Part shown: positions 1 through 64,000 of the stretch, piece by piece
Layout: each line of letters starts with the position of its first letter
How positions within the stretch are numbered: position 1 is the first letter of the stretch
Virus record (IMG/VR): IMGVR_UViG_3300005264_000009
Location: 1-64,000 of that record
Origin: a virus
Strand: one strand, 5' to 3'
Length of the DNA: 64,000 bases
Position numbers and translations under genes: made by a program
The notes under the pieces: generated by a model
Database searches by the model: none
What the model was told of the DNA's origin: nothing
What the model saw: the letters and a program-made list of their open reading frames with translations, nothing else

Positions 1-86
1 TTGGTTTGGTAATAGCTTGGCTTGGCTTGGCAATAGCTGGGCTTGGCTTGGTAATAGCTGGGCTTGGCTTGGCTTGGTAATAGTTG
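1..86. repeat. Tandem pentamer repeat (CTTGG/CTGGG runs punctuated by AATAG)
   Basis: ttggt ttggt aatag cttgg cttgg cttgg c aatag ctggg cttgg cttgg t aatag...; truncated by the window edge. Confidence 0.85.
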
Positions 87-122
87 TTTTAAAAATATTA
101 TATAACAAAGAGGAAGATTAAA

Positions 123-620
123 ATGCATATTTCTAAAAGGAATAAAAATTTAGGGCAAAAAAAAGCTGATGAATTTTTGTATATTCCTTGCAAGAAATGC
201 AATTTTATTTTCAATTTCAATATTTTTAAACACGAGGCAGATGTATCGGCATATGTTATATCCAAAGATGTTGGATATACGGAGCATGTGCAGGCGATGA
301 ATGCTGAGCTATACAATAATTTGGATTCTCAAATGCTATGCGGATTTGGTGAAAATGCCAATTTATTAAAGATAAGTGATATGAAATTAATAATTAATCG
401 ATTGATTGATTTTATTAATTACTTACATAAAAAGTATAGCTTTCATATAATAGATGACTTTTATTTTCGTCCTGTGGATAAGAGTCGTTATGATAGTACG
501 CTATATATTGTACGTCGGATATTGAAAGATCCGCGGTGCATTTACAATGAGTGGAATTTAGAACACTCATATACAGCTACAGATCATGAATTTCATGGGA
601 CGATAGGCATAGTAACATGA
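123..620 (+). CDS. Hypothetical protein
   Basis: 165 aa ORF, GAGGA RBS, overlaps next start (ATGA). Confidence 0.65.
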   Translation: MHISKRNKNLGQKKADEFLYIPCKKCNFIFNFNIFKHEADVSAYVISKDVGYTEHVQAMNAELYNNLDSQMLCGFGENANLLKISDMKLIINRLIDFINYLHKKYSFHIIDDFYFRPVDKSRYDSTLYIVRRILKDPRCIYNEWNLEHSYTATDHEFHGTIGIVT

Positions 621-976
621 GATATTATCACGGTACGAAATGCAAGGGATTGAAATGCTTAGAATCTCTTGACGTATTACGAATGAAGGGGTTATGTCCT
701 TCAGGTAGTACAGATGCGTATCGTGATAATTTTACAGATGCTGTATTTGTTACATCTGATAGAGATGTGGCATTACAGTATGCTGGGTTAGATGGTGTAG
801 TTTATGAGGTTATGCCGATTAATCCAGTTTTATATAGTATAGCATTTGAGGAACGGATGCTATCTGGTGCATTTACTGGAAAGAGTAGATGCTTATTGAA
901 AAAGAAATTAAAAAAATTGAAGAAATGCCGTAATAGTCATTCGAATTATATTTGTGATTATGCGAGCATTTTATAG
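617..976 (+). CDS. Putative ADP-ribosyltransferase-fold protein (Arr/PARP-like)
   Basis: YYHGT ... VFVT ... ALQYAG..GVVYEV pattern typical of small phage ART-fold proteins. Confidence 0.5.
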   Translation: MRYYHGTKCKGLKCLESLDVLRMKGLCPSGSTDAYRDNFTDAVFVTSDRDVALQYAGLDGVVYEVMPINPVLYSIAFEERMLSGAFTGKSRCLLKKKLKKLKKCRNSHSNYICDYASIL

Positions 977-985
977 GAGGAAGTT

Positions 986-1096
986 ATGGGTGATTTTGAA
1001 GTGGAATTTGGGAATATAGTATTTGATGATAGTTTTGGTAGTTTTGAGGAAGAAGTGGAAGAGAATGATTTTGAAATATATGCAACGGAGGAATAA
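986..1096 (+). CDS. 36-aa highly acidic peptide
   Basis: AGGAGG RBS; MGDFEVEFGNIVFDDSFGSFEEEVEENDFEIYATEE, 14 D/E and no K/R. Confidence 0.7.
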   Translation: MGDFEVEFGNIVFDDSFGSFEEEVEENDFEIYATEE

Positions 1097-1194
1097 CGCA
1101 TATATTTTGAAAATAATTTAATTGTTTTATGGTTATGGTGATTGCCAATGTGAAATATCACCAAGTTTATTAATGCACTAATTAGGAGGAAGTT

Positions 1195-1467
1195 ATGCGT
1201 ATTTCAAAAATTAGAACAATGTTAGAAGTGGCAGGTTATGCAATAAACTACAAAAACATTATTGACTGTATCGAAGATGCAGTTACAGATGTTAATGATG
1301 ACGGTACGATTACCGTCTATGGTTGGGACGAAATTTGGCAGGAGCATAAGTGTTATGAGTTTAATTTGGCTGATATAGTACATGGTCGGTTGGTACTTAA
1401 TATGGTGGGTTTTCGGACTGCATTTCAGCGTTGGCTGTTATGGAGTCGTTTGGAGCGAATGAGTTAG
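1195..1467 (+). CDS. Hypothetical protein, paralogue of 9637..10113
   Basis: KIRTMLEVAG..YKNI and GFRTAFQRWLLW match KVKKMLEMAG..FKNI and GFKTSMQRFLLW. Confidence 0.8.
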   Translation: MRISKIRTMLEVAGYAINYKNIIDCIEDAVTDVNDDGTITVYGWDEIWQEHKCYEFNLADIVHGRLVLNMVGFRTAFQRWLLWSRLERMS

Positions 1468-1654
1468 ATTTTGAATTATGCTTTATCATTCGGCATTCTT
1501 GAAAAAGGGTGTCGAATGAGTTTTATTTTTTTATTTAAAGGAATTAGCATTTAGTTAATTTTTTTAAATAAATGAATAAAATAAAAATTAAATCTCAATT
1601 TGAATTTGCATTCGGCATTCTCAAAAAAGGGGGTTTAAAATTTGGAGGATGATT

Positions 1655-1750
1655 ATGAAAGATGAAATTATTGAATTGTTGGAATGCATCGGAACAGTAG
1701 GTGCATTTCTAATGATGGAAGTTTCATTTATCCTTGCGATTGCAGGATAA
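1655..1750 (+). CDS. 31-aa small hydrophobic protein (array cargo)
   Basis: GGAGG RBS after hairpin C; MKDEIIELLECIGTVGAFLMMEVSFILAIAG. Confidence 0.6.
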   Translation: MKDEIIELLECIGTVGAFLMMEVSFILAIAG

Positions 1751-1899
1751 ATGAAACTTGATTCGCATTCGGCATTCTAAGAAAAGGGTGTCGAATGATG
1801 TTTTATTTATTATTTTTTATTATTTTTTATTAAATTCTCAATTTGAGTTTGCATTCGGCATTCTTAGAAAAGGGGGTTTAAAATTTGGAGGAATTGAAA

Positions 1900-2235
1900 A
1901 TGAGTAAATTTGAAAAAATGTTGGAAAAGATGGAAATGAATAAAGTTAATGAAAATTTAACAGTTGAGCATTCTGAATGGGAAAGCAAAACTGGTAGTAC
2001 CATAGCAATGCACATTCAGTGGGAGGGTGCATCTGAGTGGGAAATGGCAGAATTTGATGAATTTTTAAAATGCGGGGATGGAACAGCATCTTGCACAAAC
2101 ACTTATGAAATGATAGATGGGAAGGAAGTTCAAGGATGCTGGGCAACATATCCTTTATTGAAGTGTGTCTCTCAAACGGGATGCACTGGAGTTTTTAAAC
2201 CACCATGTAAATGGTGTTCATATTTGAGAGAATAA
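1900..2235 (+). CDS. Hypothetical protein (array cargo; ExxEFxxF family)
   Basis: GGAGG RBS after hairpin C; shares motif with 3276, 3761 and 17593. Confidence 0.8.
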   Translation: MSKFEKMLEKMEMNKVNENLTVEHSEWESKTGSTIAMHIQWEGASEWEMAEFDEFLKCGDGTASCTNTYEMIDGKEVQGCWATYPLLKCVSQTGCTGVFKPPCKWCSYLRE

Positions 2236-2403
2236 AATATGGTGTATCATTCGGCATTCTTGAAAAAGGGTGTCGAATGATGTTTTATTTTTTTATTTAA
2301 GGGAATTAAATGCTAATTCCTTTAAATAAATGAATAAAAATTAAATTTCATTTTGGGTTTGCATTCGGTGGATTCAAAAAAGGGGATTTAAAAATTGGAG
2401 GAA

Positions 2404-2652
2404 ATGATTATGTTGAATATTATAGCAACCAGAATGGATGACAAAATGCGAGTGCAGATGGTTGGGATTTTGAGCAATGCTAAAGAGGAAAAAAGATTCA
2501 AAGCATTTTGTAAGGGGCAGTTGGTCTATTGGCTGTATGACAAAAATACCAAAAAAGGATATGCCGAGAAAAATCTGTACATAAATGACATTTGGTGCAA
2601 GAAATTGTACTGTGTGAGGGGATGCAGGATTAAGCCTATGCCCTTACCTTAA
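2404..2652 (+). CDS. Hypothetical protein (array cargo)
   Basis: GGAGG RBS after hairpin C; ends just before hairpin A. Confidence 0.8.
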   Translation: MIMLNIIATRMDDKMRVQMVGILSNAKEEKRFKAFCKGQLVYWLYDKNTKKGYAEKNLYINDIWCKKLYCVRGCRIKPMPLP

Positions 2653-2872
2653 ATATGGTTATCATTCGGCATTCTTGAAAAAGGGTGTCGAATGAGTTTT
2701 TGTTGGTTTATTTAAGGGAATTAGCATTCGGTTAATTCCTTTAAATAAATGAATAAAAAAATCTCAATTTGAATTTACATAGTGTATTTTCAAAAAAAGG
2801 GGTTTAAATGGTTTGTTGTGGGATGACCTGGCATTTACGCCGAATAACATGACCACATAATTAAAAAGGAGA

Positions 2873-3094
2873 ATGATTATGATAAATCTATATTCAAGAT
2901 GTTGGACAGAGAATTACATTGAAGGATTTGCAAGAAATATTAAATGTGAAAGGTGTGGGAAAGATGCGAGATGGACGCTACATGGTAAATCAAAAACATT
3001 GCATGATACTTGGACAATATGCAACAAGTGTTGTGAAATGTTTCATAAAGAATATAAACGAAGTATTCCTGCATTTTTAGGTGATGCAGGATAA
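2873..3094 (+). CDS. Small CxxC..CxxC zinc-ribbon-like protein (array cargo)
   Basis: AGGAG RBS; CERC...CNKC. Confidence 0.75.
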   Translation: MIMINLYSRCWTENYIEGFARNIKCERCGKDARWTLHGKSKTLHDTWTICNKCCEMFHKEYKRSIPAFLGDAG

Positions 3095-3275
3095 TTTGGA
3101 TTTGCATTCGGCATTCGGCACTCTTAGAAAAGGGTGTCGAATGATCTTTTGTTTTTTTATTTAAGGGAATTAAAATGTTAGTTCTTTTAAATAAATGAAT
3201 AAAAATTAAATTTCAATTTGGATTTGCATTCGGCATATTCAAAAAAAGGGATTTAAAATTTGGAGGGAATTGATT

Positions 3276-3527
3276 ATGAGTGAAAATCTTTTAAAGAAAA
3301 AAGAATGTTGGTCAAAGTGGAATGTAGGGGTAGGGCATACACTTACCATGCAGATCAACAAAAGAAGGGCAAATACTGCTGAGAATGCAGAGTTTGAGGC
3401 ATTTGCCCTTAAATGTGGAGAAAGTAAGAATGGTAGTACAGGAAAGACATGGGCTGTCTTGAATGTTTTAGACCAATCATATCGGGAGCATTTAGGGAGT
3501 GAATATGACTCCCGATATGATAATTAA
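3276..3527 (+). CDS. Hypothetical protein (array cargo; ExxEFxxF family)
   Basis: GGAGG RBS; ANTAENAEFEAFALKCG. Confidence 0.8.
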   Translation: MSENLLKKKECWSKWNVGVGHTLTMQINKRRANTAENAEFEAFALKCGESKNGSTGKTWAVLNVLDQSYREHLGSEYDSRYDN

Positions 3528-3760
3528 AATTGAGTTTACATTCGGCACTCTTAGAAAAGGGTGTCGAATGCTTTTTATGTTTTATTTTTTTATTTAAGGG
3601 AATTATCACTTGGCATTTAATTCCCTTACATAAGTAAATAAAAATTAAATTCCAATTTGAATTTACATAGTGTATTTTCAAAAAAAGGGGTTTAAATGGT
3701 TTGTTGTGGGAGGACTTGGCATTTACGCCGAATAACATGACCACATAATTAAAAAGGAGA

Positions 3761-4045
3761 ATGATTATGATGACAGAAAAAGAATATGTAATGTGTTGTG
3801 AGATCGTGAAAAACAATAGAGAATGGAACTTATGTGCATACCATTCTAATGATTATAATGCCATGATAATTGAATGGCATGTGGATTATAATAAAAGTTC
3901 AACCGATGAGATTAATGAATTTGAAAGATTCATCAATCTCATTGGGGAGTATAGAGACAGTACCCGTTATCTATGCACATTAATAGATGATGATGATGGG
4001 GAAATGGATTGTGGATGCATAGAGTTCCACATTCCCGATTTTTAA
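3761..4045 (+). CDS. Acidic hypothetical protein (array cargo; ExxEFxxF family)
   Basis: AGGAG RBS; SSTDEINEFERFINLIG. Confidence 0.8.
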   Translation: MIMMTEKEYVMCCEIVKNNREWNLCAYHSNDYNAMIIEWHVDYNKSSTDEINEFERFINLIGEYRDSTRYLCTLIDDDDGEMDCGCIEFHIPDF

Positions 4046-4050
4046 AAGAT

Positions 4051-4100
4051 GAAAAGCCTTGTGGCATTTGCTGCAGGGCTTTTCGTGTTTTCGTTTTTAT
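4051..4100 (+). terminator. Intrinsic terminator-like hairpin (repeated at 6436-6485)
   Basis: GAAAAGCCTTGTGGC-ATTT-GCTGCAGGGCTTTTC followed by T-rich tail. Confidence 0.7.
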
Positions 4101-4176
4101 ATTGCCAGAAAATGGTGTCGATGGCTACCTATTGGAAAATGCCATCATTTTATTTCAAATTTAGGGGATTTGAACT

Positions 4177-4269
4177 ATGAATGCTTTTGAAGACATAATG
4201 ATATGTGCTACAAATTCTGTAGCATTTATTTTTATCTTTGTTCTCATTTTGTTCTATTTTGGGGCATAA
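4177..4269 (+). CDS. 30-aa putative membrane peptide
   Basis: AGGGG RBS; MNAFEDIMICATNSVAFIFIFVLILFYFGA. Confidence 0.55.
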   Translation: MNAFEDIMICATNSVAFIFIFVLILFYFGA

Positions 4270-4345
4270 TGAGAACAGGGGTTTAAAGGTTTTGATGGCT
4301 ACCTATGGAAAATGCCATCATTAAAATTTTATCGGAGGAATTATT

Positions 4346-4522
4346 ATGAGTTTTTTTGGCGGAGTGGCTGAATGGGCAGATGCTACAACACCATCTGTTG
4401 AATTACCATCTCATGAATGCCCTTGTTGTGAACTAAATGTTTATGATGAGGATTTTCGTGAGATGGGAAGTGATGAACCAGTTTGTAAGCATTGTTTTGA
4501 TGCTTTACAAAGTGATGAATAA
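4346..4522 (+). CDS. 58-aa acidic CxxC..CxxC protein
   Basis: GGAGG RBS; CPCC...CKHC. Confidence 0.7.
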   Translation: MSFFGGVAEWADATTPSVELPSHECPCCELNVYDEDFREMGSDEPVCKHCFDALQSDE

Positions 4523-4584
4523 ATCTCATTTTGGGAATGCATTCGGTATTCCCAAAAAAAGGGTTTTAAAAATTGGAGGAAATT

Positions 4585-4914
4585 ATGTGTATCAAAACAG
4601 ATGTTAATGAAATTTTTGCAAATCTTCCCATTCCTGAAACAAAGAATGAGGAAGATATATTCGGTGCGACAATAATGTTGCATCGTATAATTAATGAAAA
4701 TGGTACTGATATAAATATGGATGAAATATGGAGTATGGAAAGAATGATACTGCCATTGATATGCAGATTACATAATAATGAGAAGTTGTTCTTTGATGGT
4801 TATTATGCCATTAAGGAATGCCTCAAAAAACACATTCAGGTACAGAATGCTAAACTGGTATTGGAAAATGCTAAACTGGTATTGGAAAATGCCAAAAAAG
4901 CATTAAATAAATAA
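4585..4914 (+). CDS. Hypothetical protein (array cargo)
   Basis: GGAGG RBS after hairpin C; 21-nt tandem repeat gives NAKLVLE x2. Confidence 0.8.
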   Translation: MCIKTDVNEIFANLPIPETKNEEDIFGATIMLHRIINENGTDINMDEIWSMERMILPLICRLHNNEKLFFDGYYAIKECLKKHIQVQNAKLVLENAKLVLENAKKALNK

Positions 4915-4977
4915 ATTAAATCTCATTTTGGGAGTGCATTGTGTGTTGCCAAAATGAGATTTAAAAATTTGGAGGAA

Positions 4978-5316
4978 ATGATTATGGGTAAGAGATTCAA
5001 AAAAATGATTTTAATTGGTGTTATGGGATTGAGCTTGGCATTTCCAAGTACATTAGTGTCGTATGCAGATGAGCTTGTAAATGTAATTCTGCTGAAAGAT
5101 GCTTATAAAATTGAAGATGAATATGGTAAAACAGTTACCATAATTGAATGTTATGAAAAGAGAATGATACAGGGTCATATGTATCATAAGGAAATGGAAT
5201 TGCTTGGTTTTGGTAAACAGGCATTAATGACAGAAGAGAAGAAAAAAGGGATGAGGATTGAATGTATTATTGAGAAAAGTAATCATTCATATAGTATATT
5301 AAAAATCATAAAATAA
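4978..5316 (+). CDS. Putative secreted or membrane-anchored protein
   Basis: GGAGG RBS; signal-peptide-like start KRFKKMILIGVMGLSLAFPSTLVSYA. Confidence 0.7.
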   Translation: MIMGKRFKKMILIGVMGLSLAFPSTLVSYADELVNVILLKDAYKIEDEYGKTVTIIECYEKRMIQGHMYHKEMELLGFGKQALMTEEKKKGMRIECIIEKSNHSYSILKIIK

Positions 5317-5395
5317 ATGGATTAATGGTTTTGATGGTTTTGATGGCTACCAATTTTAAAATGCCATCATAAATTCAAATTTAGGGGATTTGAAA

Positions 5396-5704
5396 ATGCG
5401 TTTTGAGTTTACAGGAAAAACCAAAATGATGGGTAATGTCATTTTGAAACAAATTTATGATCCACGTTCCATTAAAGTTGGCGGATGGATTGAAAAGAGA
5501 GAAAACCTGATTGAGAATGCATGGATTTCTGGGAATGCCTGCATTTTTGGAAATGCGATAGCATCTGGTTTTTCTCAAATTTCTGGAAATGCAAGTGTTT
5601 CTGGAAATGCTACCATTTCAGGTGATGCTGTTGTTAGAAATATGATAGTGAATGGTAGTACGGTAATAAATGGTTCAAAAATATTTAAATGTAGGAGGAG
5701 TTAA
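5396..5704 (+). CDS. Left-handed beta-helix hexapeptide-repeat protein (YdcK-like), short
   Basis: FTGKT..GGWIE..NL.. then (G)NAxIx repeats. Confidence 0.8.
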   Translation: MRFEFTGKTKMMGNVILKQIYDPRSIKVGGWIEKRENLIENAWISGNACIFGNAIASGFSQISGNASVSGNATISGDAVVRNMIVNGSTVINGSKIFKCRRS

Positions 5705-5754
5705 AATGACTTGTTATGTTGCTAAATAAAACTTTAAAAAAATAAAAAAATAGC

Positions 5755-5783
5755 TTGACTTCCCTTGTATAGTGTGCTATAAG
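5755..5783 (+). promoter_or_regulatory. sigma70-type promoter
   Basis: TTGACT-17-TATAAG with extended TG; near-identical copies at 10283 and 11975. Confidence 0.8.
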
Positions 5784-5914
5784 GAAGCCAAACAATAAAA
5801 TTTATTGGTTATACTAATTGACCAGCATTCTCAAATGTGGGAAGCAAATAATATTATTAGAAAAGGGTATTAATTCCCTTGCATTTACGCAAAAAATTAA
5901 AATTAAAAAAGGAA

Positions 5915-6430
5915 ATGATTATGAAATTTTTAGCCGTTTATACATCAAAAGAGGCAATCGAAACAGGCAAATGTGCAATGTTAAGACTTTTAGAATGGGA
6001 TGATTTTTATCCCATGCACAACAAATTATTTGGAACAGGTCAAGTTTACACAGCACCCAATGATAGCCGATATTATTGGGAGAAAAATGGTAAAAATGTT
6101 GTTGAATTAGAGTTAAATGAGATGAACGGTCAAAGTGTTGCATGGCATTCATGCGGTGGAAATAGTATAGCGTACCAACATACATATATAAATGGTGTGG
6201 AGTGTATGCTTGTATGCATTAAATCAAGGAGGCATGGCATTCCTTGCAGTGCAATGAAGGGTTTTGAACCATCGGAGGTCATTTATTATAAAAGTAGTGC
6301 CGAATGGTGGGGTCCATTTGACACGCTGGATGATCATCCAAATGATAAAGAACTTTTTGAACCACCTTCCGAATGGGAGGATGGTGATGAATATAGCGAT
6401 CCAAAGAAAGAGAGAATGAGTCGCTTTTAA
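5915..6430 (+). CDS. Hypothetical protein
   Basis: AAGGA RBS, ATGATTATG start like neighbouring genes; followed by terminator. Confidence 0.75.
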   Translation: MIMKFLAVYTSKEAIETGKCAMLRLLEWDDFYPMHNKLFGTGQVYTAPNDSRYYWEKNGKNVVELELNEMNGQSVAWHSCGGNSIAYQHTYINGVECMLVCIKSRRHGIPCSAMKGFEPSEVIYYKSSAEWWGPFDTLDDHPNDKELFEPPSEWEDGDEYSDPKKERMSRF

Positions 6431-6435
6431 AAATG

Positions 6436-6485
6436 AAGAGCCTTGTGGCATTTGCCACAGGGCTTTTCGTGTTTTCGTTTTTATT
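6436..6485 (+). terminator. Intrinsic terminator-like hairpin
   Basis: GAAGAGCCTTGTGGC-ATTT-GCCACAGGGCTTTTC followed by T-rich tail. Confidence 0.7.
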
Positions 6486-6535
6486 TAAAGGAATTAATTA
6501 TGAATGTAAAATTCACTGGAAAGTTTAAAAGGAGA

Positions 6536-7261
6536 ATGGTTATGAATTTTAATTTTACAGGAAAAACAATGGAAGTAGCATACACAACAGTTCACCAGAT
6601 TGAAAGAGATGGTGAAATTGGTGGATGGATTGAACATATACATAATATCAGTGGTAATGGGTGGGTTACTGATGATGCTTGTGTGATGGGCAATGCTTGT
6701 GTGATGGGTGATGCCGTTGTAAGTGGTAAAGCCATCATAATGGACAGTGCCATCATTAAAGGCAATGCACATGTTATGGGTAATGTGTGCATTAAACATT
6801 ATGCAGTCATCGATGAATTTACATATATAAAAGATCATTGTGTAATAGGTGGTAATGCCATTATACAGGGAAATGCTATTATTGAAGGAAATACATTTAT
6901 TTCTGACAATGTTGAAGTTTTTGGTATGGCAAGAATTTCAGGAAACAATCATATAAATGACAAAGTGAAAATTCATGGGCATTCTCAAATTTTAGGTCAT
7001 GCTTGTATTTTTGAAAATGCAAGAATTTTTGAAAATTGTACAATTCGGGAACAAGCATCTGTTTCTGGGAATGCAAAAATACAAGGAAATGCTATTATTG
7101 AAGGAAATGCAGAAATAAACGATGAAAGTATCGTTTCAGGAATTGCTAAAGTACACGGAAATGCCAAAGTATCAGGGCATTCTTATGTGTCAAAAAATTC
7201 ACACATATTTGGAAGTGCTATTGTTAAAAACGAAAATATTATGGGTAAAGTAATGTTTTAA
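6536..7261 (+). CDS. LbH hexapeptide-repeat protein
   Basis: FTGKTME..GGWIE then many GNAxI/V hexapeptides. Confidence 0.88.
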   Translation: MVMNFNFTGKTMEVAYTTVHQIERDGEIGGWIEHIHNISGNGWVTDDACVMGNACVMGDAVVSGKAIIMDSAIIKGNAHVMGNVCIKHYAVIDEFTYIKDHCVIGGNAIIQGNAIIEGNTFISDNVEVFGMARISGNNHINDKVKIHGHSQILGHACIFENARIFENCTIREQASVSGNAKIQGNAIIEGNAEINDESIVSGIAKVHGNAKVSGHSYVSKNSHIFGSAIVKNENIMGKVMF

Positions 7262-7345
7262 ATAGTGATTTAAAATTATGGTTTTATAATGGTTATGGTG
7301 GTTACCTATTTTAAAATGCCACCAAAAAAATAATTTAAAAGGAGA

Positions 7346-8071
7346 ATGATTATGAGTTTTACATTTACAGGAAAAACTATGGAAGTGAATGGCAGAAAAG
7401 TACGACAAATTGAAAAAGATGGCATTATAGGAGGGTGGATTCAGAAAAGAGAAAACCTAATTGAGAATGCATGGGTAAGTGAAAATGCATGTGTATATGG
7501 TAAAGCTGTAATTTCTGGAAATGCTGTAATTTCTGGAAATGCACTTGTTAGTAATAGTGCAATGGTTATGGGAAATGCTTGTATTAGAGAGAATGCTTGC
7601 ATTAAACATTATTGTACTATTTGCGATAGTGCTGTAATTTCGGGGGATGCTGTAATAGGTGATAATGCACATATAGCAGGATATACGATTATTTGTGCAG
7701 ATGCATATGTATTCGGGGATGTAGAAATATCAGGTAATGCAAGAATTTTGGGGAATGCACATATTACTGGGAATGCTATTATTCGTGGTAATGCAAATAT
7801 TTTAGATTATGCAAAAATATTTGGAAATGCTGAAATTTTTGAAAATGCAAAAGTATTGGGAAATGCAGATGTTTCGGGGTGTTCAAAAATATTTGGGTAT
7901 GCCGTTATTGATGGTAATGCTGTTATATCTAATAATGCAATAATTTCTGGGGCATCTCATATTTATGGGGATGCCGAAGTTTCTGGGCATTCTTATGTGT
8001 CAAGAAACTCATTTATATTTGGTAGTTCCAAAATAAAAAATGAAGTTATTTTAGATAAAACAATGGGTTAA
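7346..8071 (+). CDS. LbH hexapeptide-repeat protein
   Basis: Paralogue of 6536 (shared VSGHSYVS.NS.IFGS end). Confidence 0.88.
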   Translation: MIMSFTFTGKTMEVNGRKVRQIEKDGIIGGWIQKRENLIENAWVSENACVYGKAVISGNAVISGNALVSNSAMVMGNACIRENACIKHYCTICDSAVISGDAVIGDNAHIAGYTIICADAYVFGDVEISGNARILGNAHITGNAIIRGNANILDYAKIFGNAEIFENAKVLGNADVSGCSKIFGYAVIDGNAVISNNAIISGASHIYGDAEVSGHSYVSRNSFIFGSSKIKNEVILDKTMG

Positions 8072-8158
8072 AATAACTTCTAAAATGACTTCTAATATTA
8101 GGTAAATGGTTAAGGTGGTTACCATTTTAAAATACCACCAAATTAATTTTAAAGGAGA

Positions 8159-9028
8159 ATGATTATGCTTTATGCTTTTACTGGAAAAACAATGATTCAT
8201 CATGGTGTATTATTACAACAAATTATTAAAACCAAAACAAATGAAATTGGAGGATGGATTGAGGGCGAACATAACCTCCTTGGTGATGCTTGGGTAGATG
8301 ACCAAGCAAAAGTATGGGGAAATGCTCGAATTGATGGGTCAGCATTAATTTTTGGTAATGCTTGGGTTTTTGGGAATGCTAAAATAACAGGGAATGCCCA
8401 AATTTTTGAGAATGCCCAAGTTTTTGGGAATGCAAGAATTTTTGAAAATGCGAATATTTTTGGATGTGCAAGAGTAACAGATGCACTTGTTGATGGTAAT
8501 GCCATCATTAATGGTAATGTGAATGTAATGAGTAAAGCCGAAATTTGTGAAAATGCAAAAATTTCGGGTAATACATTAATTCAAGAAAATGCTTACGTGG
8601 GTGGGCATGCAAATATATTTGGAAATGCAAAAATACAAGGAAATGCCTTTGTAGATGGGCATGCAAACGTATTTGAAAGTGCATTGGTTTTTGGAAATGC
8701 AAGAGTTGGCGGGAAATCCTATGTATGTGGAGATACCAAATTGACAGGTAGATGTAATGTAAGAGGTAATGCTTTTATTACAGGAAAAGCTACTATTTAT
8801 GGTGATTCAACTATTGCAGAAAATGCTCGTGTAATGGGAAGTGCAAGAATTGGTGAAAACGCTTTTATTTATGAGAATGCCGTAATTTTTGGAAACGCTC
8901 ATATTAAAGGTGATGCAAGGGTTTTCGGAACAGTAAATGTGTTTGGTAATACTATTATTATAAATAAAGTATTAAGTGGTAATTGTAACATTTCAAATGA
9001 TGCAGATTTAGATTCATACAATTTCTAA
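8159..9028 (+). CDS. LbH hexapeptide-repeat protein
   Basis: FTGKTM..GGWIE then GNAxIF repeats. Confidence 0.88.
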   Translation: MIMLYAFTGKTMIHHGVLLQQIIKTKTNEIGGWIEGEHNLLGDAWVDDQAKVWGNARIDGSALIFGNAWVFGNAKITGNAQIFENAQVFGNARIFENANIFGCARVTDALVDGNAIINGNVNVMSKAEICENAKISGNTLIQENAYVGGHANIFGNAKIQGNAFVDGHANVFESALVFGNARVGGKSYVCGDTKLTGRCNVRGNAFITGKATIYGDSTIAENARVMGSARIGENAFIYENAVIFGNAHIKGDARVFGTVNVFGNTIIINKVLSGNCNISNDADLDSYNF

Positions 9029-9092
9029 ATCAAATATCATATTTTATAATTTTAAATGGGCTGGCATCCCGAACTGCCGAAAGGATAATAAT

Positions 9093-9569
9093 ATGAATAA
9101 AGTAAAAGAATTATATGATAGAGAAGGCATAACCGAAGAGGAAATACATGAGGAGTGCGATATTATGGGTGAATGTAGTGCATGGTTTTTCGATCATGTA
9201 TTACCAGATGTATTATCAAAAGCTGGATTAGAATTTTCTAACATTAATTTTCATACAAAAATTAGAATTGATGTTAGAACAGGTAAAATTGATGTACATC
9301 AATATGCAGATGATATACAATCTGCTGATGATCCTTTTTTCATTACACTTGTGTCGGTTGAACCATTTAGACAAAGTTTTGATGAAATAAAAATTTGGTT
9401 GAAAGAAAACATTGAAGATGAATATTACAAACATCTTTCCGAAGATGAACAAAAAGTATTTTTTCATTCCTGTATGCTTATGGAACAAGATAATATATGG
9501 GAAGATTGGGAATATTGGAAAGCGAAAATAAAAGAGTATTATGCTGATTTAAATTCTGATAATTTCTAA
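9093..9569 (+). CDS. Acidic hypothetical protein
   Basis: 158 aa, D/E rich, AAGGA RBS. Confidence 0.75.
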   Translation: MNKVKELYDREGITEEEIHEECDIMGECSAWFFDHVLPDVLSKAGLEFSNINFHTKIRIDVRTGKIDVHQYADDIQSADDPFFITLVSVEPFRQSFDEIKIWLKENIEDEYYKHLSEDEQKVFFHSCMLMEQDNIWEDWEYWKAKIKEYYADLNSDNF

Positions 9570-9636
9570 ATCAAATATATCACATTTTATATTTTTAAAC
9601 TGGGCTGGCATCCCGAACTGCTGAAAGGTTTTTAAA

Positions 9637-10113
9637 ATGAATACATTAAAAGTAAAAAAGATGTTAGAAATGGCTGGTGAGGCAATGCACTTTAAAAACA
9701 TTTTGCAAAATTTAGAAAACATCACATTTGATACATGTGCAGAAGATAAATATGAAGGTGATGCATACTATACCATTATGATAAATGGTTATAGTGATTA
9801 TTTCGATCAAATGCAGGAGGTTTATTTCAACAAGGAAAATGTGGCTATGGGATTAGGGATTTTACATAAATCAGGTTTTAAAACATCTATGCAAAGATTT
9901 CTACTTTGGCAATACATTGAAAGAAATGAAAGAAATGGAAATATTTGCACCGAAAAATCAAATACACATAGGATTAAAAAATGCAAAAATTGTAAAAAAT
10001 ATTTTTGTGATGAATGTGGTAATGTGTACAAAAAAACAAAAATTCCTGAAAATGTTGAAATGTTGGATGAAAAAGGCATTTGTAATAAATGTTGGAATAA
10101 AATAAAAAAATAA
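9637..10113 (+). CDS. Paralogue of 1195 with added C-terminal Cys-rich domain
   Basis: Shared N-terminal motifs; CKNC..CDEC..CNKC tail. Confidence 0.8.
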   Translation: MNTLKVKKMLEMAGEAMHFKNILQNLENITFDTCAEDKYEGDAYYTIMINGYSDYFDQMQEVYFNKENVAMGLGILHKSGFKTSMQRFLLWQYIERNERNGNICTEKSNTHRIKKCKNCKKYFCDECGNVYKKTKIPENVEMLDEKGICNKCWNKIKK

Positions 10114-10199
10114 ATTTCATTTTATGTTTTACATTTGATTTTGTAAAAAATGTTGTTAAATGTATTTTGTATTTTTTTATTTTTTTATTAAAATAGTAC

Positions 10200-10311
10200 T
10201 TGACAAAACTGAATTTTTTTGCTATAAGTGAAGTTTGGTGTAAATTTACAGATATTTTTTTATTTTTTTATTAAAATAGTGCTTGACTTCCTTTGTATAG
10301 TGTGCTATATA
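10200..10311 (+). promoter_or_regulatory. Two tandem sigma70-type promoters
   Basis: TTGACA-17-TATAAG (10200) and TTGACT-17-TATATA (10283), each behind a TTTTTTATTTTTTTATTAAAATAGT UP-like tract. Confidence 0.8.
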
Positions 10312-10392
10312 TAAGACAAGAATAAAACAGGTATTAAAAATTAAAACAAGCAAATGCATTGGGCAAATGCTTGTCAAACAATTAAAAGGGAG

Positions 10393-11217
10393 ATGATTAT
10401 GAAAACAGAAGCTATGAAAAAAATGTTAGAGGATCAAATTTTGGTACAACTTGAAAATGGTAATGTACCATGGAAAAAGAATTGGGAGGGCATTTTAGAT
10501 GCACCAAAATCATTGAGTACAGGAAATGAGTATGGTGGGTTTAATTATTTTATGCTTGCCATGCAAAATTACGAATCCCCATTCTGGGGAACGTATAAGC
10601 AAATAAAAAATTTAAAAGGAAATGTAAAAGAGGGTGAAAAGGGAACGAAAATCACATTTTATAAAACAGTGGTAAAAAATAAAGATACCGATGATGAGGA
10701 AAGATTCGGTTTGCTTAGATATTTCAATGTATTTAATGTTGACCAATGCGAAAATGTAAAAATACCCAAAAGATTTGAGCCTGAAGTAAATGAAACAGAA
10801 AATGATTATATAGAAAATTGCGAAAGTGTAATTTCAGGGTATAAAGATTGCCCTGAAATTAAATTTGGCATGAACCCTTGTTATATCCCATCAAAAGATA
10901 TTGTCGGAATGCCAAAGATAAACCAATTCCAAACTGCATCTGATTATTATGATGCGATGTTCCATGAGTTTGGGCATAGCACAAAAAGTAATTTTAGACT
11001 GACACGGAATGTAAGTAAAGACAGGGAGGAAATGGTAGCAGAATTTTGTTCATTTTATCTTTGTGCAATGACAGGAATTGAATCAGCCGTAATTGAAAAT
11101 CAAGCGGCATATATTAAAGGATGGAGTAAGAAAATCAAAGAGGATACAGGAATGATATTGCAGTGTAGTTCAATGGGTTGGAAAGCATCGCAATATATTC
11201 TTGGAAAACATTTATAA
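10393..11217 (+). CDS. ardC: ArdC-like antirestriction / ssDNA-binding protein with zincin-like domain
   Basis: G.VPWKKNW, YGGFN, WGTYKQ, VKEGEKG, FNVDQ, HEFGHST, EEMVAE. Confidence 0.88.
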   Translation: MIMKTEAMKKMLEDQILVQLENGNVPWKKNWEGILDAPKSLSTGNEYGGFNYFMLAMQNYESPFWGTYKQIKNLKGNVKEGEKGTKITFYKTVVKNKDTDDEERFGLLRYFNVFNVDQCENVKIPKRFEPEVNETENDYIENCESVISGYKDCPEIKFGMNPCYIPSKDIVGMPKINQFQTASDYYDAMFHEFGHSTKSNFRLTRNVSKDREEMVAEFCSFYLCAMTGIESAVIENQAAYIKGWSKKIKEDTGMILQCSSMGWKASQYILGKHL

Positions 11218-11274
11218 TATTAATAAATGAGCAACTACATTGGGTGGTTGCTCAAAATATAAAAGGAGAAAAAA

Positions 11275-11499
11275 ATGGTAATTATCGATGTTGAATATGA
11301 GTGTATAGCAATTAAGAAACATACACTTTGCATTACAGATGAAATGGCAGAGGAATTAAAAAAAGTAAAAAATAAAAACATTTATAATGTAGCAGATATT
11401 TGTGATATTAAAAACTTTTTTGAAATGGATAAAACATCTACAATAATAAAGTGTATGCCAAAGAGTGATGGTAATGCACTAATATATGAAAGTGCATAA
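11275..11499 (+). CDS. Hypothetical protein
   Basis: AGGAG RBS, 74 aa. Confidence 0.65.
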   Translation: MVIIDVEYECIAIKKHTLCITDEMAEELKKVKNKNIYNVADICDIKNFFEMDKTSTIIKCMPKSDGNALIYESA

Positions 11500-11503
11500 C
11501 ATT

Positions 11504-11563
11504 TAAACAGTGTTAGTAAACGGCTTAAAATGGTGGTTTTAAGCCGTTTAGTAATGTTGTTTA
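11504..11563 (+). other. Long intergenic hairpin
   Basis: TAAACAGTGTTA-G-TAAACGGCTTAAAA-TGGTGG-TTTTAAGCCGTTTA-G-TAATGTTGTTTA. Confidence 0.7.
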
Positions 11564-11620
11564 GGTAATGGGTATCTGAACAATTAAAACATGAACATTT
11601 ACACTATTAAAGGAGTCAGT

Positions 11621-11944
11621 ATGAAATTATTAAACAGTGCAGTAATGACAAGAGAAGGCGTTTATACTTGTAAAGACATAACATTTAAACAATTTAAGGA
11701 TAAACTTAAATTTCATTATAACAATAAAAGTTTAGAAACATTTATTGGATATCAACAAAATATTGATTTAATTAAAAAATGGGTAGGAATTAAATTACCC
11801 ATAAATAGAGTAGTATGCAAATTAAATGATAAGGATGAAATGTTGGTTATGAAATTAAATTATCGAATGATGGGACAAAAAGGAACACTTGTAAATGAAA
11901 ATAATTTCATATTTCAAGTAGTTTCATTTAGTAAATTAGATTAA
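11621..11944 (+). CDS. DUF1874 (AcrIII-1 / STIV B116 / YddF-like) protein, GY variant
   Basis: LLNS.V.T..G.Y..., FIGY..., G..L..NR..., DE.LV..L..R matches the family pattern as recalled; AGGAG RBS. Confidence 0.72.
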   Translation: MKLLNSAVMTREGVYTCKDITFKQFKDKLKFHYNNKSLETFIGYQQNIDLIKKWVGIKLPINRVVCKLNDKDEMLVMKLNYRMMGQKGTLVNENNFIFQVVSFSKLD

Positions 11945-11974
11945 TATTTTTTTATTTTTTTATTAATATAGTCC

Positions 11975-12003
11975 TTGACTTCCTTTGTATAGTGTGCTAT
12001 ATA
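11975..12003 (+). promoter_or_regulatory. sigma70-type promoter inside a duplicated ~150-bp promoter-leader block
   Basis: 11945-12096 nearly identical to 10253-10401. Confidence 0.85.
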
Positions 12004-12093
12004 TAAGGTAAATAATAAAACAGATATTAAAAATTAAAACAAGCGAATGCATTGGGCAAATGCTTGTTAAACAACTAAAAGGGAGATGATATT

Positions 12094-12330
12094 ATGATTA
12101 CAAGAGACAACATTAACGATGTAATTGGGGCTTTAACTGATGATGAAAAAAATCAAATTAAAGAGTGTATGCATGAATATGTCATCTTGCACTTACACAT
12201 TGCCAATGCAGGTTGGGCAGTAACAATGGAATTAACCAATGATTATGCCGAACAAGATGTATCAACATCGGCAATCATTGAATTAGACTGGGCATTAGAT
12301 ATTTTAGAGGAGGAAAATGAAAATAAATAA
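12094..12330 (+). CDS. Acidic hypothetical protein
   Basis: First gene after the duplicated promoter, GGGAG RBS. Confidence 0.75.
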   Translation: MITRDNINDVIGALTDDEKNQIKECMHEYVILHLHIANAGWAVTMELTNDYAEQDVSTSAIIELDWALDILEEENENK

Positions 12331-12550
12331 TGACAAAATAATTTCTTTGGAGCATAGCCTCACAAAAACATTTGACTATAATGGCTGTGAAAATTGTAAT
12401 AATAATCTTGGAAATGATGTTTATACAACAAAAGCATATTTCGACAATTTCAAAGATTATTATATTATTCAACTTTGCCATGAATGCTTGTGTGCATGGC
12501 ATAATGCTGAAGTATTGGATAAAAACTGTAAAAACACTTTTGAAATGTAA
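12317..12550 (+). CDS. Cys-rich small protein
   Basis: GAGGAGG RBS; CENC...CHECLC. Confidence 0.7.
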   Translation: MKINNDKIISLEHSLTKTFDYNGCENCNNNLGNDVYTTKAYFDNFKDYYIIQLCHECLCAWHNAEVLDKNCKNTFEM

Positions 12551-13056
12551 TGGGGGTTATTATGAATTGTGAGTGTAAACATTTTGCTAATACTGTTAAG
12601 TGTGAATGTGGGCATCTTTTTTGTCAATGTTGTTCTGTTAATGTATCATTTATGCAAGAATGGGAAGACGATTCAGATTATCTTATATGTCCTAAATGTG
12701 GGGTTGATTTTTATTGTAAATGCCCTGAACAATTAAAAAAATATAAAGCTCATTATGACGGAGAAAATGGGGATGGTTACCACATTTTAAGTAAAAAAAT
12801 GGAAGTACCTAAATTTTTTGATAAAGCAAAATTAGTAAAAGAAAATGACATATATTATTATGTTGATAAATATAATGTTTTAGTAGCACCATTTGGTTGG
12901 TATGTAAATTCAGTTGTTTATTTTACAAAACATTTTAATCCAGTAAATGCCACCATTGAATTTACAGATGGTTTAAATGGTTATTATAAAAAAAAGGAAG
13001 TTAATGTAGATGATGTTTTAAAAATCTGGGAAGTGATAAATGACGATAAAGAATAA
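12550..13056 (+). CDS. Cys-rich hypothetical protein
   Basis: CECGH..CQCC..CPKC N-terminus. Confidence 0.7.
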   Translation: MGVIMNCECKHFANTVKCECGHLFCQCCSVNVSFMQEWEDDSDYLICPKCGVDFYCKCPEQLKKYKAHYDGENGDGYHILSKKMEVPKFFDKAKLVKENDIYYYVDKYNVLVAPFGWYVNSVVYFTKHFNPVNATIEFTDGLNGYYKKKEVNVDDVLKIWEVINDDKE

Positions 13057-13228
13057 AAAATAACATATCTTGAAAAAAATGGTGTGTCTGATGAACATAC
13101 CATTAATGAATGTGGTATGTATTTTAATGAGTGCATATTATAAAGACAATAATGAATATAGTTATATGAATGTATTTTATGTGATGATTGCATTTTTGAA
13201 TACATTAAAATGTTACAAAGAGGTAAAA

Positions 13229-13489
13229 ATGGATTATAGCAATGACTATTATGAAATAAACAATATACCATTGGTATATGACTTAGATACACTAAAATAT
13301 GTTAAAATGCCAACTTTAACTATTATGGAGTATTTAAAATTAAATGGATTTAAAAATGAAATTGTTAATGAGGGTTTACCAAAAGAGCAATTCATTCCAA
13401 AAACCATTGAAAAGTTAGAACGTATAAAAAAAATGAATAAAAAAATATTATATGCAATTAATGCACAATGTGAATACAAGGAGAATTAA
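13229..13489 (+). CDS. Hypothetical protein
   Basis: AGAGG RBS before MDYSND within the tracked ORF. Confidence 0.5.
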   Translation: MDYSNDYYEINNIPLVYDLDTLKYVKMPTLTIMEYLKLNGFKNEIVNEGLPKEQFIPKTIEKLERIKKMNKKILYAINAQCEYKEN

Positions 13490-13490
13490 A

Positions 13491-13883
13491 ATGGGGGAAT
13501 TAAAAATAGTAATAGATGATGAGGTTGTAACATTAGATTATATAAATGATAATCAATACAAAGCTGATAATGGTTGTTCTTATTACATTTTTTGTGATTG
13601 TGCTGATGCTGGTGAGTATGTAAAATCATATTATGAAAATATGATTATGACAAGTAAAGATGATTTTATCTGCATTGTCGGGAGAGATACCCTTGTAGAT
13701 TGGGCATTAGGTTTTTATAACAATGGGTTTTGTTCTGTTGATGAATGGCTTGATGACTGGCTAAATAAACCAGAGGATCATTGGGCATCATATGATAATG
13801 AGGAGGTGGAAATTACACGAATGAATAAACATATGAAAGAAGAAATGGATAGTACATCATGTGTTATGTATAGATTTAATTGA
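13491..13883 (+). CDS. Hypothetical protein, paralogue of 14303
   Basis: MGELKIVIDDEVV..YYIF..DAGE..DEWLD.WLN.PE.H. Confidence 0.8.
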   Translation: MGELKIVIDDEVVTLDYINDNQYKADNGCSYYIFCDCADAGEYVKSYYENMIMTSKDDFICIVGRDTLVDWALGFYNNGFCSVDEWLDDWLNKPEDHWASYDNEEVEITRMNKHMKEEMDSTSCVMYRFN

Positions 13884-13914
13884 TTATTTTTTTCTGTATT
13901 TATTAAAATAGTGC

Positions 13915-13943
13915 TTGACAAGCCCGTTAAAGTGTGGTATAAC
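13915..13943 (+). promoter_or_regulatory. sigma70-type promoter (identical copy at 14842)
   Basis: TTGACA-AGCCCGTTAAAGTGTGG-TATAAC. Confidence 0.85.
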
Positions 13944-14019
13944 GTAGGTAAACAATAAAACAAAGCAAGTAAACCATTAAACAGAATGCTTATATTGAAT
14001 AAGTATTCAAAAAAGGAGA

Positions 14020-14310
14020 ATGATTATGAAAATTACAGTTGAGTATATGTGTACAGTATGGAAAGAAGTACAAATAGAGTGTACAAAGGAAGAGTTAGAA
14101 AAGTATATAAAAAAAGCAAAAGAAATGAACCCTGCATCAATGTATGGGTTATGCGAAATAATGAACAAAGACTTATATGAAATGGAAACAGAACAAACTG
14201 AAGATTCTGATGAACCATTGTGTGTATCCAAAAGATATAAAAACACAGTGGTTATGTTTGATGAAGAATATGGTGAAATATATACTAATGGAGAAATACA
14301 AAATGGGTAA
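14020..14310 (+). CDS. Hypothetical protein
   Basis: AGGAG RBS, ATGATTATG start. Confidence 0.7.
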   Translation: MIMKITVEYMCTVWKEVQIECTKEELEKYIKKAKEMNPASMYGLCEIMNKDLYEMETEQTEDSDEPLCVSKRYKNTVVMFDEEYGEIYTNGEIQNG

Positions 14311-14707
14311 TTTAAAGTGTGTTTTAGATGATAAAGTCGTATCATTCGAAAAAGTTAATTTTATGAATGATATGTATAAGTGTAGTAATGGTAATAAATA
14401 CTACATTTTTATGAATAATGATGATGCTGGTGAAACCGCAAGAGAATATTATGCTGAAATGGCTGATAAATGCCCTGACGAAATCCTTTCAATGGTAGGT
14501 GTTCGTGCATTAATTGAATGGAGTAGGGGGTGTTCATATGCAGCAGGATGTATCGGTGTAAGTTCATTGGATGAATGGCTTGATTTATGGCTAAACAATC
14601 CAGAGGAACATTTTGCATGTGATGGGGTTGAAATTAATATAGAAAAAATGAATAAAAATATGCAAGAGGAGTTTTGTGGGTTAGAATGTGTTGCTTATAA
14701 GTGTTAA
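14303..14707 (+). CDS. Hypothetical protein, paralogue of 13491
   Basis: MGNLKCVLDDKVV..YYIF..DAGE..DEWLDLWLNNPEEH. Confidence 0.8.
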   Translation: MGNLKCVLDDKVVSFEKVNFMNDMYKCSNGNKYYIFMNNDDAGETAREYYAEMADKCPDEILSMVGVRALIEWSRGCSYAAGCIGVSSLDEWLDLWLNNPEEHFACDGVEINIEKMNKNMQEEFCGLECVAYKC

Positions 14708-14841
14708 GGAGAATTAATATGTATATATGGATATTGATAATATTGATATGGGAATATACCAATAGAAAATTTATCTTCGTCTATTAATTTAATAAATACA
14801 GAAAATATTTTCTTTTTTTCTGTATTTATTAAAAATAGTGC

Positions 14842-14870
14842 TTGACAAGCCCGTTAAAGTGTGGTATAAC
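14842..14870 (+). promoter_or_regulatory. sigma70-type promoter
   Basis: Duplicate of the 13915 block. Confidence 0.85.
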
Positions 14871-14926
14871 GTAGGTAAACAATAAAACAAGGCAATTTAA
14901 AAACTTAATTTTAAAGGGGAATAAAA

Positions 14927-15289
14927 ATGGAAGTAAAAACATTAAAAGCAAGAATAAATGACAAGTGTGAAGAATTAAACATCCAAAATACCAAAATTGA
15001 CACAGATGAGTTTTTGGATAAATTCTTTTATGGAATGGATGAAAAATTAACACCCACAGGCACAAAATATACATTGGAACATTGTTCTATTGAGTGGTTA
15101 GTGGAACGACACATGACACATATTTATGTGTGTATCACAGATGAAAAACCTGAACAGTATTTCACAAACAAACAAACAAAAACATTTGAAAAAGTTTATA
15201 GTTTTTGTGATTATAGTGCAGATGCTATAATAAATGACATAAAAAGTGCGTCAAATGATATGTTAAAAACTATAACTTTTTTAGGGTAA
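14927..15289 (+). CDS. Hypothetical protein
   Basis: AGGGG RBS after promoter. Confidence 0.75.
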   Translation: MEVKTLKARINDKCEELNIQNTKIDTDEFLDKFFYGMDEKLTPTGTKYTLEHCSIEWLVERHMTHIYVCITDEKPEQYFTNKQTKTFEKVYSFCDYSADAIINDIKSASNDMLKTITFLG

Positions 15290-15302
15290 GGAGTGTAATA
15301 AA

Positions 15303-15479
15303 ATGGCAAAAAAGAAAAAAATAAAAGTAGAAAAAAAGACAAGATGTGTGTCATTACCAAAAGAACTTGAAAAAAATATTATTGTACAGGCAAGAAAAGA
15401 AAGGTTACGAAAAGCAAAATTCATAACCGAGGTAATGACAAAATATTTAAAATGGAGGATTGAAAAAAATGGGAAGTAA
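15303..15479 (+). CDS. Ribbon-helix-helix-like DNA-binding protein
   Basis: KTRCVSLPKELEKNIIVQARKERLRKAKFITEVMTKYL; AGGAG RBS. Confidence 0.55.
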   Translation: MAKKKKIKVEKKTRCVSLPKELEKNIIVQARKERLRKAKFITEVMTKYLKWRIEKNGK

Positions 15480-15645
15480 AAAAAAATATAATTATTTTAA
15501 GACTATGGTAACTTTACCGAATGAGTTACATGAAGAGTTAGAATTGGTGGCAATCGAAAAAGACATATCTGTATCAAAGGTGGTACAGAATGTTTTAAAA
15601 AAATATATTAAAAAACAAAACAAAAAGGAGAATCAAAATGGCTAA
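15469..15645 (+). CDS. Ribbon-helix-helix (CopG/Arc-like) protein
   Basis: TMVTLPNELHEELELVAIEKDISVSKVVQNVLKKY. Confidence 0.7.
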   Translation: MGSKKKYNYFKTMVTLPNELHEELELVAIEKDISVSKVVQNVLKKYIKKQNKKENQNG

Positions 15646-16009
15646 GAAAACAGATGTAAAAGTGTTAAGTGGTGATCAAGCAGCATTATTAAGTGAAGGC
15701 TGTAAACTTAATGCACAAAAAAAAGCGATAGAGGCAAGATTGAAAGAGATAAAAAGTGAAATGAAGATCAATAAAATAGGTACATACACTAATAAGGCAA
15801 ATGATAAGGTAGTAATTAGTGAAGTACAAAATTATTCACCAGTCGATCCGAAATTACTTTTTAAATATATGAGAGAAAACAAAATGACAAAACATTATTG
15901 GTCTTGTGTAAAAGTACAACTGACACCATTAAAAAAGCAAATAGCTGAAAGTAAATACAATAAATGGAGAAATAAATTGGATATAACTTTTAAATGGGCT
16001 TTTAAATAA
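15638..16009 (+). CDS. Basic hypothetical protein with coiled-coil start
   Basis: AGGAG RBS; 123 aa. Confidence 0.75.
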   Translation: MAKKTDVKVLSGDQAALLSEGCKLNAQKKAIEARLKEIKSEMKINKIGTYTNKANDKVVISEVQNYSPVDPKLLFKYMRENKMTKHYWSCVKVQLTPLKKQIAESKYNKWRNKLDITFKWAFK

Positions 16010-16027
16010 AATAAATAGGGGGGAGTT

Positions 16028-16309
16028 ATGAGAACATTTCTATGTTCGTCAGACAAAAGTTTTGGTGCATGTACCCATAAAATTTATCGCATCAAAAATA
16101 ATCAACTCATTTATTTGGGTGAAAATAAAGTCAATACAGCCAGTATGAGGGGGTTTGACCATGAAACAGGTATATGGTTGGTAAAAAACAAATATATACC
16201 CAAAACGTGGATGACTGATGCTGGTTATATAGATTACAAAAAATATAGAAGTTTATATGGAGATGAAAAGGCGGAAAATCTATATAACATTATTGTTTTA
16301 GGAGGTTAA
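16028..16309 (+). CDS. Hypothetical protein
   Basis: GGGAG RBS. Confidence 0.7.
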   Translation: MRTFLCSSDKSFGACTHKIYRIKNNQLIYLGENKVNTASMRGFDHETGIWLVKNKYIPKTWMTDAGYIDYKKYRSLYGDEKAENLYNIIVLGG

Positions 16310-16517
16310 ATATGATTATAATTGATATTATTATTGTATTACTTTTAAACTTATTTTTTCCAGATGAAAAAAATAAAAAACAAGGCAATGGGGAGGGTGA
16401 TTTTATATTCTTTAATGAAGTAAGAAATTCATTTGAAAATCATCAAGAATTTATGGCTGATAATCCAGATTGGTAAAAACTTATAACATTATAAAATTTA
16501 AATTGGGAGATTATATT

Positions 16518-17189
16518 ATGAATGAGAAAGAAATTAAAAAAGTACAATTAAAGAATGGTGAAAAGTATTTTAGAATACAAAGAAATTCTGAATATAATGG
16601 GGATAAAAGACCAACTTGTCTTGTTGTAGGAAAACCCATTACAATACCATTCCTTCCAGAGTACAAATTTTTTACACAAAGAACTGAAAAGGGTTTATGG
16701 TCATTATCGGAAGTATCAACAGGATTGAGTCTGATAAGGAACAAAGATAAAAGAAAAGAATTAATTGACTCATTTAAAAAACATGTGGATACATGTACAA
16801 TAAAACGTTTTAAAGAGTTAGTAAAAAAAGCAAAAAAAGTAGATGAATACATAAACGATGTAGCAAGAATAAAAAAAGAAAAAGAAATTCTACCTTATGT
16901 TCTTATTACAAATAAGATAGATGTGTCTGTAATGAATAATAATGATAAACTTAATGTACAGGCATGTCTTGTTATCTTTAATGATTATAAAGAATTTACA
17001 TTTATTGTGTATAAAACTGATAATAGAAAATGGTGTTGTTATGAATACAAAACAGGTTTATCCGTATCATCATGGGGTGGTACAAGAAAAGGATGCATAA
17101 ATAACACACTCGAAAAGTTTGCAAAAATGCCAAACATACGTAAAACAATTTTATCAGCACATAAAGATTGTGAAATTTTAAATAAATAA
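16518..17189 (+). CDS. Hypothetical protein with internal duplication
   Basis: W..SE.STGLS and W...EYKTGLS repeated domains. Confidence 0.75.
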   Translation: MNEKEIKKVQLKNGEKYFRIQRNSEYNGDKRPTCLVVGKPITIPFLPEYKFFTQRTEKGLWSLSEVSTGLSLIRNKDKRKELIDSFKKHVDTCTIKRFKELVKKAKKVDEYINDVARIKKEKEILPYVLITNKIDVSVMNNNDKLNVQACLVIFNDYKEFTFIVYKTDNRKWCCYEYKTGLSVSSWGGTRKGCINNTLEKFAKMPNIRKTILSAHKDCEILNK

Positions 17190-17264
17190 AAAAAATAAAC
17201 AATAAACCATATGTTGATTTTACACTTATAAATGTAAAATCAGCATAAAACTTAGGAGGATAAA

Positions 17265-17582
17265 ATGAATATTGATACTTTACCATATATAGATGATTTA
17301 CCTGATCATTTTGATGAATTTGAAGACTTTTTAAGTACACATTTTAAAATTAATATTGATAAAGAGTTTCTTATTTATATAGTAGAAATGCAACAAATAT
17401 TGCAAAATATTCATTATGGAAATTTACGTGCAGAAGTTGTTTTTGATATATTAAAAGAAAATTTAGAGTCAGAATATGGTGTTGAATGTTCTTTCTTTAT
17501 AAATGCTATTGACACACAATTTTATATTAATGGTGATAGTGTTTATAGTGCTGATGATATTTTAAATTGCATACAAAATTAA
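17265..17582 (+). CDS. Acidic hypothetical protein
   Basis: AGGAGG RBS. Confidence 0.75.
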   Translation: MNIDTLPYIDDLPDHFDEFEDFLSTHFKINIDKEFLIYIVEMQQILQNIHYGNLRAEVVFDILKENLESEYGVECSFFINAIDTQFYINGDSVYSADDILNCIQN

Positions 17583-17592
17583 GGACTTAATT

Positions 17593-18039
17593 ATGGAAAA
17601 TTTATCTGTTATACATGAGCGATATTCAGGAGCAACAGTAATTGAAATGAGTTGTTATAAAGATGCAACTGATGAAGAAAAAGAAATGTTCTTTGATTTT
17701 GCTACTTTATGTGGTGGTCATAGCAAACTGTTTACAGGTGGTGTATTTACAAATGATACTAATTCTAATTTTATGATAGCACGTTATCGTATAAATGATG
17801 ATGGTAAAAAAGAAGTAGTTAGTGATATAACATTACAAAGTGGTGGTGATATTGGTGATGATATTTGTTGTAATCAATGTGGAGATCCTTTTAAATATGG
17901 ACATTTCCCATCAGGTATTGCTGTTTTAGATGTTCTTTTTTACGATAATACTAATAAAAATTTTTTAAATAGTATGGTTGGCGATGTTGTACAATGTTCA
18001 CGTTGTGGTGATTATTGTGCTTATGTAATAAAAAAATAA
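17593..18039 (+). CDS. ExxEFxxF-family protein with C-terminal zinc ribbon
   Basis: ATDEEKEMFFDFATLCGG; CNQC..CSRC. Confidence 0.75.
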   Translation: MENLSVIHERYSGATVIEMSCYKDATDEEKEMFFDFATLCGGHSKLFTGGVFTNDTNSNFMIARYRINDDGKKEVVSDITLQSGGDIGDDICCNQCGDPFKYGHFPSGIAVLDVLFYDNTNKNFLNSMVGDVVQCSRCGDYCAYVIKK

Positions 18040-18060
18040 GTATATACTTGGGAGATAATT

Positions 18061-18762
18061 ATGAAACAAAATATTGGTAATTTAATCATAGAAGTAACAA
18101 GAGATTGTAATTTAGAATGTGAACATTGCTTGCGTGGTGATAAACAAAAAATGGATATGTGTGAAGAATATGTAACATCAATGTTTTCACAATTAGAAAG
18201 AATAAATGTATTAACTTTAACAGGTGGTGAACCAGCATTAAGAATTTACAAAATAAAAATGATTCTCGAAAAAGCAAAAGAGTATAACGTAGAAATAGGT
18301 AATTTTTATATGGCAACAAATGGAACAGTTCAATCAATGGAGTTTATTAAAACACTAATTGACTTGTATGAATATTGTGATGATAATGAAATAACAAACG
18401 TTGTTATATCAAATGATTGTATGCATCAAGACGAAGAAGCTATTTATGAAAATAAATTAAAAGTATTAAGATTTGTAAATGATAAGTATAAAGAATTTAT
18501 TTATGATCCTTTTAAAATAAATATTATAAATGAGGGTTATGGTGCAAATTGGAATGGAAAAGATTTTAAATATATAAAATTAGATATGTATGATAATAAA
18601 GATGACTTTTTAAATGATGCTAATTTTTATTTAAACTGTAAAGGTAATGTTCTTCTTAATTGTGATTTTAGTTATGAATCACAAGATGATCCTGAACTTA
18701 TTTTTTGTAAAGTAAATGATTTTAGTGAAAAAATAAATGAGGTAGAATATGAAGATACTTAA
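18061..18762 (+). CDS. Radical SAM protein
   Basis: CNLECEHC (CxxxCxxC), TGGEP, ATNG. Confidence 0.9.
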   Translation: MKQNIGNLIIEVTRDCNLECEHCLRGDKQKMDMCEEYVTSMFSQLERINVLTLTGGEPALRIYKIKMILEKAKEYNVEIGNFYMATNGTVQSMEFIKTLIDLYEYCDDNEITNVVISNDCMHQDEEAIYENKLKVLRFVNDKYKEFIYDPFKINIINEGYGANWNGKDFKYIKLDMYDNKDDFLNDANFYLNCKGNVLLNCDFSYESQDDPELIFCKVNDFSEKINEVEYEDT

Positions 18763-18973
18763 TATATTTACTATTATAGAATTAATTAATGTTTTTATGA
18801 TATTGAATCCATTAAGTTTTCTTTTACTTTTTATTATTCTAAAAGTAAAAAAAGACAAGAATAAAGATGAAAAATTTGTGTTAAAAACATTATGTTGTGT
18901 AACAACTTTTCTTTTTCTTCTTAGTATTCATTATTTTATGTCAACTAATAATATTATAAAAGGGTGGGATTAA
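18749..18973 (+). CDS. Putative two-TM membrane protein
   Basis: Two hydrophobic stretches; GAGG RBS. Confidence 0.55.
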   Translation: MKILNIFTIIELINVFMILNPLSFLLLFIILKVKKDKNKDEKFVLKTLCCVTTFLFLLSIHYFMSTNNIIKGWD

Positions 18974-20311
18974 ATGATAAAACTACATATTGAAGATGGT
19001 GCTTATTGGTATAACCTGCCATTAAAAGTACAGAAAAAAATAGAAAAGGATTTAACATTTAAAAATCCAACATACGAAAAAATGATAAAACAAGGAAAGT
19101 ATATAAATGCAAGTATTGCCCCTGAACTATACTTTTTTAATTGTGAAGGTAAAAATTATTATACACCAAAGGGTTATATATTCTTTTTAAAACGCTTTTT
19201 AGATAAACAAGGGGTAAAGGTATTGATAAACGACAAATCAGCTTTATTTAACCCTTTAAAGCTTAAATTTAACGGTACACTTAGAGACTATCAAGAACAA
19301 GCTGTAAAAGATCTGACTTCCTATCCAGTAGGAATGCTTCAAGCATTAACTGGAGGAGGAAAAACATTTACATCAATAGGTGTAATAGCAAAAATAAAAC
19401 AACCAACATTAATTATTGTTCATTCAAAAGAGTTACTATATCAATGGAGAGATGAGATAAAAAAAGTTTTAGACTTTGATTGTGGTTTATTAGGTGATGG
19501 GTGTAATGATGTACAGAAAATAACAGTTGGAATTATAAATACTGTTGAAAAAAACATAGATAAATTACACAATAAATTTGGAATGATAATTGTTGACGAA
19601 GTACATAAAACGGGTGGTAACAGGTATTATAAGACATTACCACAATTTACAGCAAAATATATGTATGGTGTTTCTGCCACACCATATCGACAGGATGGTT
19701 TAACTCATGTATTATCAGCATTATTTGGAAATAAAATAAAGATTGATGAAAAGCATTTAAGAAAAAAGGGTTATGTTTTAACTCCTGATATTCATAGAGT
19801 TTATACAAATTTTCATTATATGTTTACCAATGATTATACAAAAATGATTACTGCATTATGTGAAGATGAAAATAGAAATGTACTTATTGCAAGAACGATC
19901 TATGCTGATTTTAAAAAACATAAACAACCCATTATTGTAGTATCTGATAGAACAAAACATTTGGAAAGAATACAAGAAAAATTAATGATGGAAAGTTCCT
20001 TACTTACAGGGAAAACACCTAAAAAAGAAAGGGTAGAAATAACAAGAAAATTAAAAAACAATGAGTGTAAAGTTTTATTTAGTACATTAAGTTTAATTGC
20101 AGAGGGTTTTGATGCACCTAATTTATCAGCACTATTTATGGGAACGCCTATAAAATTTGCTGGTAGATTGTTACAGTCAGGAGGTAGAATTTTAAGACCA
20201 GCAGATGGTGCTAACCCAAGAGTTTATGATTTTAGAGATAATAATGTAAATGTTTTAAAATATTCTGGTTATGCAAGGGATAAAGTTTATTCTAAAGAAT
20301 GGGGTAAATAA
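18974..20311 (+). CDS. SF2 DEAD/DEAH-box helicase (UvsW/ResIII-like)
   Basis: LRDYQ, TGGGKT, DEVH, SAT, EGFD, QSGGRILR. Confidence 0.92.
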   Translation: MIKLHIEDGAYWYNLPLKVQKKIEKDLTFKNPTYEKMIKQGKYINASIAPELYFFNCEGKNYYTPKGYIFFLKRFLDKQGVKVLINDKSALFNPLKLKFNGTLRDYQEQAVKDLTSYPVGMLQALTGGGKTFTSIGVIAKIKQPTLIIVHSKELLYQWRDEIKKVLDFDCGLLGDGCNDVQKITVGIINTVEKNIDKLHNKFGMIIVDEVHKTGGNRYYKTLPQFTAKYMYGVSATPYRQDGLTHVLSALFGNKIKIDEKHLRKKGYVLTPDIHRVYTNFHYMFTNDYTKMITALCEDENRNVLIARTIYADFKKHKQPIIVVSDRTKHLERIQEKLMMESSLLTGKTPKKERVEITRKLKNNECKVLFSTLSLIAEGFDAPNLSALFMGTPIKFAGRLLQSGGRILRPADGANPRVYDFRDNNVNVLKYSGYARDKVYSKEWGK

Positions 20312-20312
20312 A

Positions 20313-20699
20313 ATGAATAAAATTGCACCATACATACAAAGAATAATTGATTGTGAAACATGTGTATTTCACTTTGATTGTGAAACATGCCTAACATATA
20401 ATAAAATTTTTGATTGGCATACTTATTATAAAAATGAAAAAAATATAATAATAAAAAAAGTTTTTCGCAAAAGTTTAGACTATGTAGCATATGACACAAA
20501 AGTTAGATACGTAATAGGCACACCAACTTGTAATAATTGTAGAGTGAGAAATAGAAAAATATGTTTTTCTTGCTTTGAGTATGAACATTATTTATTTGAT
20601 TGGTGTTTAATTTGTTTAAAGAAACATACAAATAGATGTAATTTCTGTACACACTTATGTTTCTTTATTGGTGATTTTATTTATTCTAAAGGAGATTAA
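20313..20699 (+). CDS. Cys-rich hypothetical protein
   Basis: Six CxxC pairs. Confidence 0.6.
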   Translation: MNKIAPYIQRIIDCETCVFHFDCETCLTYNKIFDWHTYYKNEKNIIIKKVFRKSLDYVAYDTKVRYVIGTPTCNNCRVRNRKICFSCFEYEHYLFDWCLICLKKHTNRCNFCTHLCFFIGDFIYSKGD

Positions 20700-20700
20700 A

Positions 20701-21366
20701 ATGTTAAAAACAATCGCAGAAGTAAAATCCATTTTGGCAAGTGATGCACCATATTACAAAGATTATAAGTATATTAAACATTGTATTAAAACATACTTAG
20801 ATCATAATCAAGGTTCATTATCATTTACTGAAACTGCAATGCGTCATACAGGTTACGATTTTCCATCACCAGTTGTAGAAGCTGTATATATGGCAATCGG
20901 GTCAAGAACAGAAATAAGCGAAATTAAAGATTATACATTTGAAGGATTAATGATAAAAGAAAAAAGAAAAAAGGATAAAAAAAGAATTAATGATGGTCTT
21001 TTAAAATTAGCAAAAGAAAAAAAGGATGAAAAAAGAATTAAGGCTGAAATAAATGATGGTCTTTTAAAATTTATGAATGAACAAAATAATATAATAAAAA
21101 ACAATAAAGAACAAACAGAAAAGGTATTAACAAACTATTTTATGGGTTATGATGCGGTGGAGTATTCTGACAAAACTTTAGGTTATCAATTAAACCCACA
21201 AATGGTTATTTTAACTAAAATAAAAGAAACAGAACTTAAATGTTCATTTGTTTTTATTGGAACTAATGTAATGAAACAAAAAGTATATACTTTCGTGAAT
21301 TATACAGCAGAAGATATTATAAAAAGTTTACATGAACAGATTTGTAATGTATTACAAGTGTTGTGA
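20701..21366 (+). CDS. Hypothetical protein, paralogous domain shared with 21433 and 61140
   Basis: NKEQTE..L..YF.GY..VE, YTAEDII. Confidence 0.8.
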   Translation: MLKTIAEVKSILASDAPYYKDYKYIKHCIKTYLDHNQGSLSFTETAMRHTGYDFPSPVVEAVYMAIGSRTEISEIKDYTFEGLMIKEKRKKDKKRINDGLLKLAKEKKDEKRIKAEINDGLLKFMNEQNNIIKNNKEQTEKVLTNYFMGYDAVEYSDKTLGYQLNPQMVILTKIKETELKCSFVFIGTNVMKQKVYTFVNYTAEDIIKSLHEQICNVLQVL

Positions 21367-21432
21367 TTTATAAGTTGTATTATGATAGTAGCAAGAACAG
21401 AAATAAACAAAATTTAAAGAGGATAATTAATT

Positions 21433-21918
21433 ATGATTGAATTTTTTGAATGTTTTAAAAGCAATAAAAATGATATTAATGATACATTAAAAGAAGTGAA
21501 AAGGAGTAAAACACGTATGAATAAAAGTGTAAAAAAAGGTCATATATTTGGAGGCTTAATGGCAAAAAAAATGATGGATGAGGAACAAAGAATTGATGAT
21601 GAAATAAAAGGGGGGTTTTTTAACTTTATAAACGAAAAAAAACATATAGTAAATAAAAATAAAGAACAAACGGAAAGTGCATTAAAAGTTTACTTTCAAG
21701 GATATAAAGGGGTGGAACATAAAGATAGAAATATAGTTTATAGTGTGCCTACACTTAACATACATATTGCAATGAGAATAAATCCTTCGGAACTTACATG
21801 TGTATTTGAATGTCCTAATTATAATAAGTCAAAAACATACAACTTCTTACATTATACAGCCGAAGATATTATAAGAAACATACATAAACAAATTTGTGAA
21901 TTATTAAAAATAAAATAA
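21433..21918 (+). CDS. Hypothetical protein, paralogue of 20701
   Basis: NKEQTESALKVYFQGY, YTAEDII. Confidence 0.8.
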   Translation: MIEFFECFKSNKNDINDTLKEVKRSKTRMNKSVKKGHIFGGLMAKKMMDEEQRIDDEIKGGFFNFINEKKHIVNKNKEQTESALKVYFQGYKGVEHKDRNIVYSVPTLNIHIAMRINPSELTCVFECPNYNKSKTYNFLHYTAEDIIRNIHKQICELLKIK

Positions 21919-21926
21919 TAAAACTG

Positions 21927-21955
21927 TTGACTTTTTATTAAAAGTGTAGTAGAGT
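21927..21955 (+). promoter_or_regulatory. sigma70-type promoter
   Basis: TTGACT-17-TAGAGT. Confidence 0.6.
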
Positions 21956-21962
21956 CTTATTC

Positions 21963-22027
21963 AAAGTGATTGGAGCAGTTTTGCAAACTGTTTTTGATTT
22001 CCCTGATCAAATATCTTCAATCACTTT
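21963..22027 (+). ncRNA. Candidate C4-like three-way-junction leader/antisense RNA
   Basis: AAAGTGATTGGAG/CTTCAATCACTTT closing stem; CAGTTT/AAACTG; TTTGAT-TTCCCTG-ATCAAA; loop complement CAGGGAA twice downstream. Confidence 0.55.
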
Positions 22028-22077
22028 ACAAATTCAGGGAATTAAATATTCAGGGAATTAAACAGAGGGAGTTTAAA

Positions 22078-22299
22078 ATGATAAAATCAATTCTTTATAC
22101 ATCAAAACCATGCCCATTAGAAATAGAATTTATATTTTTTGGTAATGAAATTGAATATCATAATATTCAATTAATTATTGATGATGTAACTTTAAAAAAC
22201 ACACCAGAGGAATTACAAGACCATTTAGCCGATGTGTTTTGCGATGAATGGAGTAAAGAAATAAAGGAACAAATTGAATATATACCAAAATGTTATTGA
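22078..22299 (+). CDS. Hypothetical protein
   Basis: AGGGAG RBS; likely true start within the tracked ORF. Confidence 0.65.
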   Translation: MIKSILYTSKPCPLEIEFIFFGNEIEYHNIQLIIDDVTLKNTPEELQDHLADVFCDEWSKEIKEQIEYIPKCY

Positions 22300-22329
22300 T
22301 TATAATGATTAAGGTTTTAAACAATACTT

Positions 22330-22696
22330 TCCTTAATCTTATATATGTTTTAAAGGGGTTAATTTTATATTAAATTTTATGGATTAGGATAAAATATAAG
22401 GACTTTAACAATGGGTTATCGGAATCCCTTTAAAACAACCTTTATAAGAGTTTTAATATAGAAGGATACGATCATAATGCACTGGTTACAATGTGTTGTA
22501 GCACAAAACTTGACAACATCTCATCACGATGTATTTGCTACACTCCTACTAATTCTATGCAGTGGTTTTGATAGATTAATTGTAACACAACCACATTTTT
22601 TAAAAAAACATCATTGATTACAATGTGCCAAAGTCATCTCCCAAAAGTTCTATGTCATGGTTTTGATAGACTAATTGTGATACAACCATACTTTAA
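22330..22696 (+). ncRNA. Candidate structured non-coding region with duplicated hairpin units
   Basis: GTTTTAAAGGGGTT..AATCCCTTTAAAAC stem; TTCTATG..TGGTTTTGATAGA.TAATTGT.A.ACAACCA at ~22553 and ~22648. Confidence 0.4.
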
Positions 22697-22948
22697 AATA
22701 TAATAAGGGGTTATATGTTTAATAGAAAAAGTAAGAAAAAACAAAGGGATAAACGACACTTAAAAATTTGGTATTCACCAAAAATAAAAAAACCCATACA
22801 AATGAAAAAACAATATAAAAAACAAAGTGATAGATGGGGCATACAAAAAACTAAAATGGATAATTGGCGACTCAATGAATTTTATAAATGTTATTATATG
22901 GATTCTAATAACATTTATGCAACATGTACTTTCTTTTAAGAGGATAAA

Positions 22949-23233
22949 ATGATTTGTTTAAGGGAATTTAAAGCACAAATAGTACACGATTTTGAAAGAG
23001 GATGGATTAAAAAAATAGTATTAGAAAATGAGTTATTGGGGGTAATAAAAAAAGATTTAAAAAAATTAAATAAAAGAATAGCAGGTAAAAAAGTTATTTT
23101 AATTGAAATCACATATGAAAACAATAATAAGTATTACTTTGAAAAACAAGATGGTAAATTTTTAATATTTCCTGAATTATTTTTGGAATTAGCAGGGAAA
23201 ACCCAATTTGTATATGAGGATGAGAATGATTAA
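22949..23233 (+). CDS. Hypothetical protein
   Basis: AGAGGA RBS. Confidence 0.6.
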   Translation: MICLREFKAQIVHDFERGWIKKIVLENELLGVIKKDLKKLNKRIAGKKVILIEITYENNNKYYFEKQDGKFLIFPELFLELAGKTQFVYEDEND

Positions 23234-23400
23234 ATTAAGTATGGTAATAAATCAAGTTAGGTATAGACTCTTTAATATGATTACAGCGAATTTCATAAGT
23301 AAAGATGTTTTATATACAGAAGATGAAATTAAAATCGTAAAAGCTGAATTATGGGCTTTAAAAAACTTACAAAAAATGTATTAAAAAAGGGGTGTAAATT

Positions 23401-23763
23401 ATGAGTATTCAAAAGTGTGCTGGGTGTGTTTATGAACCAGAGGAGTGGAGTGAAATACATTATGGTCCTAAATGGAGTTATAAAGAGGGTTTGTGTAAAA
23501 AAGAAAATGTTCTTGTTCGTATATATATAAATGTTCCAATAGATATTTGTAGTGATTATAAACAAAAAGATGTAGAGGAATTAAATAATGAAATATTGGA
23601 GTTGTGTAAAAAGGCATATAAAAAACCTATTGTAAGTACAGGTAGTGGTTTACGTTGTTTCTTTTGTGATAAATACCAAACTGATGATGGTTTATTAAGG
23701 GATAGACATTACTCCGATTGTGATTTTTTAAAATATAAAAAAGTAATGAAAAAGTACAAGTAA
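23401..23763 (+). CDS. Cys-rich protein, paralogue of 23774
   Basis: QKC..C.YEP..W..IH...GLC.K. Confidence 0.75.
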   Translation: MSIQKCAGCVYEPEEWSEIHYGPKWSYKEGLCKKENVLVRIYINVPIDICSDYKQKDVEELNNEILELCKKAYKKPIVSTGSGLRCFFCDKYQTDDGLLRDRHYSDCDFLKYKKVMKKYK

Positions 23764-23773
23764 GGTGTAAATT

Positions 23774-24295
23774 ATGTTACAAAAATGTGATGATTGTTTG
23801 TATGAACCAAAAAAATGGGATGATATACACTTGGTGCATCATAATTCTAAAGTGTATTTTAAAAAAGGTTTGTGTGAAAAAAAGAATGAACTTATTTATT
23901 CTTATACAGATAACCAAATGAATACAGATTATTACCCTTCTACATGTGTATGTGCATGTACTTCTATTTGTACTTGTAAGTGTAATGAATATAAACAAAA
24001 GGAAAAAACAGGAATGAAAAATTTTAAATTAATAGATAAAAAAGAATTTTGTGCACTTATAGAGTGTAAAAACATTTACAAGATAGTTGATTGTGTTGAT
24101 TGTGTTGATTGTAATGTAACACGGTTTAATAATTGGGTAGAAAACATTAAAAAAGGAATAATGATAGCACCAAAAGAAGTAAAAAAAGTAAAAGAAGAAA
24201 ATCAATTTGATTTTACAGCCAGTAGGAGTGTTATGGATACTTTCCCAAAAAAAGAGGAGGATAAAATAAAATTATTAGTTAAATTATTAAAATAA
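23774..24295 (+). CDS. Cys-rich protein, paralogue of 23401
   Basis: Same N-terminal motif. Confidence 0.75.
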   Translation: MLQKCDDCLYEPKKWDDIHLVHHNSKVYFKKGLCEKKNELIYSYTDNQMNTDYYPSTCVCACTSICTCKCNEYKQKEKTGMKNFKLIDKKEFCALIECKNIYKIVDCVDCVDCNVTRFNNWVENIKKGIMIAPKEVKKVKEENQFDFTASRSVMDTFPKKEEDKIKLLVKLLK

Positions 24296-24310
24296 AAATA
24301 GGTATATATT

Positions 24311-24613
24311 ATGATAATAGAAGAACATATCAAATTGAAGTATTTAGAAAAAGGTTGGTGTGATAACGATATTGTAATGCTTCACGCATGTTTTCAATTA
24401 TTAGAAGATTGTGTAGAGCAAGAAGATATATTTAATGTGATTGTTTGGGATAATTCTTCTGACCTTTTAGAAGTTAAACATAAAATAAAAAAACTATATG
24501 ATTGGTGGAAGTCAAGATTGACTGCTGATAATTTTGTATCAAGTGATCAATATGACGAAGATAGTAATAAATTAATAGAATTAATAAAATTAAGGGGTTA
24601 CTTATGGACTTAA
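24311..24613 (+). CDS. Conserved-looking hypothetical phage protein
   Basis: W.D.D..MLHACFQLL..., LYDWW, LI.LR..LWT. Confidence 0.75.
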   Translation: MIIEEHIKLKYLEKGWCDNDIVMLHACFQLLEDCVEQEDIFNVIVWDNSSDLLEVKHKIKKLYDWWKSRLTADNFVSSDQYDEDSNKLIELIKLRGYLWT

Positions 24614-24628
24614 TAAAGGAATTAGCTA

Positions 24629-24832
24629 ATGAGTATATTAGATTTTTTTCAAGTAGAAAATAACCAAAATTGTTATTTATGTGGTGAAAGTGCACAAACT
24701 GTTTGTGAACATTGTGAAGAATTTATTTGCTTAAATTGTTGTTGTATTCATACAGAAAATACATTTATTGAATATAACTTATGTTTAGAATGTTATGATT
24801 ATATAAAATTAAAGGAGGAATTAAATGCATAG
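24629..24832 (+). CDS. Cys-rich zinc-finger protein
   Basis: Four CxxC pairs; paralogue immediately downstream. Confidence 0.7.
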   Translation: MSILDFFQVENNQNCYLCGESAQTVCEHCEEFICLNCCCIHTENTFIEYNLCLECYDYIKLKEELNA

Positions 24833-24992
24833 TTATGATTCACAACAATGCACTATATGTGAAAGAATAACTGAAACAACTTGTGAAATTTGTGGGAATT
24901 ACATTTGTTTTCATTGTTGTTATACTTTTTGTAATTTTGAAGAATTGAATATTAAATTGTGTCTTGAATGTTTTTGTAAAAAGGAGGATTAA
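24825..24992 (+). CDS. Cys-rich zinc-finger protein, paralogue of 24629
   Basis: CTIC..CEIC..CFHCC..CLEC; GGAGG RBS. Confidence 0.65.
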   Translation: MHSYDSQQCTICERITETTCEICGNYICFHCCYTFCNFEELNIKLCLECFCKKED

Positions 24993-25991
24993 ATGAAAGA
25001 TGATGTTGCTCCAAAAGATATTATTGAAAAATCTGATTTATCTACTATACCTTTAGATTTACTTGATGAATTATTAGACCCAACCTATGCAGAGGGGCTA
25101 TTCAAGTATTACAAAGAATCATGGCGTAAAGGATTTCCTATTTCTGTTTTATATTCAGCTTTAAGAAGACACTTAAATCAATTTTTCTTTGAAAGAGAAG
25201 ACTTTGATAAAGAAACTTTTGAAAAGTATGGTATTCAAAAAACACACTTAGGGGCTATTATTTTTTGCTGTATTAGTATGTATAATTCTTTAAAATTAAA
25301 CAAAGGTTTTGATGATAGACCTTATATAAAAAAGAAAAAAGAAAATAAACACAATATAAAAAAGAAAAAAGGTAATAAACCCAATATAAAAAAGGAAGAA
25401 ATAGTTAAAGAAAAGTATAACAAAATATTTGATTATGATTTAGAGTTACAAAGTGATCTTGATGATTTTCTTAAAGATGATTTATTACCACAAGATGATA
25501 TGAATGATTTTCTTAAAAATGATTTATTACCACAAGATGATATTGATGATTTTCTTAAAAATGAGATATTACCACAAGATGATATTGATGATTTTCTTAA
25601 AAATGATAAAAAAGAAGAAAAAAAATTCAAGTATGAAAAAGAATTAATAGATTTTATTAATCAACAAGTTAGAGATAATAAGTTACATGATGTTTTACTT
25701 ACACAAGACGAAGTTACAAAAATGTTTGACTTACCTGATAAGGGTAAAAAACATGATTATGTTTGTAAATATATACCAAAAAACAATGCTGATATTAAGG
25801 AAAAATGTTTGTCTTGCAAATCATTTGATGAAGAATATTTTATGGCATGTATGAATAGTTTAAAATGTGATAATTACTCTTTATATGAAGAATCACATTG
25901 TTCTACTTGTAAAAAACAATATAGTACTTTTGTAAATTTTAAAGAAATAGTGTGTAAACATTGTTCGATCAACCCTAAAAATAGAATATAA
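24993..25991 (+). CDS. DUF5664-like dATP/dGTP diphosphohydrolase domain with repeat-rich and Cys-rich tail
   Basis: K.DLS.IP, G..KY...SWRKG, YSALRRHL, ED.D.E, HLG; DDFLKND.LPQDD x4. Confidence 0.75.
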   Translation: MKDDVAPKDIIEKSDLSTIPLDLLDELLDPTYAEGLFKYYKESWRKGFPISVLYSALRRHLNQFFFEREDFDKETFEKYGIQKTHLGAIIFCCISMYNSLKLNKGFDDRPYIKKKKENKHNIKKKKGNKPNIKKEEIVKEKYNKIFDYDLELQSDLDDFLKDDLLPQDDMNDFLKNDLLPQDDIDDFLKNEILPQDDIDDFLKNDKKEEKKFKYEKELIDFINQQVRDNKLHDVLLTQDEVTKMFDLPDKGKKHDYVCKYIPKNNADIKEKCLSCKSFDEEYFMACMNSLKCDNYSLYEESHCSTCKKQYSTFVNFKEIVCKHCSINPKNRI

Positions 25992-26003
25992 AGGAAAATT
26001 AAA

Positions 26004-26579
26004 ATGGATTTCAAAGATTTACAATTTGGAGATAGTGTACATTCTATATTAAACGGTTGGGGAACATACACAAGTAATGATTCTATTCACTATCTTGTTG
26101 ATTTTCCAGATGGTTTTACTAAAAAATATAATGTAAATGGTTTTTTCTTTGAACATGATATTAAACCTGAAATTATTGATGTTAAAAGAAGACATTGGCA
26201 ACCAAAAAAAACAGATGACATGTATATAATTAATGCAAATGGTAAAATACATAATACTAAAGCAAGAGATGAAAAATGTTTGGAGACTGGTAGAATTTAC
26301 CATACATACAAACAAGCAAAACACGTATATGAAAAAACAATTAAACCATGCCAAAGATTAGCCTCTTGGATTAGTGAAAACGATCCTAATAATATATATG
26401 ATATTAATTGGGGGGATAAAACACAAGGCAAATATTTCATTTATTACTATTATAAAAATTCTGAATGGCTTTTAAATTATACTTTAGAGCATCAAATAGT
26501 TGGAGTACCATATATTTTATGTAAAAAAACAGCAGAAAAACTTGTAAATGGTCTTAACAATAAAACCATAATTTTATAA
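26004..26579 (+). CDS. Hypothetical protein, paralogue of 26655
   Basis: MDFKDL..GD.V.S.L.GWG, DIKPEII, PCQR. Confidence 0.8.
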   Translation: MDFKDLQFGDSVHSILNGWGTYTSNDSIHYLVDFPDGFTKKYNVNGFFFEHDIKPEIIDVKRRHWQPKKTDDMYIINANGKIHNTKARDEKCLETGRIYHTYKQAKHVYEKTIKPCQRLASWISENDPNNIYDINWGDKTQGKYFIYYYYKNSEWLLNYTLEHQIVGVPYILCKKTAEKLVNGLNNKTIIL

Positions 26580-26654
26580 GGATTAAAATGGATTTAAATT
26601 CTTATGCCATCCACACAAACTTCCAAAAATAAACATATTAAAAAGGAGAATGAA

Positions 26655-27245
26655 ATGAATTTCAAAGATTTAAAAATTGGTGATGAAGTAAAATCAAGTT
26701 TAAAGGGTTGGGGCAATTATGCTGGAAAAACTGATAATAATAAATATGTTGTCAGGTACACATCTAATGGTGGTTATAAATTTGATGTGTATGATGCTAT
26801 TTATACAGAAGATGGTTTTGCATCTGATAAAGATATTAAGCCTGAAATTATTAAAGTAAAAAAATTTGATTGGAATCCAAGTATAAATAATAGTGCACAT
26901 ATACAAGCATCAGGTTTTATAATATCCACAAAAAACGTAATACCAGACTATGAGGGGAGAACATATAAAACAACAAAAGAAGCAAAGCAAGTTTATCATC
27001 AAATATTAAGACCCTGCCAAAGAATGGCAGCATGGGCACAAGAACATGCACCTGATGATATATACAATATTGATTTTGGTAATGAAAATCAATACAAGTA
27101 TTATGTATATTATAATTCTTTATCAAAAAAGTGGGAAGTAAAAAGATCTATATATTATATTTATGTTGGTTGTACTTACTTTTTAAAATTAAGTATAGCA
27201 GAACAATTAGCTAAAGGTTTAAATGATAAAACTATAAAACTATAA
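26655..27245 (+). CDS. Hypothetical protein, paralogue of 26004
   Basis: MNFKDL..GD.V.S.L.GWG, DIKPEII, PCQR; AGGAG RBS. Confidence 0.8.
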   Translation: MNFKDLKIGDEVKSSLKGWGNYAGKTDNNKYVVRYTSNGGYKFDVYDAIYTEDGFASDKDIKPEIIKVKKFDWNPSINNSAHIQASGFIISTKNVIPDYEGRTYKTTKEAKQVYHQILRPCQRMAAWAQEHAPDDIYNIDFGNENQYKYYVYYNSLSKKWEVKRSIYYIYVGCTYFLKLSIAEQLAKGLNDKTIKL

Positions 27246-27446
27246 TTTTATAAAAGGAAACTTATGGATTTTAAAGTAAAGTGTATTGGTTGTAATACAA
27301 TTAATAACATAAAATTAAGTACATCTAAATTAGAATTACTATTTAATATAGAATTAAAATGTTTTAAGTGTAACAGAATACTTTTTATTGATTGGTTAAA
27401 ATTAAAAGCGGATAAATCCTTAGAAAAACATTAAAAAAGGTGTAAA

Positions 27447-27641
27447 ATGCATATAGATTTTACGTGTAAAGATTGCCAACAAAAAGGACATATTGATGTG
27501 CCTTTTAGTGTTATAGACGATTATAATATAAGAGGTGATGCAATTCTTATAGAGATTGGTTGTAATTGTGGTTCAAGAATTAATGTAGGTGAATTAATAA
27601 AATTAAAACAAGGGGAAGAAAATGACAGAAAGAAAAATTAA
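27447..27641 (+). CDS. Small zinc-ribbon-like protein
   Basis: CKDC...CNC. Confidence 0.55.
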   Translation: MHIDFTCKDCQQKGHIDVPFSVIDDYNIRGDAILIEIGCNCGSRINVGELIKLKQGEENDRKKN

Positions 27642-28164
27642 GGTTGAAAAAATTACAGATCATTCATGGATATTACGAGCCAATGCAAAAACTACTGGTA
27701 AAGTATCAAAACAGTCTGTTTTTAATGCATACAGAAGTGAACATAGCCCCATACGTAGTCAAATTTTTTGGATCGATTGCGATAATATTGAAACTTTTGT
27801 TGCTAATCATATAGTGAGACATCACATTGGAGTTGAAAAGTTTGTACAGTCGCAAAGAATTGATAGAGGTGGTGATGAAGATTCAAATCGTTATACACTA
27901 ACTAATATGGGTTTATTTATTAATGCACAATCATTAATAAATATGATGAAAGTTCGTTTATGTAAAAAAGCAAGCCAAGAAACATACAGTGTAGCAATGG
28001 ATATAAGAAATAAAATGTTTGATATAGATTATGAGCTTGGTAAGTTTTTTGTACCAACATGCATCTATAGAAATGGTCTTTGTCCAGAAGGTAAAAGTGG
28101 ATGTGGATTAAATAAAAACATAAAAGATTCTATATATTCTTATTATGCAAATATGTTTGATTAA
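27622..28164 (+). CDS. thyX: FAD-dependent thymidylate synthase (ThyX-like)
   Basis: SEHSP, HIVRHH, QSQR, N..SL.N....RLC..A..E. Confidence 0.78.
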   Translation: MTERKIKVEKITDHSWILRANAKTTGKVSKQSVFNAYRSEHSPIRSQIFWIDCDNIETFVANHIVRHHIGVEKFVQSQRIDRGGDEDSNRYTLTNMGLFINAQSLINMMKVRLCKKASQETYSVAMDIRNKMFDIDYELGKFFVPTCIYRNGLCPEGKSGCGLNKNIKDSIYSYYANMFD

Positions 28165-28192
28165 TAAAATCTTAAAATTTATTAAAAATATA

Positions 28193-28290
28193 TTGACTTC
28201 CTATTAAAAGTGTGTTAGCCTGTTTTTAAATCTTGTGGGGGAAGATTATTAATAATACTGATACTACCCTTGTCTAAATTTACCCCCACA
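28193..28290 (+). promoter_or_regulatory. Promoter plus leader hairpin before primase
   Basis: TTGACT-17-TAGCCT; TGTGGGGG (28234) pairs with CCCCCACA (28283). Confidence 0.55.
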
Positions 28291-28338
28291 TTTTCCTTCA
28301 TTTTAAAAAATAATATTTATATACAATTTGGAAGGTTT

Positions 28339-29241
28339 ATGAAAAATATTTATAAACAATTAGAATTTGTTGATATTAGGAATGTTTTGGATGATCTTAA
28401 TATTGAATACAATGAGGCAGGTAAAAACATTGGTAATGAATGGCTTGGTATTGAGATTTGTCCGTTCTGCCAAAGTACAAATAACCATTTAGGAATTAAT
28501 ATTAATTCCCCTGTTTTTAGTTGTTTTGCATGCGGTGAGAAAGGAAACACATTAAAATATTTAGTTAAAGAACTAAATTCATATCCAAAAGCTATTCAAA
28601 TCTTAGAAAAACATCTTCCTTTAGAATTTAAGAAACAAAATAAAAAAATAAAAAACAATAATATAAATGTAAAACTACCCACGAGTAATAAAAACCCAAG
28701 TATATACCAAAAGAATTATTTAATAAATAGAGACTTCAACCCTGATGAATTAATCGAGAAATACGATTTATACTTTTGTGGTCCTACAGGTAAATGGGCT
28801 AATAGAATAATAGTACCTATATTTAAAAACAGGATGTTAATTACTTTCACAAGTATAGATATTCATAAAGGTTCTAAAATGAGATACAAACATTTATCGG
28901 AAGAGAAAAGTATAATACCTATTAAAAAACATTTATTTGGTCTTGAAAACCAAAGAGATTCTGTTATTGTAGTTGAAGGAATTTTCGATAAATTTAGAAT
29001 AGGTACTAATTGTGTTTGTTCTTTCGGTACACAACAAACACAAGATCAAACAGCAATTTTAAGTGAATTTAAAAGGGTTATAATAGCCTTTGATGGTGAT
29101 AAGGCTGGCAATATAGCTATGAACAGATTAGGGGCTAATTTAGCCACGTTATCAGAGGTAATACAGGTAACTTTACCAACTGGAAAAGATCCTGATATGC
29201 TTTCCAATAAAGAAGTAAAAGAAATAAGAAGTTTATTATGA
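28339..29241 (+). CDS. DNA primase (zinc finger + TOPRIM)
   Basis: CPFC..CFACG, VVEGIFD, FDGDKAG, KDPD. Confidence 0.88.
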   Translation: MKNIYKQLEFVDIRNVLDDLNIEYNEAGKNIGNEWLGIEICPFCQSTNNHLGININSPVFSCFACGEKGNTLKYLVKELNSYPKAIQILEKHLPLEFKKQNKKIKNNNINVKLPTSNKNPSIYQKNYLINRDFNPDELIEKYDLYFCGPTGKWANRIIVPIFKNRMLITFTSIDIHKGSKMRYKHLSEEKSIIPIKKHLFGLENQRDSVIVVEGIFDKFRIGTNCVCSFGTQQTQDQTAILSEFKRVIIAFDGDKAGNIAMNRLGANLATLSEVIQVTLPTGKDPDMLSNKEVKEIRSLL

Positions 29242-29625
29242 ATATTTTGACAATTAAAGATTATATTGATAAATACCCAAACAATAAAAAATATTTACAT
29301 ATGTTTGGTTTAAATCCAAAATTACAAGCAACAATATTTTAGATTGGAAAGTAAAAAATATTATAGATTTAAAAATGATAAAAGTAAATGATGATTGAAA
29401 TAATTATCAAGGTAATTACATACTTTTACAAATGACAGAAAAATATAATAATATTAAACAAATTAATCAGCCTTATTACTTAACTGCATTAGGCTTTGAC
29501 GATTTTTATATGCGAAAAGAGTATGGTTTTACAAGTGATGGTAAAAAAAAAGAAAATGGTTAAAGAATTTCATAACTTAAATAAAACAATTAATATTAAT
29601 ACTTTATTGAAAATGGGGTTTACTA

Positions 29626-30135
29626 TTGAATGAATTATCGTTATTTACAGGGATTGGTGGTGGCTTATTAGCCTCAAAATATTTATTAAAATGGAAAACA
29701 ATAGGGATGGTAGAATATGAAACGTATCCTCAAAAAGTGTTACAGCAAAGACAAAAAGATAAACTGCTTGATAAATGCCCCATCTTTGGGGATATCAGAA
29801 AATTTATCGATCAAGGGTATGCGGAAAGCTATAAGGGAATGGTTGATGTCATCACAGGAGGTTTCCCATGCCAACCATTTAGTGTTGCAGGAAAACAAAG
29901 AGGTGATGCAGACGAAAGAAATATGTGGGATGCCATGTGCAAAGTTATCGAAATCATCCAACCAAGATATGTATTGGCAGAAAATGTCCCAGGACTTATT
30001 TCATGTGGATACATCGGAACAGTCCTTAAAGATATTTCCCAAATCGGGTACAATGCGAGATGGCAAACTTTATCTGCAAAAGCCGTTAATGCCTGTCATA
30101 AAAGGCAAAGATTATGGATCTTTGCATATAAATAA
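29626..30135 (+). CDS. C5 cytosine methyltransferase, alpha chain (motifs I-VIII)
   Basis: LFTGIGG, GGFPCQ, ENV, HKRQRLWI; ends without motifs IX-X. Confidence 0.88.
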   Translation: MNELSLFTGIGGGLLASKYLLKWKTIGMVEYETYPQKVLQQRQKDKLLDKCPIFGDIRKFIDQGYAESYKGMVDVITGGFPCQPFSVAGKQRGDADERNMWDAMCKVIEIIQPRYVLAENVPGLISCGYIGTVLKDISQIGYNARWQTLSAKAVNACHKRQRLWIFAYK

Positions 30136-30586
30136 GAAAAATTTACCAACACCACGAGCATGTGATGGGTTAAGTAGTGGTATAACTGATGCTCTTTTTT
30201 CAGGTATAGGTTGGTATAGAATAAATAAAAAAGGTGAAAGGTTTGGTGTACGTTTAGCAGATGCTGTTTATGCTATTACACACTTAAATAAGAATAAAAA
30301 GTGTGATTCAAAAAATACATTATCATTAAAACCAAAAGGTGAAAAAGATGGGTTAAATCCTGATTGGGTTGAATGGTTAATGCATATGCCTATTGGTTGG
30401 ACAGATATAAAAGAGTTAAAAGAATTAATATGGCTTGATCCCTTAATTGATCCTCACCCTAAATTAAAAAGAACAACACAAAATAAAGTAAATAGAAGTT
30501 CAAGGCTTAAAGGAATAGGAAATGCCCAATATTGTTTAACAGTTTATTATGTTTGGCGTATTTTATTCTTAAAAAAAACATTTTAA
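29717..30586 (+). CDS. C5 methyltransferase beta chain (TRD, motifs IX-X) in overlapping +1 frame; true start uncertain
   Basis: LPTPRA.D, LNPDWVEWLM.MP.GWT, RLKGIGNA. Confidence 0.75.
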   Translation: MKRILKKCYSKDKKINCLINAPSLGISENLSIKGMRKAIREWLMSSQEVSHANHLVLQENKEVMQTKEICGMPCAKLSKSSNQDMYWQKMSQDLFHVDTSEQSLKIFPKSGTMRDGKLYLQKPLMPVIKGKDYGSLHINKKNLPTPRACDGLSSGITDALFSGIGWYRINKKGERFGVRLADAVYAITHLNKNKKCDSKNTLSLKPKGEKDGLNPDWVEWLMHMPIGWTDIKELKELIWLDPLIDPHPKLKRTTQNKVNRSSRLKGIGNAQYCLTVYYVWRILFLKKTF

Positions 30587-30598
30587 AAGAGGATAATA

Positions 30599-31192
30599 AT
30601 GAAAAAAGATTGGACAGGAAATTCAAAAACCACATTTACCACTTTAGGTGCAAGTAGTCATACAAGAGAGAAAAGAGAAGAAAATGATTATTATGCAACA
30701 CATCCAGAAGCTGTAAGAATGTTATTTAAGTTAGAAGATTTTAATAGTGTTCTTGAACCATCATGTGGTGAGGGTCATCTTGCAAAAGAAATTAAAAAAA
30801 TAAAAGGTGATGTTACAGCATCAGATTTAATTGATAGAGGTTACGGTACAAAAAAGAATTTCTTACAATACAATAAATGGGATGGTGATATTATCACAAA
30901 TCCACCATATAAATATGCAAAAGAGTTTATATTGCATGCTTTAAAAATTATTCCTGATGGTAATAAAGTAGCAATGTTTTTAAAATTACAATTTTTAGAG
31001 GGACAAAATAGAAAAGGTTTATTTCTAAACCATCCTTTTAGAACATTATATGTTTCTTCATCACGTATTTTATGTGCAAAAAATGGTGAGTTTACTAAAA
31101 ATGGTAAAAAAATATCATCCGCCGTAGCATATGGTTGGTATGTTTGGCATAAAGGTTTCCACGGTAATCCTATTATAAAATGGTTTAATTAG
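30599..31192 (+). CDS. Adenine-specific DNA methyltransferase
   Basis: DYYAT, LEPSCGEG, ITNPPY. Confidence 0.85.
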   Translation: MKKDWTGNSKTTFTTLGASSHTREKREENDYYATHPEAVRMLFKLEDFNSVLEPSCGEGHLAKEIKKIKGDVTASDLIDRGYGTKKNFLQYNKWDGDIITNPPYKYAKEFILHALKIIPDGNKVAMFLKLQFLEGQNRKGLFLNHPFRTLYVSSSRILCAKNGEFTKNGKKISSAVAYGWYVWHKGFHGNPIIKWFN

Positions 31193-31199
31193 GTACTAC

Positions 31200-31925
31200 A
31201 TGAAATATATGGGAAGTAAAAGACGTATTGCCAAGTATATTTTACCTTATATTTTACAAGGTAGAAGTAAAAATCAGTGGTATATAGAGCCTTTTGTTGG
31301 TGGTGCTAATATCATAGATAAGGTTAAGGGCAAAAGGCTTGGAAGTGATATAAATAACTATCTAATAGAGGCTTTAAAAGCTATTCAAGATGGTTGGCTA
31401 CCACCAATGAAAATTACCGAAGAAGAGTATTATGATATTAAGAAAAATAAAGATAATTATCCTGATTATTTCGTGGGTTATGTTGGATTTACTATGAGTT
31501 TTGGTGCTAAATGGTTTGATGGTTATGCCAAAGGTGATAATAGAGATTATGCAAAACAGGCTTTTAAAAGTACAAAAAAACAAGCAACCAAACTTAAAGA
31601 TATTATATTTAAAACATGTGAATATAACGAATTAGAAACACCTCCTAATAGTATTATTTATTGTGACCCACCTTATAAAGGCACAAAAGAATATAAAAAT
31701 AAAAAATTTAATCATGATAAATTTTGGGAGTGGTGTAGAAAAAAAGTAAAAGAAGGACATAAAGTTTTTATAAGTGAGTACAATGCACCACCAGATTTTA
31801 TTTGTATTTGGGAAAAAAAGGTAAAAATAACAACATCTTTAGATAATTATAAAACAAGTATAGAAAAATTATTCCAACATAAAAGCCAAGTTATAAAGCG
31901 AGAAAAACAAAGTTTATTATTTTAA
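31200..31925 (+). CDS. Dam-like (D12 class) adenine methyltransferase
   Basis: YMGSK, EPFVGG, YCDPPY. Confidence 0.9.
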   Translation: MKYMGSKRRIAKYILPYILQGRSKNQWYIEPFVGGANIIDKVKGKRLGSDINNYLIEALKAIQDGWLPPMKITEEEYYDIKKNKDNYPDYFVGYVGFTMSFGAKWFDGYAKGDNRDYAKQAFKSTKKQATKLKDIIFKTCEYNELETPPNSIIYCDPPYKGTKEYKNKKFNHDKFWEWCRKKVKEGHKVFISEYNAPPDFICIWEKKVKITTSLDNYKTSIEKLFQHKSQVIKREKQSLLF

Positions 31926-31935
31926 AAGGAGGATT

Positions 31936-32313
31936 ATGAAAATTTATTTAGCTGTACCTTACATGAGTGATGACATTAATATTATTGAAGAACGTGTCAG
32001 ATTAGTTAATGAAATGGCTGGTAAGATAATGGAACTTGGGCATACTGTATTTAGTCCAATTTCACACAGTCATCCCATATCAAAGACTATGGAAACAAAG
32101 GATGATGCTTTCTGGATCAAACAAGATTATTCTTTTATAAAATGGTGTGATGTTCTTTGTATTTATCAATTAACAGGATGGGAAGAATCAAAAGGTATTA
32201 AAAAAGAAACAGCTTATGCTATGCTTTTAGATAAAACAGTATGTAATACTGAACATATATTTAAAAATAATATATATAATTGGAGAAATAAATATATTAA
32301 AGGAGTAAAATGA
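31936..32313 (+). CDS. DUF1937 / nucleoside 2-deoxyribosyltransferase-like protein
   Basis: IYLAVPY, VFSPI.HSH, W...D, CD, GWEESKG...E. Confidence 0.75.
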   Translation: MKIYLAVPYMSDDINIIEERVRLVNEMAGKIMELGHTVFSPISHSHPISKTMETKDDAFWIKQDYSFIKWCDVLCIYQLTGWEESKGIKKETAYAMLLDKTVCNTEHIFKNNIYNWRNKYIKGVK

Positions 32314-33074
32314 AATTTATAAATAAAATAATTTGTGGGGATTGTTTAGAGGTGATGGATCAGCTTATTGCAAATAATGTAAAAGTGGATGCTATTATTA
32401 CTGATCCACCGTTCGGAACTATCAGTAATTCTTGGGATGTGGTAATTCCTATAGATAAAATGTGGGAAAGATTAAATAAATTAATAAAAAAGAAAGGGGC
32501 TACGGTTATATTCGGCACTGAACCATTCTGCTCAAAAGTTAGAATAGCAAATTTAGATAATTATAAGTATGATTGGGTTTGGGAAAAATCTGGTGTTGGG
32601 GGTTATCTTTTAGCAAAAACACGTCCCTTAACAAATTATGAAAATATAATGGTATTTTATCAAGCCCCTCTACATGGTAATGGTGGTGACGATAACGGAA
32701 ATTATTATCCACAAGGTACTAAAAAAACAAAAAAATGGGTAAAAACACCAAGAAGAATCACTCCATGCAACAGATCAATATCTAAAAAAGAAGTAATATT
32801 ACAAGATACAACAAATTATCCTAAACGAATTTTACGTTTTAACAAAGAGCCTTTAAGTCTTCACTCTTCCCAAAAACCTTTAAATTTAATGGATTACTTG
32901 GTAAAAACGTACACTAAAGAGGGTGAAACAGTCCTTGACTTCACCTGCGGTTCAGGAAGTACACTTGTATCTTGCAAACGTAATAAAAGGCAATTTATAG
33001 GTATAGAACAAGACAGTAAATTTGTAGATATATCTAAAAAAAGATTAAACAATATAACATTAAATTTATTTTAA
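32310..33074 (+). CDS. Beta-class N4/N6 DNA methyltransferase (intact)
   Basis: GDCLE, ITDPPF, HSSQKP, VLDFTCGSG. Confidence 0.9.
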   Translation: MKFINKIICGDCLEVMDQLIANNVKVDAIITDPPFGTISNSWDVVIPIDKMWERLNKLIKKKGATVIFGTEPFCSKVRIANLDNYKYDWVWEKSGVGGYLLAKTRPLTNYENIMVFYQAPLHGNGGDDNGNYYPQGTKKTKKWVKTPRRITPCNRSISKKEVILQDTTNYPKRILRFNKEPLSLHSSQKPLNLMDYLVKTYTKEGETVLDFTCGSGSTLVSCKRNKRQFIGIEQDSKFVDISKKRLNNITLNLF

Positions 33075-33087
33075 AAGGTGAGTTAAA

Positions 33088-33681
33088 ATGGATAGACAAG
33101 TAATTATACATCAACATATATTACAAACGCATTTACCAGATGCTTGTAAATTATTAATGGGAAAAATAACTGAATTTGTTGACTGTAATATTGTTAATAT
33201 AAATAAAAAAGAAATAACTGATTTTTTTAATTGGAATATTCATAAAGTAAATAAGTGTTTACAAAAGTTAGAAAAAGAAAATATAATTGAAATTATAGAT
33301 AATAAAACAATAAAATTATTTTATTATCATCGATATTTACCAGAATTTCAATTTTTACATTTAGATGATGTAAGCGTATTACGTAAAATATATAATGATT
33401 TAGAAGATGATGACAATATATACACAAATTTGTATTGTGGTAATGTAATAACAAAAAGTTTACTTGCTTTAAATTTAAATGATGCTTGTACTCTTTTAAT
33501 GAGTGAACTTCTATTAAATGAATGGGTAAGGGATAAAAAGAAAAAAACAATAAAAATATCAAAAATATCAATTAAAAAAACTTTATATTGGAGTATTAAA
33601 AAAATTGATAGAATATTAACAAGATTAAGAAAAGAAAAAATACTAAAGTACAAAAAAGGAGCACATATACTATTATTTTAA
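33088..33681 (+). CDS. Tandem winged-HTH-like protein
   Basis: Two copies of L.DAC.LLM..L ... W...K....L..L.KE.I. Confidence 0.65.
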   Translation: MDRQVIIHQHILQTHLPDACKLLMGKITEFVDCNIVNINKKEITDFFNWNIHKVNKCLQKLEKENIIEIIDNKTIKLFYYHRYLPEFQFLHLDDVSVLRKIYNDLEDDDNIYTNLYCGNVITKSLLALNLNDACTLLMSELLLNEWVRDKKKKTIKISKISIKKTLYWSIKKIDRILTRLRKEKILKYKKGAHILLF

Positions 33682-33694
33682 AAGGAGAATAAAA

Positions 33695-34366
33695 ATGGAA
33701 AACCCTAAGATGCTTACATTATATTCACAACTGTTAGAAACAAGTATGCCTGATAGTTGTAAATTATTAATGGGAAAACTTACTGAATCTATATGTGAAA
33801 AGAAACTCCAATTAGGTTTGACTGGAAATAACTATTGTGTAGTAGAAATCAATAGACAGGAATTAGCTGATTTTTTTAAATGGCATATTAAAAAAATACA
33901 CATAGGTTTAAAAAGATTAGAGAAAGAAAATATAGTACAAATTATAGATAATAGAAAAATAAAAGTATTTAATTACCATATATACATGGATATTTTTCAG
34001 TTAAAAAATCAAGATGGTATTGAGGGATTAAAAAAGTTTTTTAATGATTTAAATGATGATACTTCCATGTATTTGTATTTAGGTGAGGATAATATACAAA
34101 TACCGTATAGTGTTGCATCTTCAAAATTAGATGATGCTTGTAAAGTTTTATTGGCTGAACTTTCTGCATACCAATTACTTAAAAACGATGATCCCGAAGA
34201 TACTTATGTTGTTAATATTCACCAGAAACATACAATAGGTTTTTTAAATTGGACTTTTAAAAAGTTGAATAAGAAATTGGTTTTATTAGAAAAAGAGGGA
34301 TTTATAAAACGTGTAGATGATAACTATTACGAAATTTTAGAGCCTGTTGATTTAGAATTAGTATAA
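33695..34366 (+). CDS. Tandem winged-HTH-like protein, paralogue of 33088
   Basis: MPDSCKLLMGKL..., LDDACKVLLAEL... Confidence 0.65.
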   Translation: MENPKMLTLYSQLLETSMPDSCKLLMGKLTESICEKKLQLGLTGNNYCVVEINRQELADFFKWHIKKIHIGLKRLEKENIVQIIDNRKIKVFNYHIYMDIFQLKNQDGIEGLKKFFNDLNDDTSMYLYLGEDNIQIPYSVASSKLDDACKVLLAELSAYQLLKNDDPEDTYVVNIHQKHTIGFLNWTFKKLNKKLVLLEKEGFIKRVDDNYYEILEPVDLELV

Positions 34367-34383
34367 ACTTTTTTAAAAAGTTC

Positions 34384-34412
34384 TTGACAAACAAACTTTG
34401 TTGTGATAGTGT
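34384..34412 (+). promoter_or_regulatory. sigma70-type promoter
   Basis: TTGACA-17-TAGTGT with extended TG. Confidence 0.65.
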
Positions 34413-34428
34413 GCCTTTTAAGACTTCA

Positions 34429-34491
34429 AAGTGGGGAACGGATTAGCTATCTGTTGTGTAAGTTCTTGTCCTCTTGCACTATTCCCCACTT
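34429..34491 (+). ncRNA. Candidate C4-like antisense RNA
   Basis: GTGGGGAA/TTCCCCAC; ACGGAT-TAGCT-ATCTGT; GTGTAAG-TTCTTGTCCT-CTTGCAC; targets GGACA+TAGC (34504) and AGGACAAGAA (34524). Confidence 0.65.
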
Positions 34492-34534
34492 CCTTTTTCT
34501 CATGGACATAGCAGATTAAGATTAGGACAAGAAA

Positions 34535-34696
34535 ATGAAAAGTGTTACATTCTATACAAAAAATCACATTTTAAAAATTAAAATTAAAAATAATCACTTA
34601 GGATACATTTATCTTGAATCTTATGAGAGAGATATAATGTATAATGAAAACATTTGTAAAGATTTACTATTACATTTAAAACAAGGAGGGAACTAA
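34535..34696 (+). CDS. 53-aa ORF whose RBS is complementary to the leader RNA loop
   Basis: AGGACAAGAAAATG; open to TAA at 34696. Confidence 0.5.
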   Translation: MKSVTFYTKNHILKIKIKNNHLGYIYLESYERDIMYNENICKDLLLHLKQGGN

Positions 34697-34698
34697 AA

Positions 34699-34974
34699 GT
34701 GAAGCAAAATTCTTCAATGGGTATTTCAAGGCAAAATTATCATCAAATATTACAGAATGATAAAAAAGATAGTAGTACACTTTTTTTATACTTTTTCTTT
34801 TTAGATTGTGTACAAAAACAAAAAACAAAAACAATTAAAATAACAAGTGCACAATGCAAACGAGAATTAAAGTGGGGAGAAAAGAAATTTAAAAAAGCAA
34901 AAAATGTACTATTAGAATTAAAAATAATAGAGCAAGTAAATAAAAAGCAAGTAAAAGTAAATAATAATAAATAG
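34699..34974 (+). CDS. wHTH-like protein
   Basis: ELKWGEKKFKKAKNVLLELKII; GGAGG RBS, GTG start. Confidence 0.6.
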   Translation: MKQNSSMGISRQNYHQILQNDKKDSSTLFLYFFFLDCVQKQKTKTIKITSAQCKRELKWGEKKFKKAKNVLLELKIIEQVNKKQVKVNNNK

Positions 34975-34985
34975 AGGAAATAAAA

Positions 34986-35309
34986 ATGAAAAACATAAAA
35001 TATGGTGATATATTTAATAACCACAAAGGACTTTCGGGTTTAAATATACCTGATAATATTGCTGAATCAAATTTACATGATTCAAGTAAAATACTTTTAG
35101 GAAGATTGATTGCATTCACAAATAAAAATGGGGAATGTTCTCCCACAAGAAAAACATTAATGAAAACATTATGTTGGAAAAAAACAAAATTAGATAGAAA
35201 TATACAAATATTAAAGGAGAAAAAACTAATAAAAACAAAACAAAAGGATTATGGTTCACCAAGTAATTATTACTTTTTATGGCATCCTTTTTATGAAAAA
35301 AACAATTAG
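34986..35309 (+). CDS. HTH_36-like winged-helix protein
   Basis: LHDSSKILLGRL, C.PTRKTL, L.EK.LI, SNYY. Confidence 0.7.
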   Translation: MKNIKYGDIFNNHKGLSGLNIPDNIAESNLHDSSKILLGRLIAFTNKNGECSPTRKTLMKTLCWKKTKLDRNIQILKEKKLIKTKQKDYGSPSNYYFLWHPFYEKNN

Positions 35310-35361
35310 AAATAACAAGGTTGAAAATATCATGTATTAATAAAAATAGGAGAAAATAAGT

Positions 35362-37059
35362 ATGGAGAATAACAACTATTACTTTACTATGCAACAAATC
35401 CCAACTATTGCATCTTGCAATCCATTATTATCACCATCGGATAAATTGGTTTTTTCCAGTATTTATTTTTTAAAAGAGTCAAAACATGGTTCTTGTTTTG
35501 CATCAAATAAGTATTTAGCTGAATATCATGGATTAAGTGAAATTGCTATTAAAAAATCAGTGCAAAAATTAGAACATTTAGGTTATATAAAAAGAAAAAC
35601 AGAAAAAAAATTAGTAAGAACAATACCTGGAAATTACCCTAATGAATATAGATCATATAGAATTATTAATATTTTAAAACAAAATTTATGGTTACTACTA
35701 TCAGATGTTTGGAATATGGCTTATCCACAAAAAGATGAAGAAGCAAGACACTTTTGGTATATAATAACAAACATAATAAAAGATTACGAAAAAACAATCA
35801 AAAAAGACAAAAAAGTGTTCAAGATCGTTGAGGCTGTAAGTTTATCCATAGGGGGTATAAAAATTTATCTTCAAGAGGATAAAAATTTATCTTCAAGAGG
35901 ATACAAAATTATACCCTTATTAAAAGAATATATTAAAAGTAGTGAAGATCTAACTAAAGTTAGATCACACAACCTATCGGTTGTTGATAAAAAGGATGGT
36001 TATTTAATACAAGAGGATAATTCTTGCAATATAAATGATTTTGGGGAAACAAATAAAAAAATAAACAATTCTTGTAATAAAGAAAATTTTTCGCCAGCAA
36101 ATAAAAAAATAAATAAATCTTCTTTAAATTCTTGTGATCGCAAAATAAATAAAAAAATAAAAACAAAGAGACCTAAATATAAAATAACTACATCTACATA
36201 TTCTTGTTATACTCAATTTATTAATGCTGGTGCAACAAAACATAAAGAAGATTCAAAAGCATTTATAATAACAATGGAAAATATACATTCTTTATTTGAT
36301 AATAAATGTCTTCCTCCATATAGAGATGCTTTTGTTCCCGAAAAATTCATAGATTATAAATGGAGTAAAGATGAAGTTATAGATACATTTGTGTATCAAT
36401 TAAAAAACGCAAAATCAGAAGGTTTTGCATTAATTAAATCTGCTGGGGCATTTATTTTTCAAAAAGGTTTTAATGGCAAAAAAGCTTGGAGTCCTCTTTT
36501 ATTCTGGAATCAAAAGATGAATAAGACAGAAAAAGACGTTTTAACGCCCGAAAGTGTCGTTTTTAGAGACTTACTGAATAAAAACAATATAAACCACACA
36601 GAATTACTCCCAAGCGATTTAAACAGGCTTTCTGGTAGTTTAGAAAAAGCTAAAAAATATTATACATTTTTTAGTGCCTCAATGAAAATACAGCATAAAA
36701 CATTTGCACACCACTTTGTAAACGTTTATTTACCAAAACAATTTAACAATAAGCAATTCAGGCTTGTTTATATTAGAAAAAAAGGTTTTATCCAACAATA
36801 CATGAAAGAATGTGCTTATGCTAAAGTATATACAAAGATAAAAATAAATTATGAAACTTTTAAAGGCAAGAAAATAACAAGAAAGGAGTATCTACAAATA
36901 CCTGTTGAAGAAAGAAGAAAAGAAATAGATAAAGAATTAGAAGGGAAGACAGAATATTATCAAGGTAAGTATATACCAGCTATAGAATACCATAAAATAC
37001 CATTTGATGACAGATTACATGATATAGAATTAACAAAAATGAGACGTAGAAACAGGTAA
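35362..37059 (+). CDS. Putative replication initiator (N-terminal HTH_36, internal iteron-like repeats)
   Basis: LSPSDKLVFS.I, CFASNKYLAE, LE.LGYI.R; lies directly upstream of the helicase. Confidence 0.65.
   Translation: MENNNYYFTMQQIPTIASCNPLLSPSDKLVFSSIYFLKESKHGSCFASNKYLAEYHGLSEIAIKKSVQKLEHLGYIKRKTEKKLVRTIPGNYPNEYRSYRIINILKQNLWLLLSDVWNMAYPQKDEEARHFWYIITNIIKDYEKTIKKDKKVFKIVEAVSLSIGGIKIYLQEDKNLSSRGYKIIPLLKEYIKSSEDLTKVRSHNLSVVDKKDGYLIQEDNSCNINDFGETNKKINNSCNKENFSPANKKINKSSLNSCDRKINKKIKTKRPKYKITTSTYSCYTQFINAGATKHKEDSKAFIITMENIHSLFDNKCLPPYRDAFVPEKFIDYKWSKDEVIDTFVYQLKNAKSEGFALIKSAGAFIFQKGFNGKKAWSPLLFWNQKMNKTEKDVLTPESVVFRDLLNKNNINHTELLPSDLNRLSGSLEKAKKYYTFFSASMKIQHKTFAHHFVNVYLPKQFNNKQFRLVYIRKKGFIQQYMKECAYAKVYTKIKINYETFKGKKITRKEYLQIPVEERRKEIDKELEGKTEYYQGKYIPAIEYHKIPFDDRLHDIELTKMRRRNR
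35857..35916. repeat. 22-bp direct repeats (iteron-like) within the initiator gene
   Basis: ATAAAAATTTATCTTCAAGAGG x2 plus partial ATACAAAATTATACCC. Confidence 0.7.
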
Positions 37060-37101
37060 TACAAGGTGATTTCTTATAATGTTTTATAAAAAGGATTAAA
37101 A

Positions 37102-39801
37102 ATGGAAATAATTAAAGTTAATATTACAGAAGAAAAAAGAATAACACTTGGTTTTATATTAAGTAATAGGTTTCATAGAAATGTACATGACTTCTTTGAA
37201 TTAGATTATATTACAAATGTTTATTTAAAACAAATAAGTTCTCTTTGTATTGAATTTTTTAATGAATTTCAAGATGCACCGAAAAAAGCTATAAAAGATA
37301 TTTTTTTTGATTATAGCAAAAATTTAGAAAGTGCAGAAAAAGAAAACATGAAAAATATTTTGCGTGAATTATACACACAAATTTCTGATGGTATTAATGT
37401 TGATTATTATATTCAAGTAGCAAAAGAATATTGTCAAAAACGATTTGTACAAATCCACATAAACAATATGCAGTTGTTAGATGAAAAAGAGGATTATGAA
37501 CAGGCTGAACAGTTAATATTACAATATAACACATTTGCTGATAAAATGAGTGAGGGTGTCATCCTTGATATGGATGATGATGATGTTTATGAAAGATTAT
37601 TTGATAAATTAGTAAATGAAGATTCTAACTTTTTTAAATTTCCAGGTGCGGTTGGTAAATATTTAGGTAATATGAAAAGAGGTGATGTTGTAGGTTACGT
37701 AGCACCTCAAAAACGTGGGAAATGCGTATCTGAAAATTCATTGATAACATTATCAGATGGTACATTAAAAACTATAAAAGAAGTAGTACAAAAAAAGATA
37801 GTAAATGTTTTATGTAAAAATGAAAAAGATAAAATTGTAAAAGGGAAAGTTATTGATTGGATGTATTGTGGGGAAAAAACAGAATACGAGGTTACAACAA
37901 AATCAGGTAGAAAAACAAAAGTAGCAATAGATCATAAATTTTATACACCAATGGGGTATAAGAAATTGCAAGATTTACAAGTGGGGGATAGAGTTGGCTT
38001 GTGCAAACATAAACCTTGTTATTCTCATAAAATAGTAAAAAAATCAGAATTACGCATTTTAGCCTATTTACTTGCTGATGGTCATTTAGGCGAAGGTATG
38101 AGTTTCACAAAACATTCACCTAATGTAATGGCTGATTTTTGTAAAAATTTACATGAAACAGATAAATACACAATATTTGATAATGGTTGTATTTTAAGAT
38201 TACATAGAACACAAACATACAGATTTATACAAAAATTAGGTTTGCAATATAAATTATCGGCTGATAAATTTATTCCTGATTTTGTTTTAAAAAGTAATAA
38301 TAAAAGTATATCCGAATTTTTAAATGTTTTATTTACTTGTGATGGTTCTATTTGGAAAGATCGAAATTGTGTACAAATTGATTATAGTACAAAAAGTTTT
38401 ATGCTTTGTAATCAAGTAGTATCTTGTTTGTCAAGATTCAATATATTTGGAAAAATACGTGAAAGGATAGTTAATAACACAAAATATTATGAAATTGTAT
38501 TGTCAAGCAATAAATCTATTATTGCTTTTATGAAACATATTGGTTTTTCTTTTCATAAAGCAGAAAAAGCAAAGAAATTAACATTTGAATTGGTAGATAA
38601 ACGTGATTACATAGATGTAATACCACATGAGTATGTTCTAAAATATGGGAAGGAATTACGTGAATCTGGAAAAGGATTTAATAATGAGTCATTTAGAATA
38701 GCTTTTAATACTGGAAAACATGTATCAAAAAAAGCATTTAAAAGAACTGTTGGAGATCAACCTGTATTACACACTGATCTATTATGGGATTCAATAAAAA
38801 GTATAAAAAAGTTAGGTAAAGTTAAAATGTACGATTTAGAAGTTGCAGAACACCATAACTTTATTTCCGATTCTTTTATTGTACATAATAGTTTCTGGTT
38901 GATAGAACACTTAGCACAAGCCGTAGCACAAAAGAGAAAAACAGTATTTTGGTCTGTAGAAATGACAGAGGTAGAAATTTTTATGCGTGTATTAAAAGCA
39001 TTTTATCCTATGATAAATATGGATGAAGCAAGAGAGTTTTCAGACAACCATGAATATCCCTTTCCTGAATTGGATTGTAAGTTAAATCAAAATGGTGATT
39101 GTAATAATAGAGAATCAACAGTTATTGTTTTGGATGGGGATGATATGCCTATGTTTGATAAAAAACATGTACCTTGTAAAAAATGTAAGGGTACAGATAA
39201 ATACAAATATACTTTATATACATCTTATATGAAAAGACCTATACTTGAAAAGTTTGAGGGTTATAAAATAAAAGAAAAATTTAAGCGTTTATTTAAAAAG
39301 TATATAAAAATAAGTGTACATCCTAAATATTCATTATCATATCAAAACATGATTTCTGATTTAAGTAAATTAGCAAGAACAAAGAATTTTGTTCCTGATA
39401 AACTTATAATAGATTATATTGATATTTTAAAAATAGATTCATCATTTGATGATTATAGATTAGTAGATGAACAATGGAAATTATTAGCACAATTAGCTGG
39501 TGAAACAAAAACATTAGTTGTAACAGCAACACAAGCAAATAAAGCAGGGTTAGACTCAACAAGATTAAACAGTTCACATCAAGGGGGTTTTTATGGTAAA
39601 AGTAGGCATGTAAATTTAATGGTGGGTATAAACCAAACAGCAGAACAAAAAGAACAAGGAATAATAGAATTAGGAATTACAGATAGACGTGAGGGTTTCT
39701 TTTCTGAAAATGAATCATGTTTAGTTTTACAAGATTTAAAAACAGGACAAGCCCACTTAGAAGGATTAATTGTATATAACACAAAGGGGAAATATATATG
39801 A
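37102..39801 (+). CDS. Replicative DnaB-like helicase with intein
   Basis: APQKRGK|S Walker A split by intein; SVEM, IDYID, TATQAN. Confidence 0.88.
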   Translation: MEIIKVNITEEKRITLGFILSNRFHRNVHDFFELDYITNVYLKQISSLCIEFFNEFQDAPKKAIKDIFFDYSKNLESAEKENMKNILRELYTQISDGINVDYYIQVAKEYCQKRFVQIHINNMQLLDEKEDYEQAEQLILQYNTFADKMSEGVILDMDDDDVYERLFDKLVNEDSNFFKFPGAVGKYLGNMKRGDVVGYVAPQKRGKCVSENSLITLSDGTLKTIKEVVQKKIVNVLCKNEKDKIVKGKVIDWMYCGEKTEYEVTTKSGRKTKVAIDHKFYTPMGYKKLQDLQVGDRVGLCKHKPCYSHKIVKKSELRILAYLLADGHLGEGMSFTKHSPNVMADFCKNLHETDKYTIFDNGCILRLHRTQTYRFIQKLGLQYKLSADKFIPDFVLKSNNKSISEFLNVLFTCDGSIWKDRNCVQIDYSTKSFMLCNQVVSCLSRFNIFGKIRERIVNNTKYYEIVLSSNKSIIAFMKHIGFSFHKAEKAKKLTFELVDKRDYIDVIPHEYVLKYGKELRESGKGFNNESFRIAFNTGKHVSKKAFKRTVGDQPVLHTDLLWDSIKSIKKLGKVKMYDLEVAEHHNFISDSFIVHNSFWLIEHLAQAVAQKRKTVFWSVEMTEVEIFMRVLKAFYPMINMDEAREFSDNHEYPFPELDCKLNQNGDCNNRESTVIVLDGDDMPMFDKKHVPCKKCKGTDKYKYTLYTSYMKRPILEKFEGYKIKEKFKRLFKKYIKISVHPKYSLSYQNMISDLSKLARTKNFVPDKLIIDYIDILKIDSSFDDYRLVDEQWKLLAQLAGETKTLVVTATQANKAGLDSTRLNSSHQGGFYGKSRHVNLMVGINQTAEQKEQGIIELGITDRREGFFSENESCLVLQDLKTGQAHLEGLIVYNTKGKYI
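37723..38889 (+). mobile_element. Intein with LAGLIDADG endonuclease (389 aa)
   Basis: CVSENS start, DH block B, LAYLLADG and LFTCDG, IVHN|S end. Confidence 0.93.
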
Positions 39802-40790
39802 AGAAAAAACCATGTTTAAAATTAACAGGTGATTTGGGAGATTATTTAGGTGATTTTAATAAATCAGAACTTATTTGTTATTCAGGATTACCAAAGGTTG
39901 GTAAGAACTTCGTTTTATTAGAACATTTTAAACAAGCTATTTTACAAAAGAAAAAGGTTGTCTTTTTTTCTAATAAAATGACAGAGGATGATATTTTACG
40001 TAGAATTAATAAGTTATTTGTACCAATGGTAGATGAGGAAGGTTTTTACCATCAACCTGTTTTTGATTGCATAGATAATCAAAATGGAAAGTGTGATAAT
40101 AGAGCATCTACTGTAGTTGTTTTGGATGATGGTGAATTATCACATTGTAAAAGACATGAACCTTGTGTAAAATGTAAAGGTAAATCATATGATTATAAAG
40201 AGTCTGTTTATCATGTTCCTATTTTTCGTGAGAGTGAAAATATAGATACAATTAGAAAATATATACCAGATTTGAAAATATTAAATACATATGGTCGTGT
40301 ATGTGTTTACCCTAAATACACATTAAAATATGATGATATTTTCAAAGAATTACGAGCATTAGCAAATAATAACTTCTTTGCAGATATTATAATTGTAGAT
40401 TATGCTGATATTTTACAACTGGATGATAAATATATTAGTAAACCAGATTTTATTTGGAAAGCACTATCAGATCTTGCTAAATTAACTAATAGTTTAGTGA
40501 TAACTGTAACACAAGCTAATAAAAAAGCCTTTGAAAGTTATAAACAAGTAAGTAGTGAATTTTATCCCGATAATGAATATATTGATTTTATGTGTGGTTT
40601 ATTCGCTAATAATGAGGAAAAACAACAAGGGGTTTTAAATTTTAGTATAACAAAGTCAAAAAATAAAATATATAATAAAACATGTACTGTTTTACAAGAT
40701 TTAAGTGCAGGACAAGTTGTGTTAGATTCTTACACCAATAATTCTCAAAATATTTTTGCTCCTTTTAATAAAAAGAACTTGACAGATTGA
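39798..40790 (+). CDS. Degenerate DnaB-like helicase paralogue (ATPase domain only)
   Basis: GLPKVGKN, VDYAD, TVTQAN, VLQDL..GQ; shares Cys insert with 37102. Confidence 0.8.
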   Translation: MKKKPCLKLTGDLGDYLGDFNKSELICYSGLPKVGKNFVLLEHFKQAILQKKKVVFFSNKMTEDDILRRINKLFVPMVDEEGFYHQPVFDCIDNQNGKCDNRASTVVVLDDGELSHCKRHEPCVKCKGKSYDYKESVYHVPIFRESENIDTIRKYIPDLKILNTYGRVCVYPKYTLKYDDIFKELRALANNNFFADIIIVDYADILQLDDKYISKPDFIWKALSDLAKLTNSLVITVTQANKKAFESYKQVSSEFYPDNEYIDFMCGLFANNEEKQQGVLNFSITKSKNKIYNKTCTVLQDLSAGQVVLDSYTNNSQNIFAPFNKKNLTD

Positions 40791-40894
40791 TTTTATTGTG
40801 TTACAAGGTTATTAAATACTTAATAAAAGGTGATTAAAATTTTATTAAGTGTTTAAAAAAAAGGCTTGACACAAACAAAGAAGTGTGTTAAGTT
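40779..40894 (+). promoter_or_regulatory. Two sigma70-type promoter candidates
   Basis: TTGACA at 40779 and 40866, each with TG-TA -10 at 17 bp. Confidence 0.5.
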
Positions 40895-40945
40895 GTTTTT
40901 ACAATAAAGATTGAACAGATAACGACTCTTCAATTATTATAATAG

Positions 40946-41620
40946 ATGGATCGTAACCATCAAATTACACCACACCTTAAAATTATGAAAAAAATTAAGA
41001 AAATCAAAAGTGATCGTAGTTTACAGGAATTATTAGTAAATAAAGATTGTACGTTTAAGTGCCCTATAAAAGGGTATCAAACTATAATCGAAATTTGCCA
41101 TTACTGTAACGTGTATAACTCTTGTGATGTATTTACTAAGGCAGAAAAGGTTTTGCTAAGTGAACATACATTACAATTACCAGTACCATATACTGTACCA
41201 AAAAAGGGGACTAAAATGAAGAAAAAAGATGTAAAAGATGTAAAGGAAGAAAAAGATGTAAAGGAAGTTAAGGAAGTTAAGGAAGAAAAAGATGTAAAGG
41301 AAGTTAATAAAAATAAAGAAAAACCAAATGATCCTAACAAGGTCAGCCAAAAGAAATTTAAGGAACATTCCAACATCTTAAATAAAATTTTGGTTGAAAA
41401 TAAATTAAAGAAAATCAAAAAAAGTAAATCAAAAAAACAATCAATAATGAACTTCATGGCATCTTTTACTGAATTAAATGATGCTAACCTTTTATATTTA
41501 ATTCCAAGAGGAACTATCAATGTAATGTGTGTGTTCCTAAGTGATAGAATTGAATGGTTGGAAAAAGAAAAAGCAAAAAAAGAAAAGGAGGAAAAAGTAG
41601 AAAAAAATGTATCTAAATAA
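40946..41620 (+). CDS. Hypothetical protein with KDV/KEV repeats
   Basis: Cys-rich start, low-complexity middle; start uncertain. Confidence 0.6.
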   Translation: MDRNHQITPHLKIMKKIKKIKSDRSLQELLVNKDCTFKCPIKGYQTIIEICHYCNVYNSCDVFTKAEKVLLSEHTLQLPVPYTVPKKGTKMKKKDVKDVKEEKDVKEVKEVKEEKDVKEVNKNKEKPNDPNKVSQKKFKEHSNILNKILVENKLKKIKKSKSKKQSIMNFMASFTELNDANLLYLIPRGTINVMCVFLSDRIEWLEKEKAKKEKEEKVEKNVSK

Positions 41621-42575
41621 TATCATTTCTTGTTTTGATGGTATAAGTTGTGCTCAAATTGCTCTTGAATATGCTGGTATTGTATTTGATAATTATTTTG
41701 CATCTGAAACAGATAAATCTGCAATAAAAGTTACGCAAAGTAATTATCCTAATACAATACAGATTGGTGATATTACAAAAATAAATACCAATAAGTTACC
41801 ACAAATAGATTTGATTATTGGTGGTAGCCCTTGTCAAGGTTTTTCACAGTCGGGGAAAAAATTGAATTTTACCGATCCAAGAAGTAAATTATTTTTTGAT
41901 TACGTTAAACTTTTAAAAAAAATAAAACCTAAATATTTTTTATTAGAAAACGTAAAAATGAAAAAAAAATGGAGTGATACAATAACACAATATTTAGGTG
42001 TTCATCCAATAGAAATAGATAGTACATTAGTTTCTGCCCAAAAAAGAAAAAGATTGTATTGGACGAACATACCAAATGTTACACAACCAAAAAACAAACA
42101 TATTTTTCTTAAAGATATTATTGAAAATGATGTTAATACAAAGTATTTTTTAACAGCTAAAGATATAAATATTGAAAAAGCTAAAAAACAAAATATGGTT
42201 GTTGCTTTCACCGAAAGAAGAACACGAGAAGCCAAAAGTATAAGAAAAGATTATCAAAAAAAGTATAATACTGATTTTTCGCCAAGAAGAGGTAAAGAAT
42301 TAATACATAGAATAGATGGTAAAATGAATTGTTTAACAGCCACTTATTCATTGAAAGAACATACTTTACTTGATAAACAAATGAATTATAGGAAATTAAC
42401 ACCAATAGAATTTGAGAGATTGCAAAATGTTCCTGATAATTACACACATTTATTAAGTGATAATTTAAGGTACAAAGTATTAGGTAATGGTTTTACAGTG
42501 TGTGTAATTGCACATATTTTAAAATGTATAAATAATAAGAATAATAAAATTAATGTAATAAAAAACTTATTTTAA
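41607..42575 (+). CDS. C5 cytosine DNA methyltransferase
   Basis: FDGISC, GGSPCQ, LENV, RKRLYW, ERLQ, LGNG. Confidence 0.92.
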   Translation: MYLNNIISCFDGISCAQIALEYAGIVFDNYFASETDKSAIKVTQSNYPNTIQIGDITKINTNKLPQIDLIIGGSPCQGFSQSGKKLNFTDPRSKLFFDYVKLLKKIKPKYFLLENVKMKKKWSDTITQYLGVHPIEIDSTLVSAQKRKRLYWTNIPNVTQPKNKHIFLKDIIENDVNTKYFLTAKDINIEKAKKQNMVVAFTERRTREAKSIRKDYQKKYNTDFSPRRGKELIHRIDGKMNCLTATYSLKEHTLLDKQMNYRKLTPIEFERLQNVPDNYTHLLSDNLRYKVLGNGFTVCVIAHILKCINNKNNKINVIKNLF

Positions 42576-42578
42576 GAG

Positions 42579-43610
42579 GTGAAAATGAATATTAACGATT
42601 TGAAAGATGCTTTAAATATTGTTAAACCAGCATTGAATCCAAATGGAATGAACACTGCATCAGAATATATTTACTTTTCTGGTGAAAAAGTAATGATTAG
42701 TGACCAATCTATGTGTATTCAAACAGATTTGGAAACATCATTTGATGCTTGGATTAAAGGTAAAGATTTAATAAATATTGTTTCTAAAATAAAAAACAAT
42801 AAAATTAAATTCAGTAAAAAAGATAACAATATTAATTTACAAACAAAAACGTCAAATATTAACTTTAAGTTAGAAGAAGTTATTGATGATTATAATACTT
42901 ATATAAATAGTATTGTTGATGAAAGTACAAGTGATGATTATACCAATATACCAGATGACTTCTTGGAAAATATCTTGGTTGCATCAAAATATTGCCTTAG
43001 TGATGACTTTGATAGTTCTTTAGCTTGCGTGGGTGTTAAGGATGGTATTATAAGTGCAATGGATAAAAAACAAGCATTTACCACAACAAGTAAGATAGAA
43101 GTCGATGATATGCTATTAATGTGTACTACTGTTAAAAAAATAGTAGAAATTAAACCCACTAAATATTTTATATCTGAAAATTGGTATCACTTTAAAAATG
43201 ATATATCGGTTATTTCTATAAGAAAAACTGATGGTGAGTTACCATCATTGCAGAAAATAACATCATTTACGGGGCAGAAATTCAATATTTATGCATCTAT
43301 TCTTGATGATATAACCCTTACAGCATCATTTACAGACCATTTTTTGACTTTTATTAAGGTAAAGTTAAGAGATAACAAAATCCAATTAAGTATTAATGCA
43401 GAGTCAGGAACAATTAAAACACAAGCTAAAATAAATTATAGTGATGATGAATTAATTTTTAAAATTAATCCTGAATACTTTGCTAACTTAGTAGAGAATT
43501 GTACAGACTTTGAGATTAACGAGGATAGTACACTTCTAAAGGGTGTTTCTGATACGGCAATAATAGTAGCAGCCTTATTTAATACACAAGAGACGGAAAC
43601 GTATGAATAA
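42579..43610 (+). CDS. DNA sliding clamp (Pol III beta-like)
   Basis: 343 aa, three-domain clamp-like pattern (LKDALNIV.P, INP.YF), replication context. Confidence 0.6.
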   Translation: MKMNINDLKDALNIVKPALNPNGMNTASEYIYFSGEKVMISDQSMCIQTDLETSFDAWIKGKDLINIVSKIKNNKIKFSKKDNNINLQTKTSNINFKLEEVIDDYNTYINSIVDESTSDDYTNIPDDFLENILVASKYCLSDDFDSSLACVGVKDGIISAMDKKQAFTTTSKIEVDDMLLMCTTVKKIVEIKPTKYFISENWYHFKNDISVISIRKTDGELPSLQKITSFTGQKFNIYASILDDITLTASFTDHFLTFIKVKLRDNKIQLSINAESGTIKTQAKINYSDDELIFKINPEYFANLVENCTDFEINEDSTLLKGVSDTAIIVAALFNTQETETYE

Positions 43611-43698
43611 ACGTTTTAGATTGTACAATGGTGATTGCCTTGAAATTATGGATAGATTGATAGGTGAGAATGTTATGGGATATCTAATACATGGATAA
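43603..43698 (+). pseudogene. Orphan N-terminal fragment of a beta-class MTase
   Basis: MNKRFRLYNGDCLEIMDRLIGENVMGYLIHG*. Confidence 0.65.
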
Positions 43699-44500
43699 AA
43701 AAAACATTAAGGAGAAAATACCATACGGTGTGGTTATTAATGATAGCTATAGTTTGTATAATGGTGATTGCTTAGATGTCATGGACTATCTAATATCACA
43801 AAACATTATATGTGATGCTATTATCACAGACCCACCGTATGGTTGAGTTAGTACTACTGCTTGTTCATGGGATTCATTAATTCCATTTGAACCTATGTGG
43901 AATAAAATATATAAACTTATTAAAGATAAAGGAACAATAGTTTTATTTGGAAGTGAACCTTTCAGTAGTCACTTACGTATGAGTAACATTAAAAATTATA
44001 GTTATGATTGGGTTTGGAATAAAAAAAAGGCAGGTAATATTTTCTTAATAAAAAGTCAACCCTTACGTGTACATGAAAATATAATAATTTTTAATGGTAA
44101 CAAAGACACTTATAATAGTCAAAAAACAAAAAGGAGTACAATAAAAAAATCAAAAAATTATGGTAGTGGTGAAACTATGCTTGGGGAACATAAAAGTAAC
44201 AAAATATATACTTATAAAGATAGACATCCTATAAGTATAATAAAAGTAAGTAATGCAAGTCAAAAAAATAACTTACACCCCACACAAAAACCTGTTCGTT
44301 TATTAGAATACTTAGTTAAAACATATTCAAAAGAAAATGAACTTGTTTTAGACTTTACTACAGGGTCAGGAACAACAGGTGTAGCTTGTTTAAATAATAA
44401 TCGAAGATTTATTGGTATTGAAAAAGAAAAAAAATATTGTAAAATAGCCAGTCAAAGATTAAATGAAGCATCTCAATGTTTTATATTTGAAGGGAGTTAA
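43691..44500 (+). CDS. Beta-class N4/N6 DNA methyltransferase with in-frame TGA and 9-nt insert after DPPYG
   Basis: LYNGDCL..ITDPPYG-TGA GTT AGT-TTACSWD..HPTQKP..VLDFTTGSG in one frame; single stop at 43844. Confidence 0.75.
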
Positions 44501-44506
44501 TTGAAA

Positions 44507-44725
44507 ATGAGTGTTATGTCTTGTGCAAGAAATGGTTGTAAAAATATAATGTGTTATAGGTCTTGCAGATATGGTTATATTTGCAATGAATGTTTTGATG
44601 AGCTTGTATTAAGTGGTCCTGAAACAAATTTAGAGCTTTTTATGAAATCAATTAAAACCTATAATTGTGAAAAAGAAAAAGAAGCAGCTTTTGCACGTTT
44701 TGATATTGAATGTTCTGTTTTTTAA
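44507..44725 (+). CDS. Cys-rich hypothetical protein
   Basis: MSVMSCARNGC.NIMC..GYIC.ECF. Confidence 0.65.
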   Translation: MSVMSCARNGCKNIMCYRSCRYGYICNECFDELVLSGPETNLELFMKSIKTYNCEKEKEAAFARFDIECSVF

Positions 44726-44740
44726 ATTAAGGGGGAAAAA

Positions 44741-45094
44741 ATGAATGATTGGGTACATAAGTTAAAAAAAGGTGATAAAGTGATAGTAACAAATCACTAT
44801 CATTTAGATGTGGTTCAAAAAATAGATAGAGTAACAAAAACATTGCTAATTGTAAACAAAGTGAGGTTTTCAAAAGCAACATTAACATATACAGGACAAC
44901 GTGAGGCTTGGAGTTATTCACCACATTTAATAGAATACACAAAAGAAAAGGAAGAAAAATTACAAAATATAAAAAGTAAAAATGAATTATGTAAAGAAAT
45001 TAAAGATATTAAGTGGGAAAAATTCACATTAATTGGATTGCAAAAAATAAAGGAAATGATAGTAGCGACTGGTTATTTTGATAAAAAGGAGTAA
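44741..45094 (+). CDS. Hypothetical beta-barrel-like protein
   Basis: LKKGDKVIV..RVTKT. Confidence 0.7.
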   Translation: MNDWVHKLKKGDKVIVTNHYHLDVVQKIDRVTKTLLIVNKVRFSKATLTYTGQREAWSYSPHLIEYTKEKEEKLQNIKSKNELCKEIKDIKWEKFTLIGLQKIKEMIVATGYFDKKE

Positions 45095-45183
45095 GTTTGG
45101 ATTATATTTAGTTGTTGTTTTGTGGCTTCTTTTTAAGTGACTAAATTTATAAATAAACGTAGAAAAATAATAGGAGAATAATT

Positions 45184-47844
45184 ATGGATTTATTCAATAC
45201 AGCGGAATTAAACGATGCAAAAATAAAGGTAAACCCTAATCATTTACAGCCAAATTGTAAAAAATGTGATTTAAATAAAGCACCTAAAATAGAAGTTTCA
45301 GGAGAGGGTAAAAAAGAAATTCTTGTTATAGGAGAATCAACATTAAATGAGGAAATGACTTATGGAAGTGCTTTTGTTGATGATACAGGATTTCTTTTAA
45401 ATAAAATACTAAGAAAACAAAACATATCTTTAAATAAAGATTGTTGGAAAATAAATGCTGTTAAATGTTATTCACATATAAAAACCAATCATAAACAAAT
45501 AAATTGTTGCCGACCAGCATTAGAAAAACTTATATATAAATTAAAACCCAAAACAATATTATTATGTGGAGATGTGGCTGTAACATCATTATTTGGAGAA
45601 GATTTTTCTAATAGAAGTATTTTTCGTTGGAGAATGTATTGTATTCCTGATGAAAAATATAAGTGTAATATTATACCCATTTTACACCCACGTTATGTTT
45701 TAGATAATGATAAAGATAGTGGTATGTATCGACAATACGAAAGAGATGTTACAAAAGCATGTTATTTAATGAAAAGACCTTTTCTTAAAAACAAAAAGTA
45801 TGAATCTTACGTTACTGTTGTTACTGACTTTACTAAATTAAAACGTATTTTAACTAAAGTAATAAAAAACAAAACAAAAATAGCTTATGATTATGAAACT
45901 ACAGGTTTAAAACCATATAGAAATAGACAAAAAATAGTAACAATAGCATTTGCCGTAAGTATGACAAAAGCATTTGCTTTTCCATTTGATTATAAAACTT
46001 TTTGGACAGAAAAAGAACGTAATGAAATTTACACATTATGGCAAACAATTTTAAGAGATGATAAAATAAATAAAATAGCTTATAACGAAAAATTTGAAAA
46101 AATCTGGTCAATGGAAATTTTCAAAGCAAAACCCAAATGTTTTTTTGATCCTATGATAGTTTTGCACATTTTAGACAACCGTAGTGGCATATTAGGATTG
46201 AAATTCCAAACATTTGTAAATTATGGTGTAAGACCATATGATAAACATATTCAAAAATACTTAAAGGCAAAAAAAGCAAGTGATTATAACAGTGTTGAGG
46301 AAGCCCCCTTTAACGACTTATTGATTTATAATGGCTTGGATTGTATCTTTACATATATGTTATATGACGAATTAATGGGTAAATTAGGAAAAAACAGTGA
46401 ATTATTAAGTGCTTATAATTTCTTTATTCGTGGGTTAGATATTATGGCTATTATGCAACATAATGGAATACCTGCAAGTGCTGATTATTATGAACAAACA
46501 GATGTTTACTTGCACGAAAAAATACAAAAATTAGAAACAGAATTAATGACAGGTAGAGAAGCCACAAAATTTAAAGAAAAGTATAAAAGAGATATTAAAA
46601 TCAAGTCAAATCAAGACTTAGGTAAGCTGTTTTACGAGGTTTTGGGTAAGCCAGCTATAAAGACTTCTAAAGGTAATTACAAGACAGATAAACCTACCTT
46701 AGAGACACTTAAACTACCCTTTGTAGATAAACTCTTAGATATTAAAAAATACGAAAAAGCAAAGGGTACTTACTTGGGGCAATTTAAACGAGAGATTGTA
46801 AGTAATAAAATACATCCCTTTTTTAATTTACACTTACCTGTTTCATACAGATCAAGTGCAAGTAGTCCTTCATTTCAAAATATACCAAAAAGAGATCCTG
46901 AAATATCTAATTTAGTTAGAAAAGGTTTATTTGCACCTAAAAATTGTGTTATTTCAGAAACGGATTTTTCTGGAAGTGAAATTATTGGTTCTGCAAGTTG
47001 TCATCGTGATCCTAATTTTATTCATTATTTACAAAACCCTGAAACAGACATGCATAGAGATATTGCCGAAGATATTTGGCAATTACCAAAAGACATGTTA
47101 AACGATCCTAATTATAATAAGGAACAGAAAAAGAAAGCAAAAATGATAAGATTTTTTGCTAAAAATAATTGGACTTTTGCTCAATTTTATGGAGACTGGT
47201 TTCTACCTTGTGGTACAAATTTGTGGGAAAATGTTATTAATGGTAATTTAGAACTACCAACAGGTCAATCAGTACTTGATTACACAAATGAAAAAGGTAT
47301 TTACGAGCTTGGAGAGATAATACAAGGTGTTGTAACACCTGGAAGTTTTCTTGACCATCTGAAAAAAGTTGAAAAGAAAATGTGGTATGATAGATTTCCA
47401 CAATATACACAATGGAAAAATGACATATACGAGCAATATCAAGATTATGGTTATATTGAAAACCACTTTGGATTTAGATTTACGGGTTATATGTCAAAAA
47501 ATCAATGCTGTAATTATCCCATACAATCTGTTTCATTTCATCTTTTACTTGATTCTTTAATTGTATTATATAAGAGTTTACGTAAACACAAAATGAAAAC
47601 AAAATTAATAGGACAGATACATGATTCTTGCTTGGCTATTGTACCAGAAAATGAAATTGTAACATACCATACTATTGTACATGATATTATTGCTAATTTA
47701 CATAATAAATTTAAGTGGATGGTTGTTCCAATGGATTCAGAAATAGAAATATCTAAATTAGGTAAAAATGGTGGGAACTTTACTGAAATGAGTGAAATTT
47801 CTATAACAGATATTCAAGAAGGTAAATATAAAGCAATTATATAA
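45184..47844 (+). CDS. Family A DNA polymerase with N-terminal UDG-family-4-like domain and 3'-5' exonuclease
   Basis: C..C.L/GE/HP UDG-like region; DYETTG; YNGLD; DFSGSE, R..AK....F...YG, QIHDS. Confidence 0.93.
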   Translation: MDLFNTAELNDAKIKVNPNHLQPNCKKCDLNKAPKIEVSGEGKKEILVIGESTLNEEMTYGSAFVDDTGFLLNKILRKQNISLNKDCWKINAVKCYSHIKTNHKQINCCRPALEKLIYKLKPKTILLCGDVAVTSLFGEDFSNRSIFRWRMYCIPDEKYKCNIIPILHPRYVLDNDKDSGMYRQYERDVTKACYLMKRPFLKNKKYESYVTVVTDFTKLKRILTKVIKNKTKIAYDYETTGLKPYRNRQKIVTIAFAVSMTKAFAFPFDYKTFWTEKERNEIYTLWQTILRDDKINKIAYNEKFEKIWSMEIFKAKPKCFFDPMIVLHILDNRSGILGLKFQTFVNYGVRPYDKHIQKYLKAKKASDYNSVEEAPFNDLLIYNGLDCIFTYMLYDELMGKLGKNSELLSAYNFFIRGLDIMAIMQHNGIPASADYYEQTDVYLHEKIQKLETELMTGREATKFKEKYKRDIKIKSNQDLGKLFYEVLGKPAIKTSKGNYKTDKPTLETLKLPFVDKLLDIKKYEKAKGTYLGQFKREIVSNKIHPFFNLHLPVSYRSSASSPSFQNIPKRDPEISNLVRKGLFAPKNCVISETDFSGSEIIGSASCHRDPNFIHYLQNPETDMHRDIAEDIWQLPKDMLNDPNYNKEQKKKAKMIRFFAKNNWTFAQFYGDWFLPCGTNLWENVINGNLELPTGQSVLDYTNEKGIYELGEIIQGVVTPGSFLDHLKKVEKKMWYDRFPQYTQWKNDIYEQYQDYGYIENHFGFRFTGYMSKNQCCNYPIQSVSFHLLLDSLIVLYKSLRKHKMKTKLIGQIHDSCLAIVPENEIVTYHTIVHDIIANLHNKFKWMVVPMDSEIEISKLGKNGGNFTEMSEISITDIQEGKYKAII

Positions 47845-47856
47845 AAGGAGAGATAA

Positions 47857-48900
47857 ATGAAAAATTACAAATTAACAAATCATGTTAAACAGATAGAAGT
47901 ATTTAACAATGGCAAAAAAGAGATTAAAACACTATATCAAATACAAGCTATTAAAGATATTGGTGATATAAAAAAAGGTCAATTAGGTGGTTATATTGAA
48001 AAAGAAAGTAATTTATCAGGTAATGCTTGGGTTTACCCATATGCAGTAGTTTATGATAATGCTATAGTTTCTGGGATGGCAAGAATACTGCACATTTCTA
48101 AAGTGTATGGTAATGCTATTATCACACATAATGCAAAAGTGTTTCATGATGCTCAAGTATATGGAAGTGCTATAATACGTGATGATGCTACTGTAGGTGG
48201 TGTTGCCCGTGTTTATGATAATGCCATAATTACAGGAAGTGTTGAAATTGTTGGTGCTAAAGTATTTAATTGTGCACAAGTAGAAGATAATGCACGTATT
48301 TATAATAGTGCTAAAGTATATGGTGATAGTCGGGTTTATCAAAATGCTGTAGTAGCATCTAATGCAAAAATTTTTGGATATAGTGAAATTTATGGTAATG
48401 CAAAAATTTATGGTAATGCTAAGGTTTATGATATAGCCGAAGTTTTTGGAAATGCTTTAGTTTTTGATAACGCTTGTATTTACAATAGTGCTAAAGTATA
48501 TGGTAATAGTGAAGTTTGTGGAAATGCTGAAATTTTTGATCATGCAGAAGTTTACGGAAAAGGAAAAGTATCTTGTTATTCTAAAGTTCATAATAATGAT
48601 GTTATTATAAGTAATTTAAACACAAAAAATAAAACAAAAGAAAAACAAGATGTAACAAGTATTATAAAGAAAAAAAGACACAATATTAATGATGAAGTTT
48701 GGCTTATCAGAGATGCTAAAGTAAAAAAATTAATTGTTTTTGAAGTTATAGAAAGAATGTCTGATGCTTTCTATAATAATGAAATTGATACTATTTATAA
48801 GTTAAGTAAAACAAGAGAGGATTGGAATAATAGTATATATGAGACATATAAAGAGAGATATGTTTTTGGAAGTAAACAAGAATTAATTGCTTCTTTATAA
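47857..48900 (+). CDS. LbH hexapeptide-repeat protein with C-terminal domain
   Basis: QIQAIKD..KKGQLGGYIEKESNL, xNAxVY repeats. Confidence 0.88.
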   Translation: MKNYKLTNHVKQIEVFNNGKKEIKTLYQIQAIKDIGDIKKGQLGGYIEKESNLSGNAWVYPYAVVYDNAIVSGMARILHISKVYGNAIITHNAKVFHDAQVYGSAIIRDDATVGGVARVYDNAIITGSVEIVGAKVFNCAQVEDNARIYNSAKVYGDSRVYQNAVVASNAKIFGYSEIYGNAKIYGNAKVYDIAEVFGNALVFDNACIYNSAKVYGNSEVCGNAEIFDHAEVYGKGKVSCYSKVHNNDVIISNLNTKNKTKEKQDVTSIIKKKRHNINDEVWLIRDAKVKKLIVFEVIERMSDAFYNNEIDTIYKLSKTREDWNNSIYETYKERYVFGSKQELIASL

Positions 48901-48914
48901 AAAGGAAGTAGAAT

Positions 48915-49060
48915 TGAACTTACAGATATTTGCCATGATTGTAAAATGTTACTATTTGTTTTGATGATAGTGATGAAATAACTATTACAAATAATACTAT
49001 TTATCAACCACCCAAAAAAGTGTATTATTTTATAAGTGTAATGTTTGTTATAATAAAAAG
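48915..49060 (+). pseudogene. Degenerate duplicate of part of the 49086 gene
   Basis: CATGATTGTAAAA, TGAAATAACTATTACA, TTTATCAACC, TTATTTTATAAGTGTAAT recur in order at ~49158-49295. Confidence 0.6.
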
Positions 49061-49085
49061 AAATATTTATAAAAAAGGAAATAAA

Positions 49086-49436
49086 ATGAAATTAGAAACA
49101 ATAAGAAAGTATTTTAAAGACAATGATGCAAATCAAATTATATTTTCAGGTAATTGTCATGATTGTAAAAAAGACGTTTTTGTTTATTGTAATCTTGATG
49201 ATGAAGGTGAAATAACTATTACAGGTGGAGCAGTTTATCAACCTGAAAATTTAAACCGTGAACCTAAAAAATTATTTTATAAGTGTAATATTTGTTACGA
49301 TAAAAATAAAACATTGGAAAAATATAATCCTTGTGAAGTTTATTCAAGAATTGTAGGTTATTTACGTCCAATTAATCAGTGGAATAAAGGTAAACTGGCT
49401 GAATGGGATGAAAGGGTTGAATTTAAAAAAATATAA
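49086..49436 (+). CDS. NrdD C-terminal (glycyl-radical) like small protein with zinc ribbon
   Basis: CHDC..CNIC..CEVYSRIVGYLRP..WNKGK.AE..ER. Confidence 0.7.
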   Translation: MKLETIRKYFKDNDANQIIFSGNCHDCKKDVFVYCNLDDEGEITITGGAVYQPENLNREPKKLFYKCNICYDKNKTLEKYNPCEVYSRIVGYLRPINQWNKGKLAEWDERVEFKKI

Positions 49437-49454
49437 AATTAAATTAAAAAATTC

Positions 49455-49483
49455 TTGACAACTGATTAAAAACCTGTTATATT
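49455..49483 (+). promoter_or_regulatory. sigma70-type promoter
   Basis: TTGACA-17-TATATT; related copies at 50010, 58756, 59696, 62642. Confidence 0.7.
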
Positions 49484-49543
49484 CTTAATAAAGTGAAACA
49501 AAGAATAAACACAACATAGTTGATTATATATGAAAGGGTGATT

Positions 49544-49753
49544 ATGTACGAGGCAACAAAATCAGAGCGTGAAAAATTAATAGAAGTATATGATTACACA
49601 CATGAAGCAATCAACAAACTTGATATTGCAAGTGATAAAGTTAGGAAAGGAATAACTATCGATTTTATGTTGGCTACTATTGTTTGTGAATATCAGTCAA
49701 AACTACAGAGAATACGTAAATCTAAAAAAAACTGGTGGCAATTTTGGTTGTAA
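49544..49753 (+). CDS. Hypothetical protein
   Basis: AAGGG RBS; ends KKNWWQFWL. Confidence 0.6.
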   Translation: MYEATKSEREKLIEVYDYTHEAINKLDIASDKVRKGITIDFMLATIVCEYQSKLQRIRKSKKNWWQFWL

Positions 49754-50013
49754 ATGAATTATACGATAAAGATACAGAAAAAATAGATGCAAAGAAGTTA
49801 CACACTTTTTTAAACATTGAAACAAGTTATTTTGATTGGTTTAATGAAGAGGTTGAAAATAAAACTATAATTAGTGTTTCTTCAAATTCTACTTGGGAAG
49901 TCAAGTCTGGATTTTTTATGTCTATTCAGGATGCAAAAAATATAACAATGAAAGTGAAAAATTACAGAGGGTATAAGGCAATTAATTTTTTAAATACGTT
50001 AAAAACTTCTTGA
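49735..50013 (+). CDS. AntA/AntB antirepressor-like protein
   Basis: IDAKKLHTFL.I.T.Y.DW, S...AK.I.M. Confidence 0.65.
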   Translation: MAILVVNELYDKDTEKIDAKKLHTFLNIETSYFDWFNEEVENKTIISVSSNSTWEVKSGFFMSIQDAKNITMKVKNYRGYKAINFLNTLKTS

Positions 50014-50082
50014 CTTTTTAATAAAAACGTGTTATACGTAGTTATAACAATCAATAATAACATTTACGAAAGGATTTTGCTT

Positions 50083-50946
50083 ATGAAAAGTGACTCACAC
50101 TTCATTCTAACAAGTTTTGTTAGACAAGTAGAAGTTGTTAAAAATGGTAAAAAAGAAAATATATACTTACGACAAATACAAGCTATTAAAGATTTTGGTT
50201 ATGTAAAAAAAGGTCAATTAGGTGGGTATATTGAAAAAGAAAGTAATTTAAAAGATAGAGCTTGGGTATATAATAATGCATGTGTTTATAATAATGCTGT
50301 AGTATCTGAAAATGCACATATACAACATAATACACGAGTTTTTGGGAGTGCACAAGTACGAAATAATGCTATAATATCTGGAAGTGCATATATTTATGAT
50401 AATGCAATGGTATATGGGAATGCCATGGTATATGGAAATGCAAAAATATATAATAGTGCTAAAATTTTTGATCGATCAAAAATTTATGGGAATGCAATGG
50501 TATATGGAAATGCAATGGTATATGGAAATGCAAAAATATATAATAGTGCTAAAATTTTTGATCGATCAAAAATTTATGGGAATGCACAGGTTTATGATAT
50601 TTCACTGGTATATGGAAAAGCTAAAATTTCTGGTAATACACATGTTTTTGGTGATGCAGAGGTATATCGTGATGATCTAATTTACGATGATATTATTAAT
50701 AAAGAAGTAAACAAACAGTGTTCAAAAGTAAAACATAAAATATTTGATCACGTTTGGGTAATAGTAAATAATAAAATAAAAAAGTTATCTATATTTCTAA
50801 TTAAAGAAGTTGCTGTTTCATTTGATGAAACACAAATATTTTATGAATTAAGTGAATCAATGGATCAGTGGCGAAAAGATAATTACGTAAACGTGCAAGC
50901 AGATCTTCTTTTTCAATCAAAAGAGGATTTAATAAAATCTTTATAA
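50083..50946 (+). CDS. LbH hexapeptide-repeat protein, paralogue of 47857
   Basis: QIQAIKD..KKGQLGGYIEKESNL; near-exact 90-nt tandem duplication 50401-50580. Confidence 0.88.
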   Translation: MKSDSHFILTSFVRQVEVVKNGKKENIYLRQIQAIKDFGYVKKGQLGGYIEKESNLKDRAWVYNNACVYNNAVVSENAHIQHNTRVFGSAQVRNNAIISGSAYIYDNAMVYGNAMVYGNAKIYNSAKIFDRSKIYGNAMVYGNAMVYGNAKIYNSAKIFDRSKIYGNAQVYDISLVYGKAKISGNTHVFGDAEVYRDDLIYDDIINKEVNKQCSKVKHKIFDHVWVIVNNKIKKLSIFLIKEVAVSFDETQIFYELSESMDQWRKDNYVNVQADLLFQSKEDLIKSL

Positions 50947-50959
50947 AAAGGGGATTAAT

Positions 50960-51202
50960 ATGAGTAAAACTATATCAATAACAATACCAGATCAATTAGA
51001 AGCCAAACTACAATTAAGTGCTGATAAAGCTGGTATATCAAGATCAAGATATATAGGTAATTTATTACTACAATGGGGTGAACATCAAAGAGAAACCTTA
51101 AATTGTAAGTATAGGAATGATAAAGACGGAACGTGTCTTACTTCCTATAAAGATTTGTGTACTACAAATATTATGGAAACTTGTAGAATGAGAACAACAT
51201 AA
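50960..51202 (+). CDS. Ribbon-helix-helix protein with Cys-rich tail
   Basis: KTISITIPDQL...L...A...GISRSRYI. Confidence 0.75.
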   Translation: MSKTISITIPDQLEAKLQLSADKAGISRSRYIGNLLLQWGEHQRETLNCKYRNDKDGTCLTSYKDLCTTNIMETCRMRTT

Positions 51203-51213
51203 AGGTATAAAAT

Positions 51214-53526
51214 ATGTCATTACAACATGATTACAGACCAAAATCTTTTAAAACTTTTGTTGGTAATAAAAGTACTATTGAATCAATCCAAAGTGTAATT
51301 AAAAAGAACCCACCAAGAGCTTTTTTAATTACTGGAAATTCGGGATGCGGCAAATGTGTATCAGATGATACTTATATTTTTTCAGAATTAGGTATGAAAA
51401 CAATAAAGTCATTTGCACCTAATGCTCCTTTAGGTTTTTCTGATTTACAAATAAGTGTGGCTTCTAAAAATGAAATAGATACCACATCACATTTTTATAA
51501 AGAAGAAAATTGTGAAACTAAAAAAATTGTAACAGAATATGGGTATGGTGTTACAGGAACATATAAACACCCTGTGCTTGTTTATGATGTTGATAAAGCA
51601 GAACATGTGTATAAACATTTAAAAGATGTAAAAACAACAGATTATACATGTATAAACAGAGATATTAATTTATTTTCAAAAAGTAATTCTCCTTTATACT
51701 TTTCTTATGTGAAAGATAAAATGGATGGGAATGGACACACATTCAGATCACCTTGTGAAGTTAATTGTGCTTTATCAGCTATATTAGGGTATTTAATAGC
51801 TAATGGATCACAAAACAAAAACAAAAACAAATCGAGTGGTTTTTTATTTTCATCAAATTCAAGTAAAATACAAGCTGATTTTGTAAATAAATGTGATGAA
51901 TTACACGTAGATGGTTGTACAACATCTGTAAGTAATAGTAATAGTAATATATGTGGTGTATGTAGAGTAAGTAACACTCAATTTGCTACATTTATAAATA
52001 CACTATTTAAAACAGGATTCCAAACAGCAAGGTATAAAGTAGTTCCTAATTGTATTTTAGAATCAAAGAAAGAAATGCAAAGAATATTTTTAAGAACACT
52101 TTTTGATTGTGATTCTTACTTTAGTGGTATGGTTTTTGAATATTATACTGCATCCGAAGTACTTGCTAAACAAGTTCATTTAATATTATTAAATTTTGGT
52201 ATAGTTTCTAAATTAAAACCAAAAACAGATGTTAAAATCAAAACAAAAGTCTATGATCATACTTATTGGACTGTGGCTGTTGGGTCACAAAATTTGGATT
52301 TTTTATGGAAAACTATTTTATTTGATAGTTTAAAATATGACAAATTAAAAAAAGTAATAAGAAATCCTAATAACGACATTATACCAAATTTAGGTTTGTA
52401 CATTAAAACTTATATTTCAAAATATTTAAAAGTGAATAAAAGTGGTAAATTTAAAATAGGTGGTAAATATTTTTCTAATAAATTATTTGTTGGTGCAAAT
52501 ATATATGATGGTATGACATTTGAAAGATTGGAAAAATTAATAGATAATTTTTCTAAAATGCCTGAATTAAAAGAATTATCTATTTTAAAACAACAATTAA
52601 GTGACATATACACAAATCATTACTATTATGATAAAATAAAAACTATATCAGAGGATAAAAAACAAACAGTGTATGATTTTACAATACCTAAAACACACTC
52701 ATTTATTGGTGGTGGGATTGTGAATCATAATTCAACTTTGTCATATATTATTGCCAAAGCATTAGGTTGTTCCAAAATGGATTTTGTTAAAAAAGATGCA
52801 TCATCTGATAGAACGATTGCAGGCATAAAAAAATTAAAAGAAGATTGCCAATTTTTACCAATGGTGGGCAAAAAGAAAGTTTTTCTTTTAGAAGAGTTTA
52901 ATAATGTACCAAAAATATCACAACAGGCATTATTAGATACTTTAGAAAATCCACCAAAACATGTACACTTTATAATTTGTACAACCAACCCTGAAAACTT
53001 ATTAGATACAGTAGTACGTAGATGCCATAATTATAAATTACTACCATTAAAAGATGCACAAGTAAGAAAAAACATTCTATTACGTACAATTAAAAAAGAA
53101 AAAGTAACAACCGTTCCTGATACCGTATTAGATAAAATTATTGACTTATCTGATGGATCACCAGGAATTGCTTTAAAGTACTTAGATCTTGTAATAGACC
53201 AAACAGATGAAAAAAAAGCTATAAGTGTTTTACAAAGTGCAGGTGCAGATAATACAGAGATAATTGAAATTTGCAGAGTTCTTTGTCAATTTCAAATGAG
53301 TGCTAAAAACCGATGGTATAAATTAAAGAATTTATTGAAAAAGTTTGATGGTGATCCTGAAAGTTCAAGAAGAGCTGTATTAGGTTATTTAACCAAAGTT
53401 ATACTTAATTCAGATGAGGAAGATGTTGTTTTTATGGCAGAAAAATTTGAAAAGAATTTTTTTGATTCAGGAAAAAATGGTTTTATTATAGCTTGTAAAA
53501 AAGCTGTCATGGAGATAAGTGAATGA
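51214..53526 (+). CDS. Clamp loader AAA+ subunit (DnaX/RFC-like) with intein
   Basis: YRPKSF..FVGN, GNSGCGK|S, LLEEF, QQALL..LENPP, RRC. Confidence 0.9.
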   Translation: MSLQHDYRPKSFKTFVGNKSTIESIQSVIKKNPPRAFLITGNSGCGKCVSDDTYIFSELGMKTIKSFAPNAPLGFSDLQISVASKNEIDTTSHFYKEENCETKKIVTEYGYGVTGTYKHPVLVYDVDKAEHVYKHLKDVKTTDYTCINRDINLFSKSNSPLYFSYVKDKMDGNGHTFRSPCEVNCALSAILGYLIANGSQNKNKNKSSGFLFSSNSSKIQADFVNKCDELHVDGCTTSVSNSNSNICGVCRVSNTQFATFINTLFKTGFQTARYKVVPNCILESKKEMQRIFLRTLFDCDSYFSGMVFEYYTASEVLAKQVHLILLNFGIVSKLKPKTDVKIKTKVYDHTYWTVAVGSQNLDFLWKTILFDSLKYDKLKKVIRNPNNDIIPNLGLYIKTYISKYLKVNKSGKFKIGGKYFSNKLFVGANIYDGMTFERLEKLIDNFSKMPELKELSILKQQLSDIYTNHYYYDKIKTISEDKKQTVYDFTIPKTHSFIGGGIVNHNSTLSYIIAKALGCSKMDFVKKDASSDRTIAGIKKLKEDCQFLPMVGKKKVFLLEEFNNVPKISQQALLDTLENPPKHVHFIICTTNPENLLDTVVRRCHNYKLLPLKDAQVRKNILLRTIKKEKVTTVPDTVLDKIIDLSDGSPGIALKYLDLVIDQTDEKKAISVLQSAGADNTEIIEICRVLCQFQMSAKNRWYKLKNLLKKFDGDPESSRRAVLGYLTKVILNSDEEDVVFMAEKFEKNFFDSGKNGFIIACKKAVMEISE
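51355..52731 (+). mobile_element. Intein with LAGLIDADG-like endonuclease (459 aa)
   Basis: CVSDDT start, TxxHP block B, LGYLIANG and LFDCDS, VNHN|S end. Confidence 0.93.
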
Positions 53527-53729
53527 TTCGTTGTAAAAATTGCAAATCATTTGAAAGAGCTATATGGCATTCATGTATGACAAAAAAAGAAGAAGAGCAA
53601 CAATTTGGTGGTTTTTGTGTATTACTAAAAGAGGCATTAGGATTAACTAATGTTGATTTACGTTTTCAAAAAACACTTTATGTTATGGAGTCTTTCGGTT
53701 GTGTTTTAGGTAAGGAGAGATTAGAATGA
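53523..53729 (+). CDS. Small Cys-containing protein
   Basis: CKNC..C..FGC. Confidence 0.6.
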   Translation: MIRCKNCKSFERAIWHSCMTKKEEEQQFGGFCVLLKEALGLTNVDLRFQKTLYVMESFGCVLGKERLE

Positions 53730-54232
53730 AAAATGCAATAAGAAATTATGATGAGGACATAAAAATTAATGAAAATAATATAGAGGAAATGTGGTTAGAA
53801 CAGCCAAGTTTAAATATGTATTATAATGATTTATATGCTGCATCCATCTTTGTAAGAGATAGGTGTAAAATACAAACAGAATATATATATGCACAATTAG
53901 ATACAAAAATCAGGCAAGATTGGAAATCATTTGGGTTTGAAAGTAAACCAACTGAAACAGCCATTAAAAATAAAATTCTTATGCAAGATGAATATAAAAA
54001 AATAATATACAAAACATTAAAAGCATCTAAAGATGCCAATTTAATGGCAGGAGTTAAAACAAGTTTTGAACATAGAAAACATGCTTTAAGTAATATTGTT
54101 TCTTTAAGGATTTCAGGGTTTCATTCAGAACCACGAAATATAATAAAGGACATAAAAAATAAAAAAGTTAGTGAGAATCATTTAATGCAAAAACAAAATT
54201 TAAAAAGGAGGAAAAAGAAACAAAAAGATTAA
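53726..54232 (+). CDS. UvsY-like recombination mediator
   Basis: Helical, KPTETAIKN.I, FEHRK.AL; lies next to SSB and RecA. Confidence 0.55.
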   Translation: MKNAIRNYDEDIKINENNIEEMWLEQPSLNMYYNDLYAASIFVRDRCKIQTEYIYAQLDTKIRQDWKSFGFESKPTETAIKNKILMQDEYKKIIYKTLKASKDANLMAGVKTSFEHRKHALSNIVSLRISGFHSEPRNIIKDIKNKKVSENHLMQKQNLKRRKKKQKD

Positions 54233-54286
54233 GTTTAATTGACCATTAATGAGTCCAACAAACAAAAAAATTTAAAGGAGAATAAC

Positions 54287-55189
54287 ATGAGTTTTAGAGA
54301 CAGAATGAGAAAAAAAAGAAAAAGTATTAGTACAAGACACCAAAAAACACAAAAAAAAAGTGGTAGTAGATTCCCTACATTTTTTAAAAAAGAAGCAATA
54401 CCAGAAGGTATTGAATTTTTTACATCCAAAGAGGGTGAGCACATAATTGATATAATCCCTTGGGAGGTTGGTAAAGATATGCCTTTTGACGAAAATGATC
54501 AACCAATTACAGAGGAGGGTGATCTGGATTATGTTTTGGATTTAGAAGTCCATATGAATGTGGGTTCTATGAAAGCACCTTTTATTTGCCCTTATGAAAA
54601 TTTTGGTAAACCTTGTCCTATTTGTGAGTATATAAAGGCAAATAGATTGCCAAAGGAAGAGTGGTCAGCATTAAGAACAAAACGAAGAGTTTTATATCTT
54701 GTATGGGTACATGACAGTCGTGAGGAAGAGAAAAAAGGTTTACAAATTTTTCACGCTTCACATTATCTTATGGAAGAAAAACTTGCAGAAGTTGCAAAAT
54801 TACCAAGAGGTGGTGGTTACGAAGAGTTTTCGGATTTCGATAATGGTAAATCTATTGTTTGGACAAGAAAAGGGGCTGGTAGAGATACAACATATATTGG
54901 ACATAAATTAATTGATAGAGATAGAAAAATACCTGATGCTATTTTAGATAAAGCATTCCCTCTTGATAGTATTGTAAAAATGCACCCAACATATGAAGAA
55001 ATAGATTCAGCTTTTCACGGCACATCTGAATCTGATGAAGCTCCTTATATTGAACAACAAGAAGAAGAAACAAAACCATCTCGCAGACGTAAAAAGAAAA
55101 AGAAAAAAACTGTAAGAACATATGAACCTGTAGATGAACCTACAGAGGAAGACTATGAAGATTATGATGATGATGACATACCATTTTAA
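54287..55189 (+). CDS. Single-stranded DNA-binding protein (gp32-like)
   Basis: H..., CP...GKPCPICE zinc motif; acidic DDDDIPF tail. Confidence 0.8.
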   Translation: MSFRDRMRKKRKSISTRHQKTQKKSGSRFPTFFKKEAIPEGIEFFTSKEGEHIIDIIPWEVGKDMPFDENDQPITEEGDLDYVLDLEVHMNVGSMKAPFICPYENFGKPCPICEYIKANRLPKEEWSALRTKRRVLYLVWVHDSREEEKKGLQIFHASHYLMEEKLAEVAKLPRGGGYEEFSDFDNGKSIVWTRKGAGRDTTYIGHKLIDRDRKIPDAILDKAFPLDSIVKMHPTYEEIDSAFHGTSESDEAPYIEQQEEETKPSRRRKKKKKKTVRTYEPVDEPTEEDYEDYDDDDIPF

Positions 55190-55197
55190 GGTGAGTT

Positions 55198-56319
55198 ATG
55201 AAAAAAATTAAAAAAATTAAAAAAATTAAAAAAGCCATAGATGGTATAAAAAAGGTTGTGGATAATAAAAAAAGTGATCCACAACCTATTATTCTATTAC
55301 CATCAGGATCTACAACATTAAATCTGGAATGTTCTGGGTCTATTGATGGTGCATATCAAATTGGAAAAATGACAAATATCATAGGTGACTCATCATCATC
55401 GAAAAGCCAGTTGATGCTCACAATGTTTGCAGAATGTTCCAAATTAGCACAATTTGATGATTATAAATTTATTTATGATGATACAGAAGCTGCTAATGAA
55501 TTTGATATTGCTACCCTTTTTGGTGAAAATGTAAAAAAGCGTATTGAAGCACCAAAAGTTATTGATGAAAATGATGTGTTTAGCAAAACCATTGAAGATT
55601 TTAATGATAATGTTGCTCATGCATTAGAATCAGATGAACCTTTTATTTATGTACTTGATTCTTTTGATGCCTTAACATCAGAAGCCTTTGTAAGTAAGGA
55701 TGAAGATAACAGACAACAAAGGGATAAAGGAAATAAAATAAAAGGTTCTTACGGTGATGGTAAAGCTAAGATTTTTTCTGATTTTTGTAAAAACAGAATA
55801 CAAGATTTAAAAAAGAAACAATCTGCTTTAATTATTATTTCACAAACAAGAGATAATATTGGTTTTGGGGCTATGTTTACACCCAAAACAAGAGCAGGTG
55901 GTAAAGCACTTAAATTTTATGCCTGTCACGAAATTTGGTTAGCAAAACAAAAAACAGAAAAAAAAGGTAAACGTGTTGTTACAACACAAATACAAGCAAA
56001 AATAACAAAAAATAAATTAACAGGTAATCATGGGGAGGCATTTTTTCCTGTATTAAGAGATTATGGTGTTGATGACATTACATCATGTATTAATTTTTTG
56101 ATTGATGAAGGACCTTGGAAAGGTCCTAAAAATAAAATTAATACAAAAGGGTTTGTAGAAGATACTATAAGTCAATTAAAATTGATTGATTTTATCGAAG
56201 ATAATAATAAAGAATTTGAATTAAGGCAGATATGTCAAGATGCGTTTCTTGATGTAATGCATGAATTAAAACCTTTACGAAAACAGAAGTATATTAAGGA
56301 GAATGAAAATGGCAGTTAG
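55198..56319 (+). CDS. RecA/UvsX-like recombinase
   Basis: SGSTTLN, GDSSSSKS, YDDTE, VLDS, ISQTR, GGKALKFYA, KNK. Confidence 0.88.
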   Translation: MKKIKKIKKIKKAIDGIKKVVDNKKSDPQPIILLPSGSTTLNLECSGSIDGAYQIGKMTNIIGDSSSSKSQLMLTMFAECSKLAQFDDYKFIYDDTEAANEFDIATLFGENVKKRIEAPKVIDENDVFSKTIEDFNDNVAHALESDEPFIYVLDSFDALTSEAFVSKDEDNRQQRDKGNKIKGSYGDGKAKIFSDFCKNRIQDLKKKQSALIIISQTRDNIGFGAMFTPKTRAGGKALKFYACHEIWLAKQKTEKKGKRVVTTQIQAKITKNKLTGNHGEAFFPVLRDYGVDDITSCINFLIDEGPWKGPKNKINTKGFVEDTISQLKLIDFIEDNNKEFELRQICQDAFLDVMHELKPLRKQKYIKENENGS

Positions 56320-57073
56320 AAAAAGAAAAGCAGTAAAGAAGACAAAAGATGTAGAAACAGTGGATAATAGAAGTATTGAAAAAACTCCACCTGTTATAGA
56401 AAAAAGCAAACCTGTTGATATTGATTCTGAATATTCCCTTAACAGGTGTGTTTCCGCTTCTATTGGTAAAACAATAAACGTAGGCAATTTTGAGTCTGTC
56501 AAAATAAGTACAGGTTATACTTGTACTATTAAAGATTCGGCTGATATGGATAGTGCTTACCTACACATTTTTGATAAATTAGAAAATTTATTAAGTATCA
56601 AAACAAATCAGATTGAAAAAGAATATGATTTAATTCCTGATAATTTTGTAGCTGATGATGTTACCCCAGAAAAGGTTAATGAAAAGAAAGAAAAACCAAA
56701 AAAGAAAGAAGAAAAACCAAAAAAGAAAGAAGAAAAATCAAAAAAGAAAGAACCTGTAGAAGAAGTGGAATTAACAGAAGTCATGATTAACAAAATGACA
56801 AAATCTGAATTAATAAAAGTAATTCAAGATGAGGAATTGGAAATTGCAACAACATTAAGAATTAATGAAATGCGATTAGCTATCTTGGATGAACTTTTTG
56901 AGGAAGTCATTGATGATTTTGAAGATGATGATGATTTAGATGATGATGATTTAGATGATGATGATTTAGATGATGATGATTTAGATGATGATGATTTAGA
57001 TGATGATGCTTTAGATGATGATGATTTTGATGACGATTTTGATGATGATGATGATGATGAGTGGGATGATTAA
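56309..57073 (+). CDS. Hypothetical protein with very acidic (DDDDL)n tail
   Basis: GKTINVGNFESVKI domain; 15-nt GATGATGATGATTTA tandem repeat ~56924-57060. Confidence 0.8.
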   Translation: MAVRKRKAVKKTKDVETVDNRSIEKTPPVIEKSKPVDIDSEYSLNRCVSASIGKTINVGNFESVKISTGYTCTIKDSADMDSAYLHIFDKLENLLSIKTNQIEKEYDLIPDNFVADDVTPEKVNEKKEKPKKKEEKPKKKEEKSKKKEPVEEVELTEVMINKMTKSELIKVIQDEELEIATTLRINEMRLAILDELFEEVIDDFEDDDDLDDDDLDDDDLDDDDLDDDDLDDDALDDDDFDDDFDDDDDDEWDD

Positions 57074-57091
57074 TATTTAAAATATACACTT

Positions 57092-57140
57092 TACAGGGTA
57101 ACAACATAAAATTTATTTTATGTTGTTACCCTGTATTTTT
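57092..57140 (+). terminator. Long perfect hairpin / terminator
   Basis: TACAGGGTAACAACATAAAA..TTTTATGTTGTTACCCTGTA followed by TTTTT. Confidence 0.75.
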
Positions 57141-57157
57141 ATAAATGGAGTATATAA

Positions 57158-58015
57158 ATGAAAGAACGTATATTATTGATAGATACATCAACATTATTGT
57201 ATGCCGCAAAATTCAGTTTAGGCAAAAGTAAATTAAGTGCCAATAAAATAAAAACAGGTATTATCTTTGGTTTTTTATTAAAATTACAATTAATAACATC
57301 AATAGTAAAACCAACCTTAATAGTTTTTGCTATTGATAGTAAACAATCAAAAAGAAAAGAAATCTATCCTGATTATAAAGGGAATAGAAAAAATGATAAA
57401 ACACCAGAAGAAAAAGCATTTGATGATGAATGTTATAAACAATTTAATATTATTACTTATACTATTCTAAAAGATCTTGGTTATAGAAATTTACTTCATG
57501 TAGGTGGCTTAGAGGCTGATGATATTATTGCATCTATTTGTAAAAAATATATAGATAATGAAATAATAATAGCTTCCACCGATGAGGATATGTACCAATT
57601 ATTAACAGATAATGTTTGTATGTTTAAAACAAGTAAAAACAAGTATTATACAAAATCAGATTTTATTCGTGAATTTGATATTGAACCTAAAATTTGGAAA
57701 CGTATCAAAAGTTGGAGTGGTTGTTCAAGTGATAAAGTTGCTGGTGTAAAAGGTGTGGGTGTAAAAACAGCTATTAAGTATTACAAGAATGAATTAAAAC
57801 CACATTTAAAAACATATATAGCATTAAAAAGTAAAGAGGGTAAAGAAATAATTAATAGGAATAAAAAATTAGTTATATTACCTTTTAAAGGAACGCCTAA
57901 ATTTAATTTAAAACCCAATAGAGTTACACCACATAAAGTATTAAAGGTAGCTAAAGAATATAATATAAAATCAATAGAACGTGATGTTGAAAATTGGTAT
58001 TATAAATTAAGGTAA
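57158..58015 (+). CDS. 5'-3' exonuclease / flap endonuclease (T4 RNase H-like)
   Basis: LLID, RK.IYPDYKGNR, EADD, DEDMYQL, SD...GVKGVG.KTA. Confidence 0.92.
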   Translation: MKERILLIDTSTLLYAAKFSLGKSKLSANKIKTGIIFGFLLKLQLITSIVKPTLIVFAIDSKQSKRKEIYPDYKGNRKNDKTPEEKAFDDECYKQFNIITYTILKDLGYRNLLHVGGLEADDIIASICKKYIDNEIIIASTDEDMYQLLTDNVCMFKTSKNKYYTKSDFIREFDIEPKIWKRIKSWSGCSSDKVAGVKGVGVKTAIKYYKNELKPHLKTYIALKSKEGKEIINRNKKLVILPFKGTPKFNLKPNRVTPHKVLKVAKEYNIKSIERDVENWYYKLR

Positions 58016-58018
58016 ATA

Positions 58019-58501
58019 ATGAATAAACAATTAAGAAAAAAGGATGTACCTAAACTAAGGGAAAAGATATTAAAAAAACAAGGTGGTGTTTGCTGGATTT
58101 GTAAAAGAATACCTAAAATAGCTTGTTTGGACCACCACCACAGTAAAAAAGTAAAAGGAAGTGGCAAAATAAGAGGTGTTTTATGCTCCTCATGCAATAT
58201 ATTTATAGCTAAAAGTGAGAATAATTGTGTAAGGTATGGTATAAAACAAGATACCCTGCCTTATATACTAAGGAGAGTGGCTGATTACTTGGAAAAGAAA
58301 CAATATCCTTATATACACCCTTCCGAAGCACCAAAACCCTTAAAATTGCAACGTAATAGCTTTAATAAGCTAAAAAAGGCTTTTATTAAAAAGTATCCTA
58401 AAAGAAAAATCCCTGAATACCCTAAATCAGGTAAACTTATTAAATCTTTAGAAAAACTATATAAAGAATTTAATATAGAACCTAAATATCTAAAAAAATA
58501 A
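58019..58501 (+). CDS. Recombination endonuclease VII (Holliday junction resolvase)
   Basis: Q.G.CWIC, LDH.H, G.IRGVLC..CN. Confidence 0.88.
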   Translation: MNKQLRKKDVPKLREKILKKQGGVCWICKRIPKIACLDHHHSKKVKGSGKIRGVLCSSCNIFIAKSENNCVRYGIKQDTLPYILRRVADYLEKKQYPYIHPSEAPKPLKLQRNSFNKLKKAFIKKYPKRKIPEYPKSGKLIKSLEKLYKEFNIEPKYLKK

Positions 58502-58513
58502 AAAGAGAAAAAA

Positions 58514-58729
58514 GTGAAAACACATGAATTAGCACATTTATTATTAAAAATGCCTGATAGTAGAATAACAGTAAGTACCGATATAAGCACTTGTGATGAT
58601 GACTATGATAATAGAGCTTTTGGGGATACTTTGTATGATTACATCTATACGGATAAACATATAACACTTATCTTTATTGATGGTTCACTAAATTTTAATT
58701 ATAAAACACTTAGTGGTAATATTAAATAA
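58514..58729 (+). CDS. Hypothetical protein
   Basis: MKTHELA..LL.MPD start. Confidence 0.6.
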   Translation: MKTHELAHLLLKMPDSRITVSTDISTCDDDYDNRAFGDTLYDYIYTDKHITLIFIDGSLNFNYKTLSGNIK

Positions 58730-58817
58730 AAAATCAGTATCTTATTAAAAACTTCTTGACTTCTTAATAAAAACCTGTTAAGACTATAAACAATCAAACA
58801 ATCATAAAAGGAAAAAC

Positions 58818-59255
58818 ATGAATAAAAAATGGGATCTTAGGTTTATGAAATTGGCAAAGGAAGTATCCACTTGGAGTAAAGATATAAGTACCAAGTGTGG
58901 ATCAGTTATTGTGAATAATGACAAAAGAATTATTAGTACTGGTTTTAATGGTTATCCAAAAGGAGTTGACGATGATAATTATATGGATAGAGATTTAAAA
59001 TTAGCTCAAATAATTCATGGAGAGCTAAACGCAATTTTATTTGCAAAAAGATGTTTAAATGATTGCACAATATATGTTTACCCAATGCCACCTTGTTCTC
59101 AATGTATGGGTGCTATAATACAATCAGGTATAACAAGGGTTGTAACTAAAAAAATGACACCAGAACAAGAAGAAAGGTGGGGTTCTTCTATGGAAATTTC
59201 ATATCGAATGGCTAATAATGTTGGTCTAAGAATAGTAACTTTAAAAGAAATATAG
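58818..59255 (+). CDS. dCMP deaminase
   Basis: WSKD.ST, TGFNG, HGELNAI, PCSQC. Confidence 0.92.
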   Translation: MNKKWDLRFMKLAKEVSTWSKDISTKCGSVIVNNDKRIISTGFNGYPKGVDDDNYMDRDLKLAQIIHGELNAILFAKRCLNDCTIYVYPMPPCSQCMGAIIQSGITRVVTKKMTPEQEERWGSSMEISYRMANNVGLRIVTLKEI

Positions 59256-59263
59256 GTTAATTT

Positions 59264-59707
59264 ATGAAATTAACATTTAATGAATATAAAGATTTTGAAT
59301 ATTGTAAGTATATTAAGTGTCAAAAAACACAATGTAAAGAGTGTGATGCTTATAAATACCATGATTATTTAATAAAAAAGAATTTTAAAATCATACAAAA
59401 CAATTTGAACATATCACCAGAATATCAGTATGACCATCTTTTACGCCTTGATTCTAATTATGTTTTAAAAGGAAATACTTGTTGGAGTATAAAACAGGGT
59501 ATGGATATAGGTCCTATGCCTTACTATATAACTGAAATTATAAGTGTTATAGAATTACCTAACCAATTAATTGTATTTGCTAAAGTAGAGGAAAAAGAAG
59601 CATCTTTTGTTTGTATGCTTAATACTAAGATTTGGACAGTTTACGAGGATACAACCAACAAAAAAGATAATTTTATAAAAAAGATTAAAAAGTTCTTGAC
59701 TTTTTAA
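59264..59707 (+). CDS. Hypothetical protein sharing a Cys/His N-terminal domain with 61140
   Basis: EYK...YCK.I.C....CK.C.AY..H.YL...NF.II. Confidence 0.75.
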   Translation: MKLTFNEYKDFEYCKYIKCQKTQCKECDAYKYHDYLIKKNFKIIQNNLNISPEYQYDHLLRLDSNYVLKGNTCWSIKQGMDIGPMPYYITEIISVIELPNQLIVFAKVEEKEASFVCMLNTKIWTVYEDTTNKKDNFIKKIKKFLTF

Positions 59708-59856
59708 TAGAAACGTGTTAAGACTACAACTAAACTTAACAATTAAACAAAGGGGTGGATTATGAATTTTAAAGTATTTAGTAATGTAGTAAGGCATAGT
59801 AGATTTGGAATTTTAATAGTTTTTTTATTAGGTGATTTTGAATAAAGGAGATTATA

Positions 59857-60963
59857 GTGAGAAAATTAGCTACAATACAAAGAATAAAAAATTTAACACC
59901 AATCAAAAAAGCTGATAGGATAGAATTAGCCTACATATTAGGTTGGGAGTGTGTAGTAAAAAAAGGGGAGTTCAAAATTAATGATTATTGTGTTTATTTT
60001 GAGGTTGACTCCATTTTGCCAGAGAAAGAAGTCTTTGAATTTATGCGTCCAAGAAAATTCAAGGTGAAAACAGCTAAATTTAGAAAACAAATATCACAAG
60101 GGTTAGCTTTACCTATTTCTATATTAGATAAAAATATTGTTATTAAAGAGGGGATGGATCTAACAACAATATTAAATATCACTAAATACGATCCTGAAAA
60201 AATCAAAGAGTGTAAAAGAAGTAAGAGTAAAAATATATTTGTTAATTATATGATGAAGTATAAAATTTTTAGAAAATGTTACTTATTTATTTTTCCTAAA
60301 TTAAAAGGTTGTTTTCCTGATTTTATACCTAAAACAGATGAAGAACGATTGCAAAACATACCAAATATAATAGAAAAAAATAATGGTGAAAACTTTTATT
60401 GTATGGAAAAATTAGATGGTCAAAGTTTAACTGTTTTTTATAATAATAAATTAAATAAATGGTATAAACCTTGGATAAATAATGCTTTTGGTGTTTGTTC
60501 AAGAAATATTTGGAGGAAAAGAAAAGATATGTCTAATTGGTGGTTTGTTGTAAAAAACTTAGATATTGAAAGGAAGTTGAAAAAATACTGTAAACAAACA
60601 AAAACTAACTTAGCTATCCAAGGTGAAATTATAGGACCTAATATACAAAATAATAGATATAATATAAAACAAAAGCAATTACATATTTTTTCTATTTTTA
60701 ATATAGACACACAAAAATACTTAAACTTCCATGATAAATCACATGTAATACATCAGTTAGGTTTAACAGAAGTTCCTTTTTATAATATAATTCAATTTAA
60801 TACGTCAATACACACAGTAAAATGGTTTACAGAGCGAACTAATAAAAAGAGTAAGATTAATAACGAAGTCTTAATGGAAGGACTTGTCTATAGATCTATT
60901 AAAAATGACGATATAAGTTTTAAAGTAATTAACCCTAATTTTTTATTAAAGTACAATTTGTAA
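59857..60963 (+). CDS. RNA ligase (Rnl2 / DRB0094 family)
   Basis: RKLATIQ, ADRIE, SQGL, KTDEER, EKLDG, QGE..G..IQ.N, EGLV, SFK. Confidence 0.92.
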   Translation: MRKLATIQRIKNLTPIKKADRIELAYILGWECVVKKGEFKINDYCVYFEVDSILPEKEVFEFMRPRKFKVKTAKFRKQISQGLALPISILDKNIVIKEGMDLTTILNITKYDPEKIKECKRSKSKNIFVNYMMKYKIFRKCYLFIFPKLKGCFPDFIPKTDEERLQNIPNIIEKNNGENFYCMEKLDGQSLTVFYNNKLNKWYKPWINNAFGVCSRNIWRKRKDMSNWWFVVKNLDIERKLKKYCKQTKTNLAIQGEIIGPNIQNNRYNIKQKQLHIFSIFNIDTQKYLNFHDKSHVIHQLGLTEVPFYNIIQFNTSIHTVKWFTERTNKKSKINNEVLMEGLVYRSIKNDDISFKVINPNFLLKYNL

Positions 60964-61139
60964 AGGAGATAAATGAAACCAATATGTAACATATGTAAAA
61001 AACAAGTTGAATTTGATTTTACGTTAATGTGTTTTACTTGCTATAATAAGACTTGTAATAATTACCATAAAAATTTATATAGTTTAAAATCAAATAATAA
61101 AATATATGCTGATAAAACAGCATTTAAAAGGACTAAATA

Positions 61140-61877
61140 ATGGAAATTAATTATATTGAATATAAAAATAAGGCTTATTGCAAATCTATTGGTTGTGATA
61201 AATTTTACTGTAAAGATTGTGGTGCTTATAGATTTCACGAGTATTTACAGGAAAACAATTTTTTAATAATTAAAAAAGATTCTGAAATTATTACAAGAAA
61301 TAATTATGATTTAATGTTCAGGAAAAAAGTAAAACATGATTTTATTAATTATATTTTTGTTAATAAAAAAACAAAAAAGGTACTGGCTCAACCCCCTTTT
61401 AAAACCACAAAATATGTGTCAATAATAGAAAAGGATAATGAAGTTTTAATTACAGATTATATAAAAGATAAAGAAGTAAAAATGGTTTATATAATTGATA
61501 AAGATGAATGGCATTTGATAAGTACACAAAATGTTATTAAACCATCTTTTAAAAATTTAATAGCAAAACAAATAAGTAATGTAGCAAAAAACAGAAAAGA
61601 TATTTTATCTGCTTTAGATGATTATTTTAAGGGATACAGTGATAAACAAATAGTAAGTGATAATACTACTATTTATAATATACCAGTGTTTAATATAAAA
61701 GTGTATGTTAATGTACTTGATACACACATTACTTTTTCTCTTATGGGACAAATGAAAAAGATAAATACTGTATATAGTTTTGTAAATGAACAAGATATAC
61801 CTTGTATTATGAAAGATTTAGATACTAAAATATACAATGTTTTAATTGAAGGTGATTTAAATGATCAAAATATTTAA
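61140..61877 (+). CDS. Mosaic hypothetical protein (59264-like N-terminus, 20701-like C-terminus)
   Basis: Shared motifs with both families. Confidence 0.75.
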   Translation: MEINYIEYKNKAYCKSIGCDKFYCKDCGAYRFHEYLQENNFLIIKKDSEIITRNNYDLMFRKKVKHDFINYIFVNKKTKKVLAQPPFKTTKYVSIIEKDNEVLITDYIKDKEVKMVYIIDKDEWHLISTQNVIKPSFKNLIAKQISNVAKNRKDILSALDDYFKGYSDKQIVSDNTTIYNIPVFNIKVYVNVLDTHITFSLMGQMKKINTVYSFVNEQDIPCIMKDLDTKIYNVLIEGDLNDQNI

Positions 61878-61962
61878 GGGTGATTGTTTAACTGTAATGG
61901 ATCAATTAATATTGGATGGTGTTAAGGTGGATGCAGTAATAACAGATCCACCTTTACAATAA
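61861..61962 (+). pseudogene. Beta-class MTase N-terminus ending at DPP
   Basis: MIKIFKGDCLTVMDQLILDGVKVDAVITDPP-LQ*, close to the 32310 N-terminus; AAGGTG RBS. Confidence 0.75.
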
Positions 61963-61977
61963 GGGGTACAATTAAAT

Positions 61978-62595
61978 ATGAAAAATAAAATAATTAAAGA
62001 GTATATTGCAGGAGTTACCTCTTTAAGAGAGGTTGCTATTATCTGTGGGACTGACCATCACAATGTGAAGAGAACATTAATTAAAGCAAATATAACGATA
62101 GTAAGAGCCAAGACAAAAGCACATACAAAAGCACATTGTAAAGCTATATCTAAGGCATGCAAAGGTAGAAAATGTTGGGTTAAGGGTAAAAAAATGCCAA
62201 AAGCATCACTTTACAAGAACATGTCTGCACACTTAAAGTGGGACGTTACATCAGAATGGTTGGCGAAGTTTGATGACATCGAAAAACTTAAATTTATAAA
62301 CAGGGCTATAACAAACAGGGATGGTAGGTATCCGTTTACAACAGATGAGTATAAAGAATACATAAATAAGTTTTATAATGATCTGAAATTCAACACACTT
62401 TACAAGAAGTGGTTGGGGACTAACAATAAATATTTGAAACCATCATTAGATCATATAATTCCAAAGTCAAAAGGTGGTACTAATAACTTAGATAATTTAC
62501 AGTTTCTAAGTTGGTTTGAAAATAGATGTAAAAGTGATATGTCTCAAAAGGAATGGGATTTACTTAAGAATAATATAAGCGATTATTTAATGTGA
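61978..62595 (+). CDS. HNH homing endonuclease with NUMOD3-like motif
   Basis: HTKAHCKAISKACKG; SLDHIIPKSKGG.N.L.NLQ....EN..K. Confidence 0.88.
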   Translation: MKNKIIKEYIAGVTSLREVAIICGTDHHNVKRTLIKANITIVRAKTKAHTKAHCKAISKACKGRKCWVKGKKMPKASLYKNMSAHLKWDVTSEWLAKFDDIEKLKFINRAITNRDGRYPFTTDEYKEYINKFYNDLKFNTLYKKWLGTNNKYLKPSLDHIIPKSKGGTNNLDNLQFLSWFENRCKSDMSQKEWDLLKNNISDYLM

Positions 62596-62723
62596 AGATT
62601 AAATAATATATCAGGTAATTCACTTTTTTATTAAAAACTTCTTGACTTCCTAATAAAAACGTGTTAAGACTTTAATCAAGATAACAAAGGTATTTTTAAT
62701 TACTACTTTATAAAGGAGCTATT

Positions 62724-63071
62724 ATGGGTAGAGAGTTAAAACGTGTAAGCAAAGATTTTACGTGGGAATTAAATAAGATTTGGAAGGGTTATATAAATTC
62801 TGCTACATTAGAAGAACCACCTGCTGGTAAATACTATCAATTATGGGAAACAGTATCAGAAGGAAGCCCTGTATCACCAGCATTTAAAACAAAATTTGAA
62901 TTAGCAAAATATTTAGCTAAAGTTAAACACTTAAATATATCTGATTATAATACTTGGTTACATTTTTTAAATAATTATACTTGGAGTGTTTCCAGTGTAG
63001 GTACAAATGGAAAACTTATGAGTGGTGTTGAATATTTATATTATAAAGATAAAGATAAAGGAAAAATTTAA
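62724..63071 (+). CDS. Conserved-looking hypothetical phage protein
   Basis: MGRELKRV, YQLWETVSEGSP.SP.F. Confidence 0.75.
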   Translation: MGRELKRVSKDFTWELNKIWKGYINSATLEEPPAGKYYQLWETVSEGSPVSPAFKTKFELAKYLAKVKHLNISDYNTWLHFLNNYTWSVSSVGTNGKLMSGVEYLYYKDKDKGKI

Positions 63072-64000
63072 ATGGAAACATTAAAAACGGTATATGAACA
63101 ATTAGAAATAATTAAAAAAACAAGTAGTAAAATTAAAAAAGAAGAACTTATTAAAAAATATGCTAAAGATGATACTTTTAAAACTGTTTTAGTATTTGCA
63201 TACAATCCTTACATGCAATATAAAATTAAAAAAATACCAAAAGAAAAAGTAATATCCGAATTTTCTATAAATAATATTTTTACCTTTTTAACTACTCTTT
63301 CAAATAAAAAAGGTGCTACCAATGAAGATTATTACAAATTAGGAAGCCTTTGCAATATTGATGATGAAACATACAATGTAATTCATCGTGTGGTAAACAA
63401 AGATTTGAAGTGTGGTTTTTCAGCAAAAACAATTAATAAGGCTATTCCTTATTGTATTCCTGTCGTGCCTTATATGCGTTGTAGTAACGAAAAGAAATTA
63501 AAACATATTGATTATCCTGCTATTGTACAAGAAAAAGCAGATGGGGTTTTTGTAAATGTAATAATTGACAATAATAATGGAAATGGTATTAAAGTTGTTA
63601 CCAGAAATGGTAAAGAAGTTCATCAATTAAATCATTTAAAACACTTATTTAATACAGAATTAGATGGCGTTTTTATGGGTGAATTAGTTGTTATAGAAAA
63701 TAATATACTAATACTTAGTAGAAAAAAGGGTAATGGCATTATTAATTCATGTTTACATGGTACATGTTCACCAGTTGATTCTGCTAAAATACGCATACTT
63801 GTATGGGATGTTATACCACTTATAAATTTTTATGATGGTATTCCTTGTAATATACCATATATTGAAAGATTTAATCAATGTAGAAATACTGTTAAAAAAA
63901 TCAAACATAGATTTATCAAAACAATAAAAACAAAAAAAGTAAATAATATTGATGAAGCAAGAGAGTTTTATACTTTAATGCGTTCAGAGGGTAAAGAAGG
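63072..64000 (+). CDS. ATP-dependent DNA ligase (truncated by the window end)
   Basis: Open frame from ATG 63072: AYNP, KDLKCG, QEKADG, TRNG, GEL, VWD, R, ending GKEG. Confidence 0.85.
   Translation, partial: METLKTVYEQLEIIKKTSSKIKKEELIKKYAKDDTFKTVLVFAYNPYMQYKIKKIPKEKVISEFSINNIFTFLTTLSNKKGATNEDYYKLGSLCNIDDETYNVIHRVVNKDLKCGFSAKTINKAIPYCIPVVPYMRCSNEKKLKHIDYPAIVQEKADGVFVNVIIDNNNGNGIKVVTRNGKEVHQLNHLKHLFNTELDGVFMGELVVIENNILILSRKKGNGIINSCLHGTCSPVDSAKIRILVWDVIPLINFYDGIPCNIPYIERFNQCRNTVKKIKHRFIKTIKTKKVNNIDEAREFYTLMRSEGKE

Follow-up and report, generated by a model that had tools for sequence, protein, structure and literature searches.

A compact three-hairpin signal, repeated between small genes in the left arm of a phage genome and lacking a promoter of its own, most likely marks message boundaries rather than serving integron-like gene capture. 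It was analyzed in a 64,000-nt window, positions 1 to 64,000 of the 87-kb IMG/VR record IMGVR_UViG_3300005264_000009, which is ~63% complete. The source phage is uncultured, and the element is known from one retrievable genome. Phage early regions are home to most of the unknown genes for host takeover and counter-defence, and the expression and exchange of these genes are understood in only a few model phages.

Organization of the Hairpin Array

Positions 1468-4983 contain six composite spacers, 149-239 nt long, along with two short ones. A preceding reading made from the letters and open reading frames of the window (hereafter the sequence-only reading) had described six spacers of 150-250 nt, each interval holding one gene of 30-110 aa. 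The spacers measured 187, 149, 174, 226, 181, and 239 nt, with the repeats located where that reading had placed them, and the intervals held single genes of 31, 111, 80, 71, 83, and 92 aa. A full unit consists of hairpin A, then hairpin B, then hairpin C, but the composition is modular, as five units are A-B-C (two of the five with an extra leader), one is A-C, and two are C alone. All copies are on the coding (+) strand in one orientation, and they are restricted to a single 3.5-kb run, every copy being set precisely from one stop codon to the next Shine-Dalgarno sequence (SD).

In unit U1, hairpin A1 (1486-1519; 15 bp, 3 G-U) is terminator-like and followed by a T tract, which forms the 5′ arm of hairpin B1 (1520-1582; 28 predicted pairs), and the two-helix hairpin C1 (1588-1638; loop ATTCG) precedes AAAATTTGGAGG and the ATG of the 31-aa gene (1655-1750). 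Unit U2 lacks B and comprises A2 (1766-1797; 13 bp, 6-nt loop) and C2 (1830-1881), the latter upstream of the 111-aa gene (1900-2235). U3 carries A3 (2245-2282), B3 (2283-2339; 25 pairs), and C3 (2341-2391; 21 pairs, 7 G-U) ahead of the 80-aa gene (2410-2652). In U4, A4 (2662-2695) and B4 (2698-2758; 27 pairs, with GCATTCGG in its loop) are followed by C4 (2759-2805), which has the loop variant ATAGT, and by an extra structured leader (2806-2878) that extends from C4 to the AAGGAG-ATG of the 71-aa gene (2879-3094). U5 contains A5 (3112-3143), B5 (3147-3204; 26 pairs, 5 G-U), and C5 (3206-3256), upstream of the 83-aa gene (3276-3527). U6 contains A6 (3539-3570), B6 (3580-3643; 24 pairs, 12-nt loop), and C6 (3645-3695; loop variant ATAGT), after which come an extra leader (3696-3766) and, at 3767-4045, the 92-aa gene. 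A different and stronger type of terminator (4049-4086; 17 bp), of which a second copy lies at 6433-6470, closes the A-B-C part of the array. Solitary C hairpins were confirmed at 4520 and 4916. The first three bases of C7 (4520-4568) are the stop codon of gene 4346-4522, and the 109-aa gene (4585-4914) follows; the variant C8 (4916-4964; continuous 16-bp lower stem) begins 2 nt past the stop codon of that gene and is followed by a 110-aa gene (4984-5316). The placement of C just before GGAGG-ATG, as proposed earlier, was found in six of the eight copies, while in U4 and U6 a leader of about 70 nt is inserted between C and the SD.

Alignment defined a 72-nt C-containing repeat (n = 8, identity 63-100%), a 64-nt A-containing repeat (n = 6), five copies of hairpin B, and a 24-nt motif common to the A flanks and C (n = 11). 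With up to one mismatch, GCATTCGGCA had 15 matches in the 64 kb vs. 0.94 expected, a number reached in none of 100 shuffles, and 11 of the 15 were + strand copies within 1486-4548. A pattern search for C over the 87-kb record gave seven forward and no reverse matches. Consistently, a covariance model of C recovered the eight copies at E-values of 2.8e-19 to 3.0e-13, the next + strand match being at 0.2. These results confirmed that the repeat array is real. Fragments of the modules are also present in the leader of gene 5921 and 3′ of the 6433 terminator.

Mosaic Structure of the Modules

Hairpin A is 100% identical among U1, U3, and U4. The C region of U4 resembles that of U6 instead (87% identity over the hairpin), and C4 together with the extra leader forms a 132-nt block 95% identical to 3640-3771. 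The A flanks of U5 (3095-3111) and U6 copy, or resemble, the 5′ arm of C from the same respective unit. Nearly identical blocks of 24-130 nt thus precede unrelated genes, as the cargo proteins are mutually unrelated except for one weak pair (E-value 2e-5). Mosaic modules in front of unrelated ORFan genes suggest that homologous recombination both spread and homogenised the cassettes, and a UvsX-like recombinase is encoded at 55198-56319. Shuffling by general homologous recombination is thereby indirectly supported. Since the 8, 6, and 5 copies are closely related and come from one genome, their conservation may stem from recent duplication, not selection.

Strand-Specific Folding and Covariation of the Hairpins

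Hairpin A is an intrinsic-terminator hairpin with a T tract. Its stems comprise 13-18 pairs, its 32-nt core folds at -15.6 to -18.7 kcal/mol, and the T tracts begin 0-3 nt past the stem. A terminator scan called 14 sites in 12 kb vs. 3.9 ± 2.2 expected, including all six A copies. With a G+C-containing stem and a U tract directly after it, hairpin A has the features of an intrinsic (Rho-independent) terminator, as predicted from the sequence. Its loops vary among GAAA, AGAA, and AAGAAA. The sequence-only reading had listed hairpin A with a T tail followed by hairpin B; both hairpins are present, but B incorporates the T tail of A as the 5′ arm of its own 24-28-bp stem, which has a loop of 5-12 nt.

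Hairpin C spans 47-51 nt, is predicted to fold into two stacked helices (17-22 pairs) in all eight copies, and ends 5-6 nt before GGAGG-ATG. A C hairpin of ~50 nt with ATTCG or ATAGT loops had been noted earlier and is present, but the structure is longer than described, since an outer 9-bp helix (TTAAATCTC/GGGGGTTTAA) surrounding that hairpin had been missed. Likewise, A and C do share CATTCGGCA, while the sharing extends beyond it, to ~30-45 nt.

Folding energies of whole units were -34.6 to -74.4 kcal/mol for the + strand, compared with -13.6 to -47.4 kcal/mol for the - strand, and the z-scores of the five A-B-C units against 60 shuffles were -6.2 to -9.1 and -1.9 to -5.4, respectively. This agrees with the earlier remark that many pairs are G-T on the + strand. 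As the coding strand folds far better than its complement through G-U pairs, RNA is most likely the form in which the elements act. The compensatory change quoted earlier between C3 and C7 was correct. Over the C alignment, 85% of cells were paired, compared with 29-64% with slid partners, and both sides had changed in 5 of 21 pairs; the observed scores were reached in 22-27 of 500 shuffles, and double changes occurred in none of the nine pairs of the outer helix. Covariation in C is therefore modest. In C8, the 3′ arm has changed (GGGG to GAGA, and the A-rich stretch to AATG) with an unchanged 5′ arm, and these changes turn the wobble pairs and internal loop into a continuous duplex.

Transcription Context

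From 5755 on, the phage carries 16 stereotyped strong sigma70-type promoters, the first at 5755-5784 (+ strand), whereas none occurs in 1-5700. A weight matrix derived from these 16 promoters scored them at 27-41, the next best + strand site of the genome at 10.3, and the top shuffled site at 9.8. The best site in 1-5700 scored only -2.1, so that this region has no promoter of the strong class, confirming the earlier statement that no sigma70 promoter lies inside the repeats. A consensus scan found a weak sigma70-like match (TCGGCA, 18 nt, TAAAAT; 9/12) overlapping C in three of the eight copies, whereas TCGGTG, TAGTGT, or TTGTGT occupies its -35 position elsewhere. Because this region lacks strong-class promoters and C7 and C8 adjoin the upstream stop codon, C is most probably transcribed together with the gene that precedes it and is not itself a promoter of that class. 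Four genes (123-1467) lie upstream of the first terminator, and a family search returned no match for any protein encoded there. The terminators at 6433 and 57074 likewise precede promoterless genes, and terminator read-through seems general in this phage.

Neither a sigma factor nor an RNase III gene was found in the ~63% complete, 87-kb record, and a search of it for a T7-type RNA polymerase gave no match, with the control likewise silent. No Rfam covariance model, those of self-cleaving ribozymes, riboswitches, and leaders included, matched at gathering score in the 64-kb window or the remaining 23 kb; at E-values up to 1, positions 1-10200 gave only two chance matches to miRNA precursors. 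The repeat element was absent from every relative examined.

Comparison With Known Systems

That the array is not a described system, as the sequence-only reading held, is too strong, since three systems come close in logic. The promoter-early stem-loop (PeSL) cassettes of T4-type phages, for which a strong sigma70 promoter is the defining feature, bring together an AT-rich tract and a terminator or attenuator stem-loop that includes G-T pairs, and flank ORFans in a plastic region (Arbiol et al., 2010, PMC2839356), and they were proposed to shuffle genes via homologous recombination without a dedicated recombinase (PMC2839356; Comeau et al., 2014, PMC4122927). The mark of such shuffling would be indels that separate close relatives, or mini-circles. 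Like PeSLs, the present units place a terminator or attenuator stem-loop between stop codon and SD-ATG and flank ORFans. Unlike PeSLs, they have no strong-class promoter or conserved sigma70 match, include two additional RNA hairpins (B and C), and show no sequence similarity, the phage not being T4-like (its PolA is ≤25% identical to that of any isolate).

The RNase III sites of phages T7/T3 (R0.3-R1.3) and Bacillus SP82/SPO1 are intercistronic hairpins of early polycistronic RNA, one per boundary. They comprise about two helical turns, often with an internal loop, their copies within a phage resemble one another, and their cutting leaves protective hairpins at the message ends. Repeated intercistronic hairpins of about two turns with an internal loop are common to these sites and the array, in which cutting is predicted. 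T7 junctions are not known to carry a terminator each; in contrast, the full units here do, and their long duplex, B, makes use of the U tract of the terminator itself. Neither an Rfam nor a sequence match linked the T7/SP82 sites to the array.

The SAS/ESAS elements of Cluster K mycobacteriophages, in the account of Pope et al. (2011, PMC3203893) as far as it is drawn on here, form a conserved block that includes the ribosome site before the start codons of a subset of non-structural genes, in a single orientation; imperfect inverted repeats with a variable spacer precede about half of the SAS, and they were suspected to act at the level of RNA or of translation. Unlike the array, they are scattered through half of the genome and conserved among the phages of a cluster (PMC3203893), they differ from it in sequence, host phylum, and GC content, and the parts of that account considered here describe no terminator module with them.

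Evaluation of Alternative Explanations

An integron-like array had been proposed by the sequence-only reading. In such an array, a site-specific recombinase would act on hairpins of the top DNA strand, cutting and joining them so that gene cassettes are captured and shuffled. The promoterless, co-oriented single-gene units between strand-specific imperfect hairpins fit such an array, although any operon shows this generic feature, and the incompleteness of the record leaves room for the enzyme. However, six-frame Pfam searches of the whole 87-kb record (~63% complete) returned no Phage_integrase (PF00589) or Resolvase domain, with positive controls in 14/14 and 13/14 genomes, respectively, which extends to the full record the earlier observation that no integrase is visible in the window. 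Integron attC sites have paired cores (RYYYAAC ... GTTRRRY) at the cassette 3′ end, and none was seen by inspection of the unit alignment. Moreover, a junction holds three distinct hairpins, one a canonical terminator and one fused to the ribosome-binding site, the folding strand is the coding strand, and homologous exchange over 24-130 nt identities accounts for the mosaic, leaving the integron-like reading extremely improbable. It is also decidedly unlikely that the repeats have no dedicated function, having arisen by tandem duplication in recent times or as a selfish, modular repeat of intergenic regions, tolerated between dispensable genes and carrying a terminator and a ribosome site by chance. 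BOX and Correia/MITE elements are modular intergenic repeats of this sort, and the modular makeup, the high copy identity with modest covariation, the fragments in the 5921 leader and past the 6433 terminator, and the lack of the element in all examined relatives speak for such an origin; against it, the copies keep a single orientation in one 3.5-kb run with exact stop-codon-to-SD placement, changes on one side or on both leave the pairing of the transcribed strand intact, and no terminal inverted repeats or target duplications were seen at the repeats.

Two further explanations concern how transcription passes the A hairpins. In timed antitermination, efficient A terminators would hold the array until a phage factor or C RNA makes the polymerase resistant, with either the shared motif GCAUUCGGCAUUCU or the purine-rich loop of A serving as recognition site, akin to lambda N/nut or HK022 put. 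Serial terminators between promoterless genes, here as elsewhere in the phage, suit this idea, the four genes before the first terminator could encode the factor, the A/C common motif exceeds pairing needs, and the GAAA/AGAA loops atop a G-rich stem recall boxB. The variability of these loops nevertheless makes a loop-specific reader unlikely, the upstream proteins match no family, the known nut/put sites occur, to our knowledge, once per operon and not per gene, and B is left unexplained, so that antitermination appears very doubtful. Alternatively, the array may be a PeSL analogue with a cryptic promoter, where the transcript ends at A and restarts from a promoter in B-C, read by a phage-modified host polymerase or by a polymerase of the phage or its virion, whose gene would lie in the missing 37% of the genome. 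The order of stop codon, stem-loop, AT-rich tract, SD, and ATG around ORFans is the PeSL layout, a terminator per gene is most sensible if each gene restarts, the block TTTAAATAAATGAATAAAAATTAAAT is kept in five of the six full units, and PeSL stem-loops often lie inside the promoter and have G-T pairs, according to the portion of PMC2839356 drawn on; the weak 9/12 match over three C copies and the 63% completeness of the record point in the same direction. However, the phage's own stereotyped promoter class is missing from the array, the weak match is not conserved and would start RNA inside the SD, the conserved AT block is missing in U2, and non-coding DNA is lacking altogether upstream of C7 and C8. 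In addition, the 5-12 nt variation of the B loop excludes a fixed -35/-10 spacing across B, the G-U-dependent outer C helix argues for a transcribed 5′ arm, and the polymerase and sigma factor searches were empty, although the T7-type control was silent too. A cryptic promoter is thus unlikely.

A Proposed Model of RNA Punctuation

We give about an even chance to gene-boundary punctuation of the RNA, in which A attenuates, B/C undergo RNase III-type processing, and hairpins protect the message ends, with homologous recombination spreading and homogenising the cassettes. The array would then consist of cassettes that work at the RNA level and mark gene boundaries, set in the promoter-poor left arm of a large phage of virulent type, whose small ORFan genes may be transcribed rightwards as one or a few units that start outside, or far left in, the record. 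Hairpin A with its U tract would act as an intrinsic terminator or attenuator 3′ of each gene and would also protect the 3′ end. Where transcription reads through, the U tract would pair with the downstream A-rich stretch to form B, a 24-28-bp duplex of a size that RNase III-type enzymes cut. C, an interrupted hairpin of about two turns lying 5-6 nt before the SD, would end up at or near the new 5′ end, where it may shield the downstream message from 5′ exonuclease, or it may be cut at its A-rich internal loop. T7 early sites are cut at the internal loop. The outcome would be one message per gene, its ends defined and protected, with transcription falling stepwise along the array.

Substrates for the RNase III of Escherichia coli are typically two helical turns long, stacked short helices can serve, and internal loops limit the enzyme to one-strand cutting that leaves protective hairpins, as stated in the part of PMC1540722 used here, and bacterial mRNAs are stabilised by 5′ and 3′ hairpins in the corresponding part of PMC7509114. 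B, with its 24-28 pairs, and C, whose two helices comprise 17-22 pairs, are, as modeled, compatible with this geometry. The processing or attenuation of one early transcript, the other possibility raised by the sequence-only reading, fits the lack of a strong-class promoter, the strand-specific folding, the helix lengths, and the junction of C with the upstream stop codon in two of eight copies; these fits make it plausible as an inference. A weakness of a pure processing model is that, with six good terminators in series and no promoters, too little transcription would reach the distal genes unless the terminators leak or are overridden. The sequence GCATTCGG(C), invariant as loop and motif and common to A and C, hints at sequence-specific recognition beyond generic dsRNA cutting. 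As the cassettes share 24-130 nt blocks and A and C share ~30-45 nt, general homologous recombination, with the UvsX-like recombinase aboard, may spread, homogenise, and reshuffle them as in T4 PeSLs.

A bolder form of this model, which we regard as rather unlikely, envisages promoterless, RNA-only cassettes that carry for each gene a stop (A), a cut (B), and a message-start cap (C), with the 30-45 nt common to A and C as a recombination handle and possibly a docking site for a phage factor that overrides A. If confirmed, the array would carry the PeSL idea, regulation combined with gene shuffling, over to a very distant phage lineage and to a design that is purely post-transcriptional, and would offer portable parts for synthetic operons (terminator, processing site, and leader hairpin). 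Should the RNA-only cassettes prove true, genes could be excised, duplicated, or swapped as RNA-insulated units, and controlled read-through would time expression along the array, a PeSL-like mobility logic without promoters.

Layout and anatomy of the hairpin spacers

Six composite spacers of 187, 149, 174, 226, 181 and 239 nt (units U1–U6) and two short ones of 62–63 nt (U7 and U8) were found in the array of small co-oriented genes between 1468 and 4983. Single genes of 31, 111, 80, 71, 83 and 92 aa lay between the composite spacers, and genes of 30, 58, 109 and 110 aa lay downstream of the composite part. A repeat finder returned eight copies of the leader hairpin C, six of the terminator-like hairpin A and five of the long hairpin B, and a 24-nt motif present in both the A flanks and C was found 11 times. 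GCATTCGGCA was matched 15 times vs. 0.94 expected, a count reached in none of 100 shuffles, the C tail 17 times vs. 2.0 expected, and terminator-like sites numbered 14 vs. 3.9 expected. Consistently, a covariance model of C, a check that the sequence-only reading had proposed, recovered exactly the eight copies in the 87-kb record (E 3e-19 to 3e-13), and no other + strand site in the 87 kb scored better than E 0.2. These results indicated that the repeated multi-hairpin spacers between small genes described in that reading are real, with motif counts far above chance.

Hairpin A comprised 13–18 bp, including 2–4 G-U pairs, and a purine loop of 4–6 nt (−15.6 to −18.7 kcal/mol); its T tract began 0–3 nt past the stem, and all six copies were called terminator-like. 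Hairpin B spanned 57–64 nt with 24–28 predicted pairs, larger than the sequence-only reading had it, and a loop of 5–12 nt; its 5′ arm starts with the T tract of A, and the A-rich block AAATAAATGAATAAAA forms the 3′ arm. Hairpin C (47–51 nt) was built from an outer 9-bp helix (TTAAATCTC / GGGGGTTTAA) enclosing an asymmetric, A-rich internal loop, an inner helix with at most 12 bp and a 5-nt loop, and GGAGG followed 5–6 nt after its end in six of the eight copies. U4 and U6 carried an extra structured leader of ~70 nt inserted after C, U2 was without B, and U7 and U8 consisted of C only.

Strand specificity and covariation

The hairpin structures belong to the coding strand. Whole-unit folding energies were −34.6 to −74.4 kcal/mol on the + strand vs. 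−13.6 to −47.4 kcal/mol on the − strand, and z values of the five A-B-C units were −6.2 to −9.1 and −1.9 to −5.4, respectively (60 shuffles per strand). Among the C copies, 85% of the cells were paired vs. 29–64% with slid partners. Changes on both sides were observed for 5 of the 12 inner-helix pairs, and one-sided changes only for the outer helix; the covariation control was passed modestly, the observed values being reached by 22–27 of 500 shuffles. In the C copy of U8 (C8), an altered 3′ arm with an unchanged 5′ arm gave a continuous 16-bp duplex replacing the wobble pairs and internal loop. C8 and the covariation pattern together provide fair but not strong evidence that the RNA fold is under selection, and no more than that because the eight copies are closely related and come from one genome.

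A second leader-hairpin family preceded six other genes, 13–16 nt ahead of their ribosome sites (1122–1155, 4107–4166, 4281–4340, 5329–5388, 7284–7343 and 8099–8132), its stems showing compensatory changes (GATGGC...GCCATC, GGTGGT...ACCACC, GGTGAT...ATCACC), and a third type (GGGCTGGCATCCCGAACTGCCGAAAGG) upstream of the genes at 9093 and 9637. In the left arm of the phage, leader hairpins ahead of the Shine–Dalgarno sequence seem to be a general feature. This arm also encoded, at 5396–9028, four tandem paralogues of 102–289 aa, hexapeptide/beta-solenoid (bactofilin-like, YdcK-like) repeat proteins with a common N-terminal FTGKT motif. The gene at 1195–1467, adjoining the first terminator upstream, had a longer paralogue 8 kb downstream at 9637–10113 (proteins 31% identical over 96 aa, E 5e-15), whose product ends in a Cys-rich, zinc-finger-like C-terminal tail (weak FYVE match).

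Promoters and terminators

A highly stereotyped, strong promoter class of the phage (A tract, nnTnCTTGAC, 17-bp spacer, TGnTA) was present in 16 + strand copies, at 5755, 10200, 10283, 11975, 13915, 14842, 28193, 34384, 40779, 40866, 49455, 50010, 58756, 59696, 62642 and 64393, the last beyond the window. They scored 27–41 bits on their own weight matrix, while the next + strand site scored 10.3 and the shuffled-genome best 9.8. Sub-groups with near-identical spacers, e.g., 10283/11975, 13915/14842 and 58756/62642, suggest that promoter cassettes were duplicated or that boxes for factor binding were added. No promoter of this class was found in 1–5700, where the top site scored −2.1, or in 6431–10150, where the single site past the scan's first filter scored −7.9, and a generic consensus scan gave 68 promoter-like sites vs. 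72.7 expected, that is, no excess. Bacteroidetes-type and Campylobacter-type promoters, assessed by eye, misfitted in spacing and sequence, the phage promoters being canonical TTGAC-17-TGnTA. Therefore, by the terminator and promoter scans, the array has six good terminators and no recognizable promoter. Likewise, no recognizable promoter followed the strong terminators at 6433 and ~57090, and transcription seems to pass through terminators in this phage as a rule. The stop codon of the preceding gene lies within C7, the C copy of U7, and C8 begins 2 nt past a stop codon, which means that these copies, at least, must share a transcript with the gene upstream.

Mosaic modules and their reuse

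U1, U3 and U4 had identical copies of hairpin A, and the copies of U5 and U6 were 94% identical; B of U3 grouped with that of U5 (91%); and C grouped U1 with U2, U3 with U5 and U4 with U6 (90, 88 and 87% over the hairpin, respectively). U4 and U6 were 95% identical over a 132-nt block that runs up to the start codons of genes unrelated to each other, and the cargo proteins, those encoded by the small genes, were unrelated to each other save 1900–2235 vs. 3276–3527 (E 2e-5). This reticulate pattern is what would be expected from exchange across identities of 24–130 nt, and the phage encodes a UvsX-like recombinase. In U5 and U6, the 5′ flank of A was a copy of the 5′ arm of the unit's own C, with 19–22 nt identical in U5, and these A/C hybrids resemble what unequal exchange between A and C would produce.

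The leader of gene 5921 (5790–5920) also held pieces of all three modules, A, B and C, and of the extra leader found in U4 and U6 (GCATTCTCAAA, TTAGAAAAGGGT, TTAATTCCCTT, GCATTTACGC), and after the 6433 terminator gene 6500 used the B 5′ arm (TTTATTTAAAGGAATTA) directly for its ribosome-site region (6478–6499). Piecemeal reuse of the modules has therefore taken place outside the array.

The phage and its relatives

The linear record is 87,209 nt long with 28% G+C and a CheckV completeness estimate of ~63%, and the full genome is put at ~138 kb. Every large reading frame up to ~72 kb is on the + strand, which encodes a DnaB-like helicase, family A DNA polymerase, clamp, clamp loader, UvsX-like recombinase and RNA ligase; the − strand genes at the right end are presumed late genes. 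Against isolated phages, the DNA polymerase reached no more than 25% identity, its best full-length matches including SPO1-like Bacillus and Lysinibacillus phages, and seven uncultured relatives (51–59% identity) were retrieved with it. Genome content and DNA polymerase relationships therefore identify a large, virulent-type phage with a low-GC host. A tRNA search of the window found none. The helicase, clamp-loader and UvsX-like proteins (37102–39801, 51214–53526 and 55198–56319) each matched phrog_9666 over an internal stretch, so these three replication/recombination genes may carry inserted intein-like or homing elements. Gene 56303–57073 ends in a coding tandem repeat with a 15-nt unit (TTTAGATGATGATGA-like, at least six copies, 56923–57015), directly before a strong terminator. 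The record starts within an imperfect tandem repeat at 1–80 (GGCTTGGCTTGG T/C AATAGCT units), which may explain the assembly end at position 1 and is followed by a weak promoter-like site at 74–101 (TTGGTA, 16 nt, TATTAT). The transcription mode of the array is decided by sequence upstream of the record start.

Blastn of 1400–5000 against GenBank phages matched nothing, and the exact A pattern was absent from IMG/VR contigs. Matches attributed to chance were four single ones of a degenerate C pattern in unrelated IMG/VR contigs, two of the A/C common motif among JGI metagenome contigs, one in a coding sequence of 43% GC and the other in a contig of 66% GC, and 11 single ones of an A inverted-repeat pattern from unrelated phyla among 185,579 species genomes. 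Over the whole records of four of the seven DNA polymerase relatives, the C model gave unconvincing best E values of 0.008–0.33; the three longest relatives had no comparable dispersed intergenic repeat, a 13-mer census giving coding tandem repeats only. No IMG/VR relatives of the neighbor proteins 5921–6430 and 9637–10113 were found. Of the words sampled, the best public DNA run, from marine sediment and perhaps the sample of origin, contained a share of 0.98, and two hydrothermal vent metagenome runs from two other studies contained shares of 0.56 and 0.28; among the other listed runs, five with small word shares and one with almost none were disregarded, and no RNA run was among those listed.

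Proposed mechanism and alternatives

We give roughly even chances to a reading in which the small genes lie on long transcripts attenuated at A and cut at B and C by an RNase III-type activity into hairpin-bounded single-gene messages. The array genes would be transcribed together as long RNAs, and A would attenuate after every gene and leave the upstream message with a hairpin at its 3′ end. In RNA that reads through, B would fold into a duplex exceeding two helical turns and C into a hairpin of two stacked helices that contains an internal loop, the defining features of RNase III substrates in bacteria (PMC1540722). Cutting would then yield single-gene messages with a hairpin at each end, and hairpins at both ends are described as stabilizing mRNAs (PMC7509114). 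A six-frame search of the 87 kb found no RNase III domain. What the analysis observed is the sequence features, strand specificity, promoter lack and mosaicism; the transcription pattern, termination efficiency, cutting and stabilization are inferred.

That every unit holds a cryptic promoter served by some other polymerase or factor is a less probable alternative: a 9-of-12 promoter match overlapped C in just three of the eight copies, was not conserved elsewhere, and would place the RNA start within the ribosome site. Six-frame search of the 87 kb found no sigma-70 region 2 domain, and a T7-type RNA polymerase search of it gave no match, its control being likewise silent in every genome. That the repeats are modular elements, functionless or selfish, is improbable, and timed antitermination is slightly more so. 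Integron-like single-strand recombination sites are very improbable. The integron-like array, the sequence-only reading's first proposal, found no support, as the six-frame search detected no tyrosine integrase or serine resolvase domain in the 87 kb of a record ~63% complete, and the array is most probably not an integron-like system. Rfam families, ribozymes included, gave no match, and a ribozyme or known-RNA identity was set aside. The ten cargo proteins had only sub-threshold matches in PHROGs and Pfam, so the host-takeover/anti-defense role proposed for them is a guess from position and size.

Comparison with known systems

The RNase III sites of the T7 early region and of SP82 follow a logic of one hairpin per junction, which the array shares. 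Promoter-early stem-loop (PeSL) cassettes of T4-type phages resemble it in layout, ORFan cargo and a proposed recombination role; however, a strong sigma70 promoter, their defining feature (PMC2839356; PMC4122927), was looked for in the array and not found. The start-associated sequences (SAS/ESAS) of Cluster K mycobacteriophages, described as a conserved ribosome-site block after inverted repeats with a variable spacer and of unknown function (PMC3203893), are similar in this block, the preceding inverted repeats and the variable spacer. A keyword search of the open-access literature found no description of a promoter-less A-B-C design.

The evidence comes from one incomplete genome, in which the RNA-level reading is predicted from sequence. 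The array is unusual in its serial terminators without promoters, its duplex formed from the terminator's own U tract and its A/C homology, and it is a genuine and well-defined repeated element, predicted to act as a boundary cassette at the RNA level.

Follow-up and report, generated by a model that had tools for sequence, protein, structure and literature searches.

A candidate family of short stop-hops associated with a mobile HNH cassette in phage DNA-methylase genes

To our knowledge, hardly any natural genes are proven cases of programmed translational bypassing: T4 gene 60 with its relatives, the inserts of yeast mitochondria and, in part, phiHau3. The T4 mobA/gene 60 element was reportedly described by Bonocora et al. 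in 2011, and stop-hops in E. coli, where simple examples are about 1% efficient, are said to have been described by Weiss et al. in 1987. In the excerpted text of one study, the gap of T4 gene 60 is 50 nt long and lies beside mobA, a glycine codon and a stop form the take-off site, and the gap protects against the nuclease (bioRxiv 10.1101/2022.08.31.505936). In synthetic stop-hops built into E. coli reporters, matched codons flank a stop; a 2016 review, going by the available portion of it, knew of no natural in-frame stop hopping (PMC5009743). The large terminase gene of Streptomyces phage phiHau3 carries 10-nt coding gaps that are bypassed. As excerpts of that work describe it, mass spectrometry detected the junction peptide in E. 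coli, the trigger is a rare UUA codon, and a role as a sensor of host state has been proposed (PMC10732093).

Here we describe an interrupted methylase gene in the window, our term for the whole 64,000-nucleotide stretch of viral DNA analyzed. The sequence GGT TGA GTT AGT ACT at 43841-43855 splits this PF01555 gene into frames of 51 and 215 codons. We consider it best read, with roughly even confidence, as the immunity gap of a homing cassette, which ribosomes would cross by a short stop-hop from GGU to AGU. Tentatively, and at somewhat under an even chance, we also put forward the locus as a hop candidate in a first natural family of short stop-hops, installed in phage DNA-methylase genes by a mobile HNH cassette. 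The features at and around the gap, together with an intact comparison gene, are as follows.

43603..43674, + strand: remnant of the apparent pre-invasion 5' end, 24 codons (MNKRFRLYNGDCLEIMDRLIGENV), matching methylase residues 16-40 at 52% identity
43675..43698, + strand: last ~24 nt of an apparently deleted HNH gene (MGYLIHG, then stop), fused in frame to the 43603-43674 remnant
43691..43753, + strand: cassette-specific N-terminal extension (MDKKNIKEKIPYGVVINDSYS), absent from gapless methylases
43754..43843, + strand: portion of the new front end that is homologous to methylases, with the catalytic DPPYG (43829-43843) as its last residues
43841..43843, + strand: GGT, the final sense codon ahead of the stop and proposed take-off codon (Gly)
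43844..43852, + strand: 9-nt gap TGA GTT AGT, with the stop at 43844-43846 and the proposed landing codon AGT at 43850-43852
43853..44500, + strand: body of the methylase (215 codons and a stop), running from TTACSWD through the DFTTGSGTTG AdoMet motif, with proposed resumption at ACT 43853
32310..33074, + strand: intact gapless paralogue with DPPFG-TISNSWD, the comparison gene

As in gene 60/mobA, an HNH homing cassette appears to sit inside a conserved enzyme gene and to give its downstream part a new N-terminal piece; a non-coding gap, stop first, follows straight after a Gly codon, and copies exist in which the nuclease has been lost and the gap kept. That the gap would guard against the nuclease is an expectation taken solely from the T4 precedent. 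Unlike gene 60, the target is a DNA methyltransferase rather than a topoisomerase, the gaps are 4-11 nt long (9 in the window) rather than 50 nt, the window lacks a take-off stem-loop, and take-off and landing codons do not always match. Whereas bypassing is proven in T4, we infer it here from sequence.

The likeness to synthetic stop-hops lies in the proposed decoding step, in which the peptidyl-tRNA would leave its codon while a stop occupies the A site and pair again a short way downstream; 6-nt gaps in the class described below (GGT TGA GGA) have exactly the synthetic form. Unlike those reporter constructs, the pattern here is natural, conserved and variable in length. The phiHau3 terminase likewise has short gaps in a phage gene, bridged there by bypassing, but the codon concerned is a rare UUA rather than a stop, and the excerpts of that work describe no homing endonuclease. 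Free-standing phage homing endonucleases (intronless homing) also have their gene, like the HNH gene here, beside or inside the target; according to the excerpted source, they spread by cutting alleles without them and are often lost later (bioRxiv 10.1101/2022.08.31.505936). Unlike the cassette here, they mostly rely on sequence differences, an intron or an intein to protect their own allele. We know of no description, outside T4 gene 60, of a stop-containing mini-gap in coding sequence that serves as allele protection. Our literature search, which drew on partial texts, found no paper that links a methyltransferase to bypassing or describes a methylase gap.

The interruption is confined to a single junction. 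GAC CCA CCG TAT GGT occupies 43829-43843, TGA GTT AGT follows at 43844-43852, and from 43853 the sequence continues ACT ACT GCT TGT TCA TGG GAT. Under table 11 the upstream ORF (43691-43846, 51 aa) terminates right after DPPYG, and the downstream frame 43853-44500 is open, although gene callers start the body only at ATG 43895, leaving a 201-aa rump (P0004 in our homologue list). Read through with the stop as X, the 269-residue product matches PF01555 (N6_N4_Mtase) end to end at 122.3 bits against a cut-off of 26.7, residues 42-254 aligning to profile positions 2-220 of 221. DPPYG occupies residues 47-51 and DFTTGSGTTG lies close to the C terminus, giving the motif order DPPY then FxGxG, which we take to be the catalytic and AdoMet-binding motifs of a methylase, respectively. 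Among 118 motif-bearing proteins (the products of both window genes, with and without the insert, and 116 listed homologues), 116 run from DPP[YF]G straight into five residues and WD, and for this reason we regard the 9 nt as a true insert; three additional residues at the motif occur only in the window gene and in P0084. The preliminary description of this locus, made from its sequence, had reported exactly this stop-containing insert, a preserved frame with an otherwise undamaged gene, and an intact paralogue at 32310, and each of these observations is borne out. The paralogue is 45% identical to the interrupted methylase. The body is 64-66% identical to its best gapless relative (over the whole protein) and 56% to the best gap-bearing body, and in a protein-based search of cultured phages and IMG/VR the close relatives were all gapless genes, 43-59% identical.

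The insert is not an assembly error: the nine bases agree in three assemblies from three studies. No RNA run was listed among the datasets that carry the stretch. A 978-nt contig from another study spans 43555-44532 with 0 differences, and a 1174-nt contig from a third study (depth about 6) spans 43502-44675 with three substitutions and one 1-nt deletion, none of them in the gap. The deletion shortens an A-run at 43697 and would break the frame of the N-terminal extension. As had also been noted beforehand, TGA is a normal stop here, ending 11 of the 79 + strand ORFs of at least 90 aa (TAA 61, TAG 7). Reading the window under table 4 adds 2-34 codons to each of about ten + strand genes and merges two pairs. 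Genome-wide recoding of TGA was rejected on the strength of these terminators and of the tRNA search, which found no tRNA gene in the window. A second in-frame TGA (49735/50029) was also rejected as recoding: the AntA-domain gene and the beta-solenoid gene concerned are separate, because the paralogue at 47857-48897 aligns from residue 125 onward only. At gathering level Rfam gave 0 matches across the whole window (SECIS elements and introns included), and around the methylase gene nothing beyond a chance-level riboswitch match; an intron, a SECIS element or another known RNA was rejected on this null search.

Scanning three collections with an IUPAC pattern that allowed 1-30 extra bases between GGN and ACN ACN matched 26 viral, 12 genome and 117 metagenome loci, which with the window make 156 loci, 126 unique contexts and 57 distinct types of take-off codon plus gap. 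All 156 loci have 3-11 extra bases at exactly the same codon junction, and in 154 of them the insert begins with a stop codon (TGA 99, TAG 38, TAA 17), where a random triplet would be a stop in about 5% of cases. Stop-first inserts occur in all three phases. The insert at the DPPYG junction is neither chance nor random damage. Gaps of 9 nt predominate (87 loci), followed by 6 nt (14, of which 13 are stop-first), 10 nt (13), 11 nt (12), 8 nt (11), 7 nt (8), 5 nt (6) and 4 nt (4); 54 of the 156 are not multiples of three. After the stop come ATA, CTT, ATC, AAC, GTT or nothing. Of the 126 unique contexts, 107 close the gap with a GGN codon and 13 with an AGY codon (together 120), and in 125 the middle base of this final codon is G. 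Compared by gap type, final and take-off codons have GG in common in 46 of 57 and are identical in 15, whereas 9, compared letter by letter, agree at one position at most; the window's pair, GGT and AGT, matches at two of three. Take-off codons, which the search pattern fixed as GGN, are GGC in 65 contexts, GGT in 55, GGA in 5 and GGG in 1. Within the window's own cassette subtype, relatives carry the gaps TAGCTTGGA, TAACTTGGA, TAGTTTCGC, TAAGTTTGC and TAATTAGT. The first gap codon there varies among TAG, TAA and TGA and is always a stop, and gaps of 8 and 10 nt are present (L109, L163, L049).

Many loci of the class have an HNH endonuclease gene as a neighbour. A homologue of the window's HNH gene stands just upstream of the gap-bearing methylase in 84 loci, full-length, 39-63% identical to the 61978-62595 product, and ending 106-304 nt before the D codon; 41 loci with at least 900 nt of upstream sequence lack it, and 31 are too short to tell. 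Downstream of the HNH gene, cassettes carry a spare methylase 5' end that has its own cassette-specific extension, and in seven loci (L026, L033, L035, L039, L046, L047, L055) an old front end lies upstream of the HNH gene. Intact copies elsewhere have the following order: the old 5' end of the invaded gene, the HNH gene, a spare methylase 5' end running from the cassette-specific N-terminal extension through DPPYG, a 4-11-nt gap starting with a stop, and the body of the invaded gene. Such a cassette would target the coding sequence for DPPYG-TTAC(K/S)WD in phage beta-class DNA methyltransferase genes, and the gap would part the two halves of the nuclease target, making the invaded gene immune to re-cutting. 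The earlier suggestion of a scar left by an excised element holds in so far as the insert has a cassette origin, the HNH cassette supplying the 5' end as well; it fails in that the gap appears to be kept rather than left behind by excision.

By alignment, the window copy is such a cassette in decay, with its HNH gene deleted in frame, a cassette-type front and a body nested among gapless methylases. The remnant of the old 5' end stops short of the DAIITDPPYG stretch. The HNH tail fused to it can be aligned with two cassettes, L035 and L049, at the 3' end of the HNH gene and at the start of the new front end that overlaps it; just as in intact cassettes, the HNH stop and the methylase start overlap. 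Only this tail of about 24 nt remains at the locus; an intact HNH gene lies 18 kb away. The extension and the next 30 codons are 67-73% identical to the MNKENQHKE..PYGVV fronts of L151, L125, L035 and others. An AAGGAG Shine-Dalgarno sequence precedes the new front end in L035 and is degenerate in the window. The body falls in a supported set (SH-like 96) of 100 tree rows, 99 of them gapless plus the window; the tree serves only to place the window, its 114 gapless rows being the window's nearest matches and hence a biased sample. With just four label changes and that bias, it was discarded as a counter of independent invasions. Front end and body differ in ancestry, on these comparisons a mosaic like that of a homing-endonuclease cassette.

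Both sides of the gap carry signs of constraint. In 151 of 156 loci the downstream frame either stays open over 180 codons or more or reaches the end of its contig, and it is truncated inside the contig in five (L068, L073, L093, L106, L115), and just one N part not touching a contig end is shorter than 30 aa (L068, 26 aa). pN/pS is 0.27 over the 25 codons that precede DPPYG (2153 pairs among 95 unique tails), 0.19 in the cassette-only N-terminal extension (36 fronts of the commonest cassette type) and, pooled, 0.20 in the body downstream of the gap, the last from a small test on the five close gap-bearing pairs (0.56, 0.05, 0.29, 0.32, 0.11) that were ungapped and 80-99.5% identical among 106 unique bodies. 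The recurrence check proposed in the preliminary description, for stop-containing inserts at this codon with flanks under purifying selection, thus came out positive. These signals could stem in part from repeated re-copying off functional gapless genes during homing, a process that the excerpted source describes for T4-like elements (bioRxiv 10.1101/2022.08.31.505936).

How might the gap be read? Ribosomes probably hop over it, judging from the sequence. While UGA occupies the A site, peptidyl-tRNA(Gly) would quit GGU (43841), slide 9 nt and re-pair with AGU (43850) by two of three base pairs; decoding would resume at ACU (43853), and the product would be a normal DPPYG-TTACSWD enzyme, probably at a lower level. 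Against this stand the low efficiency of simple stop-hops in E. coli and the AGT landing codon, which is not cognate for tRNA(Gly); endings other than GGN are a minority in the class. Across the family, the only fixed features would be an A-site stop after Gly and a downstream xGx codon-like landing site, usually GGN, directly before the resume codon. Bridging would need no gene-60-like stem-loop, and would perhaps be aided by a slow DPP-Y-G nascent chain and also by the conserved cassette-borne N-terminal extension. Also against the hop, RNA around the window site folds no better than shuffles (z 0.54, 0.46 and -0.92), and a gene-60-like hairpin or other stimulators were sought by that comparison in the window and not found. 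A helix about 29-74 nt upstream is seen only in the other, short-loop, front-end subtype, where 78.6% of cells are paired; sliding lowers the figure to about 40%, and 18 gapless controls average 58%. The parallel with gene 60 drawn in the preliminary description is partly supported: the stop-first gap recurs across the class and the near-matched landing codon AGY in 13 of 126 contexts, and the window shows no gene-60-like RNA structure.

Every gap length fits one bypass mechanism, and neither readthrough nor a single frameshift does. Plain readthrough does not apply to the class because gaps of 4, 5, 7, 8, 10 and 11 nt occur. For the in-frame window copy alone one could still imagine a near-cognate tRNA reading UGA to yield an enzyme with x-V-S after DPPYG, since this gap, like the 87 of nine and 14 of six nucleotides, is a multiple of three, and since P0084, of the same cassette subtype, is recorded as DPPYG-QLG-TTACKWD. 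We consider this distinctly unlikely: the Q of P0084 may be a TAG taken as Gln by the gene caller, 8- and 10-nt gaps share the subtype, more than a third of the class (those 54 loci) is out of frame, no single suppressor fits three stop codons, and the three residues would be added to a catalytic loop that is insert-free nearly everywhere else. Very improbable, in our view, are TGA reassignment, selenocysteine, a micro-intron or RNA editing, a +1 or -1 frameshift, or an assembly artefact. The frame is indeed open under table 4, but the table 4 extensions are short and TGA is in regular use as a terminator, the tRNA and Rfam searches of the window came up empty, relatives have TAG and TAA at the same position, frameshifts of differing sign would be required for differing gap lengths, and the bases are identical in all three assemblies.

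Two further explanations dispense with a continuous product. The gap might be a selfish scar in a dead gene, shielding the locus from the nuclease while no methylase is made, with the open frames reflecting recent invasion of intact genes and slow decay. The differing histories of front and body fit homing into fresh genes, as do L051 and L061, which have front end and gap in common and bodies 72% identical; five bodies are truncated; in the window the HNH gene is lost, the ribosome-binding site weakened and one assembly shows the frame-breaking A-run variant; and the intact gapless paralogue in the same phage could cover the function. We nevertheless find it unlikely. An insert serving immunity needs no initial stop, yet nearly all have one, and the stop is retained while TGA, TAG and TAA interchange inside one cassette subtype. 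A gene-killing cassette has no use for a spare 5' end, let alone one whose private extension is constrained; the bodies of close gap-bearing pairs are constrained too, and the 41 HNH-less loci hold only one of the five truncated bodies (L068). Alternatively, translation might stop and restart nearby, a front peptide of about 50 residues and the body assembling non-covalently, much as T4 gp39 and gp60 assemble without a covalent link. Purifying selection on the front peptide itself would suit such a split enzyme, as would the 3n+1 gaps after TAT GGT, where an ATG overlaps the Tyr-Gly codons in the body frame (L031: MVEIGTTACKWD); the T4 element, too, divides its target gene according to the excerpted source (bioRxiv 10.1101/2022.08.31.505936). 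This we hold to be highly doubtful, as neither the gaps nor their surroundings have a conserved start codon, the first in-frame start in the window (ATG 43895) would lose the conserved TTACSWDSLIPFEP, and the sequence shows no Shine-Dalgarno before the window body.

If the stop-hop reading is true, the window's GGU-to-AGU copy would demonstrate that landing needs no more than two base pairs and that the device can outlast the loss of its nuclease. The class would then comprise more than 100 natural variants of a minimal bypass site, with gap lengths of 4-11 nt, three stops and several landing codons, a ready-made mutational series for what ribosome take-off and landing need. It would also be a second independent case of a homing endonuclease travelling with a coding gap, suggesting that selfish phage DNA makes general use of 'immunity by bypass' as a strategy. 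In practical terms, methylase inventories and epigenetic host-range predictions miss gap-bearing genes because gene callers split or truncate them.

The window also holds a second copy of the HNH gene, in a different setting.

61861..61962, + strand: 5' stub left of a third methylase gene, which breaks off behind DPP (..VITDPPLQ, then stop)
61978..62595, + strand: HNH endonuclease gene of the cassette family, with no gap-bearing methylase after it (PF01844 HNH 25.3 bits, cut-off 21.4)
62596..62634, + strand: 3' stub of the HNH-displaced methylase (RLNNISGNSLFY, then stop), aligning with the 3' end of paralogue 32310-33074 (..RLNNITLNLF, then stop)

The copy at 61978 persists inside another methylase gene that it destroyed. 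The HNH protein is no close relative of MobA, and the full cassette was not found in cultured phages, where the protein matched three phage records at E<=1e-5, none of them T4-like. Vibrio phage VnaP carries a front stub and the HNH gene without a methylase body, and in Pseudoalteromonas phage H101 the HNH gene lies downstream of a complete methylase.

In the window, which spans bases 1 to 64,000 of an IMG/VR virus record 87,209 bases long, the G+C content is 27.9% and almost all genes lie on the + strand. Judged by profile matches, its gap-bearing methylase gene is set within a replication module. The relevant features are as follows.

41607-42575, C5 methylase (profile search)
42579-43610, clamp-like gene (profile search)
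43603-43674, remnant of an old methylase front (5' end of the gene), 24 codons, upstream of an HNH tail and fused to it in frame
43829-43843, + strand, GAC CCA CCG TAT GGT, encoding DPPYG (sequence)
43844-43852, + strand, 9-nt gap TGA GTT AGT (sequence)
45184-47844, family A DNA polymerase with a UDG domain (profile search)
61978-62595, HNH endonuclease gene, PF01844, preceded by a methylase 5' stub broken after DPP (profile search)

The 886-aa product of 45184-47844 unites an N-terminal uracil-DNA-glycosylase-superfamily domain, a 3'-5' exonuclease domain and a family A DNA polymerase in one protein.

Directly 3' of 43852 stands ACT ACT GCT TGT TCA TGG GAT; under table 11, a 51-codon ORF ends in DPPYG*, and the frame is then open from 43853 to 44500. 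With the stop read as X, 269 residues match PF01555 across the whole domain (profile search). Because 116 of 118 motif-bearing proteins run from DPP[YF]G through five residues to WD with nothing extra, the nine bases are an insert. The preliminary description had reported this stop-containing insert correctly, and the gap recurs unchanged in contigs of two further studies: one of 978 nt with no differences from the window, and one of 1174 nt with three substitutions (two synonymous and one Leu-to-Phe, as read in frame) and an A-run at 43697 shorter by 1 nt. In the latter contig (depth about 6), the missing A falls in an A8 run at methylase codons 3-5 (within 43691-43700); its loss, which could reflect a homopolymer error or genuine variation, would disrupt the N-terminal extension.

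Whether such inserts recur at this codon, a check proposed at the outset, can be answered in the affirmative. A single IUPAC pattern (DPPYG codons, 1-30 unconstrained extra bases, TTAC.WD codons), applied to three collections, yielded 156 loci including the window, with 126 unique sequence contexts and 57 distinct types of take-off codon plus gap. A stop comes first in 154 of the 156 inserts (TGA 99, TAG 38, TAA 17), the exceptions being L092 (AATGGG) and L169 (GGC). Nine nucleotides is the length in 87 loci; the others measure 3 (1 locus), 4 (4), 5 (6), 6 (14), 7 (8), 8 (11), 10 (13) and 11 nt (12). Among the unique contexts, the insert ends in GGN 107 times, in AGY 13 times, in another xGx 5 times and in GTT once, which places the near-matched landing codon AGU claimed for the window among recurrent endings. 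The downstream frame, set by ACN ACN and counted as open over at least 180 codons or up to the contig end, is open in 151 loci and truncated in L068, L073, L093, L106 and L115. The class is not one recent broken gene, since the bodies (the methylase parts downstream of the gap) are only 39-87% identical among the first 38 loci, near-duplicates aside.

Several neighboring cases deserve mention. Six contigs of one Leptolyngbyaceae MAG (L051, L052, L054, L059, L060, L061) each carry a methylase with the 5-nt gap TGAGC and lack the HNH gene; five are near-identical, and the sixth, L061, has a body 72% identical behind an almost unchanged front, a pattern suggestive of gene conversion or of a repeated mobile unit. 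Another methylase contig of the source sample, met at a loose end at window position 43868, reads ..CCA TAT TGA GC GGC ACG ACT.., so that the stop-first gap TGAGC lies one codon earlier, after Tyr, and the take-off codon would not be Gly. The database proteins P0092 and P0123 begin MRSFATRLIDG and continue TTACKWD.., with foreign sequence right up to the gap junction; they may represent the bodies of genes that a larger insert interrupts.

There is good support for the insert having originated as the gap of a homing cassette, which we regard as highly probable. In 84 loci, tblastn places the end of a homologue of the window's HNH protein 106-304 nt ahead of the D codon; it is absent from 41 with at least 900 nt of upstream sequence, and another 31 do not extend far enough to decide. 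Where present, it overlaps by its stop with the beginning of a short methylase 5' end that runs to DPPYG and the gap, and that has an extension not seen in gapless methylases. The old 5' end is retained upstream of HNH in several loci, broken directly after DPPYG in L033. From this overlap and these retained fronts follows the cassette order: old front, HNH, new front, gap, body. Of the earlier suggestion of a scar left by an excised element, the element origin probably holds, given the cassette context of the 84 loci and an HNH tail of about 24 nt in the window. HNH homologues (57-62% identity) also occur in cultured phages: in Vibrio phage VnaP (L181, 1807-2624) a 40-aa methylase stub ..LTDLP* lies directly 5' of HNH and the body is absent 3', as at window 61861, while Pseudoalteromonas phage H101 (L180, 748-2612) has a complete methylase upstream of HNH.

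By its alignments, the window's own cassette copy is decayed. The HNH 3' ends of L035 and L049 align with positions 43675-43698, and the alignment takes in the bases that they share with the ATG of the new front. The new front and extension are 67-73% identical to MNKENQHKE..PYGVV fronts (L151, L125, L035, L067, L091 and others), behind which the gaps are TAGCTTGGA, TAACTTGGA, TAGTTTCGC, TAAGTTTGC, TAATTAGT (8 nt) and TAGCTTAGGA (10 nt), the stop always first and the remainder varying. The body shares no more than 56% identity with other gap-bearing bodies but 64-66% with gapless proteins, and FastTree places it in a set (SH-like support 96) of 99 gapless rows and itself. Because the front groups with cassette fronts and the body with gapless genes, the two differ in history, as homing would predict. 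Decay ran the opposite way at 61861-62634, where the intact HNH gene has taken the place of the core of a third PF01555-type methylase gene: a front stub ending ..VITDPPLQ* remains, together with only the last 12 methylase codons after the HNH stop (RLNNISGNSLFY*), which resemble the 3' end of the intact gapless paralogue at 32310.

Mosaic ancestry and decay would fit a dead gene in which the gap merely gives immunity, but that reading, which we consider unlikely, leaves the universal stop, the spare front and selection unexplained. Purifying selection on the flanks, another proposed check, was found on both sides. For the 25 codons upstream of DPPYG, pN/pS is 0.27 (pN 0.206, pS 0.771; 95 unique tails, 2153 pairs), a signal that could be inflated by re-copying from intact genes, as described for the T4 element in the portions consulted of bioRxiv 10.1101/2022.08.31.505936. 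The cassette-only extension gives 0.19 (pN 0.066, pS 0.344; 36 unique fronts of the commonest type) and methylase-like codons 22-43 of the same fronts 0.16; the extension's signal is not borrowed from functional parents, because gapless genes have no counterpart of it. For the body the test is small, with five ungapped pairs at 80-99.5% identity among 106 unique bodies (0.56, 0.05, 0.29, 0.32 and 0.11 singly; 0.20 pooled), their gaps identical or one base apart. Taken together, the three tests favor translation of both parts over a dead gene.

How, then, might the gap be decoded? The gaps occur in all three phases, use any of the stops and end, immediately ahead of the resume codon, in an almost constant xGx that is mostly GGN; together these features form a signature that points to bypassing. 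With the stop in the A site, peptidyl-tRNA(Gly) would detach from GGN, pair again at the following GGN-like triplet and let decoding restart at ACN, giving the canonical DPPYG-TTAC loop. In the window, take-off would be from GGU and landing on AGU, with pairing at positions 2 and 3; alternatively, landing could occur at GUU, with Ser then added. AGY-type endings are also found in L109 (8 nt, AGT) and an AGC group (TAGC, TGAGC, TAGTTAGC, TGAATTAGC), loci in which the HNH gene is absent, L034 excepted. We view this stop-hop as the best mechanism, albeit unproven, and give even chances to the combined proposal of a homing-cassette gap decoded in this way. UGA readthrough of the in-frame window copy is quite unlikely: P0084 has QLG at the gap position, but its Q may be TAG taken as Gln by the gene caller, and readthrough would insert three residues in the catalytic loop. 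A split enzyme with translational restart is very unlikely, as start codons are not conserved. Reassignment, selenocysteine, an intron, frameshifting and artefact are jointly scarcely credible: TGA, as already claimed, is an ordinary stop in this phage, terminating 11 of the 79 + strand ORFs that reach 90 aa or more, searches of the window returned no tRNA gene and no Rfam match, and the contigs of other studies agree.

No RNA structure stands out around the site in the window. A helix 29-74 nt upstream of the site, which was defined on one member of the other front-end subtype and does not occur in the window's, has 78.6% of its cells paired in that subtype versus about 40% for slid controls, with 8 pairs showing two-sided changes; the mean in 18 gapless controls is 58%.

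The likeness to T4 gene 60 proposed at the outset is borne out in part. The class has in common with gene 60/mobA the HNH cassette, the replacement N-terminal piece and the position of the gap behind a Gly-stop; here, however, the target gene is another, the gap is 4-11 nt rather than 50 nt, no take-off hairpin was found, the landing match is loose, and of the 3 phage records matched by the window's HNH protein (E<=1e-5), none is T4-like. The hop itself we infer from sequence. In the T4 system, according to the same portions of that preprint (bioRxiv 10.1101/2022.08.31.505936), the gap protects against the nuclease, and lineages exist that lost the nuclease and kept the gap. The class's 6-nt gaps have the same form as reporter stop-hops, of which the passages seen of a 2016 review (PMC5009743) state that no natural example was known; excerpts on the phiHau3 terminase (PMC10732093) describe 10-nt gaps with a rare codon as trigger. 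Among the titles, abstract starts and passages covered by our literature search, no publication linked methyltransferases to bypassing, and the accessible text of a lactococcal phage methylase paper mentions neighboring HNH genes but not a gap.

Elsewhere in the window, an AntA-domain ORF ending in TGA and the beta-solenoid (YdcK/hexapeptide repeat) gene that comes after it in frame (together 49735-50946) were considered as a recoded pair and rejected; they are two genes, because the paralogue at 47857-48900 has no AntA part. Two long + strand ORFs overlap at 29626-30135 and 29717-30586.
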